A stretch of DNA of 64,000 nt from contig JAJECK010000061.1 of assembly GCA_022822085.1 (NCBI GenBank), positions 10,025 through 74,024 of the forward strand, read 5' to 3'. Origin of the DNA: Candidatus Poribacteria bacterium. GTDB lineage: Bacteria; Poribacteria; WGA-4E; WGA-3G. The translations under genes were made by a program, and so were the position numbers. How positions within the stretch are numbered: the stretch's first letter is position 1; each line of letters begins with the position of its first letter. Below are positions 1 to 64,000 of the stretch, in pieces. Under the pieces are notes generated by a model. It was given only the letters and a program-made list of their open reading frames with translations, had not been told where the DNA came from and did no database searches.

Positions 1-30
1 TTCATCAGTTATTATTCTGATTGCATTTAG

Positions 31-160
31 AGCGTATCTCATAAATCACTTGTAGGAGCGGGGTCTCCCCGCCCGTTTAGAAGACTCCTTTCTTATATAG
101 GGACGAGGTAACCTCGCCCGGACGATGAAGGTGTCCTATTATGATTTATGAGATATACTG
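31..160. mobile_element. MITE-like small foldback element (family C) with terminal inverted repeats TATCTCATAAATCA (35-48) and TGATTTATGAGATA (142-155). Its reverse complement matches 56789-56899 plus 57555-57589.
   Basis: Inverted termini are visible directly. The internal GC-rich palindrome gagcggggtctccccgccc is also visible. A second copy in the window (split by insertions) matches this one in reverse complement. Confidence 0.6.
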
Positions 161-186
161 TAGAATTAACTCAAATGAGTAGAACT

Positions 187-1344
187 ATGAAAAAACTTAT
201 TGCCATACTAATATTGATGATACACTCTCAGTTGCTTGCATTAGGTGAGTATTATCCAAAATGTCAGATACCCGCGGTTGTAGTAGCACACCTTTGTTCC
301 TGTAATTCAGAAACTGAAGAATACACCAGAATGCATGAAAAACCTTTACCAGCAGTCGGGACGCACCTAAAGTTTATGGATTCTGGTGAAACACTCGCGA
401 ATTGGAATGGTGAAGACACCGAAAATGTGAGACCATTACGCCTATGGGATGTAAATACAGGAAAACTAACTGGAACATATATGGGAAATGTAATTACAGT
501 TTCTCACAATAACGAATTGATTGCATGTTGGACTCTCAATCGAAATGACTTTTCACCAATTCTACTATGGAATGCAAAAACTGGCAAACTGAAACTCAAT
601 ATATCTGAAAGCAATCAATTTAGAATTAGCAAACTCTTATTTTCTCAGGATGGTGAGAAGTTAATAAGTTGTGGAAGATCGGAAGATAACAAACAGACTT
701 TTGAACTATGGGACACAGAAACAGGTGATCTTAAAGCAACATTAAAAACTAAAGACTATAATCTGGAACCAAGTACTTTTTCTGCCGATAGTCAAATTTT
801 TGTCAGTTCGGGAAATGGAGATATTCAGTTCAGGAATACTACAACTGGTGAACAGATCTTTAGTGTCAAAGATAGTCCTGCATATTTTTTCGATTTTGTT
901 TTTTCTCCCAACGAAAGCATGTTTGCTATCAGTTGTTCTGATGAGACAATTCGGTTGTGGAATACAAAATCACGCAAACAGTTTGCAGTATTGATTGGAC
1001 ATACAGGATCTATCTCTTCATTGGCATTTGCCCCTGATGGTAATACTATAGCAACTGCAAGTACAGACGAGACAATTCGACTCTGGAATACGAAGACTGG
1101 CAAACATATAACTACATTGGTTGGACATACAGAAACGGTCGAGAAAATTCTTTATTCTCCAGATGGAAAAACACTTGTAAGTGCAAGTAGAGATAAAACG
1201 ATTCGTCTATGGGATGTTGAAACGGGAAAGCACAAATCAACACTCGTTGGACATACAGAACCTCCTTCTTCAGTAGCGTTTTCTCCGGATGGCAAGAAAA
1301 TTGCGAGTGTTGGAAAAGAAATACTTCTATGGAAAATTGACTGA
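187..1344 (+). CDS. WD40-repeat beta-propeller protein, secreted (signal peptide MKKLIAILILMIHSQLLA). The ORF track starts at 148, but that ATG lies inside the MITE inverted repeat, so 175 or 187 is the more likely start.
   Basis: Multiple WD repeats (DETIRLWNTKTGK, DKTIRLWDVETGK, FSPDGK...). N-terminal hydrophobic signal sequence. Confidence 0.8.
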   Translation: MKKLIAILILMIHSQLLALGEYYPKCQIPAVVVAHLCSCNSETEEYTRMHEKPLPAVGTHLKFMDSGETLANWNGEDTENVRPLRLWDVNTGKLTGTYMGNVITVSHNNELIACWTLNRNDFSPILLWNAKTGKLKLNISESNQFRISKLLFSQDGEKLISCGRSEDNKQTFELWDTETGDLKATLKTKDYNLEPSTFSADSQIFVSSGNGDIQFRNTTTGEQIFSVKDSPAYFFDFVFSPNESMFAISCSDETIRLWNTKSRKQFAVLIGHTGSISSLAFAPDGNTIATASTDETIRLWNTKTGKHITTLVGHTETVEKILYSPDGKTLVSASRDKTIRLWDVETGKHKSTLVGHTEPPSSVAFSPDGKKIASVGKEILLWKID

Positions 1345-1359
1345 TAAGAGTCACAAGCA

Positions 1360-3639
1360 ATGAATATACAGATAGGAATTAACACTATGAAGTACATTAA
1401 TAAGAATCTGATTCGGACACGTTTTTGGTTTATAATTGTTTTCGTTATTTCGCTAACTATACTTGATCAATTTTATATTTACAGGAATGCTGACGCAATA
1501 GTGTACGCTCCAACATTTTTTGATGATATTAATTTTTCACCCGATGGCAAACGATTTGCAGCAGCGACTTCATTAGGAATTTGGCTCCATGACGCACAAA
1601 CATACCAAAAACGGCTCGTTCTCGATGGAACTGCTGGTATAGGTTATGGACAGATGTACGTTTTATTCTCACCTGATGGGAAGATGTTAGCAGTTGGTAG
1701 AGAAGGATCAAAAGAAATCCAATTGTGGAATCCTATTACAAATGAAATAATTAAGACTTTTATAAACAATTCAGCAAAGATGTCTTGCATAGCATTCTCG
1801 TCAGATGGCAAAACATTAGCAAGTGGAAACTACGACAAAACGATTTTGCTCTGGGACATAACAAGTGGCAATCTGGTAAAAACGTTAAAAGGACATACCC
1901 AAAAAATCACTTCCATTGATTTCTCTCCTGATAATGTAACTCTTGCAAGTGCAAGTTACGACAAGACAATTCGTTTATGGGACATACGCAATGGAAAATT
2001 GTATAATACATTGGATGGACATATAGATTTAGTCTATTCTGTTAGATATTCTCCAGATGGAAAGATTCTGGCAAGTGCAGGATTTCAAGAGATAATGTTG
2101 TGGGATGGACATACAGGTCAACATCTCAAAACCATTACAGGTCTTAGAGGTAGCGTTGAATCCATTGCATTTTCACCCGATGGAACAATGTTTGCAGCGG
2201 GTACTCACAAAGAGGTTAAGTTATGGAACATTAAAGAGACAGAATTTCATCCTTCAAACACGAAATTTAGCAAAACACAAACAGGTATATCATCAATTGC
2301 TTTCTATCCTAATGGAAAGACGATTGTAGGCATGAGCAGCGGTGGATTTCGCGATGTGATATTCTTTTGGGATGTTCGATCTGGACAGCAGAAGTTTATG
2401 ATATCAGACACTCAAAGAAATAGTGAACAAACAACCAAATATTCACCCGATGTAAATAGGTTAGTTCGGATTACTACAGGTAATCTATGGCAGGACGTGA
2501 TTAGATTTTGGCAAATTCCCACTAATACGTTTCAACTGTTAATTAGATCCATATTTCCAATGGAGAAAACTGAAACACGACTGTTTGATGTACATAAAGA
2601 ATTTGTCCAATCAACTATGTTCTCACCAGATGGCAAAACACTCGCAAGTATGAGTAATAGCGAAATTGTACTCTGGAACACTATTACAGGCAAACACAAA
2701 GAAATTTTAAGTGAACCATCAGCACAGTTCTATACACTTGCTTTCTCTCCTGATGGCAACACATTGGCAACGGGTGATGGATGGAATAACAATTGCATTC
2801 GTCTATGGGACACAAAAACTGGTGGGCAAATAGAAGTCCTTAAAGGACATGCTTCTTGGATTGATTCCCTTGCTTATTCTCCAAATGGTAAAAACTTGGT
2901 TAGTGGTAGTCGGGATAATACAATACGTCTATGGGACCTCAAAACTGGAAATCATAAGATAATACACAACAGGCATAATACAACGGTTCATAACACAGTA
3001 TTTTCGTCAAATGGAAAGTATCTTGCAAGTGTCCTACAAGATGACACGATCATATTGTGGGAAATGTCAACATTAATAAAGGACAATAAACCAAAAGCTA
3101 TATTAAAGGGACACACAACTCATATAAATCACCTGATATTTTCTAAAGATGGAAAAACACTTGCAAGTGGTAGTTGGGATAATACGATCCGTTTGTGGGA
3201 TACGAAAACAGGACTTTGTAAGGCAACACTTATAGGACATACTTCTGATATCAACTACCTCACATTTACACCAGATGGAAAGACATTAGTCAGTGGAAGC
3301 TATGATAGAACCGTTCGGCTATGGGAAACAATAACTGGTAGAGACCTTGCTGTCCTTGAAAAGGAAAGAGACCCACGGTTTCAGATTGTTATGTCCCCTG
3401 ATGGAAAGACCTTAGTTACTCAAGAAGATTATGAATCATTCCATTTATGGAACTTGAGAAATGGGAAACTCCGTCATTCTATAAAAGAAGATCAGGTTTA
3501 TTTCGATGCCTTCGCTTTTATAAATGGTGGTACGACTCTGATAAGTATGGATTGGAGTGATACATTACATGTTTGGAATTCGGGTATTGGTGGTTACAAG
3601 ATAAAAATAAAAACTAAGGAAGATTCAGACTTCAGATAG
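1360..3639 (+). CDS. WD40-repeat protein with N-terminal transmembrane anchor (759 aa).
   Basis: N-terminal TM helix (FWFIIVFVISLTILD). At least 10 WD repeats with (S/F)SPDGK...LAS and D.TIRLWD motifs. 15-bp gap to the upstream paralog. Confidence 0.85.
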   Translation: MNIQIGINTMKYINKNLIRTRFWFIIVFVISLTILDQFYIYRNADAIVYAPTFFDDINFSPDGKRFAAATSLGIWLHDAQTYQKRLVLDGTAGIGYGQMYVLFSPDGKMLAVGREGSKEIQLWNPITNEIIKTFINNSAKMSCIAFSSDGKTLASGNYDKTILLWDITSGNLVKTLKGHTQKITSIDFSPDNVTLASASYDKTIRLWDIRNGKLYNTLDGHIDLVYSVRYSPDGKILASAGFQEIMLWDGHTGQHLKTITGLRGSVESIAFSPDGTMFAAGTHKEVKLWNIKETEFHPSNTKFSKTQTGISSIAFYPNGKTIVGMSSGGFRDVIFFWDVRSGQQKFMISDTQRNSEQTTKYSPDVNRLVRITTGNLWQDVIRFWQIPTNTFQLLIRSIFPMEKTETRLFDVHKEFVQSTMFSPDGKTLASMSNSEIVLWNTITGKHKEILSEPSAQFYTLAFSPDGNTLATGDGWNNNCIRLWDTKTGGQIEVLKGHASWIDSLAYSPNGKNLVSGSRDNTIRLWDLKTGNHKIIHNRHNTTVHNTVFSSNGKYLASVLQDDTIILWEMSTLIKDNKPKAILKGHTTHINHLIFSKDGKTLASGSWDNTIRLWDTKTGLCKATLIGHTSDINYLTFTPDGKTLVSGSYDRTVRLWETITGRDLAVLEKERDPRFQIVMSPDGKTLVTQEDYESFHLWNLRNGKLRHSIKEDQVYFDAFAFINGGTTLISMDWSDTLHVWNSGIGGYKIKIKTKEDSDFR

Positions 3640-3654
3640 ATATGACAATTTTAG

Positions 3655-3796
3655 ATCATCAGGACTTACGCATTTTCTCTTAAAGTCCCCTTGATAAGGG
3701 GGATTTAGGGGGTTAAAAAGACTAAAAACACTGAAATATCGCATCATTTAACCCCCCTACCCCCTTATCAAGGGGGAATGCGTAAGTCCTGATCAT
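3655..3796. mobile_element. MITE-like foldback element with 17-bp perfect inverted termini ATCAGGACTTACGCATT (3657-3673 and 3777-3793, the latter as reverse complement) and an internal long hairpin (ccccttgataaggggg...ccccttatcaaggggg).
   Basis: Terminal and internal inverted repeats seen directly. Related termini (CAGGACTTAC) recur at 35464-35585 and 48465-48735. The element sits between two WD40 genes. Confidence 0.65.
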
Positions 3797-3823
3797 TTTA
3801 TCATACATGTTTCAGGAGTACTC

Positions 3824-5932
3824 ATGAGAAAACTGATTGTAATTCTTATAGCAATGTTACAGTTCCTGCCAAGTGGTTCTACCCAAGAATATTCAAAATG
3901 GGAATTACCTGAAGGTGCCTTGGCACGCATTGGAAAAGGACACATTACAGGTAACATTGTGTTTTCACCTGATAGTAAAATGTTAGTTATTCCGAGTTCA
4001 ATTGGGATCTGGCTATATGATGCAACGACATACAAAGAACTCAAGCTGCTGACAGCAGATGTGTCTAATATTGTGTTTTCACCTGATGGACTTATGTTTG
4101 CCGCTAATGATTCATCAGATAATTCTGTTGAATTGTGGGATATATCTTATGACCCAATCCAGATGAAATACAAAACTACACTAAAAGGTCATACAAAAGA
4201 TATTACGAGCATTAAATTTGCATCTGATGGTAATACGATTGCAACAGCAAGCGAGGATAGGACAATTATCTTGTGGGATATAAATACTAGCGAGAACAAG
4301 TATGTCCTTAAAGGACATACAAGAAAAATAAACGCTATTGTCTTCTCTTCAGATAACAGCATGTTGGCAAGTGGTAGTGATGGTGGAACAGTTATACTGT
4401 GGAATACAGAAACTGGTGATCAGATATTTATGTTCAAGGCAGAATCTAAGGACAAGCACTATAGAAACGCGGTGTCTGCTGTAGCATTTTCACCAGATAA
4501 CAAGGCTCTTGTTAGTCTAACCTATGACGGATCAATCCGATTATTTGATGTGAAATCCGGAGAACATATTCGGACACTCAAAGGGAAATTGTATGGTGGT
4601 CAACCAGAAGACTATTCAATTGCATTCTCTCCAGACAAGCAGACAATAGTAACTATAAATGATAATAATACAGAATTGTGGAACTTTAAGACAGGCAAAC
4701 TGCACTGGCAACATAAGGGACGAATACATATCTCTCCAGATTGGAGTCGATATGCGAGTGCGAAACAGACTGAAATCGAAATATGTGATATGAACGAGAG
4801 AAAACTGGTTAAAACACTTACTGATTTTAAATCGAGATACAAACCTTTGGTATTTTCTCCAGATGGTAAAAAACTTGCAAATGAACTGGGAATCTGGGAT
4901 GTTGACAATGATACGCACGTCTTCATCAATGAAGAACACGGTTTAATTGGTTCACCTGTGAGATTCATTCACGATGGAGACACAATTGCCAGTTGGGGGT
5001 ATAAACAAATACATCTATGGGATATAAATACTCAAAAGCAGATTAGAACTTTCTTAGGAGAGGTCACAGCAATGTCATCAGATGGAACTTTGATAGCAAC
5101 TGGTATTAAAAAGGTTAATAATTGGAATGAACCTTACTTTATACAATTGTGGAACACAAAAACGGGTGTAGGGGAACGGATAATCTCTACTGACAATAAG
5201 AATAGATTGCAGTTAATTCACTTTTCTCCAGACGGTCAAACATTGGTAAGTCGTGTTTTGAGTTCTGATCCCACACTTGAACTCTGGAATGTGAGTACAG
5301 GTGAACATAAATTAACAATCAATACCAAACCCTATAACGTTAATTCTGTAGAGTTTTTTCCTGATAGTCAAACGTTGATCGGTTTAGGCGATTATGGTAT
5401 TCCATTGTGGAACGTTGAAACCGGTGAGCTTATGACAACACTAAAAGGACATACAGGAGGCGTGGATTTTATTGTGTTCTCACCCGATGAAAGTGTTTTA
5501 GCGAGTGCCAGTTTTGACGAGACAGTTCGTCTGTGGAATACAAGGACCTTTGAACTCATTGCAACTCTTATTGGACATACAGAAAAAGTTTATTCAATTG
5601 TCTTTTATCCAAATGGTGAAACCGTAGCAACGTCAAGCTTTGGAGGGATTACTCGTACGTGGGATACAAAGACCGGACAACTTAAGAAAACACCCCTTGA
5701 ACATGAACCACATGCAATTCACCCAGATGGAAAAACATTAATAAGTTTAGGCGCAGGTAAAATTCAGTTTGTAGACACAAAAACATGGGAATCCATTCTG
5801 ACGCTTGATAACCATACCGATTACATTAGTACAATTATAGTATCTAAAGATGGAAAAACTATAGCAAGTGTTGGCAGTACTATTCTGCTCTGGAAAGCTG
5901 ATAATCCGAACCTATTACCTGTTAGAGAATAA
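3824..5932 (+). CDS. WD40-repeat protein, secreted (signal peptide MRKLIVILIAMLQFLPSGST).
   Basis: Signal peptide. Repeated FSPD(G/S)..LAS and D.T(I/V).LW(D/N) WD motifs throughout its 702 aa. Confidence 0.85.
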   Translation: MRKLIVILIAMLQFLPSGSTQEYSKWELPEGALARIGKGHITGNIVFSPDSKMLVIPSSIGIWLYDATTYKELKLLTADVSNIVFSPDGLMFAANDSSDNSVELWDISYDPIQMKYKTTLKGHTKDITSIKFASDGNTIATASEDRTIILWDINTSENKYVLKGHTRKINAIVFSSDNSMLASGSDGGTVILWNTETGDQIFMFKAESKDKHYRNAVSAVAFSPDNKALVSLTYDGSIRLFDVKSGEHIRTLKGKLYGGQPEDYSIAFSPDKQTIVTINDNNTELWNFKTGKLHWQHKGRIHISPDWSRYASAKQTEIEICDMNERKLVKTLTDFKSRYKPLVFSPDGKKLANELGIWDVDNDTHVFINEEHGLIGSPVRFIHDGDTIASWGYKQIHLWDINTQKQIRTFLGEVTAMSSDGTLIATGIKKVNNWNEPYFIQLWNTKTGVGERIISTDNKNRLQLIHFSPDGQTLVSRVLSSDPTLELWNVSTGEHKLTINTKPYNVNSVEFFPDSQTLIGLGDYGIPLWNVETGELMTTLKGHTGGVDFIVFSPDESVLASASFDETVRLWNTRTFELIATLIGHTEKVYSIVFYPNGETVATSSFGGITRTWDTKTGQLKKTPLEHEPHAIHPDGKTLISLGAGKIQFVDTKTWESILTLDNHTDYISTIIVSKDGKTIASVGSTILLWKADNPNLLPVRE

Positions 5933-6030
5933 GTGCAGTGTATTACCTAAAAGTTATACCTAATTCACCTGAGAAATCCAAATTCATTGTGGGATGAGAT
6001 ATCAGGGAATGCCTAACGGAGGAACAACAA

Positions 6031-8286
6031 ATGAAAGACTTTAACAACCACCAAAACACACTCAGCTCAAGGCTCGTATTCATCATCTTAGTATGTCTAA
6101 TCTTCTATCTCCTTCTGTACATTCCTATACCTGTTGATGCTCACAGTGTGTCTGAAAGTTCTAAAATCAAAGATTTCGCCTATTCACCTGATGGAAATAG
6201 ATTGGCAATAGCTGCTCATGATGAAGTATGGTTATTTGATGCACTCACCTATGAAAAACGACTCACTATAGAGGATAGGACACATCCTTTTGGTGGATGG
6301 TACAATCATGTTGTGTTCTCACCTGATGGAAGGACATTAGCAAGTGTAAATAACCGAAATGATGAGATTCAATTATGGAATCCAATCAATGGTGAAAATC
6401 TATTATCAATTCATGAACCAGCAGAATATATTACTTCTATTAGGTTTTCACCAGATGGGAAAAGAATCGCAAGTGAAGGATCAGATGATAATATCAGAAT
6501 ATGGGACGCACACACAGGTCAACTTATAAAAACTCTCAAAATTGACTTAGGTTCATCATTTACATTTTCGCCTGATGGTAATACGATTGCAACGGCAGGA
6601 TATCAGAAAGTCCATTTATGGGACGCACACACAGGTCAACTCATAAAGACATTTAATGGACATACAGATTTCGTGTTTTCAGTTGTATTCTCACCAGATG
6701 GAAAGATACTTGCAAGTTCAGGTTTTCAGGAAATTCTATTATGGGATCCACAAACAGGCAATAAACTAAATACGCTTGCTGGACATAGAGGGTGTGTTGA
6801 ATCTCTTGCTTTTTCTCCTGATGGATTGACACTTGCTGGTGGAAGTTACCAAGAAATATTACTGTGGGACGTTAGTGAAGCAAAACATCTCGATACACTT
6901 TCACTTAGAAATATTTTTACAGCAGGAGTTACTAAAATAGTATTTTCTCCAGATGGGAAGAAGATTGCAAGTATGAGTGATTCATATTGGAACAGGATTA
7001 TAATATGGGATGTCGAAACTGGAAAGTATAATCTAATGATCAAAGATGACCGGATATACAACAGCACTCCAATTAAATTTTCACCAGATGTCAATACTGT
7101 AACCTATATCGTTGAAGATTCATTATCGGGTTGGCAATACGTGTTCGTCTCCATGCAATTGCCTATAGAAAAACTTGTAACTGGAAAGACCAACATCGGG
7201 AAAATACAACGTCAAGGCACTAAATTAAGTAAAGTCCATGAAATACCTGTCTTCTACCAATCACCCGTTAAATCAACGTTTTTTTCACTTGATGGAAAAA
7301 CGACTGTTAGTATAGGCAACAATGAAATCGCTCTATGGGATACAGATTCAGGCAAACACAAAGTTACAATTAAAGACGAATTCAAACAAATATATTCTGT
7401 AGCATTATCTCCCGATGGGAAGACTCTCGCAAGTGGAAACGGTTGGAATAACAATCAGATTCGCTTATGGAACGCAATAAATGGAAATCTCATATCAATC
7501 CTCAATGGACATACGTCATGGATTGATGAACTGGCATTTTCACCAGATGGGAAAACGCTGTTCAGTGCAAGCCGGGACAATACAGTCCGTCTGTGGGATG
7601 CAGAGACAGGCGATCATAAAGGCACACTCAAAGAACATACCGCAGGTGTACATACGATTGAATTCTCACCCAATGGTGAACTGCTTGCAAGTGCATGTCA
7701 AGACAACACAATAATGCTATGGGAAGTGTCGTCTACTTTGTTGAACGATAAACCTATAGCAACCTATGTGGGACATACAGACAAGATCAATCAAATCAAG
7801 TTTTCTCCAAACGGTAACACACTTGCAAGTGCAAGTTGGGATCATACAATAAAGTTGTGGAATATTGATACTGGAAAAACTGAGACGCTCAAGGGACATT
7901 TCTCTCGAATTGATTACCTTGAGTTTTCAAAAGATGGGAACACTCTGATTAGTGGTAGTTTGGATAGAACTATCCGCCTATGGGACACAAATTCTGCCAC
8001 ACTCCGTACTATCCTTCAGAAGAGCAGAGAACGAAATTCACAAATAGTTCTGTCACCAGATGGGAAAACATTAGTTAGCAAGGAAAATTATAATTCACTT
8101 CACTTATGGGATTTGAATACGGGGAAACTCCAAACTTCCTTCAATGGAGGAGACTTTGAGACTTATGAATTCTTACCAGATGGTGAAAGCCTAATTAGCA
8201 CAGAACATCCTCAATATGGATTATATGTGTGGAATGTTGAGACTGGAAAACTTCAAAGGAAAATAGAAACACGAAACGTTAAATGA
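6031..8286 (+). CDS. WD40-repeat protein with N-terminal transmembrane anchor (751 aa).
   Basis: TM segment (LVFIILVCLIFYLLLYIPIPV). WD repeats (DDNIRIWDAHTGQ, DNTVRLWDAETGD, DHTIKLWNIDTGK). Confidence 0.85.
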   Translation: MKDFNNHQNTLSSRLVFIILVCLIFYLLLYIPIPVDAHSVSESSKIKDFAYSPDGNRLAIAAHDEVWLFDALTYEKRLTIEDRTHPFGGWYNHVVFSPDGRTLASVNNRNDEIQLWNPINGENLLSIHEPAEYITSIRFSPDGKRIASEGSDDNIRIWDAHTGQLIKTLKIDLGSSFTFSPDGNTIATAGYQKVHLWDAHTGQLIKTFNGHTDFVFSVVFSPDGKILASSGFQEILLWDPQTGNKLNTLAGHRGCVESLAFSPDGLTLAGGSYQEILLWDVSEAKHLDTLSLRNIFTAGVTKIVFSPDGKKIASMSDSYWNRIIIWDVETGKYNLMIKDDRIYNSTPIKFSPDVNTVTYIVEDSLSGWQYVFVSMQLPIEKLVTGKTNIGKIQRQGTKLSKVHEIPVFYQSPVKSTFFSLDGKTTVSIGNNEIALWDTDSGKHKVTIKDEFKQIYSVALSPDGKTLASGNGWNNNQIRLWNAINGNLISILNGHTSWIDELAFSPDGKTLFSASRDNTVRLWDAETGDHKGTLKEHTAGVHTIEFSPNGELLASACQDNTIMLWEVSSTLLNDKPIATYVGHTDKINQIKFSPNGNTLASASWDHTIKLWNIDTGKTETLKGHFSRIDYLEFSKDGNTLISGSLDRTIRLWDTNSATLRTILQKSRERNSQIVLSPDGKTLVSKENYNSLHLWDLNTGKLQTSFNGGDFETYEFLPDGESLISTEHPQYGLYVWNVETGKLQRKIETRNVK

Positions 8287-10207
8287 ATATCTTGTAAGTA
8301 CGTACCCCTGTTGCCGGGCCAATAATTGCCCAGATGCTACCAATGACATAGTCTCCCAAAATCAGACCCAAAAACAACGGAGCAACTTTACGATGTAACT
8401 TCAAACCACCGTGCCGTAATATCAATAACTTCAGAAACCAGGCAACAAAGAAAGCAAACCAGAAATAGTCCATCGCAAAACTAATCGCGAGCGCATAACC
8501 AGCAGGATGGAAGGGCCACCATAGGAAATGCATCCGCATATACATCATAACAAATGTCAGTAGTGCACCAATCCCCATAAAACCAATGCCAACAACATTC
8601 GGATCAGAGGGATTATGTAACCACCGTTGCAGTCTACCAAATGACTCTCTACCGACCCATCCCTTGAAACCACCTGCTTTTGCAACAGCTCCGTTCCGAA
8701 AAGTAATGTCGAGATTTGCCCAAAAAGTTGCCATAATACCAACTACAATCGCAATCAGCATAGCAACCCATAGCTGTCTATTACCCATTCCTGTTGATTC
8801 TGCCAATTTAAACGCCTCAATCTGATTCGGCATTGGATGATTGCGATAACCGCGATTGAACCAATAGAAAAGCGACATGATTGTAAGGCTACTTGTGTCA
8901 AACTGCCGTGTTCCACCTACCATTGCCAACATATCGTGTGGATTGACGTAGTATATCTCATGAGGTGTCCCAAGTTCCGCACGAACCCGAGTTATTGCAA
9001 ATGAGAGAAGGAAATATACACCGAAGAAAATGGCGGCAATCCATAAAGCCATTCCCGCAATATTGGCAAATATACCAAGAGCAATAAGTGATCCAATAAT
9101 ACCTAATAGGGCAGCACGATATGGCATCGGTTCATCAGTATCATCCATCATTGTTCTGAAACCGAGTGCCTTTTTGAATACCTGTATCAAATGACGACGA
9201 GTTACCCATACTGCAAGAACGAACAACGCAACCCACGCTCCATAAGCCTGTTCATTCAAAGCTGGAAAATACCGTGTACCGAGTGCAGCTGCAATCACAA
9301 ATTCTGCTAAACGCACCACAAAGAAAAACCAACACGAAAATGACAGATCAAGTGGAAGGAAAAATGCTAATCCTACAGCAAACGGATAGATAGAAATACG
9401 TGTCCCCCGAATCGCACTCCATGGACGTTCCGTGAAGATATTTTGGAACACAGCAGTTCGTTTGATATAGGGTATCAGCGGAAACTGCGGAAACAGATAA
9501 TTTATTCCATTTACTACACCAATTACCACTGCTATTGTAAATCCTACCCACATCATCCTATTCTTTAACAAACTACTTCCGCCTGCTTCGGATAAATGTA
9601 GGGGTAGTTGTATAATCGGATAAGCCAATTTCTCCTGTTCTGCCCACCGTTTGCGAACGAGTGTATTGATACATAGCATCATAAACATCATCGTAAGGAA
9701 GAAGAGACCCCAGAACACCAAAGGTTTTAGCCAAACTGTAAAGTTATGATTGGTATAGAAACTGGACTCACCTTCATAAAATCCTTGTAGACTCTGCTGA
9801 TCAGAAACGGTAAGCCATGATGGTAGATACCGAAAAAATAGTGTTTGCCATTCATTCTCTTCTGTGGCAAAGCGAAAAGGATGGGCAATACTTCCAAACA
9901 TATTCTGCATGGTGTCATGTCCGGCAAATGTACAGGAAATTGCCACCATAATATAGATCGTGAGTAACTCACCTTGTCGCAAAATTCGTTGTGGTGCAAT
10001 CCGTTTCAATATTAGGTTGGCTACGACACACACAAACATTATGAAAATAGGTTGAATAAATAGCGGAAGACAGGAACCGTCAAGTGAATAATATTTTACC
10101 TCAACTATTGTCATCCAGTAGACATTGATTGGAATCAGCAATACACCTAAGAGCAGTGAACGTCCAGTGATGTGCGTAGTTGAAGAATTACGTCCTTGTG
10201 TTGTCAT
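8279..10207 (-). CDS. Polytopic integral membrane protein of unknown function (642 aa, at least 12 predicted TM helices).
   Basis: Long uninterrupted ORF with many hydrophobic helices. Its 3' end overlaps the WD40 gene by 8 bp in convergent orientation. No recognisable catalytic motif. Confidence 0.6.
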   Translation of the reverse strand: MTTQGRNSSTTHITGRSLLLGVLLIPINVYWMTIVEVKYYSLDGSCLPLFIQPIFIMFVCVVANLILKRIAPQRILRQGELLTIYIMVAISCTFAGHDTMQNMFGSIAHPFRFATEENEWQTLFFRYLPSWLTVSDQQSLQGFYEGESSFYTNHNFTVWLKPLVFWGLFFLTMMFMMLCINTLVRKRWAEQEKLAYPIIQLPLHLSEAGGSSLLKNRMMWVGFTIAVVIGVVNGINYLFPQFPLIPYIKRTAVFQNIFTERPWSAIRGTRISIYPFAVGLAFFLPLDLSFSCWFFFVVRLAEFVIAAALGTRYFPALNEQAYGAWVALFVLAVWVTRRHLIQVFKKALGFRTMMDDTDEPMPYRAALLGIIGSLIALGIFANIAGMALWIAAIFFGVYFLLSFAITRVRAELGTPHEIYYVNPHDMLAMVGGTRQFDTSSLTIMSLFYWFNRGYRNHPMPNQIEAFKLAESTGMGNRQLWVAMLIAIVVGIMATFWANLDITFRNGAVAKAGGFKGWVGRESFGRLQRWLHNPSDPNVVGIGFMGIGALLTFVMMYMRMHFLWWPFHPAGYALAISFAMDYFWFAFFVAWFLKLLILRHGGLKLHRKVAPLFLGLILGDYVIGSIWAIIGPATGVRTYKIFI

Positions 10208-10218
10208 TTAAATGGTTG

Positions 10219-12099
10219 CTAACGGTAGGCTTTCACAATTTCTGAAATTACAATACGTCGATTTTTCCAATTCAATCGAGCGGGTGGGATTATATATATA
10301 CCATCAATCTGGATAGTCTCCTGATTTCGGATTTCACGAACAAGATCAAGAGTCAATTGCATTCCAAGTTCATTGCTTTCAGCATCACCGAGATCACGAA
10401 ATTTGTCTACAATTAACTGAGGAATGTAAAGACCTAAATTATCACGAAGGTAGGACGCACTGCGGAAACTGGTTAAAGGCAGGATTCCGTATAGTATCTT
10501 TATACCGATATTTTCTGTTGCTTTTTGAGAACGCACGATATCCTCAAAAGTCCAAACAGGTTGTGTGTATGCAAATTTTGCTCCAGCTGAAACCTTATTC
10601 CGTAAATGCTTGATGTGGGGGGCAAGATTCTCAGCGATAGTAAAGCCACCACCATAGTAAAAACCGCATGGATCTCCGATTGACGAACCGTCAGCAAGTT
10701 CACCTTGATTGAGTCTGGAGATGAGTTTCATCAATTGGACAGCACCGCGTACATCTGGTACAAGACTTGCTGATTCATACGGTCCTGCCTTTGGATGGTC
10801 ACCTGATAGGGCAACAATTCCTCGTATTCCCAACGCCTCTGCTTCCAAGAGATGCGATTGTATACTGATAAGGTTTCGCGATCGGGTAGTCCAATGGATA
10901 AGTGTTGGAATGTGAGTCGCCTGTTGTAACCGAAATGCAGTACCTATAGCACCGATATTGACTGCAGCACCAGAATTATCTGTCACATCAAATAGATCGA
11001 CCCCTATTGTAGCCAACTCTTTTGCTTCCCTTAGCAGAGATCGTAATTGTGGGAAAGTATTTGCTCGTGCTTCTACACTTACAATTCGTTTGCGAGTTTC
11101 AAATACCTGCTGAACAGGATTGTCGATTCGAGTCTTAAGAGTGGGGGAACTTTTTGGAAGAACAAATATGCGTGGATTACGTTTTTTCGGTTTTTGTTGT
11201 GCAACTGCTGCCCGTATTTTCGCAATATACTCGGGGGTCGTTCCACAACAACCACCAATCATATTCGCTCCGAGACCAATTAATTTGTGGACATAGTCTG
11301 AGAATACATCTGCATCAACAGTATAAGAAACAGTAATTTCCCCTTGTTCAACCCTTGGATTGCCGGCATTCGGTTGCACAACAAGCGGTGCACTAATCAC
11401 CGGCGCGAGAAGTTCCATCGCGTGGACAAGATCGTGTGGACCTCTACAATTGATTCCGATTGCATGAGTACCGAGTTGTTCTAATTCTTGTGCAATAACT
11501 CTTACATCTAATCCTGAACCTACAGTCCCCCCGGAAATACCACTAATTTCAACGGCAACTGGTACATTATAAGTTAGTGCTTGTTTTGTAGCGATTTCAG
11601 CCTGTTTTGGATATACAAACGTTTCTAATAAAAGCAGATCAACACCTTCATCAACCAGCGCGTCCATCTGTTCTTTGTAAAGTAGACGTATATTTTTGGT
11701 TGACGGTTCAACATTTGTGTCAGTTGAATTCTCTGAACTAAAAGTTATCTGACCAACTGATCCCGCTATAAAACGTCTTTCGCCACCAGCACTTCTTGCT
11801 AATCTCACACCTGCACGGTTGATTTCATCAACTTTATCTGAAAATCCGTGTGTTGCAAGTGCTTCTCTATTTGCTTGATATGTATTGGTTTGAATAACAT
11901 CTGCACCTGCATTGACATAAGCAGTATGTATCTGGACAACTTCATCAGCATATTCTTCTATGATATTACACGCATCCACACAAGGTAGTAATCCTGGTAT
12001 GTGCTTCCGAAGTTCTGTTCCAATTGCGCCATCACAAACCAGAACTCGGTTTGATATGGCATCCATAAAGTTGTTGAATGAATTTGCGTTAATAGACAT
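10219..12099 (-). CDS. yitJ: Bifunctional homocysteine S-methyltransferase / 5,10-methylenetetrahydrofolate reductase (YitJ-like).
   Basis: The N-terminal Hcy-binding domain (VLVCDGAIGTEL, GGCCGTTPEYI) resembles the MetH/BHMT pterin-homocysteine domain. The C-terminal half is MTHFR-like. The 626-aa length matches the B. subtilis YitJ architecture. Confidence 0.8.
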   Translation of the reverse strand: MSINANSFNNFMDAISNRVLVCDGAIGTELRKHIPGLLPCVDACNIIEEYADEVVQIHTAYVNAGADVIQTNTYQANREALATHGFSDKVDEINRAGVRLARSAGGERRFIAGSVGQITFSSENSTDTNVEPSTKNIRLLYKEQMDALVDEGVDLLLLETFVYPKQAEIATKQALTYNVPVAVEISGISGGTVGSGLDVRVIAQELEQLGTHAIGINCRGPHDLVHAMELLAPVISAPLVVQPNAGNPRVEQGEITVSYTVDADVFSDYVHKLIGLGANMIGGCCGTTPEYIAKIRAAVAQQKPKKRNPRIFVLPKSSPTLKTRIDNPVQQVFETRKRIVSVEARANTFPQLRSLLREAKELATIGVDLFDVTDNSGAAVNIGAIGTAFRLQQATHIPTLIHWTTRSRNLISIQSHLLEAEALGIRGIVALSGDHPKAGPYESASLVPDVRGAVQLMKLISRLNQGELADGSSIGDPCGFYYGGGFTIAENLAPHIKHLRNKVSAGAKFAYTQPVWTFEDIVRSQKATENIGIKILYGILPLTSFRSASYLRDNLGLYIPQLIVDKFRDLGDAESNELGMQLTLDLVREIRNQETIQIDGIYIIPPARLNWKNRRIVISEIVKAYR

Positions 12100-12206
12100 T
12101 GCGTTTGTCGTCGTTATGAAATAGGTGGCAAAAATCCCGTGCCTACTTGTGTAGTCACGGGATTTTTGCAGGTAAAGATTGCATACTTATTCCAATTTGA
12201 AAGACG

Positions 12207-13820
12207 TTACTTAATAGTCTCACCCGCCTTTTCTATTGGAATAAAATAATAGCCGAAGATAATACACATCTCATCTTCAGATGTTAGTCCGAATTGGAGT
12301 GGTTCATCTATATCATAATTGTTATGGGTGCATTGGAAACTTAGACCGTCGTCCACACTTAAAATTATCGGTGAGGGAAACAGTGTAATTGGTGCATCGT
12401 CATAAGCTATACTGCGGTGTAATAAATCGTCGGTTGAGTCTTGGAATATCTCAAACAATTCACCGTGTCTATGCATGTGCGACGTGAGTAGAAATACATA
12501 TAACTCAGTATCTGGATCATGTCCTCGACGTTCTAATTCATCTTCAACATACCATGTCAATTTAGCAACACGCGTTGTATTAGGTGGAACGTTGATTGCT
12601 CTATTTGACACGAAAATCTCAATTGCTTCGTATTTTACCTCTTCTTCCGGTATAGTATAGATATTGACATAGGTTTCCCCAATCAATGTTTCATCACCAA
12701 GAAGGTTGATATAGTGAGAATTTAAGTCAAACACCGTATTCCCAGGTAATCTCAAAGCGACTCCTTCCGGAAATTCAAAGAGTGTATCATCGGTCTGTGT
12801 ACCGACAACAAACAGTCTATCAATCCCGAAATTCCCCAATACTTGCGGGTCATCCGGATCAAGTTCTCTAAACTTATCCTCAGGATTGACACCAATACTT
12901 GTATCAATACCTCTTTCCGGCACACCGTTTGCAATTCCTTCCTCTGTAAGTCGGTACACAATAAAGTGGTGGCTGCCAGATGGATAGAAGATCTCAACTC
13001 TATTGATGAATATGTCTTCTTCTATGGTCTGACCGCTTTCATCTTTAATCTGTGTTGCATAAAAGACTTCACGTTCTGTGCCGGGTTCAATCTTGAAAGA
13101 TGGTAAATGTATTTGGTATCCTTCTCCAGGAGCAGGGGGTGGTGGAGGGTTGAATACCTCTTCGGGGTCACGAAGTACACCTAAGTCACCAATACCTGCC
13201 AATTTACCCTCACGGGGAGCACCGGCGGTAATCCATGTCCGTAAGGCATCTATTTTTCCATTGTGAATAGGTCCCATGCCAAACGGCATGCGAGATCCGA
13301 AGTCTTGATTCTCAGATCCCATTAACTTTGTCAATAGGAAACTATTCTCTGGATTACCGGGGTCAATCAATTTCATACCCGCTGCTGCTGCAGCAGAATT
13401 ACGTGGAATTCTATTTACTAAATCCTGATACGATTGTCCATAACTTAAATTTAAATCTGCTGAATTTGACTGTGGTGCATGACATGCACTATTGGCACAA
13501 CTTTTATCAAAGATGTTGTCCTGAATTTCATGATATGTTGAATTATCACCTTGTTCTGTCTCACCAAATCGGTTTGCCACGCGAACAAGGTCAAGTATAT
13601 CTACGACACCATCACGATTGACATCTGGATTCTTATCAGATGTGCGATCTCCAGGTTTTCCTAATGCCCCTGAAACTATAACAAGATCCTGAATGTTAAC
13701 TTTTCCATCCTTATTGATATCTTCCAAAAGAGTGGAACTTGCATCGTGACCGAATACAGAGATGGACAATCCACCAATAAACAATACAAGTACCATAGAT
13801 AAAAACAGTTTTTTGTACAT
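12207..13820 (-). CDS. Secreted protein with two dockerin-type repeats (DINKDGKVNIQDLVIV, DVNRDGVVDILDLVRV), a Pro-rich linker and a C-terminal domain carrying HH / H..H.H / Met motifs. It may be a PHM/DBH-like copper monooxygenase fold.
   Basis: Signal peptide. The dockerin Ca-binding repeats are visible. The monooxygenase assignment rests only on motif resemblance (SGSHHFIVY, SHMHRHGE, downstream Met). Confidence 0.55.
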   Translation of the reverse strand: MYKKLFLSMVLVLFIGGLSISVFGHDASSTLLEDINKDGKVNIQDLVIVSGALGKPGDRTSDKNPDVNRDGVVDILDLVRVANRFGETEQGDNSTYHEIQDNIFDKSCANSACHAPQSNSADLNLSYGQSYQDLVNRIPRNSAAAAAGMKLIDPGNPENSFLLTKLMGSENQDFGSRMPFGMGPIHNGKIDALRTWITAGAPREGKLAGIGDLGVLRDPEEVFNPPPPPAPGEGYQIHLPSFKIEPGTEREVFYATQIKDESGQTIEEDIFINRVEIFYPSGSHHFIVYRLTEEGIANGVPERGIDTSIGVNPEDKFRELDPDDPQVLGNFGIDRLFVVGTQTDDTLFEFPEGVALRLPGNTVFDLNSHYINLLGDETLIGETYVNIYTIPEEEVKYEAIEIFVSNRAINVPPNTTRVAKLTWYVEDELERRGHDPDTELYVFLLTSHMHRHGELFEIFQDSTDDLLHRSIAYDDAPITLFPSPIILSVDDGLSFQCTHNNYDIDEPLQFGLTSEDEMCIIFGYYFIPIEKAGETIK

Positions 13821-13863
13821 TTTCTATAATAACCTCCAAATGTTGTAAATTCTGAAATATATG

Positions 13864-14574
13864 TCAAACCTCATCTTTGAAAATATTTGAAGCAGACATA
13901 AAACGATATTTCAATAATGTCCACGCAGCAAATAATCCATCGGACAAAAAGCGAAGTTTTTTCCCTTCCTTCTTGCTACGAGGAAAATATGAGACAGGGA
14001 CTTCATAGATGGTATAACCACCTCGTAATATCTTTGCAGTGACTTCAGGGCAAAATTCAAAACCCTCACACGTCAGATTTAATGCTGTTATCAATTTTGA
14101 TGAAAATGCTTTATACCCCGTTGACTCATCTGTAATTCGACAACCATATAGTATATTTGTGTATGTTGCAAGAATACGGTTGGCAATATAGTTGTGGAGT
14201 TTCGCATTTCCTCTACCATTTAGAAACCTTGAACCGTAGACTACCTCTACATTTTCATTTTCCAACAGTTCTACTAAATGTAGAACATCTTTCGGACATA
14301 ATTCCATATCTGCGTCCTGAATTACAACCGAACTCCCCTTCACAAAAGGAATTCCGCTCCGAATTGCGTAACCTTTTCCTCTATTCTGCTCGTGATGGAC
14401 AACAGTTATTTCACACTCAGACTTAATCTCCTCAAGAATAGTATAGGTTTCATCTGTTGAACCGTCATTGACAACAATTAGCTGCTTCTCAATAGGCAAT
14501 GCCTGTACATTATCAAGTACCTGTCGAATTGTTTTTTCTTCGTTGTACGCTGGTATAATAACAGATACTAACAT
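13864..14574 (-). CDS. Family 2 glycosyltransferase (dolichyl/polyprenyl-phosphate sugar transferase-like).
   Basis: VSVIIPAYNEE...VVNDGSTDET and a DxD-type motif (IQDADME) typical of GT2. Confidence 0.85.
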   Translation of the reverse strand: MLVSVIIPAYNEEKTIRQVLDNVQALPIEKQLIVVNDGSTDETYTILEEIKSECEITVVHHEQNRGKGYAIRSGIPFVKGSSVVIQDADMELCPKDVLHLVELLENENVEVVYGSRFLNGRGNAKLHNYIANRILATYTNILYGCRITDESTGYKAFSSKLITALNLTCEGFEFCPEVTAKILRGGYTIYEVPVSYFPRSKKEGKKLRFLSDGLFAAWTLLKYRFMSASNIFKDEV

Positions 14575-14672
14575 TATACATTACTATATGGCAGTTTTTC
14601 ACAGGAATTTGGAAAGTGGATAATTCCAGTTTCACTATTAATTATAGCGGACATATTGTAAAGTTAAATGGG

Positions 14673-15464
14673 TTATAGTAGAGATCGAACCATACCACCA
14701 TCAGCTTGGATTGTTGTACCAGTGATATAACTTGCTCGTTCAGATGCCAGGAATACGACTAAGTTTGCAAATTCTTCTGGATCTCCAATTCTTCCAAGCG
14801 GTATGTCTGCTGTCATTTTTTCAAGGGCATCATCAAAAGATATTCCTGCTTCTTCAGCACGCACAGTTGCTAACTGTTTTATTCTATCTGTAAATATGAT
14901 ACCCGGGCAAACGTTATTAACTAAAATCTTATCAGGAGCGAGTTCTGTGGCGAGTGTTTTGGCAAATCCGATTACACCTGTTCGTGCCATATTTGATAAC
15001 ATTAGTCCATCTACCGGTTGTTTGACAGATACAGATGTCAGGTTTATAATTCGTCCACTACCACGTTCACGCATCGTTGGAACAACAGCACGACACAAGT
15101 TTATTGTGCTCATCAAGTTCAGTTGTACGGCACTCATATAATCTTCTGCAGAAAGGTCGTCAAATCTTCCGGCTCTGGGACCACCCGCATTGTTGACTAA
15201 AATATCAATTCCACCAAAATGTGATACTGCTTGATTTATGAGAGATTCAATTTGCTCTGGTTGACTTACATCAGTTGGAATTGCTAATACTTCAGATCCT
15301 GATTCTTTTCGTATTTCCTCAGCAGTTTCTTCCAATGTATCGCTGTTTCTTGCACAGATCGTAACTTTCGCACCTTCTTGTGCTAAACCCAATGCTATCG
15401 CTTTACCAAGTCCTTTACTCGATGCACCTACAACTGCAATTTTGTCCTTAAGACCAAGGTTCAT
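14673..15464 (-). CDS. SDR-family NAD(P)-dependent oxidoreductase (3-oxoacyl-ACP reductase-like).
   Basis: TGxxxGxG-like Rossmann motif (VVGASSKGLGKAIA), NNAG motif and a catalytic S...Y..K pattern. Confidence 0.85.
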   Translation of the reverse strand: MNLGLKDKIAVVGASSKGLGKAIALGLAQEGAKVTICARNSDTLEETAEEIRKESGSEVLAIPTDVSQPEQIESLINQAVSHFGGIDILVNNAGGPRAGRFDDLSAEDYMSAVQLNLMSTINLCRAVVPTMRERGSGRIINLTSVSVKQPVDGLMLSNMARTGVIGFAKTLATELAPDKILVNNVCPGIIFTDRIKQLATVRAEEAGISFDDALEKMTADIPLGRIGDPEEFANLVVFLASERASYITGTTIQADGGMVRSLL

Positions 15465-16035
15465 AAATAATCTAAATGGTTAAAAACCCACCTGATCCTT
15501 TCTATATGCGGAATAAATTAACTTGATTAAGTATAACTATTTTTCTTAATTATGTCAAGATTATTCTACATAGGCCAGGATTATTTAGTTTTCAATATTT
15601 TTGATGATTATTGGCTATTACGTTAATGTTATATTTTGGCATCTTGAATATCTCTTTAGTCCTATCCGGACGATAGGTTTATAGAAAAATGTTATCCACT
15701 CCTCTTGAGTTCCGTCCGAACGGCATAGAAAGATAGACATATCGTCCTATCAATCAACACAGATGAGATGGCACTTCAGGAGCTGCTTCATTTGTCCAAG
15801 TGCGTTTGTAGTCGTGTCCGACGCTGTACAGCAGCGATTTTAGTTACGACACACTTTGTGTGCCGTTCATAATTTTAAAGTAGCACAATGAATTGTGCTA
15901 CTACAAACGGTATTTGGACAATGAAAGCGTCACTTGAAATGGGTTATTATCTGTGTGTACCTGCCAGTTATTTATGCACACCTCTCAATTACTTACAAAA
16001 AAACTAAAAAACTAAAAGGAAACTAAAATATTTTC

Positions 16036-16065
16036 TTGACAAATCTTGCGTATTTTCGTATTAAT
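16036..16065 (+). promoter_or_regulatory. Sigma70-like promoter: TTGACA (16036-16041), 17-bp spacer, TATTAAT (16059-16065).
   Basis: Consensus -35 and near-consensus -10 at canonical spacing. It lies about 260 nt upstream of the 16328 ORF in an otherwise gene-free 860-bp region. Confidence 0.45.
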
Positions 16066-16327
16066 GAAAAAAGATGTTAGAAATTCACGGGACGCGTGGA
16101 TTACGTCGGAGGTGCTTAAATGATGCCCCAGTGATGTTGCAGCACCACCGATGCGTAGCACTGCCGTATATTCTGCACTTCTACGACAGGCTGGTTTCTA
16201 TCATAACACAAATTGATTCTTGTGTCCAGAAGCCAGCAACCTCTACAGGGATTGCAAACGATCTCAATTTCCTACCCCTGTAGTCTGTCAAACGAATGAA
16301 CCTTCATGATATAATAGGAGACATAAA

Positions 16328-16555
16328 ATGAGACAGACTTTCAAAGTTCTTACCTGTCTTATCATTTTCACATTTATTGTTAGCGGTCTCTTGCTTTTTG
16401 GCACACTTGATGCGACAGAAGTAGAACCGTCTGATTGTCAACCATATTCTTACGGTTGGGGGTGTCAAGATGGACAATCACCTGAAATCCAACCGAAACC
16501 GATTTGCCCGAACCGCCGGATAATTCCGCGCTGCCCGATGGACGCAGCGGAATAG
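16328..16555 (+). CDS. Small secreted or membrane-anchored Cys-rich protein (75 aa).
   Basis: Signal/TM segment (VLTCLIIFTFIVSGLLLFG). Upstream AGGAG RBS. Short, so low confidence. Confidence 0.4.
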   Translation: MRQTFKVLTCLIIFTFIVSGLLLFGTLDATEVEPSDCQPYSYGWGCQDGQSPEIQPKPICPNRRIIPRCPMDAAE

Positions 16556-16586
16556 CACAGATAACTTTATATAAGGAGAAAATCTC

Positions 16587-17525
16587 ATGAGAACTAAAAT
16601 GATATGGGGGTTAGTTACCCTCATTATTCTCATCATCGGTGCTGCTGTTGTCTTCTTGATGGTGCAGCCCGATCCCGAACCGACAGTGAGATATAAGGAT
16701 ATAGAACCGGATATCTCCAAACCACCGAATGAACCCGGAAAAGTGCCAGTGGCACAGGACGTAGAACACGACCCATCCTTTAAAGAGGAGAAGGAGGTTG
16801 TTATTTTACTTCCACTTCCACGATCATCGGTTCCAGATGATATTCCTGAACATCTAAGACTCCCGCCAGAATGGGTCGATGGAAGTTATAGCGGACTTGA
16901 AGATCCAAAATCTGAACATTTCCAAGGGACTGTTGAGGATGTCCAACGTTTTATGGACATCCTCAAAGAGATTATTCGTGATTACAACCCGCAACGTCCG
17001 CTATCAGAGATATGGCCGCAGTACATTGCCAACGAAAAAATGTATCGTGCTGTGGCAGAAGAGACACTGGGTTACACCCCGCTTTCCGCTTTTGCGTTTA
17101 ACCGTATTGATTGGATGTATGAACAGACGTGGGCATTTCCTGAAGTTGTGGATGTGTTAATGTTCGGGGAAGAACCACCTCCCGGTGAAGAATACAAACC
17201 TTCTACGACTTTGCGTATTGAGATGGGAGAGTTAGAACCTGAATGGAACTTTATTCGCCTTAAAGATGGACGTCCTTTTTTCGTGAAAGGGCAAACAAGG
17301 TATCATTTTACCTATCAAGGATTAACTGCAGAGGGGCTACCGTGGAATAACACAACCACTTTTTCCCGTGCCGATATTCATAATCCAGAAAGAACTGTTA
17401 CCATTGATGTTGCGAATACGTCTGATGAAGAACTAAAACGGCTTGGGGGATGGGATTATAGTATTAACCCACTAACCCTTCAACCGATTCAATATAAACG
17501 TTACAATATGAAATATAAGGAGTAG
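16587..17525 (+). CDS. Hypothetical protein with N-terminal TM anchor (312 aa).
   Basis: RBS AAGGAGA upstream. TM helix (IWGLVTLIILIIGAAVVFLMV). No recognisable domain. Confidence 0.6.
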   Translation: MRTKMIWGLVTLIILIIGAAVVFLMVQPDPEPTVRYKDIEPDISKPPNEPGKVPVAQDVEHDPSFKEEKEVVILLPLPRSSVPDDIPEHLRLPPEWVDGSYSGLEDPKSEHFQGTVEDVQRFMDILKEIIRDYNPQRPLSEIWPQYIANEKMYRAVAEETLGYTPLSAFAFNRIDWMYEQTWAFPEVVDVLMFGEEPPPGEEYKPSTTLRIEMGELEPEWNFIRLKDGRPFFVKGQTRYHFTYQGLTAEGLPWNNTTTFSRADIHNPERTVTIDVANTSDEELKRLGGWDYSINPLTLQPIQYKRYNMKYKE

Positions 17526-17603
17526 AAAATGAAAAGAATGATGTTTTTGTTGATTGTGCTATGTTTATAGTATCTCGGACATCCAGGAGTTGTTTTTGCC
17601 AAT

Positions 17604-18992
17604 ATGTATCCTCGCATTATAGTTACCAAAAATGTTGAAGTAGACAACGAGGATGGCGAAAATCCTATAACTGCATTAGCGTCGTACGTAATCAGTGACA
17701 TATCTGCATCCCGAGCCAAAAGTGAGGCGAGCAGTTCTGTAACAATGGAATGCCTTGAAAAAATAGGGGGTTATGATGGTTTTGCACAAGTCCGAGGTTC
17801 CGCAGATAGAAACACAACACGCGGCGTAGCCCTTGTCTCTCATAAAATAGATGACAATCCAATAAGCATGATAGATGCCGAAGGGGTCGCTGCGTATATC
17901 ACCCTGAATCAGTTTAATTACTGGAGCAAAGACCGCCCTGGAAAATTAACAATACAATCACGAAATGGTGTAATATATACTGCAGCTAAAAGGGGAGGAG
18001 TTGTTGCAGATAGCCGTCCCGTGGTGTTAGGAATCTCTATCCCTTGGCCGGGGACAACTGCTGGTAAAGATTTAGAACTTTCAGAAAGTGCGGATATAGA
18101 GAAAGACAAACAGGATCCCAATGGTGATGGGGTAATTGCCGATGATGAGATAATAGGAATGTTTGATCCTTATGCCGCAGCTGCCGGACAATCAATCGGT
18201 GCTGCTAACGTGGACCCCGCAAAGGCAAATACCGAAATGGAAGATGGTGCTAACAACGCTCAGAATATACAAAACACGGTTGCCCCTGTTTCGAGTCCGA
18301 CACCGGACCCGCCTTCAACGACACCGTCCCTAAGTTATTCATTAGTGTCATCGGATGGCAGTTATAGTGCGGAAGCGGGTACGGGACATGAGGCGAACTT
18401 TACTACGAATTCTGCGTACCAATCTGTATATTGGTATGTGAAGTCCCCATCAGACACCTCTTATTACGGCACCAATGTAGAGACAGATTATGGGGATAGT
18501 AGCACGACGACGACAGCTCAGTTAAGTTATTCCTTTCCGAGTGGTGTGAGTGGGGATTATGTGATTACGGCTTATGTGTATGATAATGATAGTAGTGTTT
18601 ATGAAACGAGTTATACGGTCTCTGTTTCTTTACCGAGCAGTAGCACACCCCCTCCCACGACCACAAGCACGCCTTCCCCCGGTTTATCCGCAGCAGATGG
18701 TTCAACGAATCCGGTAGTCCATCCGGGAGGCACGCATGAAGCGGAGCTTGTCACCAGCGAACCTTATTACTATGTGCGTTGGTATGTCAAGGCACCTGGT
18801 GATACGAGTTCGTTGGGAACGCTTATGGAAACGGATGAGGGGTGGCAAAGTGGTGGCACGGAAACGGAAGCGAGTTTTAGTTATACCTTCCCTGATAATG
18901 CAGCTGGTGTATACACGATTACTGCTGTATCGCAGCGTTATTCAAACTTGTCTGAAGGTTCTACAAGGAGCTACACGGTCACTGTTGAGTAG
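17604..18992 (+). CDS. Secreted repeat-domain protein (two roughly 100-aa repeats: YWYVKSP.DTS..GT..ETD.G...SYSFP...GDYVITA). The likely true start, with signal peptide, is the ATG at 17529, but an in-frame TAG at 17568-17570 interrupts it.
   Basis: 17529 and 17604 are in the same frame. The upstream segment encodes MKRMMFLLIVLCL*YLGHPGVVFA, a signal peptide containing a stop codon. Ser/Thr/Pro-rich linkers separate two internal homologous domains. Confidence 0.6.
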   Translation: MYPRIIVTKNVEVDNEDGENPITALASYVISDISASRAKSEASSSVTMECLEKIGGYDGFAQVRGSADRNTTRGVALVSHKIDDNPISMIDAEGVAAYITLNQFNYWSKDRPGKLTIQSRNGVIYTAAKRGGVVADSRPVVLGISIPWPGTTAGKDLELSESADIEKDKQDPNGDGVIADDEIIGMFDPYAAAAGQSIGAANVDPAKANTEMEDGANNAQNIQNTVAPVSSPTPDPPSTTPSLSYSLVSSDGSYSAEAGTGHEANFTTNSAYQSVYWYVKSPSDTSYYGTNVETDYGDSSTTTTAQLSYSFPSGVSGDYVITAYVYDNDSSVYETSYTVSVSLPSSSTPPPTTTSTPSPGLSAADGSTNPVVHPGGTHEAELVTSEPYYYVRWYVKAPGDTSSLGTLMETDEGWQSGGTETEASFSYTFPDNAAGVYTITAVSQRYSNLSEGSTRSYTVTVE

Positions 18993-19018
18993 ATAACCAC
19001 TCATCACGTTAAACTCAC

Positions 19019-19053
19019 AGGCAGGTATCCATTTTGGGTCCCTGCCTTTTTTG
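19019..19053 (+). terminator. Rho-independent terminator candidate (aggcagg stem, 15-nt loop, cctgcct stem, then TTTTTT).
   Basis: A 7-bp GC-rich stem plus a T6 run 27 bp after the stop of the 17604-18992 gene. Confidence 0.5.
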
Positions 19054-19134
19054 TTTACTAATCGTTTTCCCATATTGGTATATGATGCAAATATATAGTA
19101 ATACCAATTCTATTTATTTTTGGACCATTCTTCT

Positions 19135-19214
19135 GTAGGTCGGGTAGAGGCACGAAACCCGACAGGATAACCACAATCAATACATGTCGGGTTTCGTGCC
19201 TCTACCCGACCTAC
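19135..19214. repeat. Perfect 30-bp-arm inverted repeat (gtaggtcgggtagaggcacgaaacccgaca / tgtcgggtttcgtgcctctacccgacctac) with a 20-nt loop.
   Basis: The arms are exact reverse complements. It is intergenic, between the 17604-18992 and 19376-20422 genes. Confidence 0.7.
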
Positions 19215-19375
19215 GAAAAAGGGTATATTGTAAAGTAGAAATGGTATAAGTATTGATTTGAACATAACAAACGTTACATGTCCGTAACCAATTATTGCGT
19301 CATGTTTTTGATTTCACAGAAAATGGATTATGATATAATAAGAGATAGTATGATCATGTCCTGCGGAGTATAGGT

Positions 19376-20422
19376 TTGATAAATGTTGAGGAACTAAAAT
19401 TTTTATTGTCAGGATTTAAAGATATTAAGATTCTTGTCATAGGTGATTTTTATCTGGATGCATATTGGTATATAGACAAAACGCGTTCAACACTATCTTT
19501 AGAAACACCTTGGCATAACAATCCAGTTGTTGACCAACGATATAGTCCAGGTGCTGCAGGAACTGTTACGAATAACTTGAAGGCTTTGGGGATTGGAACA
19601 GTTTATACAATTGGTGTCATTGGAGAAGATGGTTTTGGACAAACATTGCTGAATCTATTAAATGAAAATGGATGTAGGACTGATTTCATGATTACTACAT
19701 CTAATTGTGTTACTCCCACTTATTTGAAACCTATACACCGGGGTTATGAAGATATTGAACACGAAGGACCGCGTTTTGATATAGAAAACAGAACTCCAAT
19801 TTCTGAAAATGTTGAGGAAGAGATACTAAAGGCATTATATGAATGTATACCAAATGTAGATGGTATTATCATAGGGGATCAAAGGCAACATGAAAATTAT
19901 GGAGTCATAACAGAACGCGTCCGTGAAGAATTGTGTAGTCTCGCTTCATCATATCCAGAGAAAGTCATCTTTGCAGATTCACGAAATCGTATTGGCAGAT
20001 ATAAAAATGTAATCATTAAACCGAATCGTTTTGAAGCACAGCGAGCAATTGATCCACATTGGGATGGGAAAACTGTAGATATTGAAACTGCCAAAAACTG
20101 TGCCATAAAACTTGCTAAACAAACACAAAGTCCGGTCTTCGTTACACTCGGTGAAAATGGTATTCTTGTCCATCAAAATGATCAACTTACCCATATACCA
20201 GGTATAAAGGTTGATGAAAAGATAGATCCTGTAGGTGCGGGGGATAGTGTGTCTGCAGGAATAGTTGCTGCACTCTGTAGCATAGAAAAAGAGAAGGTAG
20301 TAGATGCTGCTTATATTGGAAACTTGGTTGCATCCATCACAATAACAAAAATTGGCACGACCGGAACTGCGTCACCAGAGGAGATTCTGGAAAGGTATAA
20401 GAAAATAAATGAATGTCCATGA
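19376..20422 (+). CDS. PfkB-family carbohydrate kinase (D-glycero-beta-D-manno-heptose-7-phosphate kinase / HldE kinase-domain-like).
   Basis: N-terminal ILVIGDFYLDAYW resembles HldE/RfaE domain I. C-terminal DPVGAGDSVSAGIV is the PfkB signature. Confidence 0.7.
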   Translation: MINVEELKFLLSGFKDIKILVIGDFYLDAYWYIDKTRSTLSLETPWHNNPVVDQRYSPGAAGTVTNNLKALGIGTVYTIGVIGEDGFGQTLLNLLNENGCRTDFMITTSNCVTPTYLKPIHRGYEDIEHEGPRFDIENRTPISENVEEEILKALYECIPNVDGIIIGDQRQHENYGVITERVREELCSLASSYPEKVIFADSRNRIGRYKNVIIKPNRFEAQRAIDPHWDGKTVDIETAKNCAIKLAKQTQSPVFVTLGENGILVHQNDQLTHIPGIKVDEKIDPVGAGDSVSAGIVAALCSIEKEKVVDAAYIGNLVASITITKIGTTGTASPEEILERYKKINECP

Positions 20423-21194
20423 TGCAATCATACAACGTAGAAGTTATCGCGGTGAATTTCAAAATCGTCAGATTGATCAAACTGACTTGAATCGTATATT
20501 GGAAGCCGCACGATGGACACCTTCTCCATTTAACGTACAACCTTGGGAATTGCTCATAATTCAAGCGTCCGAGGGTAAAGATTTTCTTGCAAAAATGACT
20601 GAACAAGCCGTTGTAGAACAGTTTAAAGATGCAAAATTTTTAGAGGATAATAGTCAATGGATGTGTCTTGATGAAACAGAATGGAAGAACCGTGGGGATG
20701 GAGTGCTACTCACAGACCATATTACACTGCCTAAGATGTTTCAGGATGCACCTGAAAAACTAACTGGTAATATACTTAAGTTCTTATTGAATAATGCCAA
20801 ATCGTTATCCATTTTGGGACATCTTGGTGCGGGTAAGATGCCCGCGAATGAAATTGCAACGCAGGTTCGGGAATCACCTTTATTAATATTGATTACAATG
20901 AACACCAATAGAAAACCACCAGGAGAAGGCGCGTCTCGATGGATGTGGTTGAGCATGGGAATGTTAATCCAGAATATACTTCTGGCTGCAACATCACTCG
21001 GTATAGGAGTGCAATTTGTTAGTGCACCATTAGAAAGTGAAACAGATCGGGAAACAATCTGTAACCACTTTAATTTTCCTGAGTATCATGAGGTAATGAC
21101 ATTATTGAGGATAGGATATATAGATACAGAAGATGAAGGAGATTCAGTAAGATTAGAAACATCAGAGTTTGTCCATTTTGAAAATAAATCCTAA
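20409..21194 (+). CDS. Nitroreductase-family protein.
   Basis: RRSYRGEF...ILEAARWTPSPFNVQPWELLII is the canonical nitroreductase N-terminal motif. It overlaps the upstream kinase by 14 bp, consistent with an operon. Confidence 0.75.
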   Translation: MNVHDAIIQRRSYRGEFQNRQIDQTDLNRILEAARWTPSPFNVQPWELLIIQASEGKDFLAKMTEQAVVEQFKDAKFLEDNSQWMCLDETEWKNRGDGVLLTDHITLPKMFQDAPEKLTGNILKFLLNNAKSLSILGHLGAGKMPANEIATQVRESPLLILITMNTNRKPPGEGASRWMWLSMGMLIQNILLAATSLGIGVQFVSAPLESETDRETICNHFNFPEYHEVMTLLRIGYIDTEDEGDSVRLETSEFVHFENKS

Positions 21195-21203
21195 CACAGT
21201 TTG

Positions 21204-22223
21204 TTAGATAATACTATTTCCAAATAACTCATCATTATAAGCAAATAATGCGGGTGTTCCGCCTGTATGAAGGAAGATTACAGTGTCGTTTGAATTAAGT
21301 CTCCCGTCCTTTATATGGTCAATTAAGCATGCCATCGCTTTTGCTGTGTAAACTGGATCAAGAATAATCCCTTCAGTATTGGCAACTAATTTAAGTGCTG
21401 AAACACACTCCGGTGTCAGATAACCGTAGGCTTCTCCGATATAGTCATCAGTATTTAATATATCTGAATCTACGATTTGGGTATCCAGGTTTAAAATAGA
21501 AGCAGCTGAATTTGCAGCATCACGTATACGGTCAATTTTTCCTACCCAATGGACGGGTGAACATGCGTAAGGTTTTAGTTTCATATTGAGTGCTTTGGTG
21601 CCAAGTACCAATCCTGCTTGTGTTCCACCAACCGAAGCGGTATAGATCCAATCTGCATCAATCCCTAATTTTTCTTGTTGTTCATGTATTTCTGCGATAC
21701 ACCAAACAAAGGCAACAGCTGCAAGTGCAGTTGACCGAGGTGAGGTAACAACATAGGGTTTCAATCCGTCAGTTTTTAACTTTTCTGCAAGTTGAATTTT
21801 GAAATCCTCTAATTCTGGGCCAAACGGTATATCTACGATTTCGACATCAGCACCAAATAGATAATCTAAAAAAAGATTGCCCTGCACGATACTTTTATGG
21901 TCTCGCGCAAGGCGTAGGTAGCATCTTAATCCGAGTTTATTACAAGCTGCAGCTGCTTGACGGCAATGGTTAGATTGTGAGGCTGCCCCGTGAACGATTG
22001 TATCAGCACCTTGTGCAACAGCGTCTCCAATAGTGAAAGTCAACTGCCTGACTTTATTCCCTCCCATTGCTAAACCTGAACAATCTTCACGTTTGATATA
22101 TATACGTGGACCGCCAAGTGCCTCAGATAGACGCGGACACTCCTCAAGAGGGGTTGGAAAATGTCCTATATTTACTTGAGGTGTCTTTGCAATTCTTTGA
22201 AAAAGGTCTTGTTGAGATAGCAC
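21204..22223 (-). CDS. PLP-dependent ACC deaminase / D-cysteine desulfhydrase family protein.
   Basis: GGNKVRQL lysine-PLP motif and the overall PALP fold signature. 339 aa. Confidence 0.75.
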   Translation of the reverse strand: MLSQQDLFQRIAKTPQVNIGHFPTPLEECPRLSEALGGPRIYIKREDCSGLAMGGNKVRQLTFTIGDAVAQGADTIVHGAASQSNHCRQAAAACNKLGLRCYLRLARDHKSIVQGNLFLDYLFGADVEIVDIPFGPELEDFKIQLAEKLKTDGLKPYVVTSPRSTALAAVAFVWCIAEIHEQQEKLGIDADWIYTASVGGTQAGLVLGTKALNMKLKPYACSPVHWVGKIDRIRDAANSAASILNLDTQIVDSDILNTDDYIGEAYGYLTPECVSALKLVANTEGIILDPVYTAKAMACLIDHIKDGRLNSNDTVIFLHTGGTPALFAYNDELFGNSII

Positions 22224-22226
22224 TAA

Positions 22227-23822
22227 CTACTCCGCTTGAATCACTATAGCATTTTGTACTACCCGTTTTCCACCCTTTAATTGCAAACCAGGTGTTACAA
22301 CTTCAACAATCGTATCGGTTTCGAAATCGCTGCTACAAATATCTTTAAGTTCATGTATATCAGGAGAAAACTTAGTAGTCCCAGGTTCAATCGGCATTAA
22401 TTCATAATCAACTAAATCAAGAAACCAATTTAACCTTGTTTGAACTGATTGTAGCGTGCTAAATTCTGCAACTTTCGGGAAGAGTTTATCACGCACAAAT
22501 TCAAGCAAAAACTTTTTAAAAGCTGGCACCCTAACTTTTTCAGCATGTTTCTGTTCAAGGGTCGACAACTTATCAGTGAACCGTTTCAAATAATTGTCAC
22601 AGTCGTTCTGTATACGTACCAAATCTTGATCAGATAAAGCGGTTCTATCAGGAAAAAGTGTCGGTGAGGGGGCATTAACTCCTCTTGTATGTTTTAAAGT
22701 CTGTTTAAGTTCTTTCTCAATTGACTCAAGAGCTACACCAAGGGTTTCCTTTGTTGAAGTTGCTTTATTTGCTTCTGACTTCCATTCGCTGACTTCATTG
22801 ACCATTAGATTTAGAAGAAGAACAGCAGTTTGTTGTTCACTCAATGATTCGATATCCCAGTTCTCAAGGGGAATACTACACCCATTATTGTAATCCCTCT
22901 CTAATTTTTCCAAATCCGCATGAAATTTATCATATAGTTGTTGATTCAGTTGCCTGAAGTATTGCTTCTTGTTTGCAAATGACAAACCAAATGCACCAGC
23001 CAAATTACCTAAGAAACCATTTTTCTCCTTACTTTTACTTGTAGGTGATGCCATTTGGGGTGGAATGAATGTAGTTTTTTCTTTGGTGGCACTCTTAGGT
23101 AGTGACGGAACTTTGATTTTAAATTGTAGTTCAGTATTAACATCTGGAACATAATTATCTATGTTATTAGATTTGGATTTTACTTTCTCTGGTACACTGG
23201 ATTTGTCAATTGATTTTGATTCATCAGTATTTATTTCCAAATCTTTGGAAATAGACACATCATCAATAACATTAGGATTTTGATTAAGTTCCTGAGTTGT
23301 ATTCTCCGAATCTATTTTAGGAATATCATCATCTTCAATTGAACTTGCATTATCAAACGGTTTATTTCCGTTATTAACTGAATTAAAAGTTTGATTAATT
23401 CCGTGATCAGCATTATTCAGCAATACATCAATTTTGCCATCATTAGACAACATAGGTGTCTGTTGTTCTACCTCAGGCGTAGAAACATCGATAGGATTTT
23501 CCTTCAGATACTTTTCCTGTATCTGTTTTAGTTCTTCCAGAATTTTTTCGGTATATGTAGCGATCGGTTCATGATTGTCAACGTAAAATGCTAATTTATG
23601 TGATTGGATTACTTCTGGCGGTACTACCACTTCTTGGACTTGTCCGGTAAGTTGGAAAGCAGTCCAATTAACGCGTCCACTGCTGGGTTGTTGCTGAAAC
23701 ATTACGCGTAATCGCTTGCCCTCGTCAGTGGTATTCAATACACTCATGACAACATGCGGACCTTCGAAGGTAAAATTAATCTCAATACCCTTAAAACTTC
23801 CCGATACACTATTTGATGCCAT
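22227..23822 (-). CDS. Hypothetical protein (531 aa) with a low-complexity N/S/D/K-rich central region.
   Basis: Long ORF separated by 3 bp from the downstream ACC-deaminase-like gene on the same strand. No recognisable motif. Confidence 0.55.
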   Translation of the reverse strand: MASNSVSGSFKGIEINFTFEGPHVVMSVLNTTDEGKRLRVMFQQQPSSGRVNWTAFQLTGQVQEVVVPPEVIQSHKLAFYVDNHEPIATYTEKILEELKQIQEKYLKENPIDVSTPEVEQQTPMLSNDGKIDVLLNNADHGINQTFNSVNNGNKPFDNASSIEDDDIPKIDSENTTQELNQNPNVIDDVSISKDLEINTDESKSIDKSSVPEKVKSKSNNIDNYVPDVNTELQFKIKVPSLPKSATKEKTTFIPPQMASPTSKSKEKNGFLGNLAGAFGLSFANKKQYFRQLNQQLYDKFHADLEKLERDYNNGCSIPLENWDIESLSEQQTAVLLLNLMVNEVSEWKSEANKATSTKETLGVALESIEKELKQTLKHTRGVNAPSPTLFPDRTALSDQDLVRIQNDCDNYLKRFTDKLSTLEQKHAEKVRVPAFKKFLLEFVRDKLFPKVAEFSTLQSVQTRLNWFLDLVDYELMPIEPGTTKFSPDIHELKDICSSDFETDTIVEVVTPGLQLKGGKRVVQNAIVIQAE

Positions 23823-24088
23823 CCGAATATCTCCTCCTAAAAACTACCTGTACATAATTGATTTACATATTGAGTCCATATTTCAAAAGACTGAAATGGG
23901 GTCCGAACGGTTTTTCTAACCTACCCATTTAATATGTTAATTCCGTTCGGACATTAAAGGTACTAATGCTGAAACTATCACATTGAAGTGTTCTTTTTTA
24001 GAATCATACAGTAAGGAACAATACATTAGAGCATAGTATCCTCTCCACATTATATTCATTTTAACGTAACAATTCTTACTGGGTTACA

Positions 24089-24146
24089 TCCCATTATAAG
24101 ACATCAAAATTATTTGATGTCTTATAATGGGTATTTAAGCTTTTTT
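24089..24146 (+). terminator. Hairpin with 19-bp perfect arms (cccattataagacatcaaa / tttgatgtcttataatggg) followed by a T-rich tract (tatttaagcttttttg).
   Basis: Seen directly. It lies just beyond the stop (24156) of the minus-strand protease gene. The T-run orientation is plus-sense, so function is uncertain; it may be a bidirectional terminator or an operator. Confidence 0.4.
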
Positions 24147-24155
24147 GAAATTGTA

Positions 24156-27100
24156 TTATCTTTGAATGGCCATTTTACGAGTATGAGAAAAATCACCTGC
24201 ATTCAATTTATAAAAATAGATGCCACTTACAACGGGTTCACCCATCATATTTTTCCCATCCCAATGGGCACTATGTCTACCTGATTGATGAAAACCTAAT
24301 GTTTTCTGTATTATTAGTTTGCCGGATGTATTATATATTGTAAGAGAAACCTCTGAGGGTTTTGCGAGTGTAAAAGGAATCCAAGTTTCTGGGTTAAATG
24401 GGTTAGGAAAGTTTTGCAGCAGTTGGTTTTTTGGAGTTAGTGATTTTTGTGTTATCTGTCGAGAATAATTCTGCGGATTTTCTTCTACTGCAAGGTTTTG
24501 ATTCTCTGTGTTAATACGAAATATCTTGAGTTGGTGTTTATCTGCCACATATATTACATCATCCACAGCTAAGATATCTGTGGGAGATTGAAATTGTGAG
24601 TACCGGGTAAGACGGGTCATTGTCCGCGTATCTATGATCTGGAGTGTATCAATATCAAGTAAAAATAGATAATTACCGTTTACTTCGGCAGCTATTGGTA
24701 ACTGTGTATCCACATAGTCACTATTTAATGTGAGTTGGTTCGGTTTTTGTTTATCAATCTGTAAAACACCATTTCGATTGTCTAATATGTAAAGATAATT
24801 TTCATCAACCATAACATTCGCTGCAGCACCTTCTGTGGTGTATGTAGAAATTGGTCGTGGTTGAGCTGGTTCTGATATATCTAACAAATGAACACCACCT
24901 TCAAGTGCAGCAACATAGACGTTGGACTCGTCGTATGTTATTCTATATGCTGATCCTGGAAACATCCTTTGTGTAACGATACGGCTTTGCTCCGGGATCG
25001 TGATGTCAACTATAATTAGAGATTTAGCACACAAATATGCATAATTATGAATTAATGCTATATCCCATACTGGTTCTGTCGTAGAGATTTGAGCAAGCAT
25101 TTTACCAGTTTCTATATCTATCACAGTCATACCGTCGTCTGTTCCAACAAATGCGTTATGTTTGTGTATCTTAACGCATAATGCACCTTGTTCTCCTGAA
25201 ACAGTCCGTATCACTCGAACAATTTTTCCAGTTTGAGTATCATCTAATTCAACTATCTTTACCCCTCCGCGACCGTTTGCAATAGCAACTGTTGTCCCTA
25301 CTCCATCATATTTTGCATCAATGGCATGTGCAACACCTTTGGAACTATAGTTGTTCACCCAAATTGGACTATTTGGGTGTGTAACATCTATTGTTTGTAT
25401 ACCCCCAGATCCATCTGCAACATAAGCATATATCTTTTTATCATCTTCATAATATTGCAATGCAATATCAGATGCGTTACCAAGTGTTGGATAGGATGAA
25501 ATAACACGAGGTGTTTGAGTGTTATTCACACTAACTACATGTAATCCCGACTGCTTGTCAGTTAGGTATAGCAAACCTTGAAAAAAATTTACGGAAGTTA
25601 AACTACCTGGCGTATTTGCTCGAGATATAACTTCTGTATTAAATATATTACCAATATTTACAACTTGTAAATCACCAGCAGCAGCAAGGACAAATCTACC
25701 TAAAACGTGAAAATCAGATATTAATAGTGGGAGAGTGTTTGAAATAGTAAATCCTCCCAGATTATCAGGTGTCAAAATGTATAAGCCTCTTGCATTATCG
25801 CTTAGATAGATTTTTCCTTCATCGTTTGTAGATACTTTTATTGGAGACCCAGCTGTTCTAAAGGATTGCCGTGGAAGAGGATTGTTGTGATTATTTAAAT
25901 CCTGTTTATTGAAAATCAATAGTCCGTTTAGTGTATCAAGTGTATATAGTTTTTGGTTTGCAAAGTGCACATCACGAGCATTCTGAAAACCGCCTAAAGA
26001 TTTTATAATTTTTGGTGAAGTTGGAGGGTTAACATCAATCATGAGTACACCAGATTTACCATCGGCAACATAGACAGTATCTTCATCAACAGCAATTGCT
26101 TGTGCAAGTCCCGGAGTAGCACTTTCTCCAATATGAATCGGTGTTGGGTTCAATGAAAAAATTTCCAACCCCCAATCACTGGTTGTATAAGCAATGTTAT
26201 TCTTAATAATAATCTTATTATAATTGCTGGATAGATGTATCTGTGATACGGGATTGAGCTTGATAGAATGATGAGCTGGAATTATAGGAATTCCTGCATT
26301 TCGGTTGATATAGAGCGGTTTTGTATTACTTGCAGGTGGATATGTTACATCAGATGGAGTCAAACTTTCAATTGAATGGTGATAATCACGTTTATGTGTT
26401 TGTATTAGATTTACTATATCAATTGAATTTAATCCATCTGCATGTTTTGCATCATATTTGAATGTCTGTGGATATTCAGATGTGACGATTAACAGAATTT
26501 TACCGTCATGACGAAGATTGCCAATTTGTATTCTGTTTGTGCGTTTGCTATCTTCCCCATTTACATCTAAAGTAGATGGGACTGACTTGATAATAGGTTG
26601 GTTTTTATCGGGATTATAATATGCAATATTTGCATAAAGATATGAATCTGGTGATGAATTTAATGTCAATACAAAGTTAGTTGGCAAGTTTTGAAAGAGA
26701 AAATACTTTACGCCCCAACTATCAATTTGTGTTATTCCAGATGTGGTTGGATATTGATTGATACGTGGTATATGGGCGGTAATCCTACGATTAGGCAGAT
26801 GCTGATAAGTCAGATCGTTTCCACGTATAGGGTTGTTAAACCAATTTGCAGTAGCCCAATTAAGGAAGATATCAACTAAATTATCGTTTTTATTTAAGGT
26901 CGCATCAATCGCTGGAAGTCCGAGTATATCTTCATCAGCAAGTTTTCTTATAAAGTTAATACCACCATGGTTTTCATATAAATATAATAGAAACATAAAT
27001 GAAGCACCGTAATAGGTATCAAATGTGTTGGCTGTAGTCAACGACATACTTGGGGCAGCAAGATAACCATCTACAAATAAAGTATGTATATATCCATATA

Positions 27101-27803
27101 TCCCCCATTCTGTGAAAGACGCAATCCCTTCTTCCAGCCACCGTTGGTCTGATGTTCCTCCATTCTGATACCAGTTGACAAGATGGGCAAACTCATGTGC
27201 CAGGCTGCTTTTGAAGGTTAGTTCACTACGTACTTTATATTGAAAAATATCCATATATAATATATCTCGCCTATTACTGGTTGGTAGGGTTGGATAAAGA
27301 TCAGTAGGCGAAAAATATCCTCCGAAGTCTTGTCCCGATTTATTATTCCCAACATCATGCAACAAAATAGTGATTTTGTTATCTCGATCCAAACCCGGTT
27401 GCGTTTCTGAACCGATCCAGTGTTGGACTTTTGGATATATCTCGGTATCAAATGTGCTAGCTATGGCTTTGGCTTGAGCTTCAGTTAGCATTTTCTGATA
27501 TATTTCTTCAACGAAGATATAACAATACTTACCGACTGCAACGCATTTAGCATTAATTGTTGTCTCAGGAATGTGGACAAAGAAACGAAATGATTGTCCT
27601 ATTTTTGCAGGTGCAGCAGGTGCTGCTATAATATTGTCTAAATTAGGAATGACGTTGTTTTGAAATGTGTGGAATTTCTCACAGATTAATGGTGTTCCGC
27701 ATTTCCAGGATTCTGCATGTAAATTCTGACCACAAAAACATATCAAACCGACAATTATAATCAATATGATTCTTGAGAGTTTACGAGGATGTAAGGAACG
27801 CAT
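24156..27803 (-). CDS. Large secreted HEXXH zinc-metalloprotease-like protein with beta-propeller/LVIVD-like repeats and a T9SS-type (Por_Secre_tail) C-terminal sorting domain (1215 aa).
   Basis: Signal peptide. HEFAHLVNW zincin motif. C-terminus FPNPFNPETWIPFTL...SGIYFYKL matches the TIGR04183 / Por secretion-tail pattern. Confidence 0.7.
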   Translation of the reverse strand: MRSLHPRKLSRIILIIIVGLICFCGQNLHAESWKCGTPLICEKFHTFQNNVIPNLDNIIAAPAAPAKIGQSFRFFVHIPETTINAKCVAVGKYCYIFVEEIYQKMLTEAQAKAIASTFDTEIYPKVQHWIGSETQPGLDRDNKITILLHDVGNNKSGQDFGGYFSPTDLYPTLPTSNRRDILYMDIFQYKVRSELTFKSSLAHEFAHLVNWYQNGGTSDQRWLEEGIASFTEWGIYGYIHTLFVDGYLAAPSMSLTTANTFDTYYGASFMFLLYLYENHGGINFIRKLADEDILGLPAIDATLNKNDNLVDIFLNWATANWFNNPIRGNDLTYQHLPNRRITAHIPRINQYPTTSGITQIDSWGVKYFLFQNLPTNFVLTLNSSPDSYLYANIAYYNPDKNQPIIKSVPSTLDVNGEDSKRTNRIQIGNLRHDGKILLIVTSEYPQTFKYDAKHADGLNSIDIVNLIQTHKRDYHHSIESLTPSDVTYPPASNTKPLYINRNAGIPIIPAHHSIKLNPVSQIHLSSNYNKIIIKNNIAYTTSDWGLEIFSLNPTPIHIGESATPGLAQAIAVDEDTVYVADGKSGVLMIDVNPPTSPKIIKSLGGFQNARDVHFANQKLYTLDTLNGLLIFNKQDLNNHNNPLPRQSFRTAGSPIKVSTNDEGKIYLSDNARGLYILTPDNLGGFTISNTLPLLISDFHVLGRFVLAAAGDLQVVNIGNIFNTEVISRANTPGSLTSVNFFQGLLYLTDKQSGLHVVSVNNTQTPRVISSYPTLGNASDIALQYYEDDKKIYAYVADGSGGIQTIDVTHPNSPIWVNNYSSKGVAHAIDAKYDGVGTTVAIANGRGGVKIVELDDTQTGKIVRVIRTVSGEQGALCVKIHKHNAFVGTDDGMTVIDIETGKMLAQISTTEPVWDIALIHNYAYLCAKSLIIVDITIPEQSRIVTQRMFPGSAYRITYDESNVYVAALEGGVHLLDISEPAQPRPISTYTTEGAAANVMVDENYLYILDNRNGVLQIDKQKPNQLTLNSDYVDTQLPIAAEVNGNYLFLLDIDTLQIIDTRTMTRLTRYSQFQSPTDILAVDDVIYVADKHQLKIFRINTENQNLAVEENPQNYSRQITQKSLTPKNQLLQNFPNPFNPETWIPFTLAKPSEVSLTIYNTSGKLIIQKTLGFHQSGRHSAHWDGKNMMGEPVVSGIYFYKLNAGDFSHTRKMAIQR

Positions 27804-27930
27804 AATTTGATTTCATCCAAAAGATTGTAGGTGACACGAAATACTATTATGACTATAATACTAAATTAGACTGATATTTAACTACATGATTTGATGATTG
27901 CAGGAGGAAATTTGTTCATCAACATAAACT

Positions 27931-28350
27931 ATGAAACCTTTTGAATACATAGAACACACAGCAGATGCTGGAATGCGTGTCTGGGGAGAAAATTTGCAAA
28001 CTCTTTTTACTCATGCCGCACAAGGACTTTTTGAAATGATCGCTGTAATTGATTCTATTGATGAGACATCTTTAATTAATATTCAGTTAGAATCAGAATC
28101 AGTTGAAATGTTGTTTGTTTCGTGGTTAGATGAAATAATCTTCAGACATGAAACAGATGAGATGTTTTTTAAACGTGCAGAGATTTGTAGCATAAGTTCA
28201 ACAGAATTAGTTGCTAAGGTCTATGGTGAACCGACAGATTATAACAAACATATCGTATATACTGAAATTAAAGCAGTAACTTATCATCAGTTATACGTTG
28301 AACAGAAACCTAATAATACCTGGGAAGCACAAGTAATATTTGATTTGTAA
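27931..28350 (+). CDS. Archease (RtcB ligase activator family).
   Basis: The N-terminus FEYIEHTADAGMRVWG is the archease signature. Its 139-aa size is typical. Confidence 0.8.
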   Translation: MKPFEYIEHTADAGMRVWGENLQTLFTHAAQGLFEMIAVIDSIDETSLINIQLESESVEMLFVSWLDEIIFRHETDEMFFKRAEICSISSTELVAKVYGEPTDYNKHIVYTEIKAVTYHQLYVEQKPNNTWEAQVIFDL

Positions 28351-28391
28351 CAAATGACATTATACACCTGTCCTACATTAGCCTAACTCAT

Positions 28392-30128
28392 CTATTCTTC
28401 AGTGATATGAATTAACTGATTCGTCCTTTGGTTCTTTAGAGTACTAATTTTGCCGCTGGTCCAAGTTACCTCAATTTTTTCTACAAAACTATCTTCCTTT
28501 ACACCAAAGATTGTAGTTAATGCGCTTTGAGAACAATAACTTGATCCACTTCTTACAGTTTTAGTTTGTGTCCCATTTGAAGAAGAAATATGGATTTGTG
28601 CACCAATTCCATTACGATTGCTCTTATTTCCAATCAGTTTAATTTTCAACCAATTATTGCGATTACCTCCGTCATTTCTGTAGAGATGTGCACGTCCATT
28701 AGAAGTTGTTATGAGTATATCAATATCTCCATCGTTATCAATGTCTGCATGTGCTGCCCCTCTTCCCACAACAGGTTTTGCTAAGTCATTTCCAACCTTG
28801 TCTAACACATCTGCAAACTTTCCACCAGTTTTATTTTGAAATAGATGAGGTGATTGCGCGTAAGTGACCTCGCTTTGAACTTTATTTATGTCTGTTTCAA
28901 CATGACCGTTTGTTGTAAATATATCAACATATCCATCAAGGTCAAAATCAAAGAAAAAACATCCAAAAGTTAGTGTTAGCAGGCTTGAATGACCAATTTG
29001 TGCCACAGGTGCATCATCAATAAAAAAATCACCTTCATTATGGTATAAATTCAGCATTTCGTTGGAAAAATTACCTATTATAAGACTTTCTCTTCCGATA
29101 CGATCATAGTCTGCTGCATCAACCCCCATAGCACCTGTCGCAACGCCACTTTCGTTAAATGCAACCGCTGCCAACATGCCAACTTCAATAAAAGTTCCGT
29201 CTCCATTATTCTGATATAATTTATTGGGTTGTGTATCGTTAGCTTCAAAAATATCGGGTAGACCGTCTTGGTTATAATCAAGTATACAAACCCCTAAAGA
29301 TTTACTGAATGGATCACTAATCCCAGCATGCCGTGAAGCATCAACGAATGTGCCATTGCCACGATTACGAAAAAGTTTACTTGCCTGACCTTTATATGAT
29401 TCTGGTGTGCAGTATGATTTATTCTTACCATCCAATGTACAGAAAAGGTCTGTCGCTATTGTCCATTCAACATAATTGGCAACAAAGATATCAAGATGAC
29501 CATCTTTATTATAATCAAACCAGGCACAACTTGTACCGAAACCAGGGTTATCTATTCCTGATTTTTTTGTAACATCCAAAAATGTACCATCACCGTTGTT
29601 TTGAAACAGTTTATCTGCATTTAGGCAACTCAAATAGATATCATCATCGCCATCATTATCATAATCAGCGACTGCAACCCCCATGCCATACACAGATATA
29701 TTCAAACCGGAAGTGACGGTAACATCAGTGAATGTTCCATCTTGGTTGTTTCTGTATAGGGCTGGAATTTCAGATTTCCCAGTATTGTGATTTTCCCAAT
29801 CTTTGCAATTTACAAGAAATATATCCTGCCACCCATCGCTGTTGTAATCAATAAAAGCACATCCAGAACCCATTGTTTCCGGTAGATATTTTTTACCAAA
29901 TGCCCCATTATTGTGGACGAAAGTAATTCCAGCTTCATTTGTGATTTCAGTGAACTTTGGTAATGGCTCTGCAGTGGGACTAACATTCAAATGTAGACAG
30001 CATAGCAATACAACAAAGAACAGTGTACTCTTTAAAACTGAATAAGACGATGAAATGTTATGACAACCATCGTGATAGTTGAAGTAAATTAATCTGAGAA
30101 CTGGGTTTCCTTTTATCATTGCGTGCAT
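28392..30128 (-). CDS. CRTAC1-family FG-GAP repeat protein with ASPIC/UnbV C-terminal domain, secreted.
   Basis: Repeated D.D.DG..D(I/L)(F/Y) FG-GAP/VCBS calcium-binding motifs. C-terminal ASPIC-like segment (RNGIGAQIHISS..., TWTSGKI). Confidence 0.8.
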   Translation of the reverse strand: MHAMIKGNPVLRLIYFNYHDGCHNISSSYSVLKSTLFFVVLLCCLHLNVSPTAEPLPKFTEITNEAGITFVHNNGAFGKKYLPETMGSGCAFIDYNSDGWQDIFLVNCKDWENHNTGKSEIPALYRNNQDGTFTDVTVTSGLNISVYGMGVAVADYDNDGDDDIYLSCLNADKLFQNNGDGTFLDVTKKSGIDNPGFGTSCAWFDYNKDGHLDIFVANYVEWTIATDLFCTLDGKNKSYCTPESYKGQASKLFRNRGNGTFVDASRHAGISDPFSKSLGVCILDYNQDGLPDIFEANDTQPNKLYQNNGDGTFIEVGMLAAVAFNESGVATGAMGVDAADYDRIGRESLIIGNFSNEMLNLYHNEGDFFIDDAPVAQIGHSSLLTLTFGCFFFDFDLDGYVDIFTTNGHVETDINKVQSEVTYAQSPHLFQNKTGGKFADVLDKVGNDLAKPVVGRGAAHADIDNDGDIDILITTSNGRAHLYRNDGGNRNNWLKIKLIGNKSNRNGIGAQIHISSSNGTQTKTVRSGSSYCSQSALTTIFGVKEDSFVEKIEVTWTSGKISTLKNQRTNQLIHITEE

Positions 30129-30155
30129 GGTATGAAACTGATTTCTGAATATGTC

Positions 30156-30842
30156 TCATCTAATTTTGAGTTTGCCCCAAGTCGTAGCAAGTTTTGATCG
30201 GGGTGCAACATCAAATGGCTTTCCTGGACCACCATTTGGAATGTTATCACCAGTAATCGCTACATTATCAAATCTTGCTTTTGCATCACCGACTACAAGT
30301 CCTGCCTGACCTCCACTTAATGGCTGTGGATCAATTGCTTCAAATACTGTGTCATTGATTCGGAATTCAAGTGTGCCATCCTCTTTTACAGTTGCGGTTA
30401 GATCGTACCATACACCTGTTTCTGCGACGAATGGATGTGCCACAAATCCCCCACCAACAACGTCCTTAATTATTCTTGCAATGTTGTGTACATAGTCAAT
30501 AGTAAATACATATCGACTATTTTGATCACCTCTATCGTGCAGAGTCAGCCCTATGGACGGTGGTTCCTCTCTGTCTTCTTCTACCATTGCACGGCAGGAG
30601 ACACTATAGAATTCCCATTTAATATCTCCAGTAAGCCATAGGCTCCAAAAGCCGGGGGTGAAAATTTCGCCTACGGCTTCTCCATTATTTATCCACCATT
30701 TTTCTACTTGATTATCTTCATTATAGATTTCCCATTCATTCGTTTTGTTATCCTCAAAATCGTCATACCATGTTCCTGCAAGGACTGACATCATTGACAA
30801 GATCAGTATTCCCAGGACTATGGATGCTATTTTCATTTTCAT
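30156..30842 (-). CDS. Secreted DUF1080-like (LamG / 3-keto-disaccharide hydrolase fold) protein.
   Basis: Signal peptide. Size and W/G/D-rich jelly-roll-like composition; ARFDNVAI near the C-terminus is typical of DUF1080. Assignment is by resemblance only. Confidence 0.5.
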   Translation of the reverse strand: MKMKIASIVLGILILSMMSVLAGTWYDDFEDNKTNEWEIYNEDNQVEKWWINNGEAVGEIFTPGFWSLWLTGDIKWEFYSVSCRAMVEEDREEPPSIGLTLHDRGDQNSRYVFTIDYVHNIARIIKDVVGGGFVAHPFVAETGVWYDLTATVKEDGTLEFRINDTVFEAIDPQPLSGGQAGLVVGDAKARFDNVAITGDNIPNGGPGKPFDVAPRSKLATTWGKLKIR

Positions 30843-30868
30843 TTGTTTATCTCCTTTAGCTTATTCAT
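30839..30868 (-). other. Nine-codon upstream mini-ORF (MNKLKEINK) created by a 26-bp tandem duplication of the RBS and start region. Its TGA stop overlaps the ATG of the 30156-30842 gene (ATGA).
   Basis: Direct repeat tcatttgtttatctccttta(g/a)cttat at 30843-30868 and 30866-30891. Each copy carries AAGGAGAT plus ATG on the minus strand. Confidence 0.4.
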
Positions 30869-30886
30869 TTGTTTATCTCCTTTAAC

Positions 30887-33800
30887 TTAATTGACAATAC
30901 ACTGTCCGTGTGTATCGGCATATTGACACGAACTGCAATGTGATAAATTTTTTCTATCGTTTTCTTGTTGTAGTAATTTGACTGTTTCATGCCAATCACA
31001 ATAAATTGATTGAAAATCTGCATTTTTATAACTAACAGTATGATATACATTGGACATTGTATTGAAACAATTGACAGAAACACTTTGTTGTTCAGGATAA
31101 GACTGATGTATTAATAGACCGATGAGTTCCATTTCTGGTTCATAATATTCTATTCCATTCAAATTATTCGTTATAAAGTTAAGTCCCTGCCAATGTCCTG
31201 ATTGGTCTTTGAATAATCTGTCTATTTGAGCAGAAATTATGTGTCCATCTAAATTTGCGTGTATATTATGATTATTTTTTCTTTCTGACGATGTAAGAAC
31301 TAATTCCGAAATCTCTGAGTTACTGAAATTCTGAACATGATTCGAAATTTTATCAGTCAGTTCTGCTATTGATGTATTGGAATTTAGTTCAGAATATTTC
31401 TCAATTGTGCGACTAATTATTCTACTAAGGTTCTGTATATCCTGTCTTGATCTGAGTTGTAGAATGACATTGCGGATAATTCTATTTAATTCCTCCTCTT
31501 TTCTATCAATATGAATGTTATCACGAGTTGGAATTCGAAGCACATGTTCTAACTTGTAACGTAGTGGACAATGATAATAGTTTACAAGTTCCGTAACAGA
31601 ATATGCTAAATCAATGATTCCTTGGTTTAATGGCTGTATTGGTGGTTCAGGATAGTCCACCAATGTTGTTTTAAGTGATTCATTATCAGTCCTTATGCTC
31701 TCATCTAATCTTGTGATAATTGGAATATGTAGTTGCCCGTGTTGTATTGTTGTAGTTTGATTCGAATATTCATCAATTTCAACAGCTATGTCAGCAAAAT
31801 CATCTTCAATGTTAATGCCAAGATGTTCATAAAGCCATTTCAAAAGATTTTCTATTTTGCCGTAAGCATTTAGCGCACCTGATAGGACAAGACTATCCTT
31901 AGCGCGTGTAGTAGCGACATAAAATAATCGTTTTTTTTCTGCTTCGTCTTTTTCATTAGCACGATTCTTCATCATATCTACAATTTCAGGTTCAGATTTT
32001 GCATAGTCCTTATTAGGTTTTAGAGGAGTAAAACCGATACCAACTTCCTCATCAATGAATGGTTCTGATGTGCTTGCTCCGCGCCGATGAAGGCAGGGGA
32101 GTATCACTACAGGAAATTGCTTACCTTTCGCAGAATGTACAGTCATGATTTCCACTGATCCGCTTGTATTTTCAATCTGTGCCTGTCCTTCACGCGGTTC
32201 TTCTGTGATTAAGATATCCAAAAAATCGATAAAATCTGAAAGAGCATGTTTGTTTTCTTCGCTATCATACTGTCTTGCCAGTTCTAATAGTTTCTGATAA
32301 TTTGCCCATTTTTGCTGTCCTTGTATGCCTATTTTTAAAGTTCCAATTAATCCAGTTTCACTAACAATCTTCTGAATAAGTAGGTTCACAGACATTCGGT
32401 GTACAAACTGAATCTGGTTCCTTATAATCTCAATCGCTCTCTGTAATTCATTAGAAGGTGCCTGAATACTGTTTGCTTTTTCCCAGAAACTCTTACCATT
32501 TTGTAGATATATTTCGTATAACTCGGAATCAGAAATACAGAAAGCAGGACCTCGTAATATTCCTATGAGTGATGTATGGTATTTCTCTGGATTATTCAGA
32601 AAGTTTAGATAATTCCATATATCATATATCTCTTGTCGTTGATAAAAACCGATTCCACCTGTAGTAAGATATGGAATACCTGCGGTAATTAATGCCGCTT
32701 CAAGATCAGGCAGATGCGTTCTGCTCCGGATCAAAATTGCGATGTGCTCATATTTTATTCCTTCTGCAACCATACTATTTATGTGTTGAGCGATAAGTTG
32801 ATATTCGTTAGTCTCATCATCACTCCCTCCCAACAGGATTTCTACAGAACCATCACCTTTATCAACACGAGCTTTTGTAAGTGCTTTAAATGGCACATCA
32901 TATTCAGATTGTGTGCCATCACCCATCAAACATGCAAAGAAGTGATTGACGAATCCTATTGGTTTACGAAGTGAACGGAAGTTTTCTTTAAGCTCAATAT
33001 TTTCTCCTCCGTTTTCTTCAATTTTCGTTCTTGTCTTATTAAAGATACGGACATCAGCACCGCGAAACCCAAAAATGCTCTGTTTCGGGTCACCAACAAT
33101 AAAGAGATTGGCATCTTGAAGTTGATTCGTCAAAAGCATAACTAATTCATACTGAACCTCGTTTGTATCTTGAAACTCATCAATCATGTAATAATTGTGG
33201 CGTCCGGACAACTGGTTTCGTATTGTTTCATTTGATTTGAGCAGATCGCGCGTCATCAACTGAAGATCTTTGAAATCAAGTTTGCCTTGTACCAATTTGT
33301 GATTCTGATAGGCGTTTAGGATATCTTGATATAGTGTGAGCAAGTAATCCGATGTTTCTAACATAAACATATCATCTGATTCTGTCCCTTCATTATCGAT
33401 TGATGGAGCAGATTTTATCCTTGTTACCACCGATACTAATATATCAATTTCCTCTTGAAGTTGAGACACGTCAACACGATTACCGATGAAATCTCTTGTT
33501 GCGATTATATTCCCTGAAGTGGTAATCAACGGTGCGATCTGGCTTAACAGTTCTCGCACAGGCGGTAATCGTGGATTCTGATCTGGTAACATTTCTAATT
33601 CTGTGGTCAACTCATTTACTTCTGGCACATTTTTTCCTGATGCAACCTGTAAAACCGTAGACAGAGATTGAAGAAATTCGTTTATATCAGTCTCAGAAGG
33701 TAATTGATTCAAAAAGAACTCTTTCCACTTTTCTGGTATATTTCCATCATCGCGTTCTGAATATATGCTATGAAGGAGTTTATCAACTATTTCGCGGTTC

Positions 33801-34315
33801 TCAATCATTATAGTCAATAGATCGATTATATCTTTACGATTTCCGTATCGCTGTAAAGATAATCGTAATGCATTGTAATGGCGATGATTCGGGGCAGTGG
33901 CAATATCCCTTAGGTTTTCCTGTATAGTTTGATTTAGTAGAAGTTTTTGGTCAATACCTTGAACGATATTGAAGTTTGCAGGTACACCAGCTTGGAAAGG
34001 AAACTCTCTTAATATCTTAGCACAGAAAGAGTGAATAGTTGAAATAGGTGCAGCATTCATCTGTTCAATATGTCTTGTCCGTATTTCTACATTATGTGGT
34101 TTATTTAATTCTGTAATTATTCTGCCTTTCATTTCAGCAGCGGCTTTGTCAGTAAAAGTGATGGCAACCACCTGTTCTGGTGTGATATTTTCTTGTTTCA
34201 AAATTTCAAGATATCGATCAACTAAAACGGTGGTCTTACCAGAGCCTGCCCCTGCAGTTACACAGATATGTCGGTCTATGTTTAATGCTCTATGTTGGTT
34301 AGGTGTTAGGTTCAT
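30887..34315 (-). CDS. UvrD/AddA-family ATP-dependent helicase with C-terminal PD-(D/E)XK (Cas4/AddB-like) nuclease domain carrying an Fe-S cysteine cluster.
   Basis: Walker A (TAGAGSGKT). UvrD motifs throughout. The C-terminal YYHCPLRYKLEHV...HCSSCQYADTHGQC cysteine pattern is typical of Cas4/AddB nuclease Fe-S domains. Confidence 0.8.
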   Translation of the reverse strand: MNLTPNQHRALNIDRHICVTAGAGSGKTTVLVDRYLEILKQENITPEQVVAITFTDKAAAEMKGRIITELNKPHNVEIRTRHIEQMNAAPISTIHSFCAKILREFPFQAGVPANFNIVQGIDQKLLLNQTIQENLRDIATAPNHRHYNALRLSLQRYGNRKDIIDLLTIMIENREIVDKLLHSIYSERDDGNIPEKWKEFFLNQLPSETDINEFLQSLSTVLQVASGKNVPEVNELTTELEMLPDQNPRLPPVRELLSQIAPLITTSGNIIATRDFIGNRVDVSQLQEEIDILVSVVTRIKSAPSIDNEGTESDDMFMLETSDYLLTLYQDILNAYQNHKLVQGKLDFKDLQLMTRDLLKSNETIRNQLSGRHNYYMIDEFQDTNEVQYELVMLLTNQLQDANLFIVGDPKQSIFGFRGADVRIFNKTRTKIEENGGENIELKENFRSLRKPIGFVNHFFACLMGDGTQSEYDVPFKALTKARVDKGDGSVEILLGGSDDETNEYQLIAQHINSMVAEGIKYEHIAILIRSRTHLPDLEAALITAGIPYLTTGGIGFYQRQEIYDIWNYLNFLNNPEKYHTSLIGILRGPAFCISDSELYEIYLQNGKSFWEKANSIQAPSNELQRAIEIIRNQIQFVHRMSVNLLIQKIVSETGLIGTLKIGIQGQQKWANYQKLLELARQYDSEENKHALSDFIDFLDILITEEPREGQAQIENTSGSVEIMTVHSAKGKQFPVVILPCLHRRGASTSEPFIDEEVGIGFTPLKPNKDYAKSEPEIVDMMKNRANEKDEAEKKRLFYVATTRAKDSLVLSGALNAYGKIENLLKWLYEHLGINIEDDFADIAVEIDEYSNQTTTIQHGQLHIPIITRLDESIRTDNESLKTTLVDYPEPPIQPLNQGIIDLAYSVTELVNYYHCPLRYKLEHVLRIPTRDNIHIDRKEEELNRIIRNVILQLRSRQDIQNLSRIISRTIEKYSELNSNTSIAELTDKISNHVQNFSNSEISELVLTSSERKNNHNIHANLDGHIISAQIDRLFKDQSGHWQGLNFITNNLNGIEYYEPEMELIGLLIHQSYPEQQSVSVNCFNTMSNVYHTVSYKNADFQSIYCDWHETVKLLQQENDRKNLSHCSSCQYADTHGQCIVN

Positions 34316-34355
34316 TTTTTTTACTTTCGTCTGTTGAGATATGATATGAGTGCTT

Positions 34356-35426
34356 TTATTTTATAGGCAACGGCACAACGGATTCTGGAGACATTGATAT
34401 GTTAACGGATTCGCCCGGTTTTATGGTATCAGTACCAGGGTTATGTATTATTGCTTTTAGTTTCAGAGTATCTGCTATCTTCAATTCATATTCTTCAGTT
34501 CTTCCGAGATAAGTGATTGCCCCAACTGTGGCGGATAATTGGTTTAAGGCATTATTTTCATTGAAATGAATAGTTTCTGGACGAATGGAACAACTAACTT
34601 CTTGTCCTGGAGTAAAATCGTGATGTATATTTTCTGTATGAATTATACCTACTTCAGTTTCAATTGCTGCTTTACCGTCAGCAATTTCTTTGATATTACC
34701 AAAAATAAAATTCGTTTCACCTACAAAACTTGCCACGAAAGGATCAGCTGGATTCTGATAGATTTCCCGCGGTGTTCCAACTTGAATAAATACACCATCC
34801 TTCATGATAGCAATTCGATCTGCCATTGATATTGCTTCTACTTGGTCGTGGGTTACATAGATTGTCGTGATTTTGGTTTTGGAGTGTATCTGTTTTATCT
34901 CATCACGTAAGTTTTGACGTAGGGCAGCATCTAAGTTACTTAACGGTTCGTCAAGTAGCAACACACTCGGTTCAATAACTAACGCGCGTGATAAAGCAAT
35001 TCTCTGTTGTTGCCCACCCGAAAGAGTGTTGACAGGTCGGTCCCGGTATTCAGACATCTGTACCATATCAAGTACAGCATCAATTTTTTCATTTCTTTGC
35101 TGTTTTTCAAGTTTACGGAGTTGTAAACCATATTCTATATTTTCTGCAACGGTCATGTGTGGCCAGAGAGCATAATTTTGGAAAACCATACCAGTATTAC
35201 GTTGGTGAGGTGGAACGTTGATCATATCAGCCCCATCAAACATCAGTTGCCCAGCATCAGGACGATAGAATCCTGCGATCACCCGAAGCAATGTTGATTT
35301 TCCACAACCAGATGGACCCAATAAGAAAAACAGTTCACCAGATTCGATTGTCAATGAAACATCATTAACTGCGTATGTTTTATCGAACGCTTTTCTAATA
35401 TGATTTAACTGAACACTCACTGACAT
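34356..35426 (-). CDS. ABC transporter ATP-binding protein (PotA/FbpC-type with C-terminal TOBE domain).
   Basis: Walker A (GPSGCGKST), ABC signature (LSGGQQQR), Walker B (LLLDEP). No adjacent permease gene in the window. Confidence 0.85.
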   Translation of the reverse strand: MSVSVQLNHIRKAFDKTYAVNDVSLTIESGELFFLLGPSGCGKSTLLRVIAGFYRPDAGQLMFDGADMINVPPHQRNTGMVFQNYALWPHMTVAENIEYGLQLRKLEKQQRNEKIDAVLDMVQMSEYRDRPVNTLSGGQQQRIALSRALVIEPSVLLLDEPLSNLDAALRQNLRDEIKQIHSKTKITTIYVTHDQVEAISMADRIAIMKDGVFIQVGTPREIYQNPADPFVASFVGETNFIFGNIKEIADGKAAIETEVGIIHTENIHHDFTPGQEVSCSIRPETIHFNENNALNQLSATVGAITYLGRTEEYELKIADTLKLKAIIHNPGTDTIKPGESVNISMSPESVVPLPIK

Positions 35427-35463
35427 ATAATTGGCACCTCAATCATTTATTCCAAATATCTAC

Positions 35464-35585
35464 ATCAGGGCTTACGCAATTACCACAAATTAACCAATAA
35501 ATATGGTATAATTGCCATATATGCAGAATTGTGAGTTTTCGGCGCGCCTGCAAAGCACGCCTACCGTATATGCGTAAGTCCTGTA
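35464..35585. mobile_element. Degenerate copy of the CAGGACTTACGCA-inverted-repeat MITE family (termini cagggcttacgca / tgcgtaagtcctg).
   Basis: Inverted termini flank about 85 bp of AT-rich DNA that contains a GC-rich core (ggcgcgcctgcaaagcacgcc). Confidence 0.45.
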
Positions 35586-35621
35586 CATTTTATAATTAGA
35601 AACATTTGTTAGGGAATACAT

Positions 35622-36434
35622 CTATTCAATTATATCCTTTACACAACGAAAGCCGATCGTACTGCCAGTTGTGAGGTGATACCATCTATCAGAAACACGT
35701 AAATCTTCGCTGCTACCACCCCATCCACCACCTCTTAATATGCGAAAGTTCTCGTTGTCTGGAGCGGTTTCCCTTCCATATCTCGGATTGTTGTTCGGTG
35801 ATATAGAGTAGAATTTGGCACTATATTCGTCAAAACACCATTCCCAGACATTCCCCGCCATATCGTATAAACCGAATCCATTCGGGGCAAAACTCCCAAC
35901 TGGAGATGTCCATCGCCACAGATCATTTCCCTTTTGACCCCCAAAATTCGCATCGTTTCGTGAGATTATATCTCCTGAAGGAAACTGTTTTCCAACCAGT
36001 TTTCCACGTGCAGCATATTCCCATTCAGCTTCAGTCGGTAGTCGTTTATTTGCCCAGTTTGCATAAGCAACTGCATCAATCCATCTTATATTGACAACTG
36101 GGTTCTCAGGATTATTGAACTTCTCGTCATGCCAAAGTGGTGGAGAAGGGTATCCAGTTTCTGCCACAAACTGCTGGTATCTTGCATTTGTAACCTCATG
36201 AATATCAATATAAAATGCATCAATAAAAACTTCGTGAACAGGAAATTCATCTGTATCACCTATATTCTCATCGGGATTTCCCATCAAAAATGTGCCAGAT
36301 GGAATCAGTTGCATTTGTGCATTATCAATGTGAGACACAATTCTCTCATCTAAATCCGTCATGCTAATGGTATTTTGAGATGTGTTCATACATGAACAAA
36401 GTAGACAAATTAAAAGTAGACCGACAACCTTCAT
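35622..36434 (-). CDS. Formylglycine-generating enzyme (SUMF1/FGE-sulfatase domain) family lipoprotein.
   Basis: Lipobox (LLCSC). RGGGWGG / GFRCV C-terminal FGE signature. Conserved W-rich core. Confidence 0.8.
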   Translation of the reverse strand: MKVVGLLLICLLCSCMNTSQNTISMTDLDERIVSHIDNAQMQLIPSGTFLMGNPDENIGDTDEFPVHEVFIDAFYIDIHEVTNARYQQFVAETGYPSPPLWHDEKFNNPENPVVNIRWIDAVAYANWANKRLPTEAEWEYAARGKLVGKQFPSGDIISRNDANFGGQKGNDLWRWTSPVGSFAPNGFGLYDMAGNVWEWCFDEYSAKFYSISPNNNPRYGRETAPDNENFRILRGGGWGGSSEDLRVSDRWYHLTTGSTIGFRCVKDIIE

Positions 36435-36447
36435 TCTATATAAAACC

Positions 36448-37875
36448 TTATTTAATTTGTGCTGCTACCTCATCTGAAGTTTGAATCAAACAATGCAGTT
36501 CATTGTCATATAGAGTTCTGAGATCAAACCATAATTGATCGTTTTCAATCCGTCCGATGATAGGTGTTTTCCCTATTCTAAAAAACTTAGAAAGTTGATC
36601 TACAGAAGTCGTTTTGGGTGTTAGCACGATAGCTACACTTGGTATAGTTTCTACAGGAAGCGATCCGCTGCCTATCTCAGATTGTGTTTCAGATACCTCA
36701 ATAAGTACATAGTCACCAAAGATGTATTTGAGTTTCTCTACTAATTGTTTCGCTGCATTTTGTAGTTCGTCTATTGAACGAGTATAACGTTTAAGCATTG
36801 GGAAATGTTCTGTAATAGCATCTTGATTAAGATATGTCTGCAGAGTAGTAGAGAGTGCTGAGATGGTAAGTTTATCCACTCGCAGTGCACGCATAAGTGG
36901 ATTCTTTCTAATTCTTCCTATCCATTCTGTTTTTCCAACAATAATCCCAGCTTGTGGCCCACCAAGTAACTTGTCGCCACTAAATGTGACGATGTCAACA
37001 CCACTTGCAATTCTATCAGCGACAACCGGCTCTTTTGGAAGACCATATTGTGAGAGATCAATTAAGGCACCACTACCTAAATCCTCCATCGTTGGTATGC
37101 CACGTTCCACACCGAGTTTGGTCAATTCCTGCATCTCTGGTGTAGAAGTAAATCCAACAATTTTGTAATTGCTTGGATGAACCTTTAAAAGTAGAGCAGT
37201 ATTTTCATTGATAGCATCAGCATAATCTCTTAAATGTGTGCGATTTGTCGTGCCTACTTCTCTTAGTATTGCTCCACTTGCCTCCATGATATCAGGAATG
37301 CGGAATGCACCGCCAATCTCAATTAACTCTCCACGTGATACGATGACTTCTTTTTCTTGTGCAACGGTCTGAAGAGCGATTAGGACAGCTGCAGCATTAT
37401 TATTCACGACTGTTGATGCTTCACAACCGGTTAATTGTTGAAGTAGCGGTTCTGTTATTCTATCTCTATGTCCACGTTTTCCTGTTTCCAGATCGTATTC
37501 AAGATTGACATAATTTCTCGCTGCAATTTGTATATTTTCACAAGATGATTCAGATAACAAGGCACGCCCAAGGTTAGTATGTGTTACGGTGCCCGTTGCA
37601 TTTATGACAGTCTGAAGCGGCAAGCGTGTTATTTCATCAATTTGTTTCAGTACGAGTGATACATATTCAGAAGGTTTAGGAACTCTTTGTCTTATTTCAC
37701 CGCGAAGAATTTGGTCACGGATTTCTGCAACTACTGACCTTAATGAATTTGTTACGAGTGTCCGTGAATAGGATGTCAATAACTCTTGCATTTCAGGTAA
37801 TAACAGGAGTTTATCAATTGAAGGGAGTTGGGGTAGTAGGTTATGATTAATCTGTTCTTTTGATGTCAAATTCAT
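36448..37875 (-). CDS. selA: L-seryl-tRNA(Sec) selenium transferase.
   Basis: N-terminus LPQLPSIDKLL. The PLP-lysine motif FSGDKLLGGPQAGIIVG is diagnostic of SelA. 475 aa. Confidence 0.85.
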   Translation of the reverse strand: MNLTSKEQINHNLLPQLPSIDKLLLLPEMQELLTSYSRTLVTNSLRSVVAEIRDQILRGEIRQRVPKPSEYVSLVLKQIDEITRLPLQTVINATGTVTHTNLGRALLSESSCENIQIAARNYVNLEYDLETGKRGHRDRITEPLLQQLTGCEASTVVNNNAAAVLIALQTVAQEKEVIVSRGELIEIGGAFRIPDIMEASGAILREVGTTNRTHLRDYADAINENTALLLKVHPSNYKIVGFTSTPEMQELTKLGVERGIPTMEDLGSGALIDLSQYGLPKEPVVADRIASGVDIVTFSGDKLLGGPQAGIIVGKTEWIGRIRKNPLMRALRVDKLTISALSTTLQTYLNQDAITEHFPMLKRYTRSIDELQNAAKQLVEKLKYIFGDYVLIEVSETQSEIGSGSLPVETIPSVAIVLTPKTTSVDQLSKFFRIGKTPIIGRIENDQLWFDLRTLYDNELHCLIQTSDEVAAQIK

Positions 37876-38427
37876 TCACCAAGTATTATACGATGATGAT
37901 AAGTATTACATGATATTCATTGTAACAGATAATTGTTCAGATGTCAACTTATGTGTAGGGTTAACCCGCTTATTGATTTAGGAGTTGATTTTTTTCGATG
38001 GATTCTGATACAATACTAAAACAAGCAATAAATGCACTCTACATATAGGTTTATAGCGTTTCCATCAAATCCCAAAACGACTAATTCCGAATGAATATTC
38101 ATAAAACTAAATAATTCTGACTAATATGTTTGATTTTTATAATATTCTTTGACATTCAATTCTAAATTGTGTTATTATTTCCGCAACTTTTTCTTACAAG
38201 ATAAGTCTAAGGATTAATATATGAAACAGAGAAGACAACCACCCCGATTTTTCAATAAGAAACAGATTAAATCGATGATTGTATGGTATCTAATTCTTTT
38301 TGTAGGTATTTTGCTCTTAGCCTGGAAAATGAGTGATATAATTTCGTTTTTTAGATTTTAAGAATTTCAATATTTTCGCAAATGATGACAGAATGTATTT
38401 TTAATTGCCACTTAGGAGTATACATAA

Positions 38428-39806
38428 CTATGCCCAATAATAATCCGATTCACCAATCATTTAAGTTCAATTATTTCACTATATTAGGACTGTTACTTTG
38501 TCTGATGGTATTTTGGAATTGCCAATCAACAGAAAAAACACAAGATCAACTCATCATTATTTCACCCCATCCAGAAAGCATTGAGACAGAATTTGGAAGC
38601 AATTTTGAAAAATGGTATGAGGAACAGACTGGAAGACCCGTCACAACTGATTGGCTAGATGTCGGAGGAACATCTTCAAATTTCCGTTTTATCGAATCAG
38701 AATTTAAACGTGTACCTGATGGAATTGGAATAGATATTTTCTTTGGTGGTGGAACGGACAGTTATCTCCGTTTGACTGAAATGGATTTACTTACACCTTA
38801 TAAACTTCCCGAAGCACAACTTGATCAGATACCGCAATCATATCATGGGATACCCGTCTACGATTCACAATTTAGGTGGTACGGTGCAGCCTTATCAAGT
38901 TTTGGGATAATGTATAATGACCAATTACGTGCGTTAGGAAATTTGCCAGAAGTGAAAAAATGGGAGGATTTAGGTAGCCCTGCATTGATAAATCAAATAG
39001 GTGCTGCTGATCCGAGAGAAAGCGGTAGTGCACACATGATGTATGAGATTATCCTACAAACACATGGATGGGAAAATGGGTTTTCGCTCCTTACAAAATT
39101 AGGTGGAAATGTTAAGAAGTTTTCCGCAGGATCAAACGTTATACCAAGAGATGTGGGAACAGGACAAGTAATCTATGGATTAGCAATTGATTTTTATGCA
39201 TATAGTCAGATCGCTGCATTAGGTTCTAATACAATTAAATATATATTACCAACTGATGGGACGGTGGTCAATCCCGATTCAATCGCCATTCTCAAAGGTG
39301 CACCGAATATGTCGGTAGCAAAATTATTCGTTGAGTTTGTTTTATCAGAACAAGCACAAAAATTGTGGATGTTACGTGATAGTGATGAAGAGGGACCAAA
39401 ATGGAAAGGTGGACTGAATCGTGCAAGTGTTCTCCCCGAACTATACGATGCATTGGGGGATCGGTGTGTTGTAACGAATCCTTTTGCTTTGGAATTATCT
39501 CCATTTCCCTATGATGCAGATAAGGGCAGCACACGATGGGATATTGTTAACGACCTATTCGGTATCCTAATCATCGACTCCCATACAGATCTTGTTGACG
39601 CTTGGAAAGCGATTGCAAACGCTCAAGATTCCGAAAAACGCTCAGCGGCAATTGCTGAATTAGTCAAAATGCCAATAACTGAAGATGAGGCGATGAATAT
39701 GGCTGCATCAGATTGGGAAGATCAAGTTTACCGTAATGAGAAGATTAGAGAGTGGGGGCAATTCGCGCAACAGAAATATCAGAATGCTAAAGAATTAGTT
39801 GAATAA
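38428..39806 (+). CDS. ABC transporter periplasmic substrate-binding protein (SBP_bac_1 / iron(III)- or polyamine-type). The ORF track starts at 38382; 38428 (MPNNNP) or a later Met is more plausible.
   Basis: N-terminal TM/signal segment (ILGLLLCLMVFWNC). Size and composition are typical of a family-1 solute-binding protein. Confidence 0.65.
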
Positions 39807-39831
39807 TATCAACAGTGTTAGGTAAAATTAG

Positions 39832-40671
39832 ATGGAAATTGAGAAACCTAAAGAGAAATATGACCAATTGATTTCAGATGGCTATTGTGTTGTTGAAGAT
39901 GTTCTGAAAGATGACATGATACTGCAACTTCGTTCAGTTACAGATGCTCTGTTAGATGCTCAGACAGAGGATCAATTGGCTGCAACACGATCATCTGGGA
40001 GTATGATTAGTGTTTACATGCACTCGCTATTTTCTGAACTGGTCATTTATCCACGTGCATTACTTGCTTTGGATGCATTAGGTTTCCTGCGACCAAAATT
40101 CTCATCGGGATATGTTATCAGTAAGCCACCAAAAAGTCCACCACTGTTCTGGCATCAAGATTGGTGGGGATGGAACGATCCTTGTAGTTACACAGCATTA
40201 CCTCAACAACTTTTTCTAATGTATTATTTGGTTGATACAACACCCCATAACGGTTGTCTCCGTGTAATCAAAGGTTCACATCTAAATCGACATCCTCTTC
40301 ATGATATATTACCAAATGCCCACGGTGCTGAACTACAACGTGTAGATAACATTGACCATCCTGCATTTCAACATCATAATGGTGAAATCGACATATCTGT
40401 CAACGCTGGTGATCTGGTAATTGGTGATTCTCGGTTGCTTCATGCATCACACAGCAATGAGTCAGATGAACGACGGACAGTGATTACACTGTGGTATCAT
40501 CCATTTTTTGCATTATTACCAGAACCAATGCAGGCACATATTGGTAGAATGCGACAGAAACTGGAATGGTCGGATGAAGATTGGAATAGAATAGAACAAC
40601 TTAACCCAGATTATCAAGGGGACATTGAACCATTGCAATGGAACCGAACACCAGGGCCTGAACTAAAATAG
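39832..40671 (+). CDS. Phytanoyl-CoA dioxygenase (PhyH) family Fe(II)/2-oxoglutarate oxygenase.
   Basis: LFWHQDWWGW (HxD iron-binding motif) and downstream His (LLHASHSN). Confidence 0.7.
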   Translation: MEIEKPKEKYDQLISDGYCVVEDVLKDDMILQLRSVTDALLDAQTEDQLAATRSSGSMISVYMHSLFSELVIYPRALLALDALGFLRPKFSSGYVISKPPKSPPLFWHQDWWGWNDPCSYTALPQQLFLMYYLVDTTPHNGCLRVIKGSHLNRHPLHDILPNAHGAELQRVDNIDHPAFQHHNGEIDISVNAGDLVIGDSRLLHASHSNESDERRTVITLWYHPFFALLPEPMQAHIGRMRQKLEWSDEDWNRIEQLNPDYQGDIEPLQWNRTPGPELK

Positions 40672-40764
40672 ATTCCCCCAGTTGTCAAAATACTTGGATT
40701 GTAAAATCGCACATTTGAAAACTATAGTTTTAGAACACAAACTTGTCATGAATAGGAGATTTTC

Positions 40765-41523
40765 ATGTCCATTAGTCCTATTTTCTACGATTACACATTT
40801 GGAGATGAAGAACGGAAAGCGTTGGATCATGACGGTCATTTTGTACTTCCTCGACTTCTCACTTCAGATACTCAGGAGCAATTAACAATATCGTTGTCTC
40901 GGATTCAATCACTAATTCCTGGTTGTAAAGAAGGGCATGAACCCAACCGATTTTCTGCCGAATATGATGCTTATCTTGAAAGTGTAATTGCACATCCACA
41001 GATGTTGGAACTTGCGCGTAAAGTCCTTGGCGACGATATCCGGTACGACCATTGTGTTAGCCTTAATCGACACGGAGGCAATGGGGGTATTGGTTGGCAT
41101 AGCCATGGATATTCAGATGACGATCCGCGCTACGGTTTTGTTCGCATCTTCTTCTATGTCAATGGATTTGAGGCAGATGATGGAGGTCTGAAGGCTGTGC
41201 CCGGAAGCCATCTCTACCGAGATGGAAGAATTCATGGTGGAACAGATCAAGCATTACGAGAAGGATGGTTGGTAGGGAAAATCCATCCTGAAACAGGCGA
41301 ACCGTTAGAAATTCAGGCACTATCAGTACCATCGGGAACGGTTATTTTGATGTGGACACATGCAGCACATGCGGTAACACCAAGGAAACAAGAGAGTGCT
41401 ACACGGTGGACAGTCGTTTATGCCTACCGTAATCCTGGTAAACCTTCTGGAGCTCGTTGGATTTCACCCGATTTCGAAAGAAAACCGATCCCAGGCGCAG
41501 AAGGCTTAATGTCTCTTTATTAG
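40765..41523 (+). CDS. PhyH-like Fe(II)/2OG dioxygenase family protein (second paralogous fold).
   Basis: GWHSHGYSDDD and WTHAAHAV His motifs. Size 252 aa. Confidence 0.55.
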   Translation: MSISPIFYDYTFGDEERKALDHDGHFVLPRLLTSDTQEQLTISLSRIQSLIPGCKEGHEPNRFSAEYDAYLESVIAHPQMLELARKVLGDDIRYDHCVSLNRHGGNGGIGWHSHGYSDDDPRYGFVRIFFYVNGFEADDGGLKAVPGSHLYRDGRIHGGTDQALREGWLVGKIHPETGEPLEIQALSVPSGTVILMWTHAAHAVTPRKQESATRWTVVYAYRNPGKPSGARWISPDFERKPIPGAEGLMSLY

Positions 41524-41557
41524 ACTTTATATAAGTGAGGGATGGACAAGTTTTTCT

Positions 41558-42496
41558 TTGAGAAAATTCAACTTTGAAGAGAAATCCGAAGAAAATAAAA
41601 GGATATTTTATGGAATGCGATGCCTCTTTCTTACGATTCTGTTAATCCTGTTCAGCGCATGGAGCACTATTGCCACTGCAGAATTAAGTCCTGCAGCAGA
41701 AAAAACACTCGCTACAATAGAATGGGTAACTATTCCGGCAGGTGAATTCCTAATGGGATCAACACCAGAACAAGCTAAAACAGCATACAATGATGCCAAG
41801 TTAAGGAGTTCATTGCTGGAAAAATATACCTTTGACGCTGAAGTACCACAACACAAAGTCAATCTCTCCGAATACCAAATTTCCCGATACGAAATCACCA
41901 ACGCACAATACCGAGCCTTTGTAGAAGCAACGAACCGTCCTCCCCCTCGTGGGCAACAAGGTGAAGAAATTTGGAAAGATGAACACTTCAATGCAGATAC
42001 ACAACCTGTCGTTGGTGTCACATGGTTTGATGCACAAGCATTTTCGGAATGGATTGGTGGCAGTTTGCCGACTGAAGCACAATGGGAACGCGCAGCACGA
42101 GGCACGAAAGGACGAACATATCCGTGGGGAAATGTTCCACCCAAAGCACGGCACCATGCCAATTTCGCACGGCGTTACAACCATCCTACACCCGTTGGAC
42201 ATTTCTTAAATGGGACATCACCCGATAGCATTGCGGATCTCGCTGGAAATGTGTGGGAATGGTGCCTTGATGAATATAACCCCACATTTTATCAACAGAA
42301 CAAAAAGAGAGTGCAGCGTAATCCGCTGAATCTACGCTTTCGAGATGTCTTACGTCCCCGCGTAATTCGCGGTGGTGCATGGGATGTCGGCAGTACATTC
42401 CTCCGTTCAGCTCTAAGGTCTCCGTTCTATCCATTGGACTCCACACGGACGATTGGGTTTCGGGTTGTGCGTCCACGTCCAGTATTTAAGAAATAA
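41558..42496 (+). CDS. FGE-sulfatase (SUMF1) domain protein with N-terminal signal/TM. The likely start is the internal Met at 41615 (MRCLFLTILLILFSAWSTIATA).
   Basis: RGGAWDVGS...GFRVVRP C-terminal signature. WEWCLDEY core. This is the second FGE paralog in the window. Confidence 0.8.
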   Translation: MRKFNFEEKSEENKRIFYGMRCLFLTILLILFSAWSTIATAELSPAAEKTLATIEWVTIPAGEFLMGSTPEQAKTAYNDAKLRSSLLEKYTFDAEVPQHKVNLSEYQISRYEITNAQYRAFVEATNRPPPRGQQGEEIWKDEHFNADTQPVVGVTWFDAQAFSEWIGGSLPTEAQWERAARGTKGRTYPWGNVPPKARHHANFARRYNHPTPVGHFLNGTSPDSIADLAGNVWEWCLDEYNPTFYQQNKKRVQRNPLNLRFRDVLRPRVIRGGAWDVGSTFLRSALRSPFYPLDSTRTIGFRVVRPRPVFKK

Positions 42497-42561
42497 TCTT
42501 CTGCAGTACTTTACCGTTTCACACTGTTGACACTCATCGCATTTCATGCTATAATGCAAAT

Positions 42562-42912
42562 ATGAAGATCATCGAAGAAAAAGAAGCGTGGATTCATACA
42601 CACTTCATAGTTGATAGTTATTTCATCACCGAACAGGAATGCAGGCAAATTTCTATCAACGTCGAACCGGAATTGCTACAATTGGGTATACAGTACGGGC
42701 TGGCATACAATATAGCACCGTCCAACCAACGCGCCATTATCGTTTTAGAATGCATCCCGTTCGATAGTGTCAAAGCGATGGTCCGAGAACTGATTGATGA
42801 AGAAATAAAAGATTTTCCTGTTCGACTACCGGAACAACGGAACGTTGTCACCAATATCTCAGTCACTGAACCAGCAACCAACGCACAAAGCGATTCAGAA
42901 CACAACTCATAA
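42562..42912 (+). CDS. Hypothetical protein (116 aa).
   Basis: ORF with no recognisable motif. Confidence 0.4.
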   Translation: MKIIEEKEAWIHTHFIVDSYFITEQECRQISINVEPELLQLGIQYGLAYNIAPSNQRAIIVLECIPFDSVKAMVRELIDEEIKDFPVRLPEQRNVVTNISVTEPATNAQSDSEHNS

Positions 42913-42933
42913 GTTGCTTAAAGGAGAACACCG

Positions 42934-43911
42934 ATGCGTACACTTTTAACATTCTTCTGCTTCATGCTAATGTTTTCAACTGTCGGTAATGCAAAACTTG
43001 TTTTTGATTCAATAAATCCAGGAACATTTGTCATAGATGATGATGGAAGCAACTTTACAAGACTGAAAACATGGACATCTGACCCAAATTGGTCTCCAGA
43101 TGGAAAAAAGATTGTGTCTTCAAGAGTCAACATTTCTATTATGAATGCTGATGGCACAAATTGGATACAACTCACGAACACAAATCGGGACTATTATGCC
43201 TCATTTTCACCGGATGGAAAGCACATTCTTTTTTCAAGATATGAAGACAATAAAGTGAGCATAAACATCTTGAACTTAGAAAGTGGTGAAATCATGGAGA
43301 TCTTCAGCACCAATAATCGTTCTCTTAGATACCCCAGGTTATCTCCTGATGGAGAACAGATTGTATTCTCATCTGTTACAAATCTCTGGATAATAAACGC
43401 AGATGGCACTAACGAACGGAAGTTGTTACCGGCACCAGAAAAGGATGAATTGGCAATATATCGAAGTAGACCCAGATGGTCACCTGATGGGAAACAGATA
43501 CTGTATACACAGGAGGAGTATATTAATCAGAAAGCGGGTCCAATAGTAATACAAATCCATAAAGCTCACCGATATATGATATGTGATCGTAATGGTGAAA
43601 ACATTGAAGAGTTAAAGATACCGAAGAATTTGGAATGCACCGGAATTGATTGGATGGATAATGGTGAGGCAGTGGTTTTTACTGCATATGAAATTGAGTT
43701 AGACAAACTTGATTTTGTGATAGAACTCAAAAATAATATCTATAAGTATCATATCGCCACAGAAAAAATAACCCAAATCGGGGATGACCAAGTGGAGGGA
43801 TATTCAATAGATTGGATTAGTGGCAGTGCATTACCGGTCTCTCCGAAAGGTAAGATACAAACGCGGTGGGGAGAAATTAAGAAGGCTTATTTGGGTTCAG
43901 ATGAAGAATAG
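42934..43911 (+). CDS. TolB-like (PD40 repeat) beta-propeller protein, secreted.
   Basis: Signal peptide. Repeated WSPDGK / FSPDGK / LSPDGE PD40 motifs. Confidence 0.7.
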   Translation: MRTLLTFFCFMLMFSTVGNAKLVFDSINPGTFVIDDDGSNFTRLKTWTSDPNWSPDGKKIVSSRVNISIMNADGTNWIQLTNTNRDYYASFSPDGKHILFSRYEDNKVSINILNLESGEIMEIFSTNNRSLRYPRLSPDGEQIVFSSVTNLWIINADGTNERKLLPAPEKDELAIYRSRPRWSPDGKQILYTQEEYINQKAGPIVIQIHKAHRYMICDRNGENIEELKIPKNLECTGIDWMDNGEAVVFTAYEIELDKLDFVIELKNNIYKYHIATEKITQIGDDQVEGYSIDWISGSALPVSPKGKIQTRWGEIKKAYLGSDEE

Positions 43912-43916
43912 GAATG

Positions 43917-45269
43917 TCAATACCCAAGACCAGGACCGGTAAGAATCTGCGTGCCGACAGTACCATCAATAATGTCAAATATTTCTGGATATTCCTCTCT
44001 CCAACCATCATTTGCACGTGGACAAAATTGACGTGCATTCCCTTCAATAGCGGTTACACCTCGAATACGTGCAGCGAGTCCGGCAGAATGTAAGAACGAT
44101 GCCCCTGGACATGTCAAATCCTGCACAGCAAGGAACATACCGTATTCCTGCGCAGCCGCACCCATCAACAATGCTTGCGATTGCCCCTTACACGCCTTGA
44201 GTGCCACTCCAGAATACCCCTGTTCACGTGCTAATAACAAGGTTTCAAAGTCTGTCAAGGATTCATCAATCACTACCGGTTTTATCTCTGCAGCCTTATG
44301 CATCTTGTTTTCTGGATGTGCCTCAAGGTCTCTATCAGTCGGTTGCTCAATGTATGCCAGACGTTCAAAGGCTTGTTCAGCACCTTCCTGAATCCGATTG
44401 AGAAATTCTAACAGGTAGTCTACATTTTGACATGTCTCATTAAAGTCTGCAGAATAGTGCCATGTGGTAACACCTCTTAATGCTTGCGTTTCAGCGGTGA
44501 TTTGGTCAATCGCCAGAACACGCGCAACATCCCACGCTAAATCATCACCATTAAGTTTTATCTTCAGATGTGTCAACCCATCAGCCATAATCCATTCTGG
44601 TAATGTCTCCGGAAGTCCATCGTTAAGACGTTCAGCAATGTCTTGTTCGGTAAGTGGATCTAATGCCCCGATAAGGTGATAGAGAGGCATATCGGGTTTC
44701 GGATGACGTGTCGTATACTGATCAAGGTGTTTTCCGGCAAACTCACCGTCCAAAAAATGAGATAGATCTGTTTGTATATAATCTTCATCTAACCCGTTGT
44801 AACTATTGATACCATTTGCTTTCCCAAACGCATCATGTATTGCTGCGTCAATTGGACTTGTAGTGACCACAGTACAGAGTTTCGGAATTGGTGTTGCCAA
44901 CTGCATAGTCTGCGATAGTTCTCCTGCTATCTGTAAAAATTCAGGTTCCAGCACATCGGAGAGTTCAAGCGGATGTGCATAATGTGTACACTCTCGTGTC
45001 AAATCAATTGCCAATTCAGCGAGTTGCTTCATCGCAGCAAGGCTTTGGTCAAAGGGGGCATAGCGCGGTGGAAATGCCCATACATTTCCCAGTGGCATAG
45101 ACCCGTTACCAACTGCTTCTTTGCCATCACGGGTTTGTGCAAGAATTTGTACGTTAAATAGGATACAGTGGTCAGTTGGGACACCACCAAATTTAAGCGG
45201 AGTCCGGTATTGGTGTTCTTCAAAACTATAGGCAACGTCAAGGATACGAATATCTGTTGGTTTCGACAT
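43917..45269 (-). CDS. Enolase-superfamily enzyme (mandelate racemase / muconate lactonizing enzyme-like; glucarate-dehydratase-sized, 450 aa).
   Basis: IEQP metal-ligand motif, the KxK-like region and the (beta/alpha)7beta-barrel size. The sub-family assignment is an inference. Confidence 0.55.
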   Translation of the reverse strand: MSKPTDIRILDVAYSFEEHQYRTPLKFGGVPTDHCILFNVQILAQTRDGKEAVGNGSMPLGNVWAFPPRYAPFDQSLAAMKQLAELAIDLTRECTHYAHPLELSDVLEPEFLQIAGELSQTMQLATPIPKLCTVVTTSPIDAAIHDAFGKANGINSYNGLDEDYIQTDLSHFLDGEFAGKHLDQYTTRHPKPDMPLYHLIGALDPLTEQDIAERLNDGLPETLPEWIMADGLTHLKIKLNGDDLAWDVARVLAIDQITAETQALRGVTTWHYSADFNETCQNVDYLLEFLNRIQEGAEQAFERLAYIEQPTDRDLEAHPENKMHKAAEIKPVVIDESLTDFETLLLAREQGYSGVALKACKGQSQALLMGAAAQEYGMFLAVQDLTCPGASFLHSAGLAARIRGVTAIEGNARQFCPRANDGWREEYPEIFDIIDGTVGTQILTGPGLGY

Positions 45270-45314
45270 TTTTCCTCATATTTAATGATTATGTTGAATT
45301 ATATTTGGTTATTT

Positions 45315-45962
45315 TTAAGGCACATTATATTGCGGATCAGTAAAATATCTTGTTCCATCAATCTGATGAATACGCCATTCGCCAGACCTTTTTGTGAAAT
45401 AATATGTCCCAATTTCGTTAAAACAGTAAGGTCTATCGACTAAGTAGTAAAACATAGGTCCCTTTGCACTCACTTCTGCATACTTATATTTCACATTTTT
45501 AGGACGGTAATAAAAATCTGTAAGTTTCCAATTTGCCTCACTTTTACATTCTGCCTCCCCGGGACCAATCCAGTTAGCCTCAATATAACTTTTAATATTG
45601 ACCCATCCATAGACAATACCAGTGGTAGTACCAAATTCCATGCTTGATGCTCGATCAAAAGTTTCAGATAGAACATCCATATCCTTGTCAACATAGGCAT
45701 CAATAAATGTCTTATACACATCTTGAATTTCTGCTATTTCAGTTTCGTAATCAATTTCCAAAGATGCTACTTCATCAGTCGGTACTTCTTCTATGTATGA
45801 CTTATCTATATAGGGAGCAGTAGGAAAGAAGAAAAATTCAGCAAAGCGGATACGGTCTGTAGTTTCCTCATCACTCAAATCTCCGCAACTTGAAACAAAT
45901 GATAACATAACTATCAATAACAGAACAGTAGTTGCTAAACTTATTACTTTACTTTCTGTCAT
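45315..45962 (-). CDS. Lipoprotein of unknown function (possibly NTF2-like/SnoaL fold).
   Basis: Lipobox (FVSSCGD). 215 aa. No catalytic motif recognised. Confidence 0.5.
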   Translation of the reverse strand: MTESKVISLATTVLLLIVMLSFVSSCGDLSDEETTDRIRFAEFFFFPTAPYIDKSYIEEVPTDEVASLEIDYETEIAEIQDVYKTFIDAYVDKDMDVLSETFDRASSMEFGTTTGIVYGWVNIKSYIEANWIGPGEAECKSEANWKLTDFYYRPKNVKYKYAEVSAKGPMFYYLVDRPYCFNEIGTYYFTKRSGEWRIHQIDGTRYFTDPQYNVP

Positions 45963-45980
45963 TACTTCCTCCGCCTCATA

Positions 45981-46682
45981 CTAATAGAATAGGAGATGTG
46001 CTGTCACCAAAAAGGTAACAATTTCATCGGTTAAAACTATTTCGTTTGTATCGTCTATCTGTGTGGAATGTGCATTTCCATAGTTTACGGTAAAATCTAT
46101 GTTCAAATGACGGACAAGTTCAAAACCGATTCCCCCGGAAACCGAGAGTCCAGTTGGTCTTGCGCGTTCCAATTTGAAAGGTGGTTCCCATGTAACAAGT
46201 GCTGCAAGTCCTGTAGAACCAACCAAGTAAAAATCTGTACTTTTAAGTGGAAAAATCATCATGCCAACCCCAGCTGTGCCATTTGCAATCATCGTATCTC
46301 GGTAAAGATTAGATAAGGGCATCCAGGAGATGCGACTGGTATAGTAGAGGATGAATTGATTTGAAAATGCATGCCCAACTTTTATTTCAGTAGCAAAAGC
46401 AGATGTCGTTCCACGAGGATCTGGCCAATCCCCATCATAAGTACTACCCCAATACTCTGCAAGTGGTTCTGCAAAGTTGACATTACCAACACCAGCACCA
46501 AGACCAAAAATGAAACCTTTGCGTTGACCGAGATTATTTTTCGGTCTGCGAATAAGGTTTTGTTGTTTGTAAATCAGATTCCTGTCTTCAATACCAAATG
46601 CCATTATAGTATCAGACAGAAACAAAAGTAGAAAAGCCATGATGAAACCTACATAATGATATTGTGGGACGATTTTTGTCAC
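45981..46682 (-). CDS. Hypothetical protein, possibly an outer-membrane beta-barrel.
   Basis: N-terminal hydrophobic segment. Alternating hydrophobic pattern and an aromatic C-terminus (LLFY). Weak. Confidence 0.4.
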   Translation of the reverse strand: MTKIVPQYHYVGFIMAFLLLFLSDTIMAFGIEDRNLIYKQQNLIRRPKNNLGQRKGFIFGLGAGVGNVNFAEPLAEYWGSTYDGDWPDPRGTTSAFATEIKVGHAFSNQFILYYTSRISWMPLSNLYRDTMIANGTAGVGMMIFPLKSTDFYLVGSTGLAALVTWEPPFKLERARPTGLSVSGGIGFELVRHLNIDFTVNYGNAHSTQIDDTNEIVLTDEIVTFLVTAHLLFY

Positions 46683-46885
46683 TCAAATTCCCTCATTTAT
46701 TATTTTTTGTTCGTATGTTTAGGAAAGGTTAGTTGACAGTTGGCATTTCATCTAACAGCTACGCTTAAAAATGCCAAATCAACACTGAACATTCAGTGTT
46801 GATTTGGCAATCTCATGACTTGCTTATTCAAGAATGGCACGGTAAAATTCTCTTGCACATTGTTTAAATTATAGAATAATTGAGA

Positions 46886-48073
46886 CTATTCTATCCCCAA
46901 GTGGTCGTTAATTTCCTTCTGGTAGCCTTCCAATTCACAGTTCTCAATTTCTGCGATTGTTACAGGTCGACCCCAATATCCAGATTCATAGGCCGCCATG
47001 CAGATAGCTTGAGATCTCTGGCCTTCAACTGCGTCGACTTCAGGTTTACCACCACTTCGGATTGCATCTGCGAAATATTTCAACTCAATTGCAACCGTAT
47101 CACCGATACCAGAGGGGAAATAGTATTCATTCTGTTCTTCGGTGAGACTATCGGTAAATTCCTTCATCAAATCGTCATTGGAAATCGGTTCGCCACCACG
47201 AGGCACCAAACCTCTACCCCAATCAAGCGCACCTTCGCTACCGTAAACAGTGTGCTGACCAAAACCGTGTGCAGGAGCAGAACCGACCCATGTCCACTGT
47301 GCAGTTACACCTTGTTCAAACTTGATGGTAGCAATCATACAGTCTTCCACATCAACTGAATATCCACCTTCACGGGCACCTGCATTATCGTAGCGGAAAG
47401 GTTCGTAAGCTTTGTTGATCGCATAAACTTCTTCAGCTTCCAGACCGAGAATATAACGCATGAGATCGGTGAAATGCACACCACCATCTAATGCCCAACC
47501 ACCACCAGCATCCATTTTGAAGTTCCGCCAACCCCATTTTCCTAAAGCCTCACCAACTTCAACCCAGAAGAACATGCGTGGGTCGCCTATGCGTCCTTGA
47601 GCAATCGCCCAACTTCGGGTACGTTGTATTCGTGCTAACCGATAGTTCTCCGCTACAGAAATAATTTTATCATTTTTTTCTGCAGCATCCATCATCAATT
47701 TACACGCACGCATTGTGATGCCAAAAGGTTTTTCTATGATAACGTGTTTGCCGGCTTCCAATGCTGGTACAGCAACCACATGATGTGCTCTATGCAACGC
47801 ACAAATATCAACAGACTCTAAATCCGGATGTTTAGCAAGCATCTCATCAAGCTCAGTATAGACAGCAGGCTTTGTCCCTCCTTGAAATTCGTGAGCCTGA
47901 TTCGCCCGTTGTTCGGCTCTACCTTGGTCTATATCACACGCTGCAACAATATCATACACTCGCACTTCTTTGTTCCACAACTCTCGGTAGGCGTTCATGT
48001 GGGCACCGGACATACCTCCGCATCCGACTAAACCCATTTTAATACGTTCTGCCATATATACCTCCTTCGGCAA
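46886..48073 (-). CDS. Gfo/Idh/MocA-family NAD(P)-dependent oxidoreductase.
   Basis: N-terminal Rossmann motif (MGLVGCGGMSGAHMNAY), EKP motif and family-typical length (395 aa). Confidence 0.8.
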   Translation of the reverse strand: MPKEVYMAERIKMGLVGCGGMSGAHMNAYRELWNKEVRVYDIVAACDIDQGRAEQRANQAHEFQGGTKPAVYTELDEMLAKHPDLESVDICALHRAHHVVAVPALEAGKHVIIEKPFGITMRACKLMMDAAEKNDKIISVAENYRLARIQRTRSWAIAQGRIGDPRMFFWVEVGEALGKWGWRNFKMDAGGGWALDGGVHFTDLMRYILGLEAEEVYAINKAYEPFRYDNAGAREGGYSVDVEDCMIATIKFEQGVTAQWTWVGSAPAHGFGQHTVYGSEGALDWGRGLVPRGGEPISNDDLMKEFTDSLTEEQNEYYFPSGIGDTVAIELKYFADAIRSGGKPEVDAVEGQRSQAICMAAYESGYWGRPVTIAEIENCELEGYQKEINDHLGIE

Positions 48074-48464
48074 TCTTTCGTTAGACTATAAATAGTATTG
48101 AAAGTTTATTAGACTATGTTTCATAAATGCTGGGACGCGCGTCCTGCCCCCACCGTATAACATAATACTCTGTGATATCTTTGTGAATTGTATAGAATAT
48201 CTAATCCGATGTCAACAAATTTGTGACTTAGAACTGCCCCCAGAAGGAAATCACCCAATGAATAAATTAATATTCGGACGGGACAGAAGAGCGTTACTCA
48301 TACCCTCAAATCGTTGCGTGGACACTTGTGGGTTTCGCACTTCTACCTGACCGACGATGGTCACTCTTAGTAAAACATAAAAATCAATAATTCTTAAAAC
48401 TAAATAACCCTGTATTCTATACATTTCATTTGACTTTTACAGTATTATGTGGTATTTATTATAA

Positions 48465-48735
48465 TCAGGACTTACAGACATACTGTAGGTAGTGAATACC
48501 AAATGAAGATTAAGTTATTAAACGGGTAATGTTAGTTTTCCCAAGCCTGGTAGGTGCGGTTTCCTAACCGCACCGAGCATAGTTATGGAATTACCTAATT
48601 TATTTTTTAATCTTCATAAGGCATTTATATCGTTGATTTGGTGCTTTGTAAGCACGCTGAATTTACAGAATTCTTCTGAAAATTACACATTTTTAGTAAA
48701 TTATAGAAAAATCGTGAAAATTGCGTAAGTCCTGC
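48465..48735. mobile_element. Composite MITE: outer element with CAGGACTTAC inverted termini (48465-48480 and 48721-48735) containing a nested copy of repeat B (48503-48620).
   Basis: Termini seen directly. The inner 118 bp is about 95% identical to 57440-57553. Confidence 0.55.
48503..48620. mobile_element. Repeat B: about 118-bp MITE-like element with inverted termini ATGAAGATTAAGTTATTAAACGGGTAAT / ATTACCTAATTTATTTTTTAATCTTCAT and a central hairpin (ggtgcggtttcctaaccgcacc).
   Basis: A near-identical second copy is at 57440-57553. Terminal and internal inverted repeats are visible. Confidence 0.65.
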
Positions 48736-48806
48736 AAAAGAGAATTGTGCAATTTTATAACAGATCACTTTACAGAATATAGTGTTAGGAGGAACACAGA
48801 GGGTTT

Positions 48807-50030
48807 ATGAAAAAACTTATAGTCATACCGTTGATTTTACTCTTATTCATCTGCATAGGTTGTGATACGGAACAGAAAGGTCCATCTCATCTGGATGTAG
48901 GTAAAGCAAGACTAATTGACAGTGGATTAGCGGTAGAAGCAGTTAATTATCTGTTAGAGGCAGAAAAAAGGGAAGAGGATAAAGCAGAACCTCGAGCACT
49001 GCTTGTTATTGCATATACGCATGCACTCGCATCAGGTGCTACAAGAGGACAGGAGTATGAAGTTGAATACAAGCGGCAAAAGCAACAAAGAATAGCTGCC
49101 TTAAACGATGCTGAGATTGACAAGATGATTGAAGTTCTCAGTAAACGTTCACAGGTCCAACAGAACGGTTTTCAAGCTTTAGTAGAGAAAGGTGCAGATG
49201 CTGCCAACGTTATTATTAATCATTTTGTTGCAGGCACACATTCAGAGATACATAATCACCTTACAGATGTCATGATAAAAATGAAATCTAAGGCTGTTGA
49301 ACCTATTATGAACGCGATCACTGATGCCGACACACCATCTGCAGTGAAAATGGAACTAATTCGGATACTCGGAGAAATCGGTGATAAGAAGTCAATTGAG
49401 AGATTAAAGTCTATAGACATGACCAATATGTCTTCCGCCCTTAAAATGGAATTATACACAACGTTTTATAGACTCGGGGATAGTTCATATAAATCCCAGA
49501 TACTTACGGGGTTAAATGCGAAAGAAGTGGAAGTGCGACGTGCTGCAGCAAAAGCGATGCCTAATCTGAAGAACGTCAACACATCTTCACTCATCACAGC
49601 ACTTAAAGATGATGACCCGCAGGTAGTTATGAACATTGTAAAATCACTTTCAGTTCACAAAACCAAGAATGCCGTTGAACCTTTAATAAACGTCCTGAAG
49701 AGTGAGATTAAAGATGCTGATAATGAAAAACAACAACAAAATATCAAGCAAGAGGTATTAAATACACTTATTGCCTATGTTCATGCAGGTGGTGAGCTCA
49801 AAAGAGGAATCGCGAAAAACGTCGCTTATCTGCTCATCAATAAGGAAGTAAGCAGTGATAATGTACGGCTTCGGATTGTTACATTCTTGACGGATTCTGT
49901 GAATGTCAAGTCACTTAAAGCAGCAAAGGTGATGGACGATATATATAATAAACTATATACTTATTCACAACAGGAAGAAAGCGATTTCGTGAGAAGAGCT
50001 CTCCTTGATTTGCTTAATGATATCAAATAA
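48807..50030 (+). CDS. HEAT-repeat (PBS-lyase-like) lipoprotein.
   Basis: Lipobox (LLFICIGCD). Repeated helical ..VR..A..AL...K.. HEAT-like units. A paralog lies directly downstream. Confidence 0.65.
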   Translation: MKKLIVIPLILLLFICIGCDTEQKGPSHLDVGKARLIDSGLAVEAVNYLLEAEKREEDKAEPRALLVIAYTHALASGATRGQEYEVEYKRQKQQRIAALNDAEIDKMIEVLSKRSQVQQNGFQALVEKGADAANVIINHFVAGTHSEIHNHLTDVMIKMKSKAVEPIMNAITDADTPSAVKMELIRILGEIGDKKSIERLKSIDMTNMSSALKMELYTTFYRLGDSSYKSQILTGLNAKEVEVRRAAAKAMPNLKNVNTSSLITALKDDDPQVVMNIVKSLSVHKTKNAVEPLINVLKSEIKDADNEKQQQNIKQEVLNTLIAYVHAGGELKRGIAKNVAYLLINKEVSSDNVRLRIVTFLTDSVNVKSLKAAKVMDDIYNKLYTYSQQEESDFVRRALLDLLNDIK

Positions 50031-50321
50031 TCGTGTTTTTTATTGAGCAATCTATATAGGGAAATGTAAATATAGCCTCTTTCATGATCATGGGAGAGGC
50101 TGCAATTTTGTATAGTGATTGCAAACCGTCTGTCCTGTTTTTGACTTCAGATAGATGAAATAAAGAAAATATATTCTTGACACAAAAAGGTATCTGTTTT
50201 ATCATGTTCATGAATAGTGATATCCTCGTAATCCTGAGGAAAATAATAAAAGTAACATTACGAACATTATAGATTGGACTTTTTATTTATGTTGATGTTA
50301 GGAGGAAAAAACGAACGGAAC

Positions 50322-51527
50322 ATGAAAAGACTTGTAACGATATGCCTTATTTTACTATGGGTTGTGTCGTTTGGCTGTAAGCAGGAAAAAATCATACCTG
50401 AACTTAAACCGGGCAGACAAAAACTATTAGCTGGTCTTGCAATAGAAGCAGTTGAACATCTCAAACTTGCCGAAATAGAAGAAAAAAACAAGGATGAACC
50501 TCGGGCACTCCTGCTAATTGCGTATAGTCACGCACTGTCTACGGAGGCTACGTGGCTAAAAAGCAACAATTTGGAAACCGAATATCGGAACGAACGGGCG
50601 CGGCGCCTTGCTGAACTGAACACATCTGAGATGAGAGAAATCTTTCAAATCCTTAATGAGAGACATCTTTTTCAAAAAAGTGTTATACAAATCCTAATTG
50701 ATAAAGGCACCCCTGTCGTACCACTCATTTTGACGAGTTTTATTGGCAATAAGTATTCTGATGCCCATAAAGATTTCACCTATATCCTGACACAGATTGG
50801 CAGTAAAGGCATTGATGAACTCTTCACTGCAGTTGATAATACAGACAACCCTATTTTAGTTAGAGACCAATTGATCCGTATAATTGGAGATATTGGAGAT
50901 CCTTCTGTTAAAGTTAGATTAGAATCTTTAAAAGATAAAGAGACAGATGCTGGCTTGAAGATGGAGATAATTACCGCTCTGTACAGACTCGGCGACAAAG
51001 TTTATCAAAAAGATATTGAGGCAGGTTTGGACGATACTAATGTTGTCGCACGTCGCGCCGCTGCCAGATCGATGAAATTGCTCAATCAACCGTCAACATC
51101 AAAGATGATCAAAGCACTTAAAGATACTGATGATTTAGTGCGTATCTCCATTGCCAGAGCTCTTCAGAAACATGTTGACGCAAATGCGGTTGATAATTTA
51201 GTTGATATACTCACCAATGATTCAAGCGTTAAAACGAAAAAAGTTGTTGTGGATACCTTAAATCTTTATGTTGACAAGCAAATCGTAAAGGGGTTAGCAC
51301 CACGATTAATTGATTTATTGATAAACACTTTAATTCCTAATCACGTAGACAGGGTCCTTATCGTACAACTATTGAGCAAACCCGCATTGATCAAGGAAAT
51401 TATTGAAGCACCTTCGACCGATAATTTACAGTATTATCTCTATGAATATTGGGAAAATAAAGAAAACAACACAACGGTTAAAAGTGAGCTTAATAGTCTG
51501 CTGCAAATACTTCCAGCACCTGAGTAG
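50322..51527 (+). CDS. HEAT-repeat lipoprotein, paralog of 48807-50030. The ORF track starts at 50274; MKRLVTICLILLWVVSFGCK at 50322 is the likely start.
   Basis: The two proteins share conserved blocks (EPRALL(V/L)IAY(T/S)HAL, IRI(L/I)G(E/D)IGD, RRAAA(K/R)(A/S)M). Lipobox FGCK. Confidence 0.65.
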   Translation: MKRLVTICLILLWVVSFGCKQEKIIPELKPGRQKLLAGLAIEAVEHLKLAEIEEKNKDEPRALLLIAYSHALSTEATWLKSNNLETEYRNERARRLAELNTSEMREIFQILNERHLFQKSVIQILIDKGTPVVPLILTSFIGNKYSDAHKDFTYILTQIGSKGIDELFTAVDNTDNPILVRDQLIRIIGDIGDPSVKVRLESLKDKETDAGLKMEIITALYRLGDKVYQKDIEAGLDDTNVVARRAAARSMKLLNQPSTSKMIKALKDTDDLVRISIARALQKHVDANAVDNLVDILTNDSSVKTKKVVVDTLNLYVDKQIVKGLAPRLIDLLINTLIPNHVDRVLIVQLLSKPALIKEIIEAPSTDNLQYYLYEYWENKENNTTVKSELNSLLQILPAPE

Positions 51528-51612
51528 AACTAAAAATATGGCACACCAGTAACACAGAACCAGAGTATGAACACCAAGTTGACAGGTGTTGTAATTGTCA
51601 ATGTGGAGAAAT

Positions 51613-52782
51613 ACCATGCCTAATTATCCAAATGACATCAAGATTATCAAGATTGAACAGGTTACAGTTGAAATTGATCAACCAGCAATCGGTTGTAATT
51701 CAGGTGCAAAAGAGATAAAACAACCTGATCCCAATGGTAAGTGGCGTGAAGGAATTACTCGTATATATACCAATGATGGCACACTCGGTTGGGGAGCAAC
51801 AAGTTGGGGTTCATCCGCAGAAGAAGCGAAATCTGCCATTAATAAGAATCCTTTTGATCTGTTGAATCCTGAAAATGGCGTTGTTGAAGCATACCGTGGA
51901 TTTGAAAATGCATTGTGGGATACAATCGGGAAAATTCTTGGAAAACCAGCTTATCAACTCATGGGAACTGAATCTTACGGTAACGGGTTACCTGCGTATG
52001 ATAGCACCATCTATTTCAACGATCTGCTATACGAAACAAAAGCCGAAGGCCTTAAACGGATAGAAGATGATGTCAAGAAGAGTCTTGCTGATGGATTTAC
52101 AGCATGTAAAATGAAGATGGGACGCGGGAATCATCTCATGGAACGTAAAGCCGGATTGGAACGGGATATAGAGGTCGTGCAACTTGCGCGAACCACTGCA
52201 GGAAAAGGTTTCAATATACTCGTTGATGCGAACAACGCTTATACTTACGATGAAGTCATCACTTTCCTAAACGAGACAAGCGGATGCAATGTATTTTGGA
52301 TTGAGGAGATGTTTGAAGAAGATGTTGAGTTATATCGCAACTTAAAAGCCTATATCCAAGAAAAAGGTTTAAATACCTTAATCGCTGATGGTGAAACCCG
52401 CACGCGTGCTCCACTCGAATTCTACGATCCGTTCTTTGAAGCAGGAGTTATTGATGTCATCCAACACGACATGAAAGGACTTGGTGTTACCGGTTGGCGG
52501 CGACTCTCTGATATGGCAGCTGCGGGAAATGTCCAATGTGCTCCACACAACTGGGGTTCTCTACTCGGATTTTTCCTCAGTCTCCAATTTGCAAAAACGA
52601 TCCCACATTTTCTTTATGGTGAAGTCGCAACGTTAACCAGTGATGTCATAGATGTTTCTGGTTATGGATTCTCAGATGGAACTTTCACAGTGCCCGACAC
52701 CCCTGGTCTCGGTTTAGAACTCAATCAAGATGTCTACGATGCTCGCTATGCTGGCAATGAGCATTGGCAGGTTACATCATAG
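51613..52782 (+). CDS. Enolase-superfamily protein (mandelate racemase/muconate lactonizing enzyme family, possible sugar-acid dehydratase). The ORF track starts at 51595.
   Basis: Metal-ligand motifs ILVDANNAY, FWIEEMFEED and ADGE, with family-typical spacing. Confidence 0.65.
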   Translation, partial: TMPNYPNDIKIIKIEQVTVEIDQPAIGCNSGAKEIKQPDPNGKWREGITRIYTNDGTLGWGATSWGSSAEEAKSAINKNPFDLLNPENGVVEAYRGFENALWDTIGKILGKPAYQLMGTESYGNGLPAYDSTIYFNDLLYETKAEGLKRIEDDVKKSLADGFTACKMKMGRGNHLMERKAGLERDIEVVQLARTTAGKGFNILVDANNAYTYDEVITFLNETSGCNVFWIEEMFEEDVELYRNLKAYIQEKGLNTLIADGETRTRAPLEFYDPFFEAGVIDVIQHDMKGLGVTGWRRLSDMAAAGNVQCAPHNWGSLLGFFLSLQFAKTIPHFLYGEVATLTSDVIDVSGYGFSDGTFTVPDTPGLGLELNQDVYDARYAGNEHWQVTS

Positions 52783-52826
52783 TAGTAAACACACCGTGTG
52801 CCGCAAACACCCCAAGGTAATCTCCC

Positions 52827-53921
52827 ATGAAAAAGATTCTCGTCGCAATGAGCGGTGGCGTAGATAGTTCCGTTACCGCTGCCATGATGGTTGACGCAGG
52901 TTATGATGTCACTGGCATCACCATGCGGCTCGGTGCGCCTGATACTATTGAAGTTGAACCGGACCGCCCCAATTGCTGTTCACTTGAAGGCATTGAGGAT
53001 GCACGGCGCGTTGCCACCCAACTTGGGATACCTTTTTATGGCGTGAACTACGAAGATATATTCAGAGAACAGATCATTGATTATTTTGTGGAAGAATACC
53101 TTGTCGGCAGAACCCCGAGTCCATGCATGGTCTGTAACCGAGAACTCAAATTCGGCAAACTCCTTGACCTTGCAAAATCATTGGAATGTGAGGTAATAGC
53201 CACAGGACATTATGCACGAATTGAACAGCACTCTGAGACAGGTCGTTATCTTTTACGAAAAGCACTTGATGTCAGTAAAGATCAATCCTATTTCCTTGCT
53301 GCACTTACACAAGAGCAATTACGATGTGCGATGATGCCACTCGGTGAATTTACAAAAGCAGAAGTACGCGACCTTGCTCGAAAATATCAGTTGAAAACTG
53401 CCGAAAAGATTGAAAGTCAGGAACTCTGCTTCGTGGCAGATACTAATTATAGACGTTTCCTTCAGGACAGGATACCAGAAAAAATTGAGGGTGGCGATAT
53501 AGTTGATAAGGAGGGAAAAGTTCTCGGCAAGCATCAAGGAGTACCATTTTATACAGTTGGACAACGGCGTGGGTTAGGCATCGCGGTTGGCAAGCCGCTC
53601 TATGTAACGCAACTCAACGCGACCGAGAACACCGTTACTGTAGGAGATTCTGACGATCTCCTTGAAGATACTATGCAGGTTGAACGTATCAATCTCATCG
53701 CAATTGAGAAGTTGTCAGAACCGGTCCGAGCACATGTCAAAATCCGATCCCGTGACGAAGGTGGTCCCGCGACAATTACTCCCGTTAGTGATACAGAAGC
53801 AGTTGTTAAATTTGACGAACCGCGCCGCGCAATTACCCCTGGTCAAGCTACCGTCTTCTATGATGGGGAATACGTGCTTGGTGGTGGTTGGATTGTAAAT
53901 GCTGGCAACACTGCTGCATAA
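52827..53921 (+). CDS. mnmA: tRNA-specific 2-thiouridylase.
   Basis: PP-loop (KILVAMSGGVDSSV), catalytic Cys motifs and 364-aa length. Confidence 0.9.
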   Translation: MKKILVAMSGGVDSSVTAAMMVDAGYDVTGITMRLGAPDTIEVEPDRPNCCSLEGIEDARRVATQLGIPFYGVNYEDIFREQIIDYFVEEYLVGRTPSPCMVCNRELKFGKLLDLAKSLECEVIATGHYARIEQHSETGRYLLRKALDVSKDQSYFLAALTQEQLRCAMMPLGEFTKAEVRDLARKYQLKTAEKIESQELCFVADTNYRRFLQDRIPEKIEGGDIVDKEGKVLGKHQGVPFYTVGQRRGLGIAVGKPLYVTQLNATENTVTVGDSDDLLEDTMQVERINLIAIEKLSEPVRAHVKIRSRDEGGPATITPVSDTEAVVKFDEPRRAITPGQATVFYDGEYVLGGGWIVNAGNTAA

Positions 53922-53938
53922 ATGAAGGAGACAACTCT

Positions 53939-54499
53939 ATGCAAAATGCCTCACAAGAGATGCCAAACGCTGAAAACTTCAAAAATGCGTTCAAACCCTA
54001 TTTGATAAAGTGGAGTATCGTTTACGCAGGACTAATAACATTCATTACTTTCATTACTGTTTGCATATCTATGCCTAACTGGGAATTTTCACATGTGCTC
54101 ATTTCTTGGTCGTTGGATATGGGAGCTATATTTGATGGTAGGAATATTCATTATGGCGTTATTACAATAGGTACTATCACTACCGGTATAGTCCTAGTTG
54201 TTATTAACGGTGCAGGTGTGTTTGCTTTCGGCGTTAACGTCGCGGGTGTGTTCGCCTTCGGTGTAAATGCTGTAGGAGTTGTCGCCATTGGTACAAACGC
54301 AGTTGGTGTAATTGCTATTGGCGTAAATGCTTTTGGTATTATCGCTATTGGCCATGGGGCTTTCGGAACCTATGCACTATCCTATTCACACAGAGGCAAA
54401 GGCAGATATTTGTTTGCCCCCCAACGCCAAGATCCTAAAGCAATAGATTTCTTTACACGCTGGTTTCCGAATTTGACTGATGACATGTCTGCGCAATAA
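53939..54499 (+). CDS. Small membrane protein with five or six tandem GVNA(x)GV(x)AI decapeptide repeats. The ORF track starts at 53888, overlapping the mnmA 3' end.
   Basis: The TM helix is followed by VINGAGVFAFGVNVAGVFAFGVNAVGVVAIGTNAVGVIAIGVNAFGIIAIGHGAFG, encoded by 30-bp tandem DNA repeats at about 54208-54370. Confidence 0.5.
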   Translation: MQNASQEMPNAENFKNAFKPYLIKWSIVYAGLITFITFITVCISMPNWEFSHVLISWSLDMGAIFDGRNIHYGVITIGTITTGIVLVVINGAGVFAFGVNVAGVFAFGVNAVGVVAIGTNAVGVIAIGVNAFGIIAIGHGAFGTYALSYSHRGKGRYLFAPQRQDPKAIDFFTRWFPNLTDDMSAQ

Positions 54500-54509
54500 C
54501 TTACGATAG

Positions 54510-55430
54510 ATGAAACTGAAACTCCTTTGTCTCCTCGGCCCCACAGCAGTTGGCAAAACAGAGACCTCAATTCAACTTGCACAACGTCTCAATGCCGAAA
54601 TTATATCTGTCGATTCCCGACAAATATATCGTCAGATGGACATCGGCACTGCAAAACCTACCCCCGAAGAGCAGCAGGCAGCACGTCATCATATAATAGA
54701 TTGCGTAGACATTGCACACCCCATCTCTGTTGCAGACTATCAATCTCTTGCTGATACTGCAATCACTGATATACAAAATAGAGGTAAACAGGTCCTACTT
54801 GTTGGCGGTGCTGGTCTCTACTTTCGCGCGGTTGTTGACGGTCTGTTTGAAGGACCTGCCGCCCATCTTTCATTCAGAAAACGGCTTGAACAGGAAGCAG
54901 CGGAGCACGGTGTCAATGTCCTCCACGATCGCCTCCGCGTTTGTGACCCAGAATCTGCTGACCGTATCCATCCGAACAACGTTATCCGCGTTATCCGTGC
55001 CCTTGAAGTCTATGAACTGACTGGCACTCCTATGTCCGAACAGCAGCGACAGTGGCATCCTGAAAACCAACGTTATCCAATTATTGCCTTCGGTTTGACA
55101 ATGCCACGTGCGCTGCTTTACCACCGCATTGAACAACGCGTAGATATAATGCTTGCAAATGGATTGATTGCAGAGGTGGAATCGATATTAGCAGCAGGAT
55201 ATTCCCGTGATAATTTTGCACTCCAAAGTTTTGGTTATAAGGAGTTGATATCCTATCTTGATGGAAAATCGACTTATGTGGAAGCAGTTGAACAGCTAAA
55301 ACAGAACACCCGCCGCTTTGCAAAACGACAGATGACATGGTTTCGGAAAGATAAGCGTATTGAATGGATTGATAAGGAGGAAATATCGGATGTTGTTGGG
55401 TATATTTTGGGGAAAATTGATGATATATAA
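54510..55430 (+). CDS. miaA: tRNA dimethylallyltransferase.
   Basis: P-loop (LLGPTAVGKTE), the SVDSRQIYRQMDIGTAKP motif and 306-aa length. Confidence 0.9.
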   Translation: MKLKLLCLLGPTAVGKTETSIQLAQRLNAEIISVDSRQIYRQMDIGTAKPTPEEQQAARHHIIDCVDIAHPISVADYQSLADTAITDIQNRGKQVLLVGGAGLYFRAVVDGLFEGPAAHLSFRKRLEQEAAEHGVNVLHDRLRVCDPESADRIHPNNVIRVIRALEVYELTGTPMSEQQRQWHPENQRYPIIAFGLTMPRALLYHRIEQRVDIMLANGLIAEVESILAAGYSRDNFALQSFGYKELISYLDGKSTYVEAVEQLKQNTRRFAKRQMTWFRKDKRIEWIDKEEISDVVGYILGKIDDI

Positions 55431-55566
55431 CTACACTGTTATATATGGATGTGGTGAGATATGTACGGGATTTTAAGCAAATGTGAATAAAACGCGTTCC
55501 TTGACTCTGCAAACAGGTTTTGATACAATTCAAGTACAGATGTTTAGCGAAAAGGAGCGGAAAATG

Positions 55567-56685
55567 AGACGTTTTGGCACACAAGGTCCCGTCAATCCTC
55601 AAGAACACTACGTTGTTTCAAGGTCCGAAGAAATAGCGGACTATATCAAGCGCGTTGAAGAAGGTAAATATGTCGTCCTTTTTGCACCACGTCAAACAGG
55701 CAAAACCACCTTCTTTCAAGCAGCTTTAGAAACACTCACTGTTGGGACTGTGACAAATACTGCTGCTATATATGGAGAAGCCGATACAAAGTTCAACTAC
55801 CTCCCTATCCAACTAAATTTTGATGTGTATAAGAACACGTCTGTTGCCGAATTTTACGATAACCTATATCAAGACATTTGCGAAGAAATCGAGAACCTGT
55901 TTCAGCGACGCGACGATATACTTCCTGAAGCTTTAAGTCAATTATTGGAGGATACAAAACTAACAGACCATCATGCAATGAGAAGGTTTTTTGGACACCT
56001 CGAACGTTTACTATCCCCACAGCAATTCGTCCTAATCATTGATGAATTTGATGGTATACCCCCATCTGCCCTCAGTGATTTTCTACATACGCTACGTCAT
56101 ATCTATATTTCGGGTAAGCCTCGGTGCCCGCACAGCGTTGGAATCATCGGAGTTAAGAGTATTGCACAACTCAACTACGACCGCTCAATTTCCCCCTTCA
56201 ATATCCAAGACGAATTCCATCTCCCTAACTTTACCCTTGAACAAGTGCAGGAATTACTTACACAATATACAGATGAAGTCGAACAACCCTTTGTCCCAGA
56301 AGTTATAGTCTCTATTCATAAACAGACTGCCGGACAACCCGTGCTTGTCAACCGATTCGCACAGATACTCACCGAAGAGTTAGACATCCCGAAGACCGAA
56401 TCGATTACCATGACGCATTTTTCAATGGCATACGCACAAATACTTGAGGAGGATAATGTCAATCTCACACATCTGCTTACTAATATCCGCAAAGATCGCC
56501 GATTTGAAAACCTGTTAATGCGGATCATGGAACGTGAGGATAGTGTGGTCTTCAACATTTATAATGATACTATTAACGAATTAGCCACGTATGGTGTAAT
56601 CAAAGAATCGCCTAACGGGATGTGTGAGATACTGAATCCGATTTATCTCTATCGTATCATGAAGACCTTCAAATCGACAGCATAA
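55567..56685 (+). CDS. AAA-like ATPase domain protein (P-loop NTPase). The ORF track starts at 55483.
   Basis: Walker A (FAPRQTGKTT) and Walker B-like (LIIDEFD). Broad ORC/Cdc6-like AAA family; exact family unknown. Confidence 0.6.
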   Translation, partial: RRFGTQGPVNPQEHYVVSRSEEIADYIKRVEEGKYVVLFAPRQTGKTTFFQAALETLTVGTVTNTAAIYGEADTKFNYLPIQLNFDVYKNTSVAEFYDNLYQDICEEIENLFQRRDDILPEALSQLLEDTKLTDHHAMRRFFGHLERLLSPQQFVLIIDEFDGIPPSALSDFLHTLRHIYISGKPRCPHSVGIIGVKSIAQLNYDRSISPFNIQDEFHLPNFTLEQVQELLTQYTDEVEQPFVPEVIVSIHKQTAGQPVLVNRFAQILTEELDIPKTESITMTHFSMAYAQILEEDNVNLTHLLTNIRKDRRFENLLMRIMEREDSVVFNIYNDTINELATYGVIKESPNGMCEILNPIYLYRIMKTFKSTA

Positions 56686-56788
56686 AGAAGCGGTATTACA
56701 CTGTTTTTGATCATCGGGAGCAGCCAGAACCGCGAGTAGAAACGGAAACGATTGAGAGGTTGACAATGCGGAGTGCTGTAGGATAAAC

Positions 56789-57589
56789 TTCCTACAGTAT
56801 ATCTCATAAATCATAATATTACACCTTCATTGTAGGGGCGAGGTTACCTCGTCTCTATATAGAAAGGGTTCTTCTAAACGGGCGGGGAAACCCCGCCCCA
56901 TAGGTGTCAATTTAAGAATATGTCCGCAAAGTAGTAGGCACACTCCGTGTGCCGTCCACGATAATAGTTTTCAGAAAGTAGTCCGCGGACGCCATGTGCT
57001 ATGATCTTTTTGCTTGCGGACGGCACACGGAGTGTGCCTGCTACCTTTAAATCTCCGCTAAATTGACGCCTATAGGGCAGGGAAACCGAGCCCCATAGGT
57101 GTCAATTTAGTGTCTACTATAATAAGATTTGACCTGTTCTTATGTAGCACAAACTTTATGAAGATTAATTTATTAATTCGGTAATTTATTATCCGTACGA
57201 GACAGGTGTCCTCCGTCGCTGGCGAGGCGGGGAATGCCTAAATGGCATTCATACCGTTGATTTCTTCCTAACCTCGCCAAATTACCGAAATATTTTCTAA
57301 ATCTTCATAAAGTTTGCGGTACAAAAAGAGTTCCGCGATTTTATAAATCCGATAATCCCGATTCAGACACCCCTGGCGCAGCGAAAGCGCGCCTGTGAGG
57401 GGGGCAAAATGTCTTAAATTGACGCTTATGGGGCGGGAGATGAAGATAAAGTTATTAAACGGGTAATATTAGTTTTCCCAAGCCTGGTAGGTGCGGTTTC
57501 CTAACCGCACCGAGCATAGTTATGGAATTACCTAATTAATTTTTTATCTTCATGACCCCGCCCCTACAAGTGATTTATGAGATACGCTC
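56789..57589. mobile_element. Nested cluster of MITE-like repeats. A family-C copy (56789-56899 plus 57555-57589) is interrupted by: a 22-bp-arm hairpin (56933-57043), a palindromic CCCCATAGGTGTCAATTTAG element (57056-57110, with half-sites at 56886-56920 and 57412-57437), a family-D element with TIR CAAACTTTATGAAGATT (57147-57318), and a repeat-B copy (57440-57553).
   Basis: All inverted repeats and the matches to 31-160 and 48503-48620 are visible by direct comparison. The cluster fills the roughly 1.07-kb gap between the AAA ATPase gene and hsdM. Confidence 0.6.
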
Positions 57590-57761
57590 TAATTTGTGCA
57601 GTCCCGGACGCCAACTAAAAATTTGCACTATAATTGTGTGTAGGTCCTTATGGTTTCTACTATAATCCATAACAGATCGGCAATTTTGAACTTGACAAAT
57701 ATTCTAAAAACCTCTATAATCGTGATAATTTTGTTAAGCAATAGATAGGTACAAATGAATA

Positions 57762-60023
57762 ATGAACCAAACTGATTTCCTACAGATAGGACAGCAAAAA
57801 GGATATATCCAACTCCTTAACGACGAAAAAAGAATCCACTACGTTGTCCCCGATAAAAATTATAGATTCACCGACCCAGAAGAAAAGATTCGCGCAAGGT
57901 TTTACGTTGAGTTAATTGAACAGTTTCAATACGATCCCAGCTTAATTGAATTAGAAGTACCTGTTCCACGTCGCACTCCTTCCGATTTCGCTGACATTGT
58001 TGTTTTCCAAGACGATGACAAGAAAACTCCTTTTATTGTAGTTGAATGCAAAAAAGATGGTATTTCTGAGGCAGAATTCAAGCAGGCAATTGAACAGGTT
58101 TTTGGTAACTGCCACTCTTTACGTGGACATTACGCCGCTGTCGTTGCGGGGAATACGCGCAGATCCTTTGATGTCAAAAACTATAAACCCGGTGAACGTT
58201 CACAAAACATCATTGCCGATCCGCCAGTCAGATATGGCGAAGTCCAAGAGTGGCGATATCTAAAGGGTGTCCCACAGTCAGAACTCTCTGTTATTGAAAA
58301 AGATGAGCTCATCCGTGTTCTTGGACAATGCCAAGATACGCTTTGGCAAGGCGGTAAACTTGCACCAACCGACGCATTTGATGAACTCGCTAAAATTCTC
58401 TTCATAAAAATTCGAGATGAAAAGAAGGCAAGACGAAAAGGTGAACCTTACGATTTTCAGATTAAGACGCATGAAACTCCAAAATCGGTTGCAAACAGAA
58501 TTAACAGGCTATATAAAGATGCAAAAGCACAGGACCCTGAAGTATTTACAGAAAATATTGAAATTGATGAAAATCGCTTGGTTTCCGTTGTCAATCATTT
58601 GCAAGGGATCAGTCTCAACCAAACTGATTTGGATGTGAAAGGTGTTGCCTTTGAAAAGTTTTTAGGTAACTTTTTTAAGGGCGAAACCGGGCAATTTTTC
58701 ACGCCACGTCAAGTAGTTGAGTTTATGGTGGACATGGTTAACCCTGATCATGAAGAGCGAATCCTTGATCCCGCATGCGGTTCGGGTGGATTTTTGTTGC
58801 ATGCCATGGATTACATCCGAAAACAGGCATCTGAGTACCACGATAAAGAAAGTCGTGAACACTACCTCCACTGGCATGATTTTGCGGAAAAACGCCTCTT
58901 CGGAATTGAGGTTAACGATTCCATCGCCCGCGTTGCTAAAATGAACATGATTATTCATGATGATGGACATAGTAACGTCATTAGCAATGATGCACTCATT
59001 AATTTCGACATACTCTACAAACAACACAATAGTTTTGAAAAAGAGAAGTTTGATACAATTCTTACCAATCCGCCTTTTGGAGCAGTTGTTAAACAGTCTG
59101 AATCACCGTATCTTGATAAGTTTGAACTCGGAAAAGGCAATCAATCTCAAAAGACCGAGATTCTGTTTCTTGAACGATGTTTTGATTTTCTTAAGTGGGA
59201 AACTGGCAAGCTCGCGATTATCCTACCGGATGGCATCTTGACCAATTCCTCATTGCAATACGTTCGAGATTACATTGAACGACACTTTAAAATTCTTGCT
59301 GTTGTTTCGCTCCCGCAAATTGCTTTTTCGCATTATGGTGCTGGTGTAAAAACGTCTATCCTATTTCTCCAAAAGTTTTCTGAACAGGAATATAATCGTT
59401 ATCAAGCTGCCATCGATCAAATCACGGCAAAAAATGAATCAGTCTTTACGCCTAAGATTGATGAACTTGAAAATGAAAAACAATCTATTATTAAAAAAGG
59501 TTCTCCAGCACAAGTTGATGTAACAGAAAACTATAGACAGCAATTCATCTCAATTTTGGATAATATTGATGCCTTAAATCAGAAACTTGACAAAGCACCA
59601 ACGAAAAAGGTTCAAGACCTCAGTGCCTTTTTCTTTCCAGAAATTGAATCTACACTTACTACAGAATTTGAATTGTTTGACCCGCAAACAGCACGCGCTG
59701 AACTTAAGGAACAGACAAGCGCGTTGAACGATCTTGAAAAGCAATACAAAGAGGCGTTTAAAGCAGCAGCCGATTCGGAGTGGGAAAGTGAAATAAAAGC
59801 AGAATATAAGGAAAAGATTGACGCTGTTAAAGAGGAATGGGAAGAAAAGAACACAGAGGACATCCGCGAGTGGGTTCGGGAAAATGCTAATCATCCAATC
59901 TTTATGGCAATTGCCGAGCGTATCGGCTACGATGCAACAGGGCGGAAAGACCCGATTAACGATCTCAAAGCTATCTGTGAGGAATACCGAAAATTTATCG
60001 AGAACCCGGATTTTTTCGGGTAA
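57762..60023 (+). CDS. hsdM: Type I restriction-modification system DNA methyltransferase subunit M, with a C-terminal coiled-coil extension.
   Basis: N6-adenine methylase motifs (FFTPRQVVEFMV, DPACGSGGFLL as motif I, NPPFG as motif IV) and an HsdM N-terminal domain. Confidence 0.85.
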   Translation: MNQTDFLQIGQQKGYIQLLNDEKRIHYVVPDKNYRFTDPEEKIRARFYVELIEQFQYDPSLIELEVPVPRRTPSDFADIVVFQDDDKKTPFIVVECKKDGISEAEFKQAIEQVFGNCHSLRGHYAAVVAGNTRRSFDVKNYKPGERSQNIIADPPVRYGEVQEWRYLKGVPQSELSVIEKDELIRVLGQCQDTLWQGGKLAPTDAFDELAKILFIKIRDEKKARRKGEPYDFQIKTHETPKSVANRINRLYKDAKAQDPEVFTENIEIDENRLVSVVNHLQGISLNQTDLDVKGVAFEKFLGNFFKGETGQFFTPRQVVEFMVDMVNPDHEERILDPACGSGGFLLHAMDYIRKQASEYHDKESREHYLHWHDFAEKRLFGIEVNDSIARVAKMNMIIHDDGHSNVISNDALINFDILYKQHNSFEKEKFDTILTNPPFGAVVKQSESPYLDKFELGKGNQSQKTEILFLERCFDFLKWETGKLAIILPDGILTNSSLQYVRDYIERHFKILAVVSLPQIAFSHYGAGVKTSILFLQKFSEQEYNRYQAAIDQITAKNESVFTPKIDELENEKQSIIKKGSPAQVDVTENYRQQFISILDNIDALNQKLDKAPTKKVQDLSAFFFPEIESTLTTEFELFDPQTARAELKEQTSALNDLEKQYKEAFKAAADSEWESEIKAEYKEKIDAVKEEWEEKNTEDIREWVRENANHPIFMAIAERIGYDATGRKDPINDLKAICEEYRKFIENPDFFG

Positions 60024-60175
60024 GCCCTGATAGAGAAAATCAGATTTTTCTTACTTATCGGGGCGATATTCCTGGAAGAATTGATCCGAATTACATTAGT
60101 AACGTTTCCTTTATCAATAATGTAAACTCTCGTTATCCATTAGTTCCTCTGCGGAATTTACTCACAGAGCCGCCG

Positions 60176-61417
60176 ATGTACGGAGCAAACGAAATAGCAA
60201 TAGATGGAGATCCTCAAAAAGATGTGCGATATATTAGAATCACTGACATTGATGATCATGGAAACCTTCATAATGAAGATTGGAAAACAGTAAAAAAGAT
60301 TGATGAAAAATATATGCTTGAGGGAAACGATCTTTTGTTTGCTAGAAGTGGTGCTACAGCCGGTAAAACATTTATCCACAAAAGAGAACATGGAAGGGCA
60401 ATTTTTGCGGGGTATCTGATTCGTTTTCGCTTTGATGAAACTCGAGTAAACCCCTTCTTTGTGTTCTATTATACTCTATTAAGTCGATATAAGTCTTGGG
60501 TAAAAATAATACAAAGACCTTCAGGACAACCTAATATCAATTCAAGGGAATTTAAGGCATTTGAAATTCCTCTCCCACCGTCCAGCATCCAGAACCATGT
60601 TGCCAATATAATGAGATTCGCCTATGCTCAGAAAAAGCAGAAGGAACAAGAGGCAGACGCACTTTTGGATTCAATTGATGATTTTGTGTTATCAGAATTG
60701 GGTATTGAAATACCAGCAGCTGAGGAAAAGAAGTGTTTTGTGGTTTATGCCAACGAAACAACTAAGGAACGTCTTGATTCGCACTACCATCAGCCTCGCT
60801 ATAAGAAACTTTACAGCGTCATAAATGACTATGGCCGGGTATTCTCTTTGAAAAGTTTAGTGAGCGAATTAGATTACGGTATTATGCCAACACAAGATTA
60901 TGCAAATTCGGATGATTCTGGTGTCCCGATAATAAGAGTTACCAATCTCCTGCCAGATGGAAGCATTGACATGTCTGACGTTAAATACATTCCGTTTGAT
61001 ACTCCAAGACTAAATTTGAAACGCGTCAAAACTAATGATATTCTGATGGTTCAATGTGGAAGTACTACGGGTAAAATAGCTCTCGTTCCCAAAAGTTTTG
61101 AAGACTACACTTTTGGGTCTTTCATGTTTGTCATAAGGGGAAAACGAGAAATTATAAACCAAAATTACCTATTTGCAATTTTGTCAAACCGTTTAATTCA
61201 GGAACAAATTAGGCATACTTGGAACATTGTTACAGTACGTCCAAATACCTCAAAACCCAGTGTTGAAAATCTTTTGATTCCTGTTCCTTCCATTGAAATT
61301 CAGGAGCGAATTGCTGAGGAAGTGATGGCCAGAAAATCCGAAGCCGCGAAACTCAGGCAAGAAGCAAACGCTGTCGTGGAAGCAGCGAAAAAGAGGGTTG
61401 AGCAGATTCTATTGTAA
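60176..61417 (+). CDS. hsdS: Type I restriction-modification system specificity subunit S. The first ATG is at 60176, but the frame is open back to the hsdM stop at about 60024 with no canonical start, so the true N-terminus is uncertain.
   Basis: Two target-recognition-domain-like halves separated by a conserved helical spacer (...LPPSSIQNHVANIM...) and a C-terminal conserved region (IPVPSIEIQERIAEEV). It sits immediately downstream of hsdM. Confidence 0.75.
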   Translation: MYGANEIAIDGDPQKDVRYIRITDIDDHGNLHNEDWKTVKKIDEKYMLEGNDLLFARSGATAGKTFIHKREHGRAIFAGYLIRFRFDETRVNPFFVFYYTLLSRYKSWVKIIQRPSGQPNINSREFKAFEIPLPPSSIQNHVANIMRFAYAQKKQKEQEADALLDSIDDFVLSELGIEIPAAEEKKCFVVYANETTKERLDSHYHQPRYKKLYSVINDYGRVFSLKSLVSELDYGIMPTQDYANSDDSGVPIIRVTNLLPDGSIDMSDVKYIPFDTPRLNLKRVKTNDILMVQCGSTTGKIALVPKSFEDYTFGSFMFVIRGKREIINQNYLFAILSNRLIQEQIRHTWNIVTVRPNTSKPSVENLLIPVPSIEIQERIAEEVMARKSEAAKLRQEANAVVEAAKKRVEQILL

Positions 61418-61510
61418 GAGATATAAAACTAAAATAATCTTGATAATTAGTTGAAATTGGGTTATCATAATTTAAACAATTAACTATCTAACAGATTCTT
61501 AGGTTTTAAA

Positions 61511-63337
61511 ATGTCAGCGGATCTTACAATCTATTGTTTGGAACAAGTCACAGATTACTTTGAATTTGAACGACTCTGTCATGACTTGATGTCGCGGGAG
61601 GGATATAGTTCTATTGAACCTCTTGGTAGTTTTAAGGATAAAGGACGGGATGCTATTCACGTCAACGAGTCTGATAAAACTACAATATTCGCGTATAGTG
61701 TTAGTGAAGAGTGGCGAGTGAAACTTGCTGAAGACGCGGAAAAGGTCCGTAAATATCAACACCCCTGTGAACAGTTTATCTTCATTACAACCGCAAAATT
61801 CACAGCATATCAACGAGACGAAGCAGTTGCATTTATTAAAGACGAATTTGGTTGGCAATTGGAACTCTTTGGTGTTGAACGCTTGCGAATTCTTCTTGAC
61901 GTGAGTCATCCTCAGATTAAAAGACTACACCCAGGTATTTTTCCGTCAGAATTTCTTGCAGTTCAAGATCGGACTGACGACTCAACGGAGCGGCATCATC
62001 TTTTCATTAGTTGTGTTAGTAAAGATGGAGTGTTTGCAGATTGGTTGACGAGAAAACTAACAGCAGAGGGTTATTGTGTTTGGTCTGAGCGTTTCAAGTT
62101 GCTTGGAGGCGAACCTTATCCTGATGATTTAGATGAGGCGATTAAAAATCGGACTTTTAGGTTTTTAGGTTTGTATTCAAAAGCGTCACTTAACAATCAA
62201 GAAGTAATGCGCCAAAGATCGCTTGCTCTCAGCCTGAGAAGTGAAGATATTCAAGATTTTCTCATACCCTTGGATGTAGATGGTGTAAATCAGGAGCAGT
62301 TAGACAGTGTTACAAAGACATTGCAATTCGTTTCGTTTAAGGACAATTGGGCAGATGGACTAAAGCAATTGCTAAAAAAACTGGAATCTATTGACTGTCC
62401 ACGATTGTTACCAAACGGAGAACGTATTGTTGCAGAATCGTTTTTAGGAAACGATGTCCGCTCGGACGAAGAAGAAACCCTATATTCAAATTGCTTACGA
62501 ATTCTCCAGATACCTGAAATTATCCATCGTTTTACAGTAGAGGGTAAAATCCCAAAAGAAAAACTTAATAAACTCAAATCTGAATGGAGTTGCCGAAAAG
62601 TTGATTCCAATACATTTCTTAGTTTTCATAAACCTCCCACTTCAATTGTTGAGGAGTACCACGTGAACGAAATAGGGGGAGCTATATGGGCAAACACTAC
62701 AGTAATAAATGGAATTTCGACGTTTAACTTGGTATCTGAACTTATCCGTAAAGCTTTAATTGTGAAGTGTTATCAGAAAGGCTTGCAATACTGCTCTGAA
62801 GCAAAATTACTCTACTTTCCTTCAGATCTGGTGAATAAAGATCGACTCGAACTTATTCACCCTGATAGTGGTTCAAAAACCTATGTACTTTCTAATGGGA
62901 AAAGAAAACATCCATCAGGAAGGGAATACCTATATTCGCTTGCTCCCGACTTTTATGTACGTCAAGACCTTTTTGATGGTTTCACAGTTCTAATTCGCAT
63001 ACGGGTTCGTCTTTCAGGTACAACAGGTAAAGCCTTCACTACTAAACGTACAATTGATTCACGACGAAAACATCTATGTAAAAACTGGTGGAATAGACAT
63101 TGGCTTAACCGGACTTTGGCTGTCAGTCAATTTCTCGCGGATGACAGAAAGATAACAATTGGAGAATCGGAAGACGTGCAAATCGTTATTGACGCAAACC
63201 CATTGCGTTTCAATGTTCCAATAGGCATTAACGAACAAGCACTTGATAAACTCAATTATGAACGCTCAGAATCGATCAGAATCCATGATAGTGAAGAAGA
63301 TGAGTATTTAGACGAATATATTAGTGATGGTAAATAA
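61511..63337 (+). CDS. Multidomain defense protein: N-terminal Mrr-like (PD-(D/E)xK) restriction-endonuclease domain, central TIR domain, and a C-terminal roughly 300-aa domain that is probably APAZ (Mrr-TIR-APAZ).
   Basis: N-terminus (GSFKDKGRDAIHV...FAYSVSEEW...QFIFITTAKFT) has an Mrr_cat-like D...E.K layout. Residues around 160-290 (HHLFISCVSKDGVFADWLTRKLTAEGYCVWSE...IKNRTFRFLGLYSKASL) fit the TIR pattern (FISxxxxD...A..L...L...G..VW). The APAZ call is inferred from operon context with a downstream pAgo-like ORF. Confidence 0.6.
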   Translation: MSADLTIYCLEQVTDYFEFERLCHDLMSREGYSSIEPLGSFKDKGRDAIHVNESDKTTIFAYSVSEEWRVKLAEDAEKVRKYQHPCEQFIFITTAKFTAYQRDEAVAFIKDEFGWQLELFGVERLRILLDVSHPQIKRLHPGIFPSEFLAVQDRTDDSTERHHLFISCVSKDGVFADWLTRKLTAEGYCVWSERFKLLGGEPYPDDLDEAIKNRTFRFLGLYSKASLNNQEVMRQRSLALSLRSEDIQDFLIPLDVDGVNQEQLDSVTKTLQFVSFKDNWADGLKQLLKKLESIDCPRLLPNGERIVAESFLGNDVRSDEEETLYSNCLRILQIPEIIHRFTVEGKIPKEKLNKLKSEWSCRKVDSNTFLSFHKPPTSIVEEYHVNEIGGAIWANTTVINGISTFNLVSELIRKALIVKCYQKGLQYCSEAKLLYFPSDLVNKDRLELIHPDSGSKTYVLSNGKRKHPSGREYLYSLAPDFYVRQDLFDGFTVLIRIRVRLSGTTGKAFTTKRTIDSRRKHLCKNWWNRHWLNRTLAVSQFLADDRKITIGESEDVQIVIDANPLRFNVPIGINEQALDKLNYERSESIRIHDSEEDEYLDEYISDGK

Positions 63338-63340
63338 ACG

Positions 63341-64000
63341 ATGGATAAATCAATCATAGTACTTAATGAACCAGAATTGGAATTCCGCTATGCTCAAAGA
63401 ATGACTGATCCACGTGATGGACTTGCCATCTTCGGTCCCTATGACACCGATATGTCATCACAACCAGGAAAACTGTCTTATATCGTCATCGGGACAGACA
63501 AAGGGATCCCCGCTTTTAAAACGTGGGCGGATGCTATGAACCGTCCCGCAATTTTTGCTCCAAATGGAAATATGAGACTTTGGCCTCCGTTTCCTGGATT
63601 TGAAGCAGTATTTTGTTCAGAGTGGTCTAGTGAACCAATCCGGTCTTATCAAATTGATCGGGACCGACTCATTAAAGCCTCGTATCACCCTGATAAATAC
63701 GAGCGAACGTTTGGAGTTGTAAACTTCTATCTTGAGCAAATAGAAAGGAGTAGCAAACTTGACGAAAATATTGGTGTGGCTATCTGTATCATTCCAGATG
63801 AGGTTTGGCAAAATTGTCGTCCAGAATCTCGTATTGCTGATCCTATTGGTCAACCTATTTCTTCTAAAAGGATAGAACGTAGAAGAGCAGGACAACTTGA
63901 GTTTTTTGATAAATTCAATCAAGAGCAGTATCTACTATCACCTGATTTCCGGCGGCAACTTAAAGCGCGTTCAATGCAATATGGAATTCCTTTGCAAATT
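63341..64000 (+). CDS. Partial ORF running off the window end (at least 220 aa, no stop) and absent from the ORF track. Candidate short prokaryotic Argonaute (MID-PIWI) partner of the upstream TIR-APAZ protein.
   Basis: Continuous open frame from the ATG at 63341 (MDKSIIVLNEPELEFRYAQRMTDPRDGLAIFGPYD...), 3 bp after the upstream stop. The identification rests on gene context and on known short-pAgo operon organisation, not on a motif I can verify by eye. Confidence 0.45.
   Translation, partial: MDKSIIVLNEPELEFRYAQRMTDPRDGLAIFGPYDTDMSSQPGKLSYIVIGTDKGIPAFKTWADAMNRPAIFAPNGNMRLWPPFPGFEAVFCSEWSSEPIRSYQIDRDRLIKASYHPDKYERTFGVVNFYLEQIERSSKLDENIGVAICIIPDEVWQNCRPESRIADPIGQPISSKRIERRRAGQLEFFDKFNQEQYLLSPDFRRQLKARSMQYGIPLQI

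Follow-up and report, generated by a model that had tools for sequence, protein, structure and literature searches.

The window, by which we mean the whole 64-kb stretch of DNA analysed here, has a G+C content of 39.5% and carries three short intergenic elements with a common inverted terminus. Copy 1 lies between two co-oriented WD40 propeller genes and fills their 184-bp spacer. Copy 2 separates the genes for an FGE-sulfatase and an ABC ATPase, and copy 3 those for a GFO/IDH/MocA oxidoreductase and a HEAT-repeat protein. An earlier note on this DNA had described the same gene settings and had proposed that the three loci form a MITE family with CAGGACTTACGCA terminal inverted repeats (TIRs). 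The features are listed below; the elements are designated MITEs on the reading that is argued in the following paragraphs.

3655-3659 (no strand): left target-site duplication of copy 1, ATCAT, identical to 3792-3796 and abutting the CAGG terminus
3660-3791 (+ strand): MITE copy 1, 132 bp, Poribacteria subfamily A, read as a foldback variant from its TIRs, alignment and fold
3792-3796 (no strand): right target-site duplication of copy 1, ATCAT, read in the sequence
35461-35465 (no strand): left target-site duplication of copy 2, TACAT, read in the sequence
35466-35583 (- strand): MITE copy 2, 118 bp, subfamily B, inverted with respect to copy 3 and to a Poribacteria element (L055)
35584-35588 (no strand): right target-site duplication of copy 2, TACAT, read in the sequence
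48466-48734 (+ strand): MITE copy 3, 269 bp, subfamily B, decayed, from motif and alignment
48503-48617 (+ strand): nested 115-bp repeat B with termini ATGAAGAT...ATCTTCAT, inside copy 3 and outside the CAGGACTTACGCA family

The 64-kb window was searched for CAGGACTTACGCA with at most two mismatches, and dinucleotide-preserving shuffles (n=100) served as background. Six matches were found, which form three convergent pairs (3660+/3779-, 35466+/35571- and 48466+/48722-). Shuffled windows held a mean of 0.96 matches and none of the 100 gave six. Relaxing the search to three mismatches over the whole window yielded only chance-level additions. The left and right ends depart from CAGGACTTACGCA at 0 and 0 positions in copy 1, at 1 and 0 in copy 2 and at 2 and 0 in copy 3; the elements measure 132, 118 and 269 bp, respectively. 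No ORF of 100 aa or more lies inside any of them, and tblastn detected no transposase similarity in the 64-kb window, element interiors included. Exact 5-bp direct repeats, read directly in the sequence, abut copies 1 and 2. These duplications, which are missing from the earlier note, are the strongest evidence of transposition within the window.

Both TIRs of copy 1 (3660-3672 and 3779-3791) are exact over 13 nt. If the flanking AT and the inner TT are counted, the exact termini extend to 17 nt (ATCAGGACTTACGCATT at 3657-3673 and its complement at 3778-3794). The element had been described as a near-perfect foldback with such termini, and RNA folding bears this out, with a near-perfect hairpin predicted at -72.5 kcal/mol (z = -10.7). 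Five Poribacteria elements, drawn from four or more other assemblies (one each in L083, L023 and L063 and two in L048), can be aligned with copy 1. In this Poribacteria-wide group, subfamily A, the left 58 nt are near-invariant across genomes and consist of the TIR followed by TTYCYTCTTAAAGT and then by CCCCCTGATAAGGGGGATTTAGGGGG, that is, the TIR plus a CCCCC-loop-GGGGG-N5-GGGGG hairpin. The right halves are of different types. The right arm of copy 1 is the left module inverted, with indels, and it is because of this inverted right half that the element folds so strongly. Copy 1 is a foldback variant of subfamily A, and an unusual one. Its relatives occupy other loci with other duplications, for example CTTGT, ATTAA and AATAG, which indicates repeated transposition of subfamily A in Poribacteria.

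A precise empty site for copy 1 would read ...TTTAGATCAT joined directly to TTTATCAT... In the relative with a WD40 orthologue (L125, 81% identical) the upstream region is different and rearranged and contains IS630 remnants, so that it offers no empty site for comparison with this copy. Copy 1 lies in a region (148-8286) where four WD40 propeller genes form an array. Of these, the third has an orthologue that is only 81% identical in a strain (L125) whose ABC ATPase is 98% identical. That strain is without the two upstream WD40 paralogues at the array position and has IS630-like remnants there instead. The array appears to be fast-evolving and rearranged. Nothing points to recombination between the WD40 paralogs, for which the earlier note had suggested that the elements may be sites.

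The left TIR of copy 2 (35466-35478) has one mismatch (CAGGGC), and the right TIR (35571-35583) is exact. When copy 2 is reverse-complemented and the nested repeat is removed from copy 3, these two and the Poribacteria element L055 align over their whole length, with a common interior that includes a GGTAGGCGYGCTTTGYAAGCGCGC hairpin. The interiors are therefore homologous and define subfamily B. The description of the interiors as unrelated must accordingly be abandoned for copies 2 and 3; copy 1, of the other subfamily, has its related interiors in the five Poribacteria elements.

The history of copy 2 could be followed in related genomes. Orthologues of the adjacent ABC ATPase are 64-98% identical, several of them from genomes named Candidatus Poribacteria, and the gene order SelA / FGE-sulfatase / ABC ATPase / UvrD is kept in three relatives (L121, L122 and L124). 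The closest, L121 (ABC ATPase 98% identical), has the copy 2 MITE at the same position in the spacer, with further mutations in the TIRs. The MITE is absent from L122 (88%), where the spacer is 63 bp, and from L124 (87%). The window spacer without the MITE and with one copy of the duplication would read ...AAAATGTAGATATT..., which resembles the ...ATTTTGTAGGAAT... of the relatives; the comparison is only approximate because the spacer has diverged. This distribution places the insertion of copy 2 after the split of the 87-88% lineages and before that of the 98% strain. In L124 a GTAG-tagged palindrome stands in the FGE-sulfatase/ABC spacer (about 2830-2910 of that locus), exactly where the window has copy 2. 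It is the same element as one found at 19135-19214 of the window, a perfect palindrome with 30-nt arms (GTAGGTCGGGTAGAGGCACGAAACCCGACA) and a 20-nt loop that resembles a REP element. Different mobile repeats thus colonise one spacer.

Copy 3 is decayed. Its left TIR (48466-48478) is degenerate, with two mismatches (CAGGACTTACAGA), its right TIR (48722-48734) is exact, and its ends carry no target-site duplication (ATAAT versus CAAAA). The nested repeat B, which had already been recognised, matches a second copy in the window with 97% identity (48503-48609 versus 57440-57546). About 35 additional nucleotides in copy 3 are missing from the other members of subfamily B.

Repeat B is itself a MITE-like family, the second in the window, of about 115 bp with termini ATGAAGAT(W)AAGTTATTAAACGGGTAAT and ATTACC...ATCTTCAT and an internal GGTAGGTGCGGTTTCCTAACCGCACC hairpin. 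Its copies lie at 48503-48617, 57440-57554 and 57141-57326, the first within MITE copy 3 and another embedded in a GC palindrome; around the copies in the window no target duplication could be clearly made out. Two of them belong to a non-coding region of about 1 kb (56690-57760) that is composed of nested repeats, including GTAG-tagged GC-rich palindromes such as GTAGGGGCGAGGTTACCTCG and GGGCGGGGAAACCCCGCCCC. Parts of this region are inverted copies of 27-163, with arms of 77 nt (88% identity), 39 nt (97%) and 39 nt (90%). Two short-read contigs of Logan SRR16351678 (L126 and L127) encode proteins identical to the window oxidoreductase and HEAT protein, and they end at the equivalents of about 48404 and 48590 in the window. 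Ends at the copy 3 / repeat B cluster fit an assembly break at multi-copy repeats.

The distribution of the terminus beyond the window was surveyed by scanning a genome collection, one genome per species, with the query TCAGGACTTACGCA. Far from being confined to the three places in the window, an outcome that the earlier note had weighed against its own reading, the motif was found at at least 120 loci elsewhere. Most of the matches listed are from Cyanobacteria and 15 are from Candidatus Poribacteria; the few remaining ones are from Chloroflexota, Agitococcus and other Moraxellaceae, Undibacterium and other Burkholderiaceae, and a Kuenenbacteria MAG. Beyond the motif, the sequences around these loci are unrelated. 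Each match was paired with its nearest inverted partner and the innermost short pairs were kept. The paired inverted copies that had been predicted do occur: the loci fetched from the genomes hold 84 of them, 29-371 bp long with a median of 109.5 bp. Such pairs are found in Poribacteria and Cyanobacteria as well as in Chloroflexota and some Proteobacteria. Of the 84, 48 lie between two exact copies of a 5-bp sequence, against one or two in outward-shifted control windows, an excess characteristic of transposition that cuts the target with a 5-bp stagger. The T seen at the fifth position of these duplications stems from the search pattern itself (TCAGG...), and no target preference is claimed. 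As a control, 120 viral contigs with the exact 14-mer CAGGACTTACGCAA were inspected. A partner TIR was present in only three, and almost all of the viral matches look like chance.

A module of the form CCCCC-N2-5-CCCCC-N6-7-GGGGG, or its complement, occurs at 3691-3717 and 3750-3775 of the window. It recurs in ISPlag1-like MITEs of Poribacteria, of cyanobacteria (Waterburya and Stenomitos) and of a Chloroflexota MAG (L030, L039, L010, L087, L048 and L063), in seven of the 84 short elements altogether, and none of the full-length elements examined has it in the termini. It could be a micro-repeat in its own right, nested in the MITEs, or else a structural module that has been conserved.

The same terminus also bounds transposase genes. 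This is the case at four of the 120 genome loci listed. One of these, from Phormidium tenue FACHB-886 (L106), is a 1142-bp element with the same ends and an intact ORF of 354 aa. Another (L073) is a full-length element with the same ends and a frameshifted transposase, whose N-terminal and C-terminal fragments match the NCBIfam model NF049921 (IS701 family transposase) at 1.5e-12 and 1.4e-42, respectively, both below the full-length cut-off because this copy is split. The fragments also match Pfam DDE_Tnp_1. A protein search returned more than 6900 homologues of the transposase, typically 337-343 aa in length, which carry PF01609 and PF13546 and some of which are named IS701 family transposase. 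In Egbenema bharatensis (L128) a homologue lies between the same ends, 1142 bp apart. Three 1055-bp copies (L209-L211) with an identical transposase (P0094) were found in one 6.99-Mb ENA genome, which is Uma2-rich and cyanobacterium-like. Across cyanobacterial genomes the intact transposase genes flanked by the 13-mer encode 337-354 aa.

Metagenomes were then scanned with an alignment of these IS701-family transposases, and 80 loci with 59-71% identity were obtained. Both (C/T)AGGACTTACGCA TIRs are present at 73 of them, spaced by 1054-1395 bp; at the remaining seven, the short contig contains a single TIR or none. Exact 5-bp duplications flank 14 of the 73 two-TIR elements. Among the full-length genomic copies, a duplication (ATTAT) was found at L211 and none at L106, L073, L128, L209 and L210. 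ISPlag1 of Planktothrix agardhii, a 1306-bp element that encodes a 337-aa transposase of the IS701 group, has been described with the TIR CAGGACTTACGCAAGCACGCTATATATAG (PMC2464740). The identity of the ends with those of ISPlag1 and of its transposase-bearing relatives makes the window motif the end of an ISPlag1-like insertion sequence of the IS701 family. Short cyanobacterial elements agree in their extended termini with particular subgroups of insertion sequences (AACTGGCACA or CTATATATAG, for example), and this agreement supports a specific pairing of MITE subfamily and parent insertion sequence. No full-length element with extended termini matching Poribacteria subfamily A or B was seen among the metagenomic elements examined. 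The cognate transposase that the earlier note had proposed to look for can thus be named from other genomes, where ISPlag1-like IS701-family elements have the same ends; neither the 64-kb window nor the 15 Poribacteria loci of 8 kb that were retrieved were found to encode one.

The full-length elements are very compact (1055 bp for an ORF of 337 aa), and in many of them the stop codon TAA of the transposase lies inside the right TIR (...GCG TAA GTCCTG; 4946-4955 in L106 and 9008-9020 in L209-L211). Coding constraint from this stop codon may be a partial reason for the conservation of the 13-mer. The ENA analysis accession of the cyanobacterium-like genome with L209-L211, which holds at least three copies of the insertion sequence (ERZ25070695), is close to those of Poribacteria relatives of the window (ERZ25068633 for L121 and L125, ERZ25070917 for L124). 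The cyanobacterium-like genome and the Poribacteria relatives may come from the same study or habitat, which may offer a route for transfer between phyla; closeness of accessions is not evidence of co-occurrence.

We consider it highly probable that the three loci are MITEs that derive, as non-autonomous elements, from ISPlag1-like insertion sequences (IS701 family). The MITE family that the earlier note had proposed is borne out by three convergent pairs, by the 5-bp duplications and by the IS701-family ends. The termini, the duplications, the family relationships, the ends shared with transposase-bearing elements and the presence or absence among relatives are all direct observations. They give the picture by which MITEs are recognised: short non-coding elements with TIRs, a target-site duplication of fixed length (copies 1 and 2), dispersed copies that form families, TIRs in common with transposase-encoding elements, and a filled/empty-site difference among relatives (copy 2, on an approximate alignment). 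From the chemistry of DDE insertion sequences in general we infer how they would move. Each element keeps a TIR of about 13 nt, (C/T)AGGACTTACGCA, which would be the site bound by the DDE transposase. A full-length copy located elsewhere in the genome, now or in the past, would provide the enzyme in trans, and the enzyme would excise and insert the short element. Staggered cleavage of the target and its repair would then create the 5-bp direct duplication.

The three copies appear to differ in age. Copy 1, with perfect 17-nt ends and an intact duplication, looks recent and may still be mobilisable. Copy 2 is older, given its one mutated end and its presence in a close relative as well. The degenerate end, the lack of a duplication and the nested foreign repeat mark copy 3 as a dead relic.

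Starting as MITEs, one or more of the elements could later have been co-opted by the host. The hairpin of copy 1, lying between the WD40 genes, might work as an attenuator or affect RNA stability, for example, or copies of subfamily B might modulate the 5' UTR of the downstream gene. The strength of the copy 1 fold (-72.5 kcal/mol, z = -10.7), in an element that fills the 184-bp spacer between co-oriented genes, would suit such a role, as would the near-invariance of the left 58 nt of subfamily A across genomes and the orientation of the two subfamily B copies, which is the same relative to the downstream gene. In addition, a strong sigma-70-like match (TTTACA-18-TATAAT, 11 of 12) at 48436-48465 directly abuts copy 3. 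With a promoter-like site in this position, transcription probably runs through copy 3 as part of a 5' untranslated region; the HEAT-repeat gene at 48807 would then have copy 3 and its nested repeat B in its 5' leader. Against co-option, promoter-like and terminator-like sites in the three element regions do not exceed the shuffled expectation and no U-tract terminator was found, so that the idea of the elements supplying promoters or terminators gains no ground. A scan of the whole window against Rfam at gathering thresholds matched no family. The orientation argument is based on two copies, and the chimeric right halves can explain the uneven conservation of subfamily A. We therefore regard co-option as unlikely.

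A more specific scenario is somewhat less likely again. The elements would have reached Poribacteria from cyanobacteria by horizontal transfer in a shared habitat, such as a sponge holobiont, no transposase would now be resident, and the 58-nt module of subfamily A would be kept as a structural signal of the host at the RNA or DNA level. If this were true, copy 1, with the module duplicated as a foldback between two WD40 genes, would have to be regarded as domesticated rather than as junk DNA.

The manner in which the short elements came to their loci deserves separate consideration. They could be full-length insertion sequences that each lost the interior in place, and precedent exists in the 197-bp remnants of ISPlag1 left by deletion (PMC2464740); copy 3, with its irregular interior and no duplication, could be taken in this sense. 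The interiors hold no transposase-derived sequence, however, and the short subfamilies, with homologous non-coding interiors, are found at different loci and in different Poribacteria genomes with 5-bp duplications of their own. Dispersed short copies that each have their own duplication indicate that the short forms themselves transposed, and we give deletion in place very little chance. That the inverted 13-mers are instead an operator, a palindromic site for a regulator of the downstream genes, is suggested by their short inverted pairing and by the position of all three elements 32-72 bp upstream of a start codon, but it is contradicted by half-sites that stand a variable 106-243 bp apart, by the locus-specific 5-bp duplications at these half-sites, by the absence of copy 2 from the corresponding spacer in relatives and by a 13-mer that bounds transposase genes in other phyla and equals the published ISPlag1 TIR, so that it can be dismissed with near certainty.

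The interpretation of the three loci as MITEs implies no new mechanism: ISPlag1-like MITEs are ordinary selfish DNA, here in a host for which a limited literature search found no earlier description of them. Three conspicuous palindromes between genes are thereby accounted for and assigned to a parent family, a help in annotating Poribacteria genomes, which are repeat-rich and whose short-read assemblies break at MITE sites. The 13-nt end is nearly unchanged across Cyanobacteria, Poribacteria, Chloroflexota and some Proteobacteria even though the transposases are about 60% identical, and it is a convenient marker for the horizontal spread of this lineage of insertion sequences and MITEs.

Two kinds of known repeat can be set apart from the window elements. 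REP/RAYT palindromes are 20-40 bp long, GC-rich and GTAG-tagged and have no target duplication. The termini in the window are not GTAG-tagged hairpins and carry duplications, which rules out this identity; the GTAG-tagged palindromes elsewhere in the window and inside the interiors of subfamily B are separate elements. Nezha, the cyanobacterial MITE that is best known, of 130-170 bp in Anabaena variabilis and Nostoc PCC 7120 that is linked to ISNpu3, is similar in its cyanobacterial MITE character, with TIRs, direct repeats and AT-rich targets. The template copy of Nezha is flanked by a 10-bp direct repeat, CATTATCTAC (PMC6042816), and the difference from the 5-bp repeat found here excludes an identity with Nezha/ISNpu3.

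The closest known insertion sequences are ISPlag1 of Planktothrix agardhii CYA126/8 and its relatives, in which the terminal 13 nt CAGGACTTACGCA are identical. Target duplications of 5 bp are found with both the full-length ISPlag1-like elements and the short ones. The window elements differ from ISPlag1 in that they are 118-269 bp long and non-coding, have only the terminal 13 nt or so in common with it, lack its extended 29-nt TIR (...AAGCACGCTATATATAG) and reside in a Poribacteria-like genome instead of a cyanobacterium. The 197-bp ISPlag1 remnants at the mcy locus of Planktothrix (PMC2464740) are likewise short non-coding derivatives with the same TIR. They have been described as deletion products at a single locus, whereas the window elements belong to dispersed subfamilies with their own target duplications. 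A limited literature search found no published description of an ISPlag1-type MITE lineage in Poribacteria. Also comparable with the window elements are the MITEs of Nostoc, Trichodesmium, Okeania, Coleofasciculus and other cyanobacteria, which have the same TIR, a length of 90-130 bp, a 5-bp duplication and AT-rich intergenic targets. The cyanobacterial MITEs have other interiors and extended termini (e.g. AACTGGCACA or N5-CTATATATAG) that match cyanobacterial insertion-sequence subgroups, whereas subfamilies A and B of Poribacteria have interiors of their own.

Follow-up and report, generated by a model that had tools for sequence, protein, structure and literature searches.

We consider it likely that the gap separating a decayed AAA_35 ATPase gene from the conserved hsdM promoter in this Poribacteria contig is occupied by a self-growing nest of non-coding, Poribacteria-specific mobile repeats, which has no demonstrated function of its own and stands at the left edge of a variable defense slot. 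The nest spans positions 56792-57592 of the window (the whole 64,000-nucleotide stretch of DNA that was analyzed), and the pile-up probably grew through at least one family that lands on the hairpin tips of repeats already in place. This reading is built on the anatomy of the gap, the family membership of its components, the target-site rule of one family, the empty sites and the synteny of the flanking genes; from these we infer a symmetric enzyme recognizing extruded hairpins, and what kind of enzyme it may be.

A preliminary description of the region had recognized a gap filled with nested small foldback elements, and all five of the features it listed are present where it placed them, in families that are multi-copy (Table 1). 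The framework is a 137-bp C element lying in two pieces (56792-56899 and 57554-57592) separated by 654 bp, in agreement with the roughly 650 bp given earlier. This insert comprises two D units set between three GC-rich hairpins of C, the F doublet, element E with a 37-nt insert of its own, and element B, which sits in the loop of the third hairpin with a 1-nt (G) duplication. Intact copies of C carry just one such terminal hairpin, against the three (H1, H2 and H3) of the nest. The hairpin with 22-bp arms noted before is F, whose 30-nt arms (56928-56957 and 57018-57047) are 93% complementary and include a perfect core of 22 nt. The palindromic CCCCATAGGTGTCAATTTA unit, previously counted three times, occurs four times, twice on each strand (56896 and 57091 on the plus strand, 57059 and 57415 on the minus strand; chance expectation 0.01). 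The 170-bp element with inverted termini that had been delineated corresponds to 57150-57316, with 17-nt perfect termini, but its outer 8 nt (CAAACTTT/AAAGTTTG) are part of the target hairpin and only 57158-57308 is E proper.

Table 1. Features of the AAA-hsdM gap and its borders (window positions)
Feature	Position	Strand	Description
Truncated AAA_35 ATPase ORF	55483..56685	+	400 aa; assigned by Pfam and homologues
Remnant of AAA gene 3' coding end	56686..56791	+	now downstream of premature stop
Element C, left part	56792..56879	+	TIR CTACAGTATATCTCATAAATCA and GTAG-headed hairpin GGGGCGAGGTTACCTCGTCTC; aligned to intact C at window 163-27 and in L104
Hairpin H1 GGGCGGGGAAACCCCGCCCC	56880..56899		terminal hairpin of C, copy 1 of 3
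D1 unit	56900..57073		ends ATAGGTGTCAATTTAAGA and GCTAAATTGACGCCTAT; core is the F doublet; from D-end motif analysis
F, REPIN-like	56928..57047		two inverted copies of REP-like unit AAAGTAGTAGGCACACTCCGTGTGCCGTCC; 60-nt spacer
Hairpin H2 AGGGCAGGGAAACCGAGCCCC	57074..57094		diverged middle copy, common to D1 and D2
D2 unit	57095..57429		ends ATAGGTGTCAATTTAGTG and TCTTAAATTGACGCTTAT; 91-98% identity to L004 2424-2761
E target hairpin, left arm GCACAAACTTT	57147..57157		pairs with 57309-57319
Element E	57158..57308		B/E family, ends ATGAAG...CTTCAT
37-nt unit CGGGGAATGCCTAAATGGCATTCATACCGTTGATTTC	57228..57264	+	in loop of E's central REP hairpin (57221-57278)
E target hairpin, right arm AAAGTTTGCGG	57309..57319		
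Hairpin H3, left arm and half of loop GGGGCGGGAG	57430..57439		
Element B	57440..57553		114 bp; TIR ATGAAGATAAAGTTATTAAACGGGTAAT; central REP 57486-57511
Hairpin H3, right half GACCCCGCCCC	57554..57564		
Element C, right terminal repeat TACAAGTGATTTATGAGATACGCTCTAA	57565..57592	+	
Spacer, two CTATAAT boxes	57593..57662	+	common to L004 only (97%)
22-mer TAATCCATAACAGATCGGCAAT	57663..57684	+	copy of AAA stop-codon and spacer sequence
hsdM promoter	57692..57720	+	TTGACA, 17 nt, TATAAT; 12/12 matches; conserved in L002 and L004
hsdM	57762..60023	+	753 aa; first gene of variable defense slot

The source is probably a metagenome-assembled genome (MAG), and the only independent contig of the same strain (L001, from Logan) begins at 57628; both circumstances would fit an assembly artefact within a metagenome bin, and the order H-D-H-D-H superficially resembles the repeat-spacer order of a degenerate CRISPR-like array or the attC-cassette order of an integron-like one. 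We find either origin scarcely credible. The assembly of a related species (L004), obtained from an independent sample, has D2, E, the hairpin and the right end of C at the same place, so that this part of the nest is not an assembly artefact, and the junctions of B are base-precise against three empty sites described below; the D1/F and B parts are present in this assembly only. The would-be spacers are dispersed repeats with inverted termini of their own, and neither cas nor intI genes were present in the neighborhood.

As single-stranded DNA, 56792-57592 folds with -184 kcal/mol (z = -18.7 against shuffles). The 64-kb window has nine perfect hairpins that are GC-rich and have a stem of at least 7, and six of these fall within 56776-57511. 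So stable a fold, together with three CTATAAT-like boxes facing hsdM and the known effects of REP clusters on mRNA stability and their binding of IHF, gyrase and DNA polymerase I (PMC1525189, PMC3184786), would suit a terminator, an insulator, an mRNA-stabilizing block or a structured non-coding RNA serving the defense genes. Such a role is nonetheless very improbable, given that no Rfam family reached threshold in the gap (where the only matches were spurious, sub-threshold miRNA hairpins), that no terminator-like site was found, that the sole strong promoter is the conserved one of hsdM downstream of the nest, and that nest content differs between relatives. There was no tRNA gene within the window, no match of the 1-kb gap to plasmids and no match of the D unit to viral contigs.

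Censuses by BLAST and nhmmer, in two samples of loci that were both picked by their repeat motifs and whose copy counts are consequently not per-genome values, revealed further copies of every nest family, either elsewhere in the window or in the genomes of other Poribacteria. The minus strand of the window carries an intact 137-bp C at 27-163 (90-97% identity), and L104 has another copy. The gap was also said to hold a copy of a repeat B, and B is indeed 97% identical to window 48503-48617; other Poribacteria genomes contain at least 13 near-full-length copies, and the two window copies are at most 84% identical to copies in other genomes. A 21-nt pattern for the hairpin at the core of B matched more than 118 stretches, of which a single one was not titled Candidatus or uncultured Poribacteria, whereas our own estimate of the expectation for a collection of that size was about 17, and the pattern for the B terminal inverted repeats (TIRs) matched at least 120 metagenome stretches. 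A cyanobacterial host, considered at first on account of WD40 repeats and GC content, was rejected because the homologues and the repeat matches came from Poribacteria. Copies of E were detected in L004, L079, L087 and L122; the 37-nt unit is missing from the E of L004 and recurs over 36-39 nt at 100% identity in L087, L092, L093 and L097. The ends of D gave 55 matches in 1.04 Mb, compared with 4 expected. The arm unit of F stands alone downstream of genes at L002 7204 and at L005 7840, and L105 has it in tandem. The doublet with its spacer did not recur in 1.04 Mb, where the arms only were found, so that F, an inverted REP pair with a short spacer that could form one long hairpin, resembles a REPIN in layout and not as a replicating unit.

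Elements B and E form a single family with the attributes of MITEs: copies of 105-161 nt, non-coding and without any ORF; TIRs of about 28 nt (ATGAAGATTAAGTTATTAAACGGGTAAT / ATTACC...CTTAATCTTCAT); and 45 unique full-length copies in 1.9 Mb, with both filled and empty sites. No transposase-bearing copy with B/E termini (ATGAAGATTAAG...CTTAATCTTCAT) was present in the 1.9 Mb, and an IS630-like element in L005 was rejected as the parent, its true TIRs (ATACCAAATTAACG...) being unlike those of B/E. The family appears to have moved recently, judging from the 97% identity of the two window copies of B, against at most 84% to those of other genomes, and from E, which is flipped between the window and L004 within the same flanks.

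B/E are distinguished by their choice of target. About 40 of the 45 copies stand exactly at the symmetry center of an unrelated, pre-existing palindrome, as against 0.1% of random sites. Within the genome sample a 1-nt duplication accompanies 22 of 24 copies (chance 0.25, p = 5e-11), and 19 of 24 are flanked by perfect stems of 5 bp or more that enclose a 3-nt loop (chance 0.0012, p = 1e-49). When the independent metagenome sample is included, 31 of 45 copies have perfectly symmetric palindromic flanks and about nine more have bulged ones, the flanking stems representing at least 12 unrelated sequences. In the metagenome sample the 1-nt duplication is seen in just 7 of 20 copies. According to a rule of odd and even centers, which was framed after the metagenome-sample data had been seen, 24 copies are odd-centered and flanked at either end by the central nucleotide (21 of 23 with a two-nucleotide offset and three with a one-nucleotide offset), and at least five even-centered targets show no duplication. 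B/E thus depart from the fixed-length target-site duplication (TSD) of DDE type, having 0 or 1 nt according to whether the palindrome center is even or odd; a TA duplication (IS630/mariner type) and a 3-bp duplication (IS3 type, with TG...CA ends) were both rejected, as they conflict with the flanks of most copies. A re-pairing control for the B/E flanks gave 9.6%, and because many targets belong to GCAAACT hairpins, part of the signal could represent a preference for that hairpin family and not pure recognition of structure. Candidate target duplications of C and F were not convincing.

Three empty sites define the B insertion: the hairpin GGGGCGGGGAGACCCCGCCCC is intact at the orthologous L004 2750-2775 and, in other C copies, at window 80-20 and in L104. 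An empty GCACAAACT-TTT-AGTTTGTGC hairpin adjoins E in L004, L066 is empty at the site filled in its paralogue L035, and 1.1 Mb contains 21 empty CAAACT-NNN-AGTTTG hairpins, one of them at L004 2484, and 20 of the form GTCCC-NNN-GGGAC.

These target choices bear on a competing view, namely that random, unrelated MITEs with no structural preference accumulated passively in a neutral "safe haven" beside a dead gene. The gene is certainly decayed: its homologues in relatives are 544-551 aa long and have a C-terminal DUF8371 domain, BLASTN against L004 shows that 412 nt of the AAA gene (L004 1440-1851) are absent from the window, there is a premature stop, and 56686-56791 can be aligned to the terminal ~100 coding nt in L002, L004 and L005. 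Furthermore, the nest lies upstream of an intact hsdM promoter, and where relatives have a gap downstream of the AAA gene (L002, L004 and L005), its inserts differ from one relative to the next, which supports the hotspot originally proposed. Passive accumulation is nevertheless unlikely in the face of B in a hairpin loop, E on a palindrome dyad, the 37-nt unit in a REP loop, and the excess of B/E copies at palindrome centers over random sites. We favor the self-growing nest, in which elements would pile up inside one another because each insertion brings new hairpin targets. Its assembly may have begun with C entering the AAA gene at its decayed 3' end, followed by D1 and D2 at C's terminal hairpin, by E in the GCAAACT hairpin of D2 before the split from L004, by the 37-nt unit in E's REP loop, and, as the latest step, by B in H3.

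The GC-rich hairpins that offer these targets are genuine REPs. The H hairpins, the F arms and the hairpins of C are 20-40-nt GC-rich, imperfect extragenic palindromes in high copy, and all of them, as well as the GCAAACT hairpins, are preceded by GTAG. GTAG/CTAC stands at the foot of 35% of triloop hairpins versus 4% of random sites, a count from which loop-4 hairpins were left out as a class biased by the scan pattern. In a relative, L057 2012-2485 encodes a 157-aa Y1_Tnp protein (Pfam E = 1.7e-16) with matches to two solved structures, ISDra2 TnpA and the TnpArep of E. coli (4er8), and arrays of the H hairpin (CGGTAGGCACGGTTTCCTAACCGTGCC) flank this RAYT-type gene, which has no tnpB, on both sides. 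We accordingly envisage a nest made of four kinds of component: GTAG-headed GC hairpins that would be served by Y1 transposases of RAYT type whose genes are located elsewhere; REPIN-like doublets, to which F and C's pair of internal hairpins belong; D units lying between copies of a target hairpin; and the B/E MITEs, with ends ATGAAG...CTTCAT. D has 16-nt inverted termini, and its flanking hairpins are of the target's type, not of one constant type. Global alignment was uninformative as to their orientation, and loop-by-loop inspection showed eight direct and two inverted pairs; no further pairs were found in the metagenome sample. An IS200/IS605-derived PATE would have direct sub-terminal hairpins, neither TIRs nor a duplication, and a fixed tetranucleotide as target; the mostly direct pairs of D agree with this pattern, but its inverted termini and the variable type of its flanking hairpins do not. 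On the loop orientation of these 10 pairs only, D would duplicate its target hairpin.

In mechanistic terms, B/E probably integrate exactly at the two-fold symmetry center of a hairpin or cruciform tip of any sequence; at an odd-centered target (3-nt loop) the middle nucleotide would come to stand at either end of the element, and an even-centered one would give no duplication. A more detailed version, which we hold to be possible but less likely than not, is that B/E are MITEs targeting DNA shape, whose transposase recognizes extruded hairpins or cruciforms and joins at the dyad with a 1-nt stagger at odd centers and bluntly at even ones, while D cuts at the hairpin base and duplicates the hairpin, the whole being self-amplifying together with REP/RAYT. 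If true, this would point to a structure-specific integration enzyme outside the characterized IS families.

Several known systems share features with the nest. REP/BIME clusters and REPINs with their RAYT (TnpA_REP, Y1) have been described in E. coli and Pseudomonas (PMC3116915, PMC3479197), and the nest resembles them in its short, GC-rich, high-copy extragenic palindromes with a GTAG head, in the occurrence of the Poribacteria hairpins singly, as inverted doublets (F and C's pair) and in tandem arrays, and in the relative's single-copy Y1 gene placed between its own hairpins. Unlike those systems, the Poribacteria REPs also provide insertion targets for another family, and they form parts of larger units that bear TIRs. 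Insertion sequences that target REPs include IS1397 and ISKpn1 of the IS3 family and IS621, ISPpu9, ISPpu10 and ISPa11 of the IS110 family (PMC1525189). B/E likewise choose repeated extragenic palindromes; these IS, however, are autonomous and confined to one REP type each, whereas B/E, non-coding and 105-160 bp long, sit precisely on the dyads of palindromes of 12 or more unrelated sequences and duplicate either no nucleotide or one. The primary papers on IS1397 are said to place its insertions in the central part of the palindromic unit. IS1397 generates 3-4 bp duplications, and recognition by IS110 elements is RNA-guided and sequence-specific. With bacterial MITEs such as Correia, Nezha, Chunjie and ERIC, among others (PMC3184786), B/E have in common small size, TIRs, lack of coding capacity, many copies, folding into a long hairpin and presence or absence at orthologous sites. 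They differ in having no conventional fixed-length TSD, in having no matching parent IS in 1.9 Mb, and in a target set by symmetry or structure. Elhai et al. (2008; Genome Res 18:1484; cited through PMC3116915) reportedly described very small (20-40 nt) mobile repeats inside other repeats of Nostoc punctiforme, and the 37-nt unit in E's loop behaves like these, although they belong to another phylum and have other sequences.

The genes that follow the nest occupy a slot between conserved flanks, and its interpretation as a variable defense island is supported by presence and absence among close relatives. The AAA gene abuts the DUF488 gene, 17-23 nt apart, in four of them (L124-L127); the window carries hsdMS with Mrr-TIR-APAZ and a short pAgo, L002 hsdMS with other genes, L005 TIR-APAZ and pAgo only, and L128 a helicase. 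The pAgo and REase-TIR-APAZ proteins are strong matches to PADLOC models. A slot between two conserved genes, either empty or with varied cargo, is also typical of islands of type I restriction-modification and short pAgo/TIR-APAZ (SPARTA-like) systems; unlike those, the window slot has no hsdR. The proposal that the segment is accessory was thus borne out by synteny. Nucleotide identity to relatives is 86-88% for hsdM and 85-88% for the flanking genes, so hsdM has diverged to the same degree as they have and was not acquired recently; recent transfer signaled by an identity jump at the gap was rejected, identity being 85-88% on both sides.

The same comparison weighs against regarding the nest as an integration scar, that is, as the leftover ends or attachment site of an element that delivered the hsdMS and pAgo cargo. 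In favor of a scar, the nest forms the left border of a slot that holds no cargo in four relatives, and in L004 the whole nest lies between 22-nt direct repeats (TAATCCATAACAGATCGGCAAT) of the AAA stop and spacer. We give this origin little credence all the same: the slot has no integrase or recombinase gene, every component belongs to a dispersed multi-copy family found at unrelated loci, nothing like the nest exists on the right side, with 14 nt between pAgo and DUF488, hsdM has diverged no less and no more than its neighbors, and the hsdMS of L002 is preceded in its gap by a single palindromic element different from those of the nest. The stacking of elements, which had been taken to mark the integration point of the island, is better explained by hairpin-directed choice of target.

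Nests of this kind break short-read assemblies at the edges of defense islands, Logan contigs stopping at 57628 and inside the L002/L003 palindrome, and island detection in MAGs is therefore biased. REP/RAYT and several MITE-like families are now documented in an uncultured, largely sponge-associated phylum for which no report of miniature inverted-repeat elements was found in the literature searched. The imported hairpin targets give nests a mechanistic reason, where the usual appeal is to neutral "safe havens" only, and the dyad-center rule with its 0- or 1-nt duplication could lead to a structure-recognizing transposase.

The gap between the AAA_35 ATPase gene and hsdM proved to contain the elements that a preliminary description, made from sequence alone, had placed there (Table). 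The copy of element C, a 137-bp sequence with terminal inverted repeats, is split by 654 bp, in agreement with the roughly 650 bp of inserts described, and the gap holds the expected copy of repeat B, 97% identical to a second copy in the window. Three details required adjustment: the hairpin credited with 22-bp arms (F, a REPIN-like doublet) has 30-nt arms, 22 nt being the length of their perfect core; the palindromic unit counted three times (CCCYATARGYGTCAATTTA) occurs four times, twice per strand, against 0.01 expected; and the supposed 170-bp element with inverted termini is a palindromic block of 167 bp. Copies of the terminal GC hairpin of C (H1 to H3) bracket two further units (D1 and D2) in the order H1, D1, H2, D2, H3, and intact C copies have a single hairpin and no D. 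Folded as single-stranded DNA, the nest block reaches -184 kcal/mol (z = -18.7). The 64-kb window has nine perfect GC-rich hairpins, of which six fall within the 0.74 kb from 56776 to 57511.

Table. Positions of the nest components and of other features (window coordinates unless a locus is named).
Feature	Position	Remark
WD40-type repeats	1-8100	126-nt period; very long run dominating this part
Element C, intact	27-163	137 bp; minus strand
CAGGACTTAC terminal-repeat family	3655-3796	with empty CCCCTT-NNN-AAGGGG hairpins
Long perfect hairpin	19135-19214	30-nt perfect inverted repeat beginning with GTAGGTCGGG
Long perfect hairpin	24090-24131	19-bp AT-rich stem
Long perfect hairpin	46772-46809	17-bp stem with GTTGATTTGG
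Second, smaller nest	48466-48735	
Element B, other copy	48503-48617	
HEAT-repeat intergene gap	50031-50273	
AAA_35 ATPase ORF	55483-56685	
AAA coding remnant	56686-56791	
Element C, split	56792-56899 + 57554-57592	
H1	56880-56899	
D1	56900-57073	core = F
F arms	56928-56957 + 57018-57047	
H2	57074-57094	
D2	57095-57429	
-10-like boxes	57113-57123, 57632-57640, 57655-57665	
Element E with target-hairpin arms	57147-57319	L004 2484-2641
Palindromic block	57150-57316	
37-nt unit	57228-57264	
H3, in two pieces	57430-57439 + 57554-57564	
Element B	57440-57553	
22-nt repeat, right copy	57663-57684	L004 1981-2005, ~3140-3160
Promoter before hsdM	57692-57720	
hsdM	57762-60023	
hsdM + hsdS	57762-61417	HSDR_N_2 domain at HsdM N-terminus
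REase(Mrr)-TIR-APAZ	61511-63337	pair also read on L001 3884-7207
Short pAgo	63341 to beyond 64000	497 aa
Y1 (RAYT-type) gene regions	L057 1350-3050, 7019-7498; L015 5634-6113; L102 463-939	

The window belongs to Candidatus Poribacteria, and those AAA-protein homologues that carry a name come from Poribacteria. The window's AAA gene is decayed: it lacks 412 nt relative to L004 (a related species), which is not a multiple of three, and has an early stop; the product is without the C-terminal DUF8371 domain, and the final ~100 coding nt persist past the stop codon. The gap itself differs in every relative compared. It measures only 245 nt in L002, with one unrelated palindromic element of ~135 nt, 1243 nt with another mix of elements in L004, and 497 nt with yet another set in L005. 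The proposal that this gap is a hotspot is thereby supported. The last ~100 nt upstream of hsdM are conserved and include a perfect promoter, TTGACA-17-TATAAT. A 22-nt direct repeat, TAATCCRTAACAGATMGGCAAT (AAA stop codon plus spacer), brackets the whole L004 nest and may have arisen as a long duplication of the target or through recombination; the window retains the right copy alone. Three CTACTATAAT or CACTATAAT boxes, one within D2, all face hsdM; each is a good -10 hexamer but lacks a matching -35. Two short-read (Logan) contigs break here, L001, from the same strain, starting at window position 57628 and L003, from a relative, ending inside the L002 palindromic element. Nests of such repeats will break up assemblies at the edges of defence islands.

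Upstream of the gap lie housekeeping genes (HEAT-repeat proteins, an enolase-superfamily enzyme, mnmA, miaA); downstream follow hsdM, hsdS, REase-TIR-APAZ (PADLOC E = 2.5e-85), short pAgo (E = 8e-170, read from L001) and a convergent DUF488 gene. The REase-TIR-APAZ protein and the pAgo together make up a SPARTA-like pair that has an additional nuclease domain. Four relatives (L124-L127) have an empty slot, only 17-23 nt separating AAA from DUF488; elsewhere it holds hsdMS with a PDC-M48B-like gene (L002), TIR-APAZ and pAgo only (L005) or a RecQ-like helicase (L128). Its changing content makes the slot a variable defence island, in line with the accessory segment proposed in the preliminary description. 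At the nucleotide level hsdM is 86-88% identical to L002 and L004 and the flanks are 85-88% identical, so hsdMS did not arrive recently in the window's lineage. No hsdR gene is present in the window's slot. HsdM and HsdS also match, more weakly, mad2 and mad5 of the MADS system, and the pair standing alone in L005 is related to that of the window. The upstream HEAT-repeat intergene gap, which in relatives holds IS elements (IS630-like and DDE_Tnp_4 at L005 2850-5110, DDE_5 at L124 3540-4895), is a second insertion hotspot of the neighbourhood.

A scan for the B core hairpin (GGTAGGNNNGGTTTCCTAACC, one genome per species) returned at least 118 stretches; among the matches listed, all but one were titled Candidatus or uncultured Poribacteria, the exception being 'uncultured bacterium', and every repeat search likewise matched Poribacteria MAGs. 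The ~1 Mb of loci so matched contained at least 13 near-full-length copies of B (~80-84% identity), one further full copy of C (L104), full-length relatives of E (L079, L087, L122, L004), and F arms both as singles 3' of genes and in tandem. The claim of nested small elements is supported, each family having copies at other loci. The CCCYATARGYGTCAATTTA unit is the tail of a composite module (variable GC hairpin, ATAGG, YGTCAATTTA), with 55 matches in 1.04 Mb against 4 expected. Inverted pairs of these tails bound the D units (160-410 bp), one end reading ...TTTAGYGG and the other ...TTTAAGRAA, with a like-type hairpin on each side; 8 of 10 pairs have their two bracketing loops in the same orientation. 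Hairpin-plus-D-tail units are repeated in tandem at L066 1195-2005, with periods of 236 and 169 nt, and the F-arm REP at L105 274-418, with a period of ~37 nt. The nest is built of discrete elements that exist in multiple copies and have moved recently.

A tblastn search with an E. coli RAYT sequence matched L057, the locus with six hairpin copies. Its 157-aa ORF (2012-2485; Pfam Y1_Tnp, E = 1.7e-16) also matches the solved structures of ISDra2 TnpA and E. coli TnpArep (4er8) and has CGGTAGGCACGGTTTCCTAACCGTGCC arrays on each side. A further Y1 family, of 159 aa, has GCACTCC-NNNN-GGAGTGC hairpins around it at three loci. Of the triloop hairpins, 35% carry GTAG or CTAC at one of their feet, compared with 4% of random sites. 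The GC hairpins are REPs, and REP/BIME/REPIN-RAYT systems are their closest match. Each of the two Poribacteria Y1 families has its own hairpin family around it; in L057 the Y1 gene adjoins arrays in which a partial hairpin, GGTAGGCACGGTTTCCTC, recurs in tandem up to five times.

B and E belong to one MITE family. With copy ends set as ATGAAG...CTTCAT, the flanking nucleotide was identical on the two sides in 22 of 24 full-length copies of the genome sample (chance 0.25, p = 5e-11), and in 19 of the 24 the flanks paired perfectly over at least 5 bp, leaving a 3-nt loop (chance 0.0012, p = 1e-49). The stems are mutually unrelated (for example GCAAACT, CCCCCTT, GCGCGCTT, GTCCC, GGCATAC, TTTTTTC, CATATCT, GGGGCGGG). 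An independent sample, from a metagenome scan by the B terminal repeat, modified this picture, since only 7 of 20 copies had the 1-nt duplication. Over both samples the flanks are perfect symmetric palindromes in 31 of 45 copies and bulged in ~9 more. Odd-centred palindromes, with the central nucleotide on each side, account for 24 of 45 (21 of the 23 two-nucleotide-offset copies and 3 one-nucleotide-offset copies); at least 5 of 45, including the window's E (TT/AA), are even-centred, the palindrome reaching the element. The target-site duplication amounts to 1 nt in the odd-centred class and is absent from the even-centred one. Both classes fit a rule, refined in the light of these data, by which the element enters precisely at the dyad of a palindrome that was already there. 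Empty targets exist: the GGGGCGGGGAGACCCCGCCCC hairpin occupied by B in the window is intact in L004 and two other C copies, an empty GCACAAACT-TTT-AGTTTGTGC hairpin adjoins E in L004, L066 and L035 are a paralogous pair, empty and filled, and 1.1 Mb contains 21 CAAACT and 20 GTCCC empty triloop hairpins. B/E copies occupy palindrome centres, and every inserted element imports new hairpins. The second nest consists of an element, with CAGGACTTAC... at its termini, around a hairpin unit of the AATGCC type, in whose loop the other B copy sits; in L114 and L077, hairpins of the CCCCTT-NNN-AAGGGG type are targets of B. No transposase with B/E-matching termini was found in 1.9 Mb, and the IS630-like element of L005 was ruled out as parent, its ends being different.

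Relative to L004, E is inverted in situ between identical flanks, and L004 has 28 nt extra beside it with a second, empty GCACAAACT hairpin, which suggests recombination or deletion between neighbouring similar hairpins. The loop of the central REP in the window's E holds a 37-nt unit absent from that of L004. This 36-39-nt unit (CGGGGAATGCCTAAATGGCATTCATACCGTTGATTT), found in tandem and within REP loops, is 100% identical across Poribacteria species (L087 5035, L092 1999, L093 3358, L097 3081) and combines a variable hairpin with a conserved tail, CGTTGATTT, an architecture like that of the D ends (CGTCAATTT). Small dispersed repeats reportedly found in Nostoc may resemble it.

We propose that a two-fold symmetric enzyme would recognise extruded hairpins or cruciforms, or single-stranded hairpins, and join at the dyad with a 1-nt stagger for odd loops and none for even ones. 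D units would enter at the hairpin base, duplicating the hairpin. As insertions on hairpins bring or duplicate hairpins, the nest would enlarge by positive feedback. The closest known behaviour is that of IS1397, ISKpn1 and IS110-family elements, because REPs are their targets (PMC1525189); unlike B/E, these are autonomous, tied to a sequence type and make other duplications. Bacterial MITEs (PMC3184786) share the anatomy of B/E but not the target rule. The nest is real and the preliminary description was largely right. In itself, a nested cluster of MITEs at the edge of an island is nothing unusual; here it occurs in a new host. To this the analysis adds the rule of insertion at dyad centres and the setting of REP/RAYT systems.
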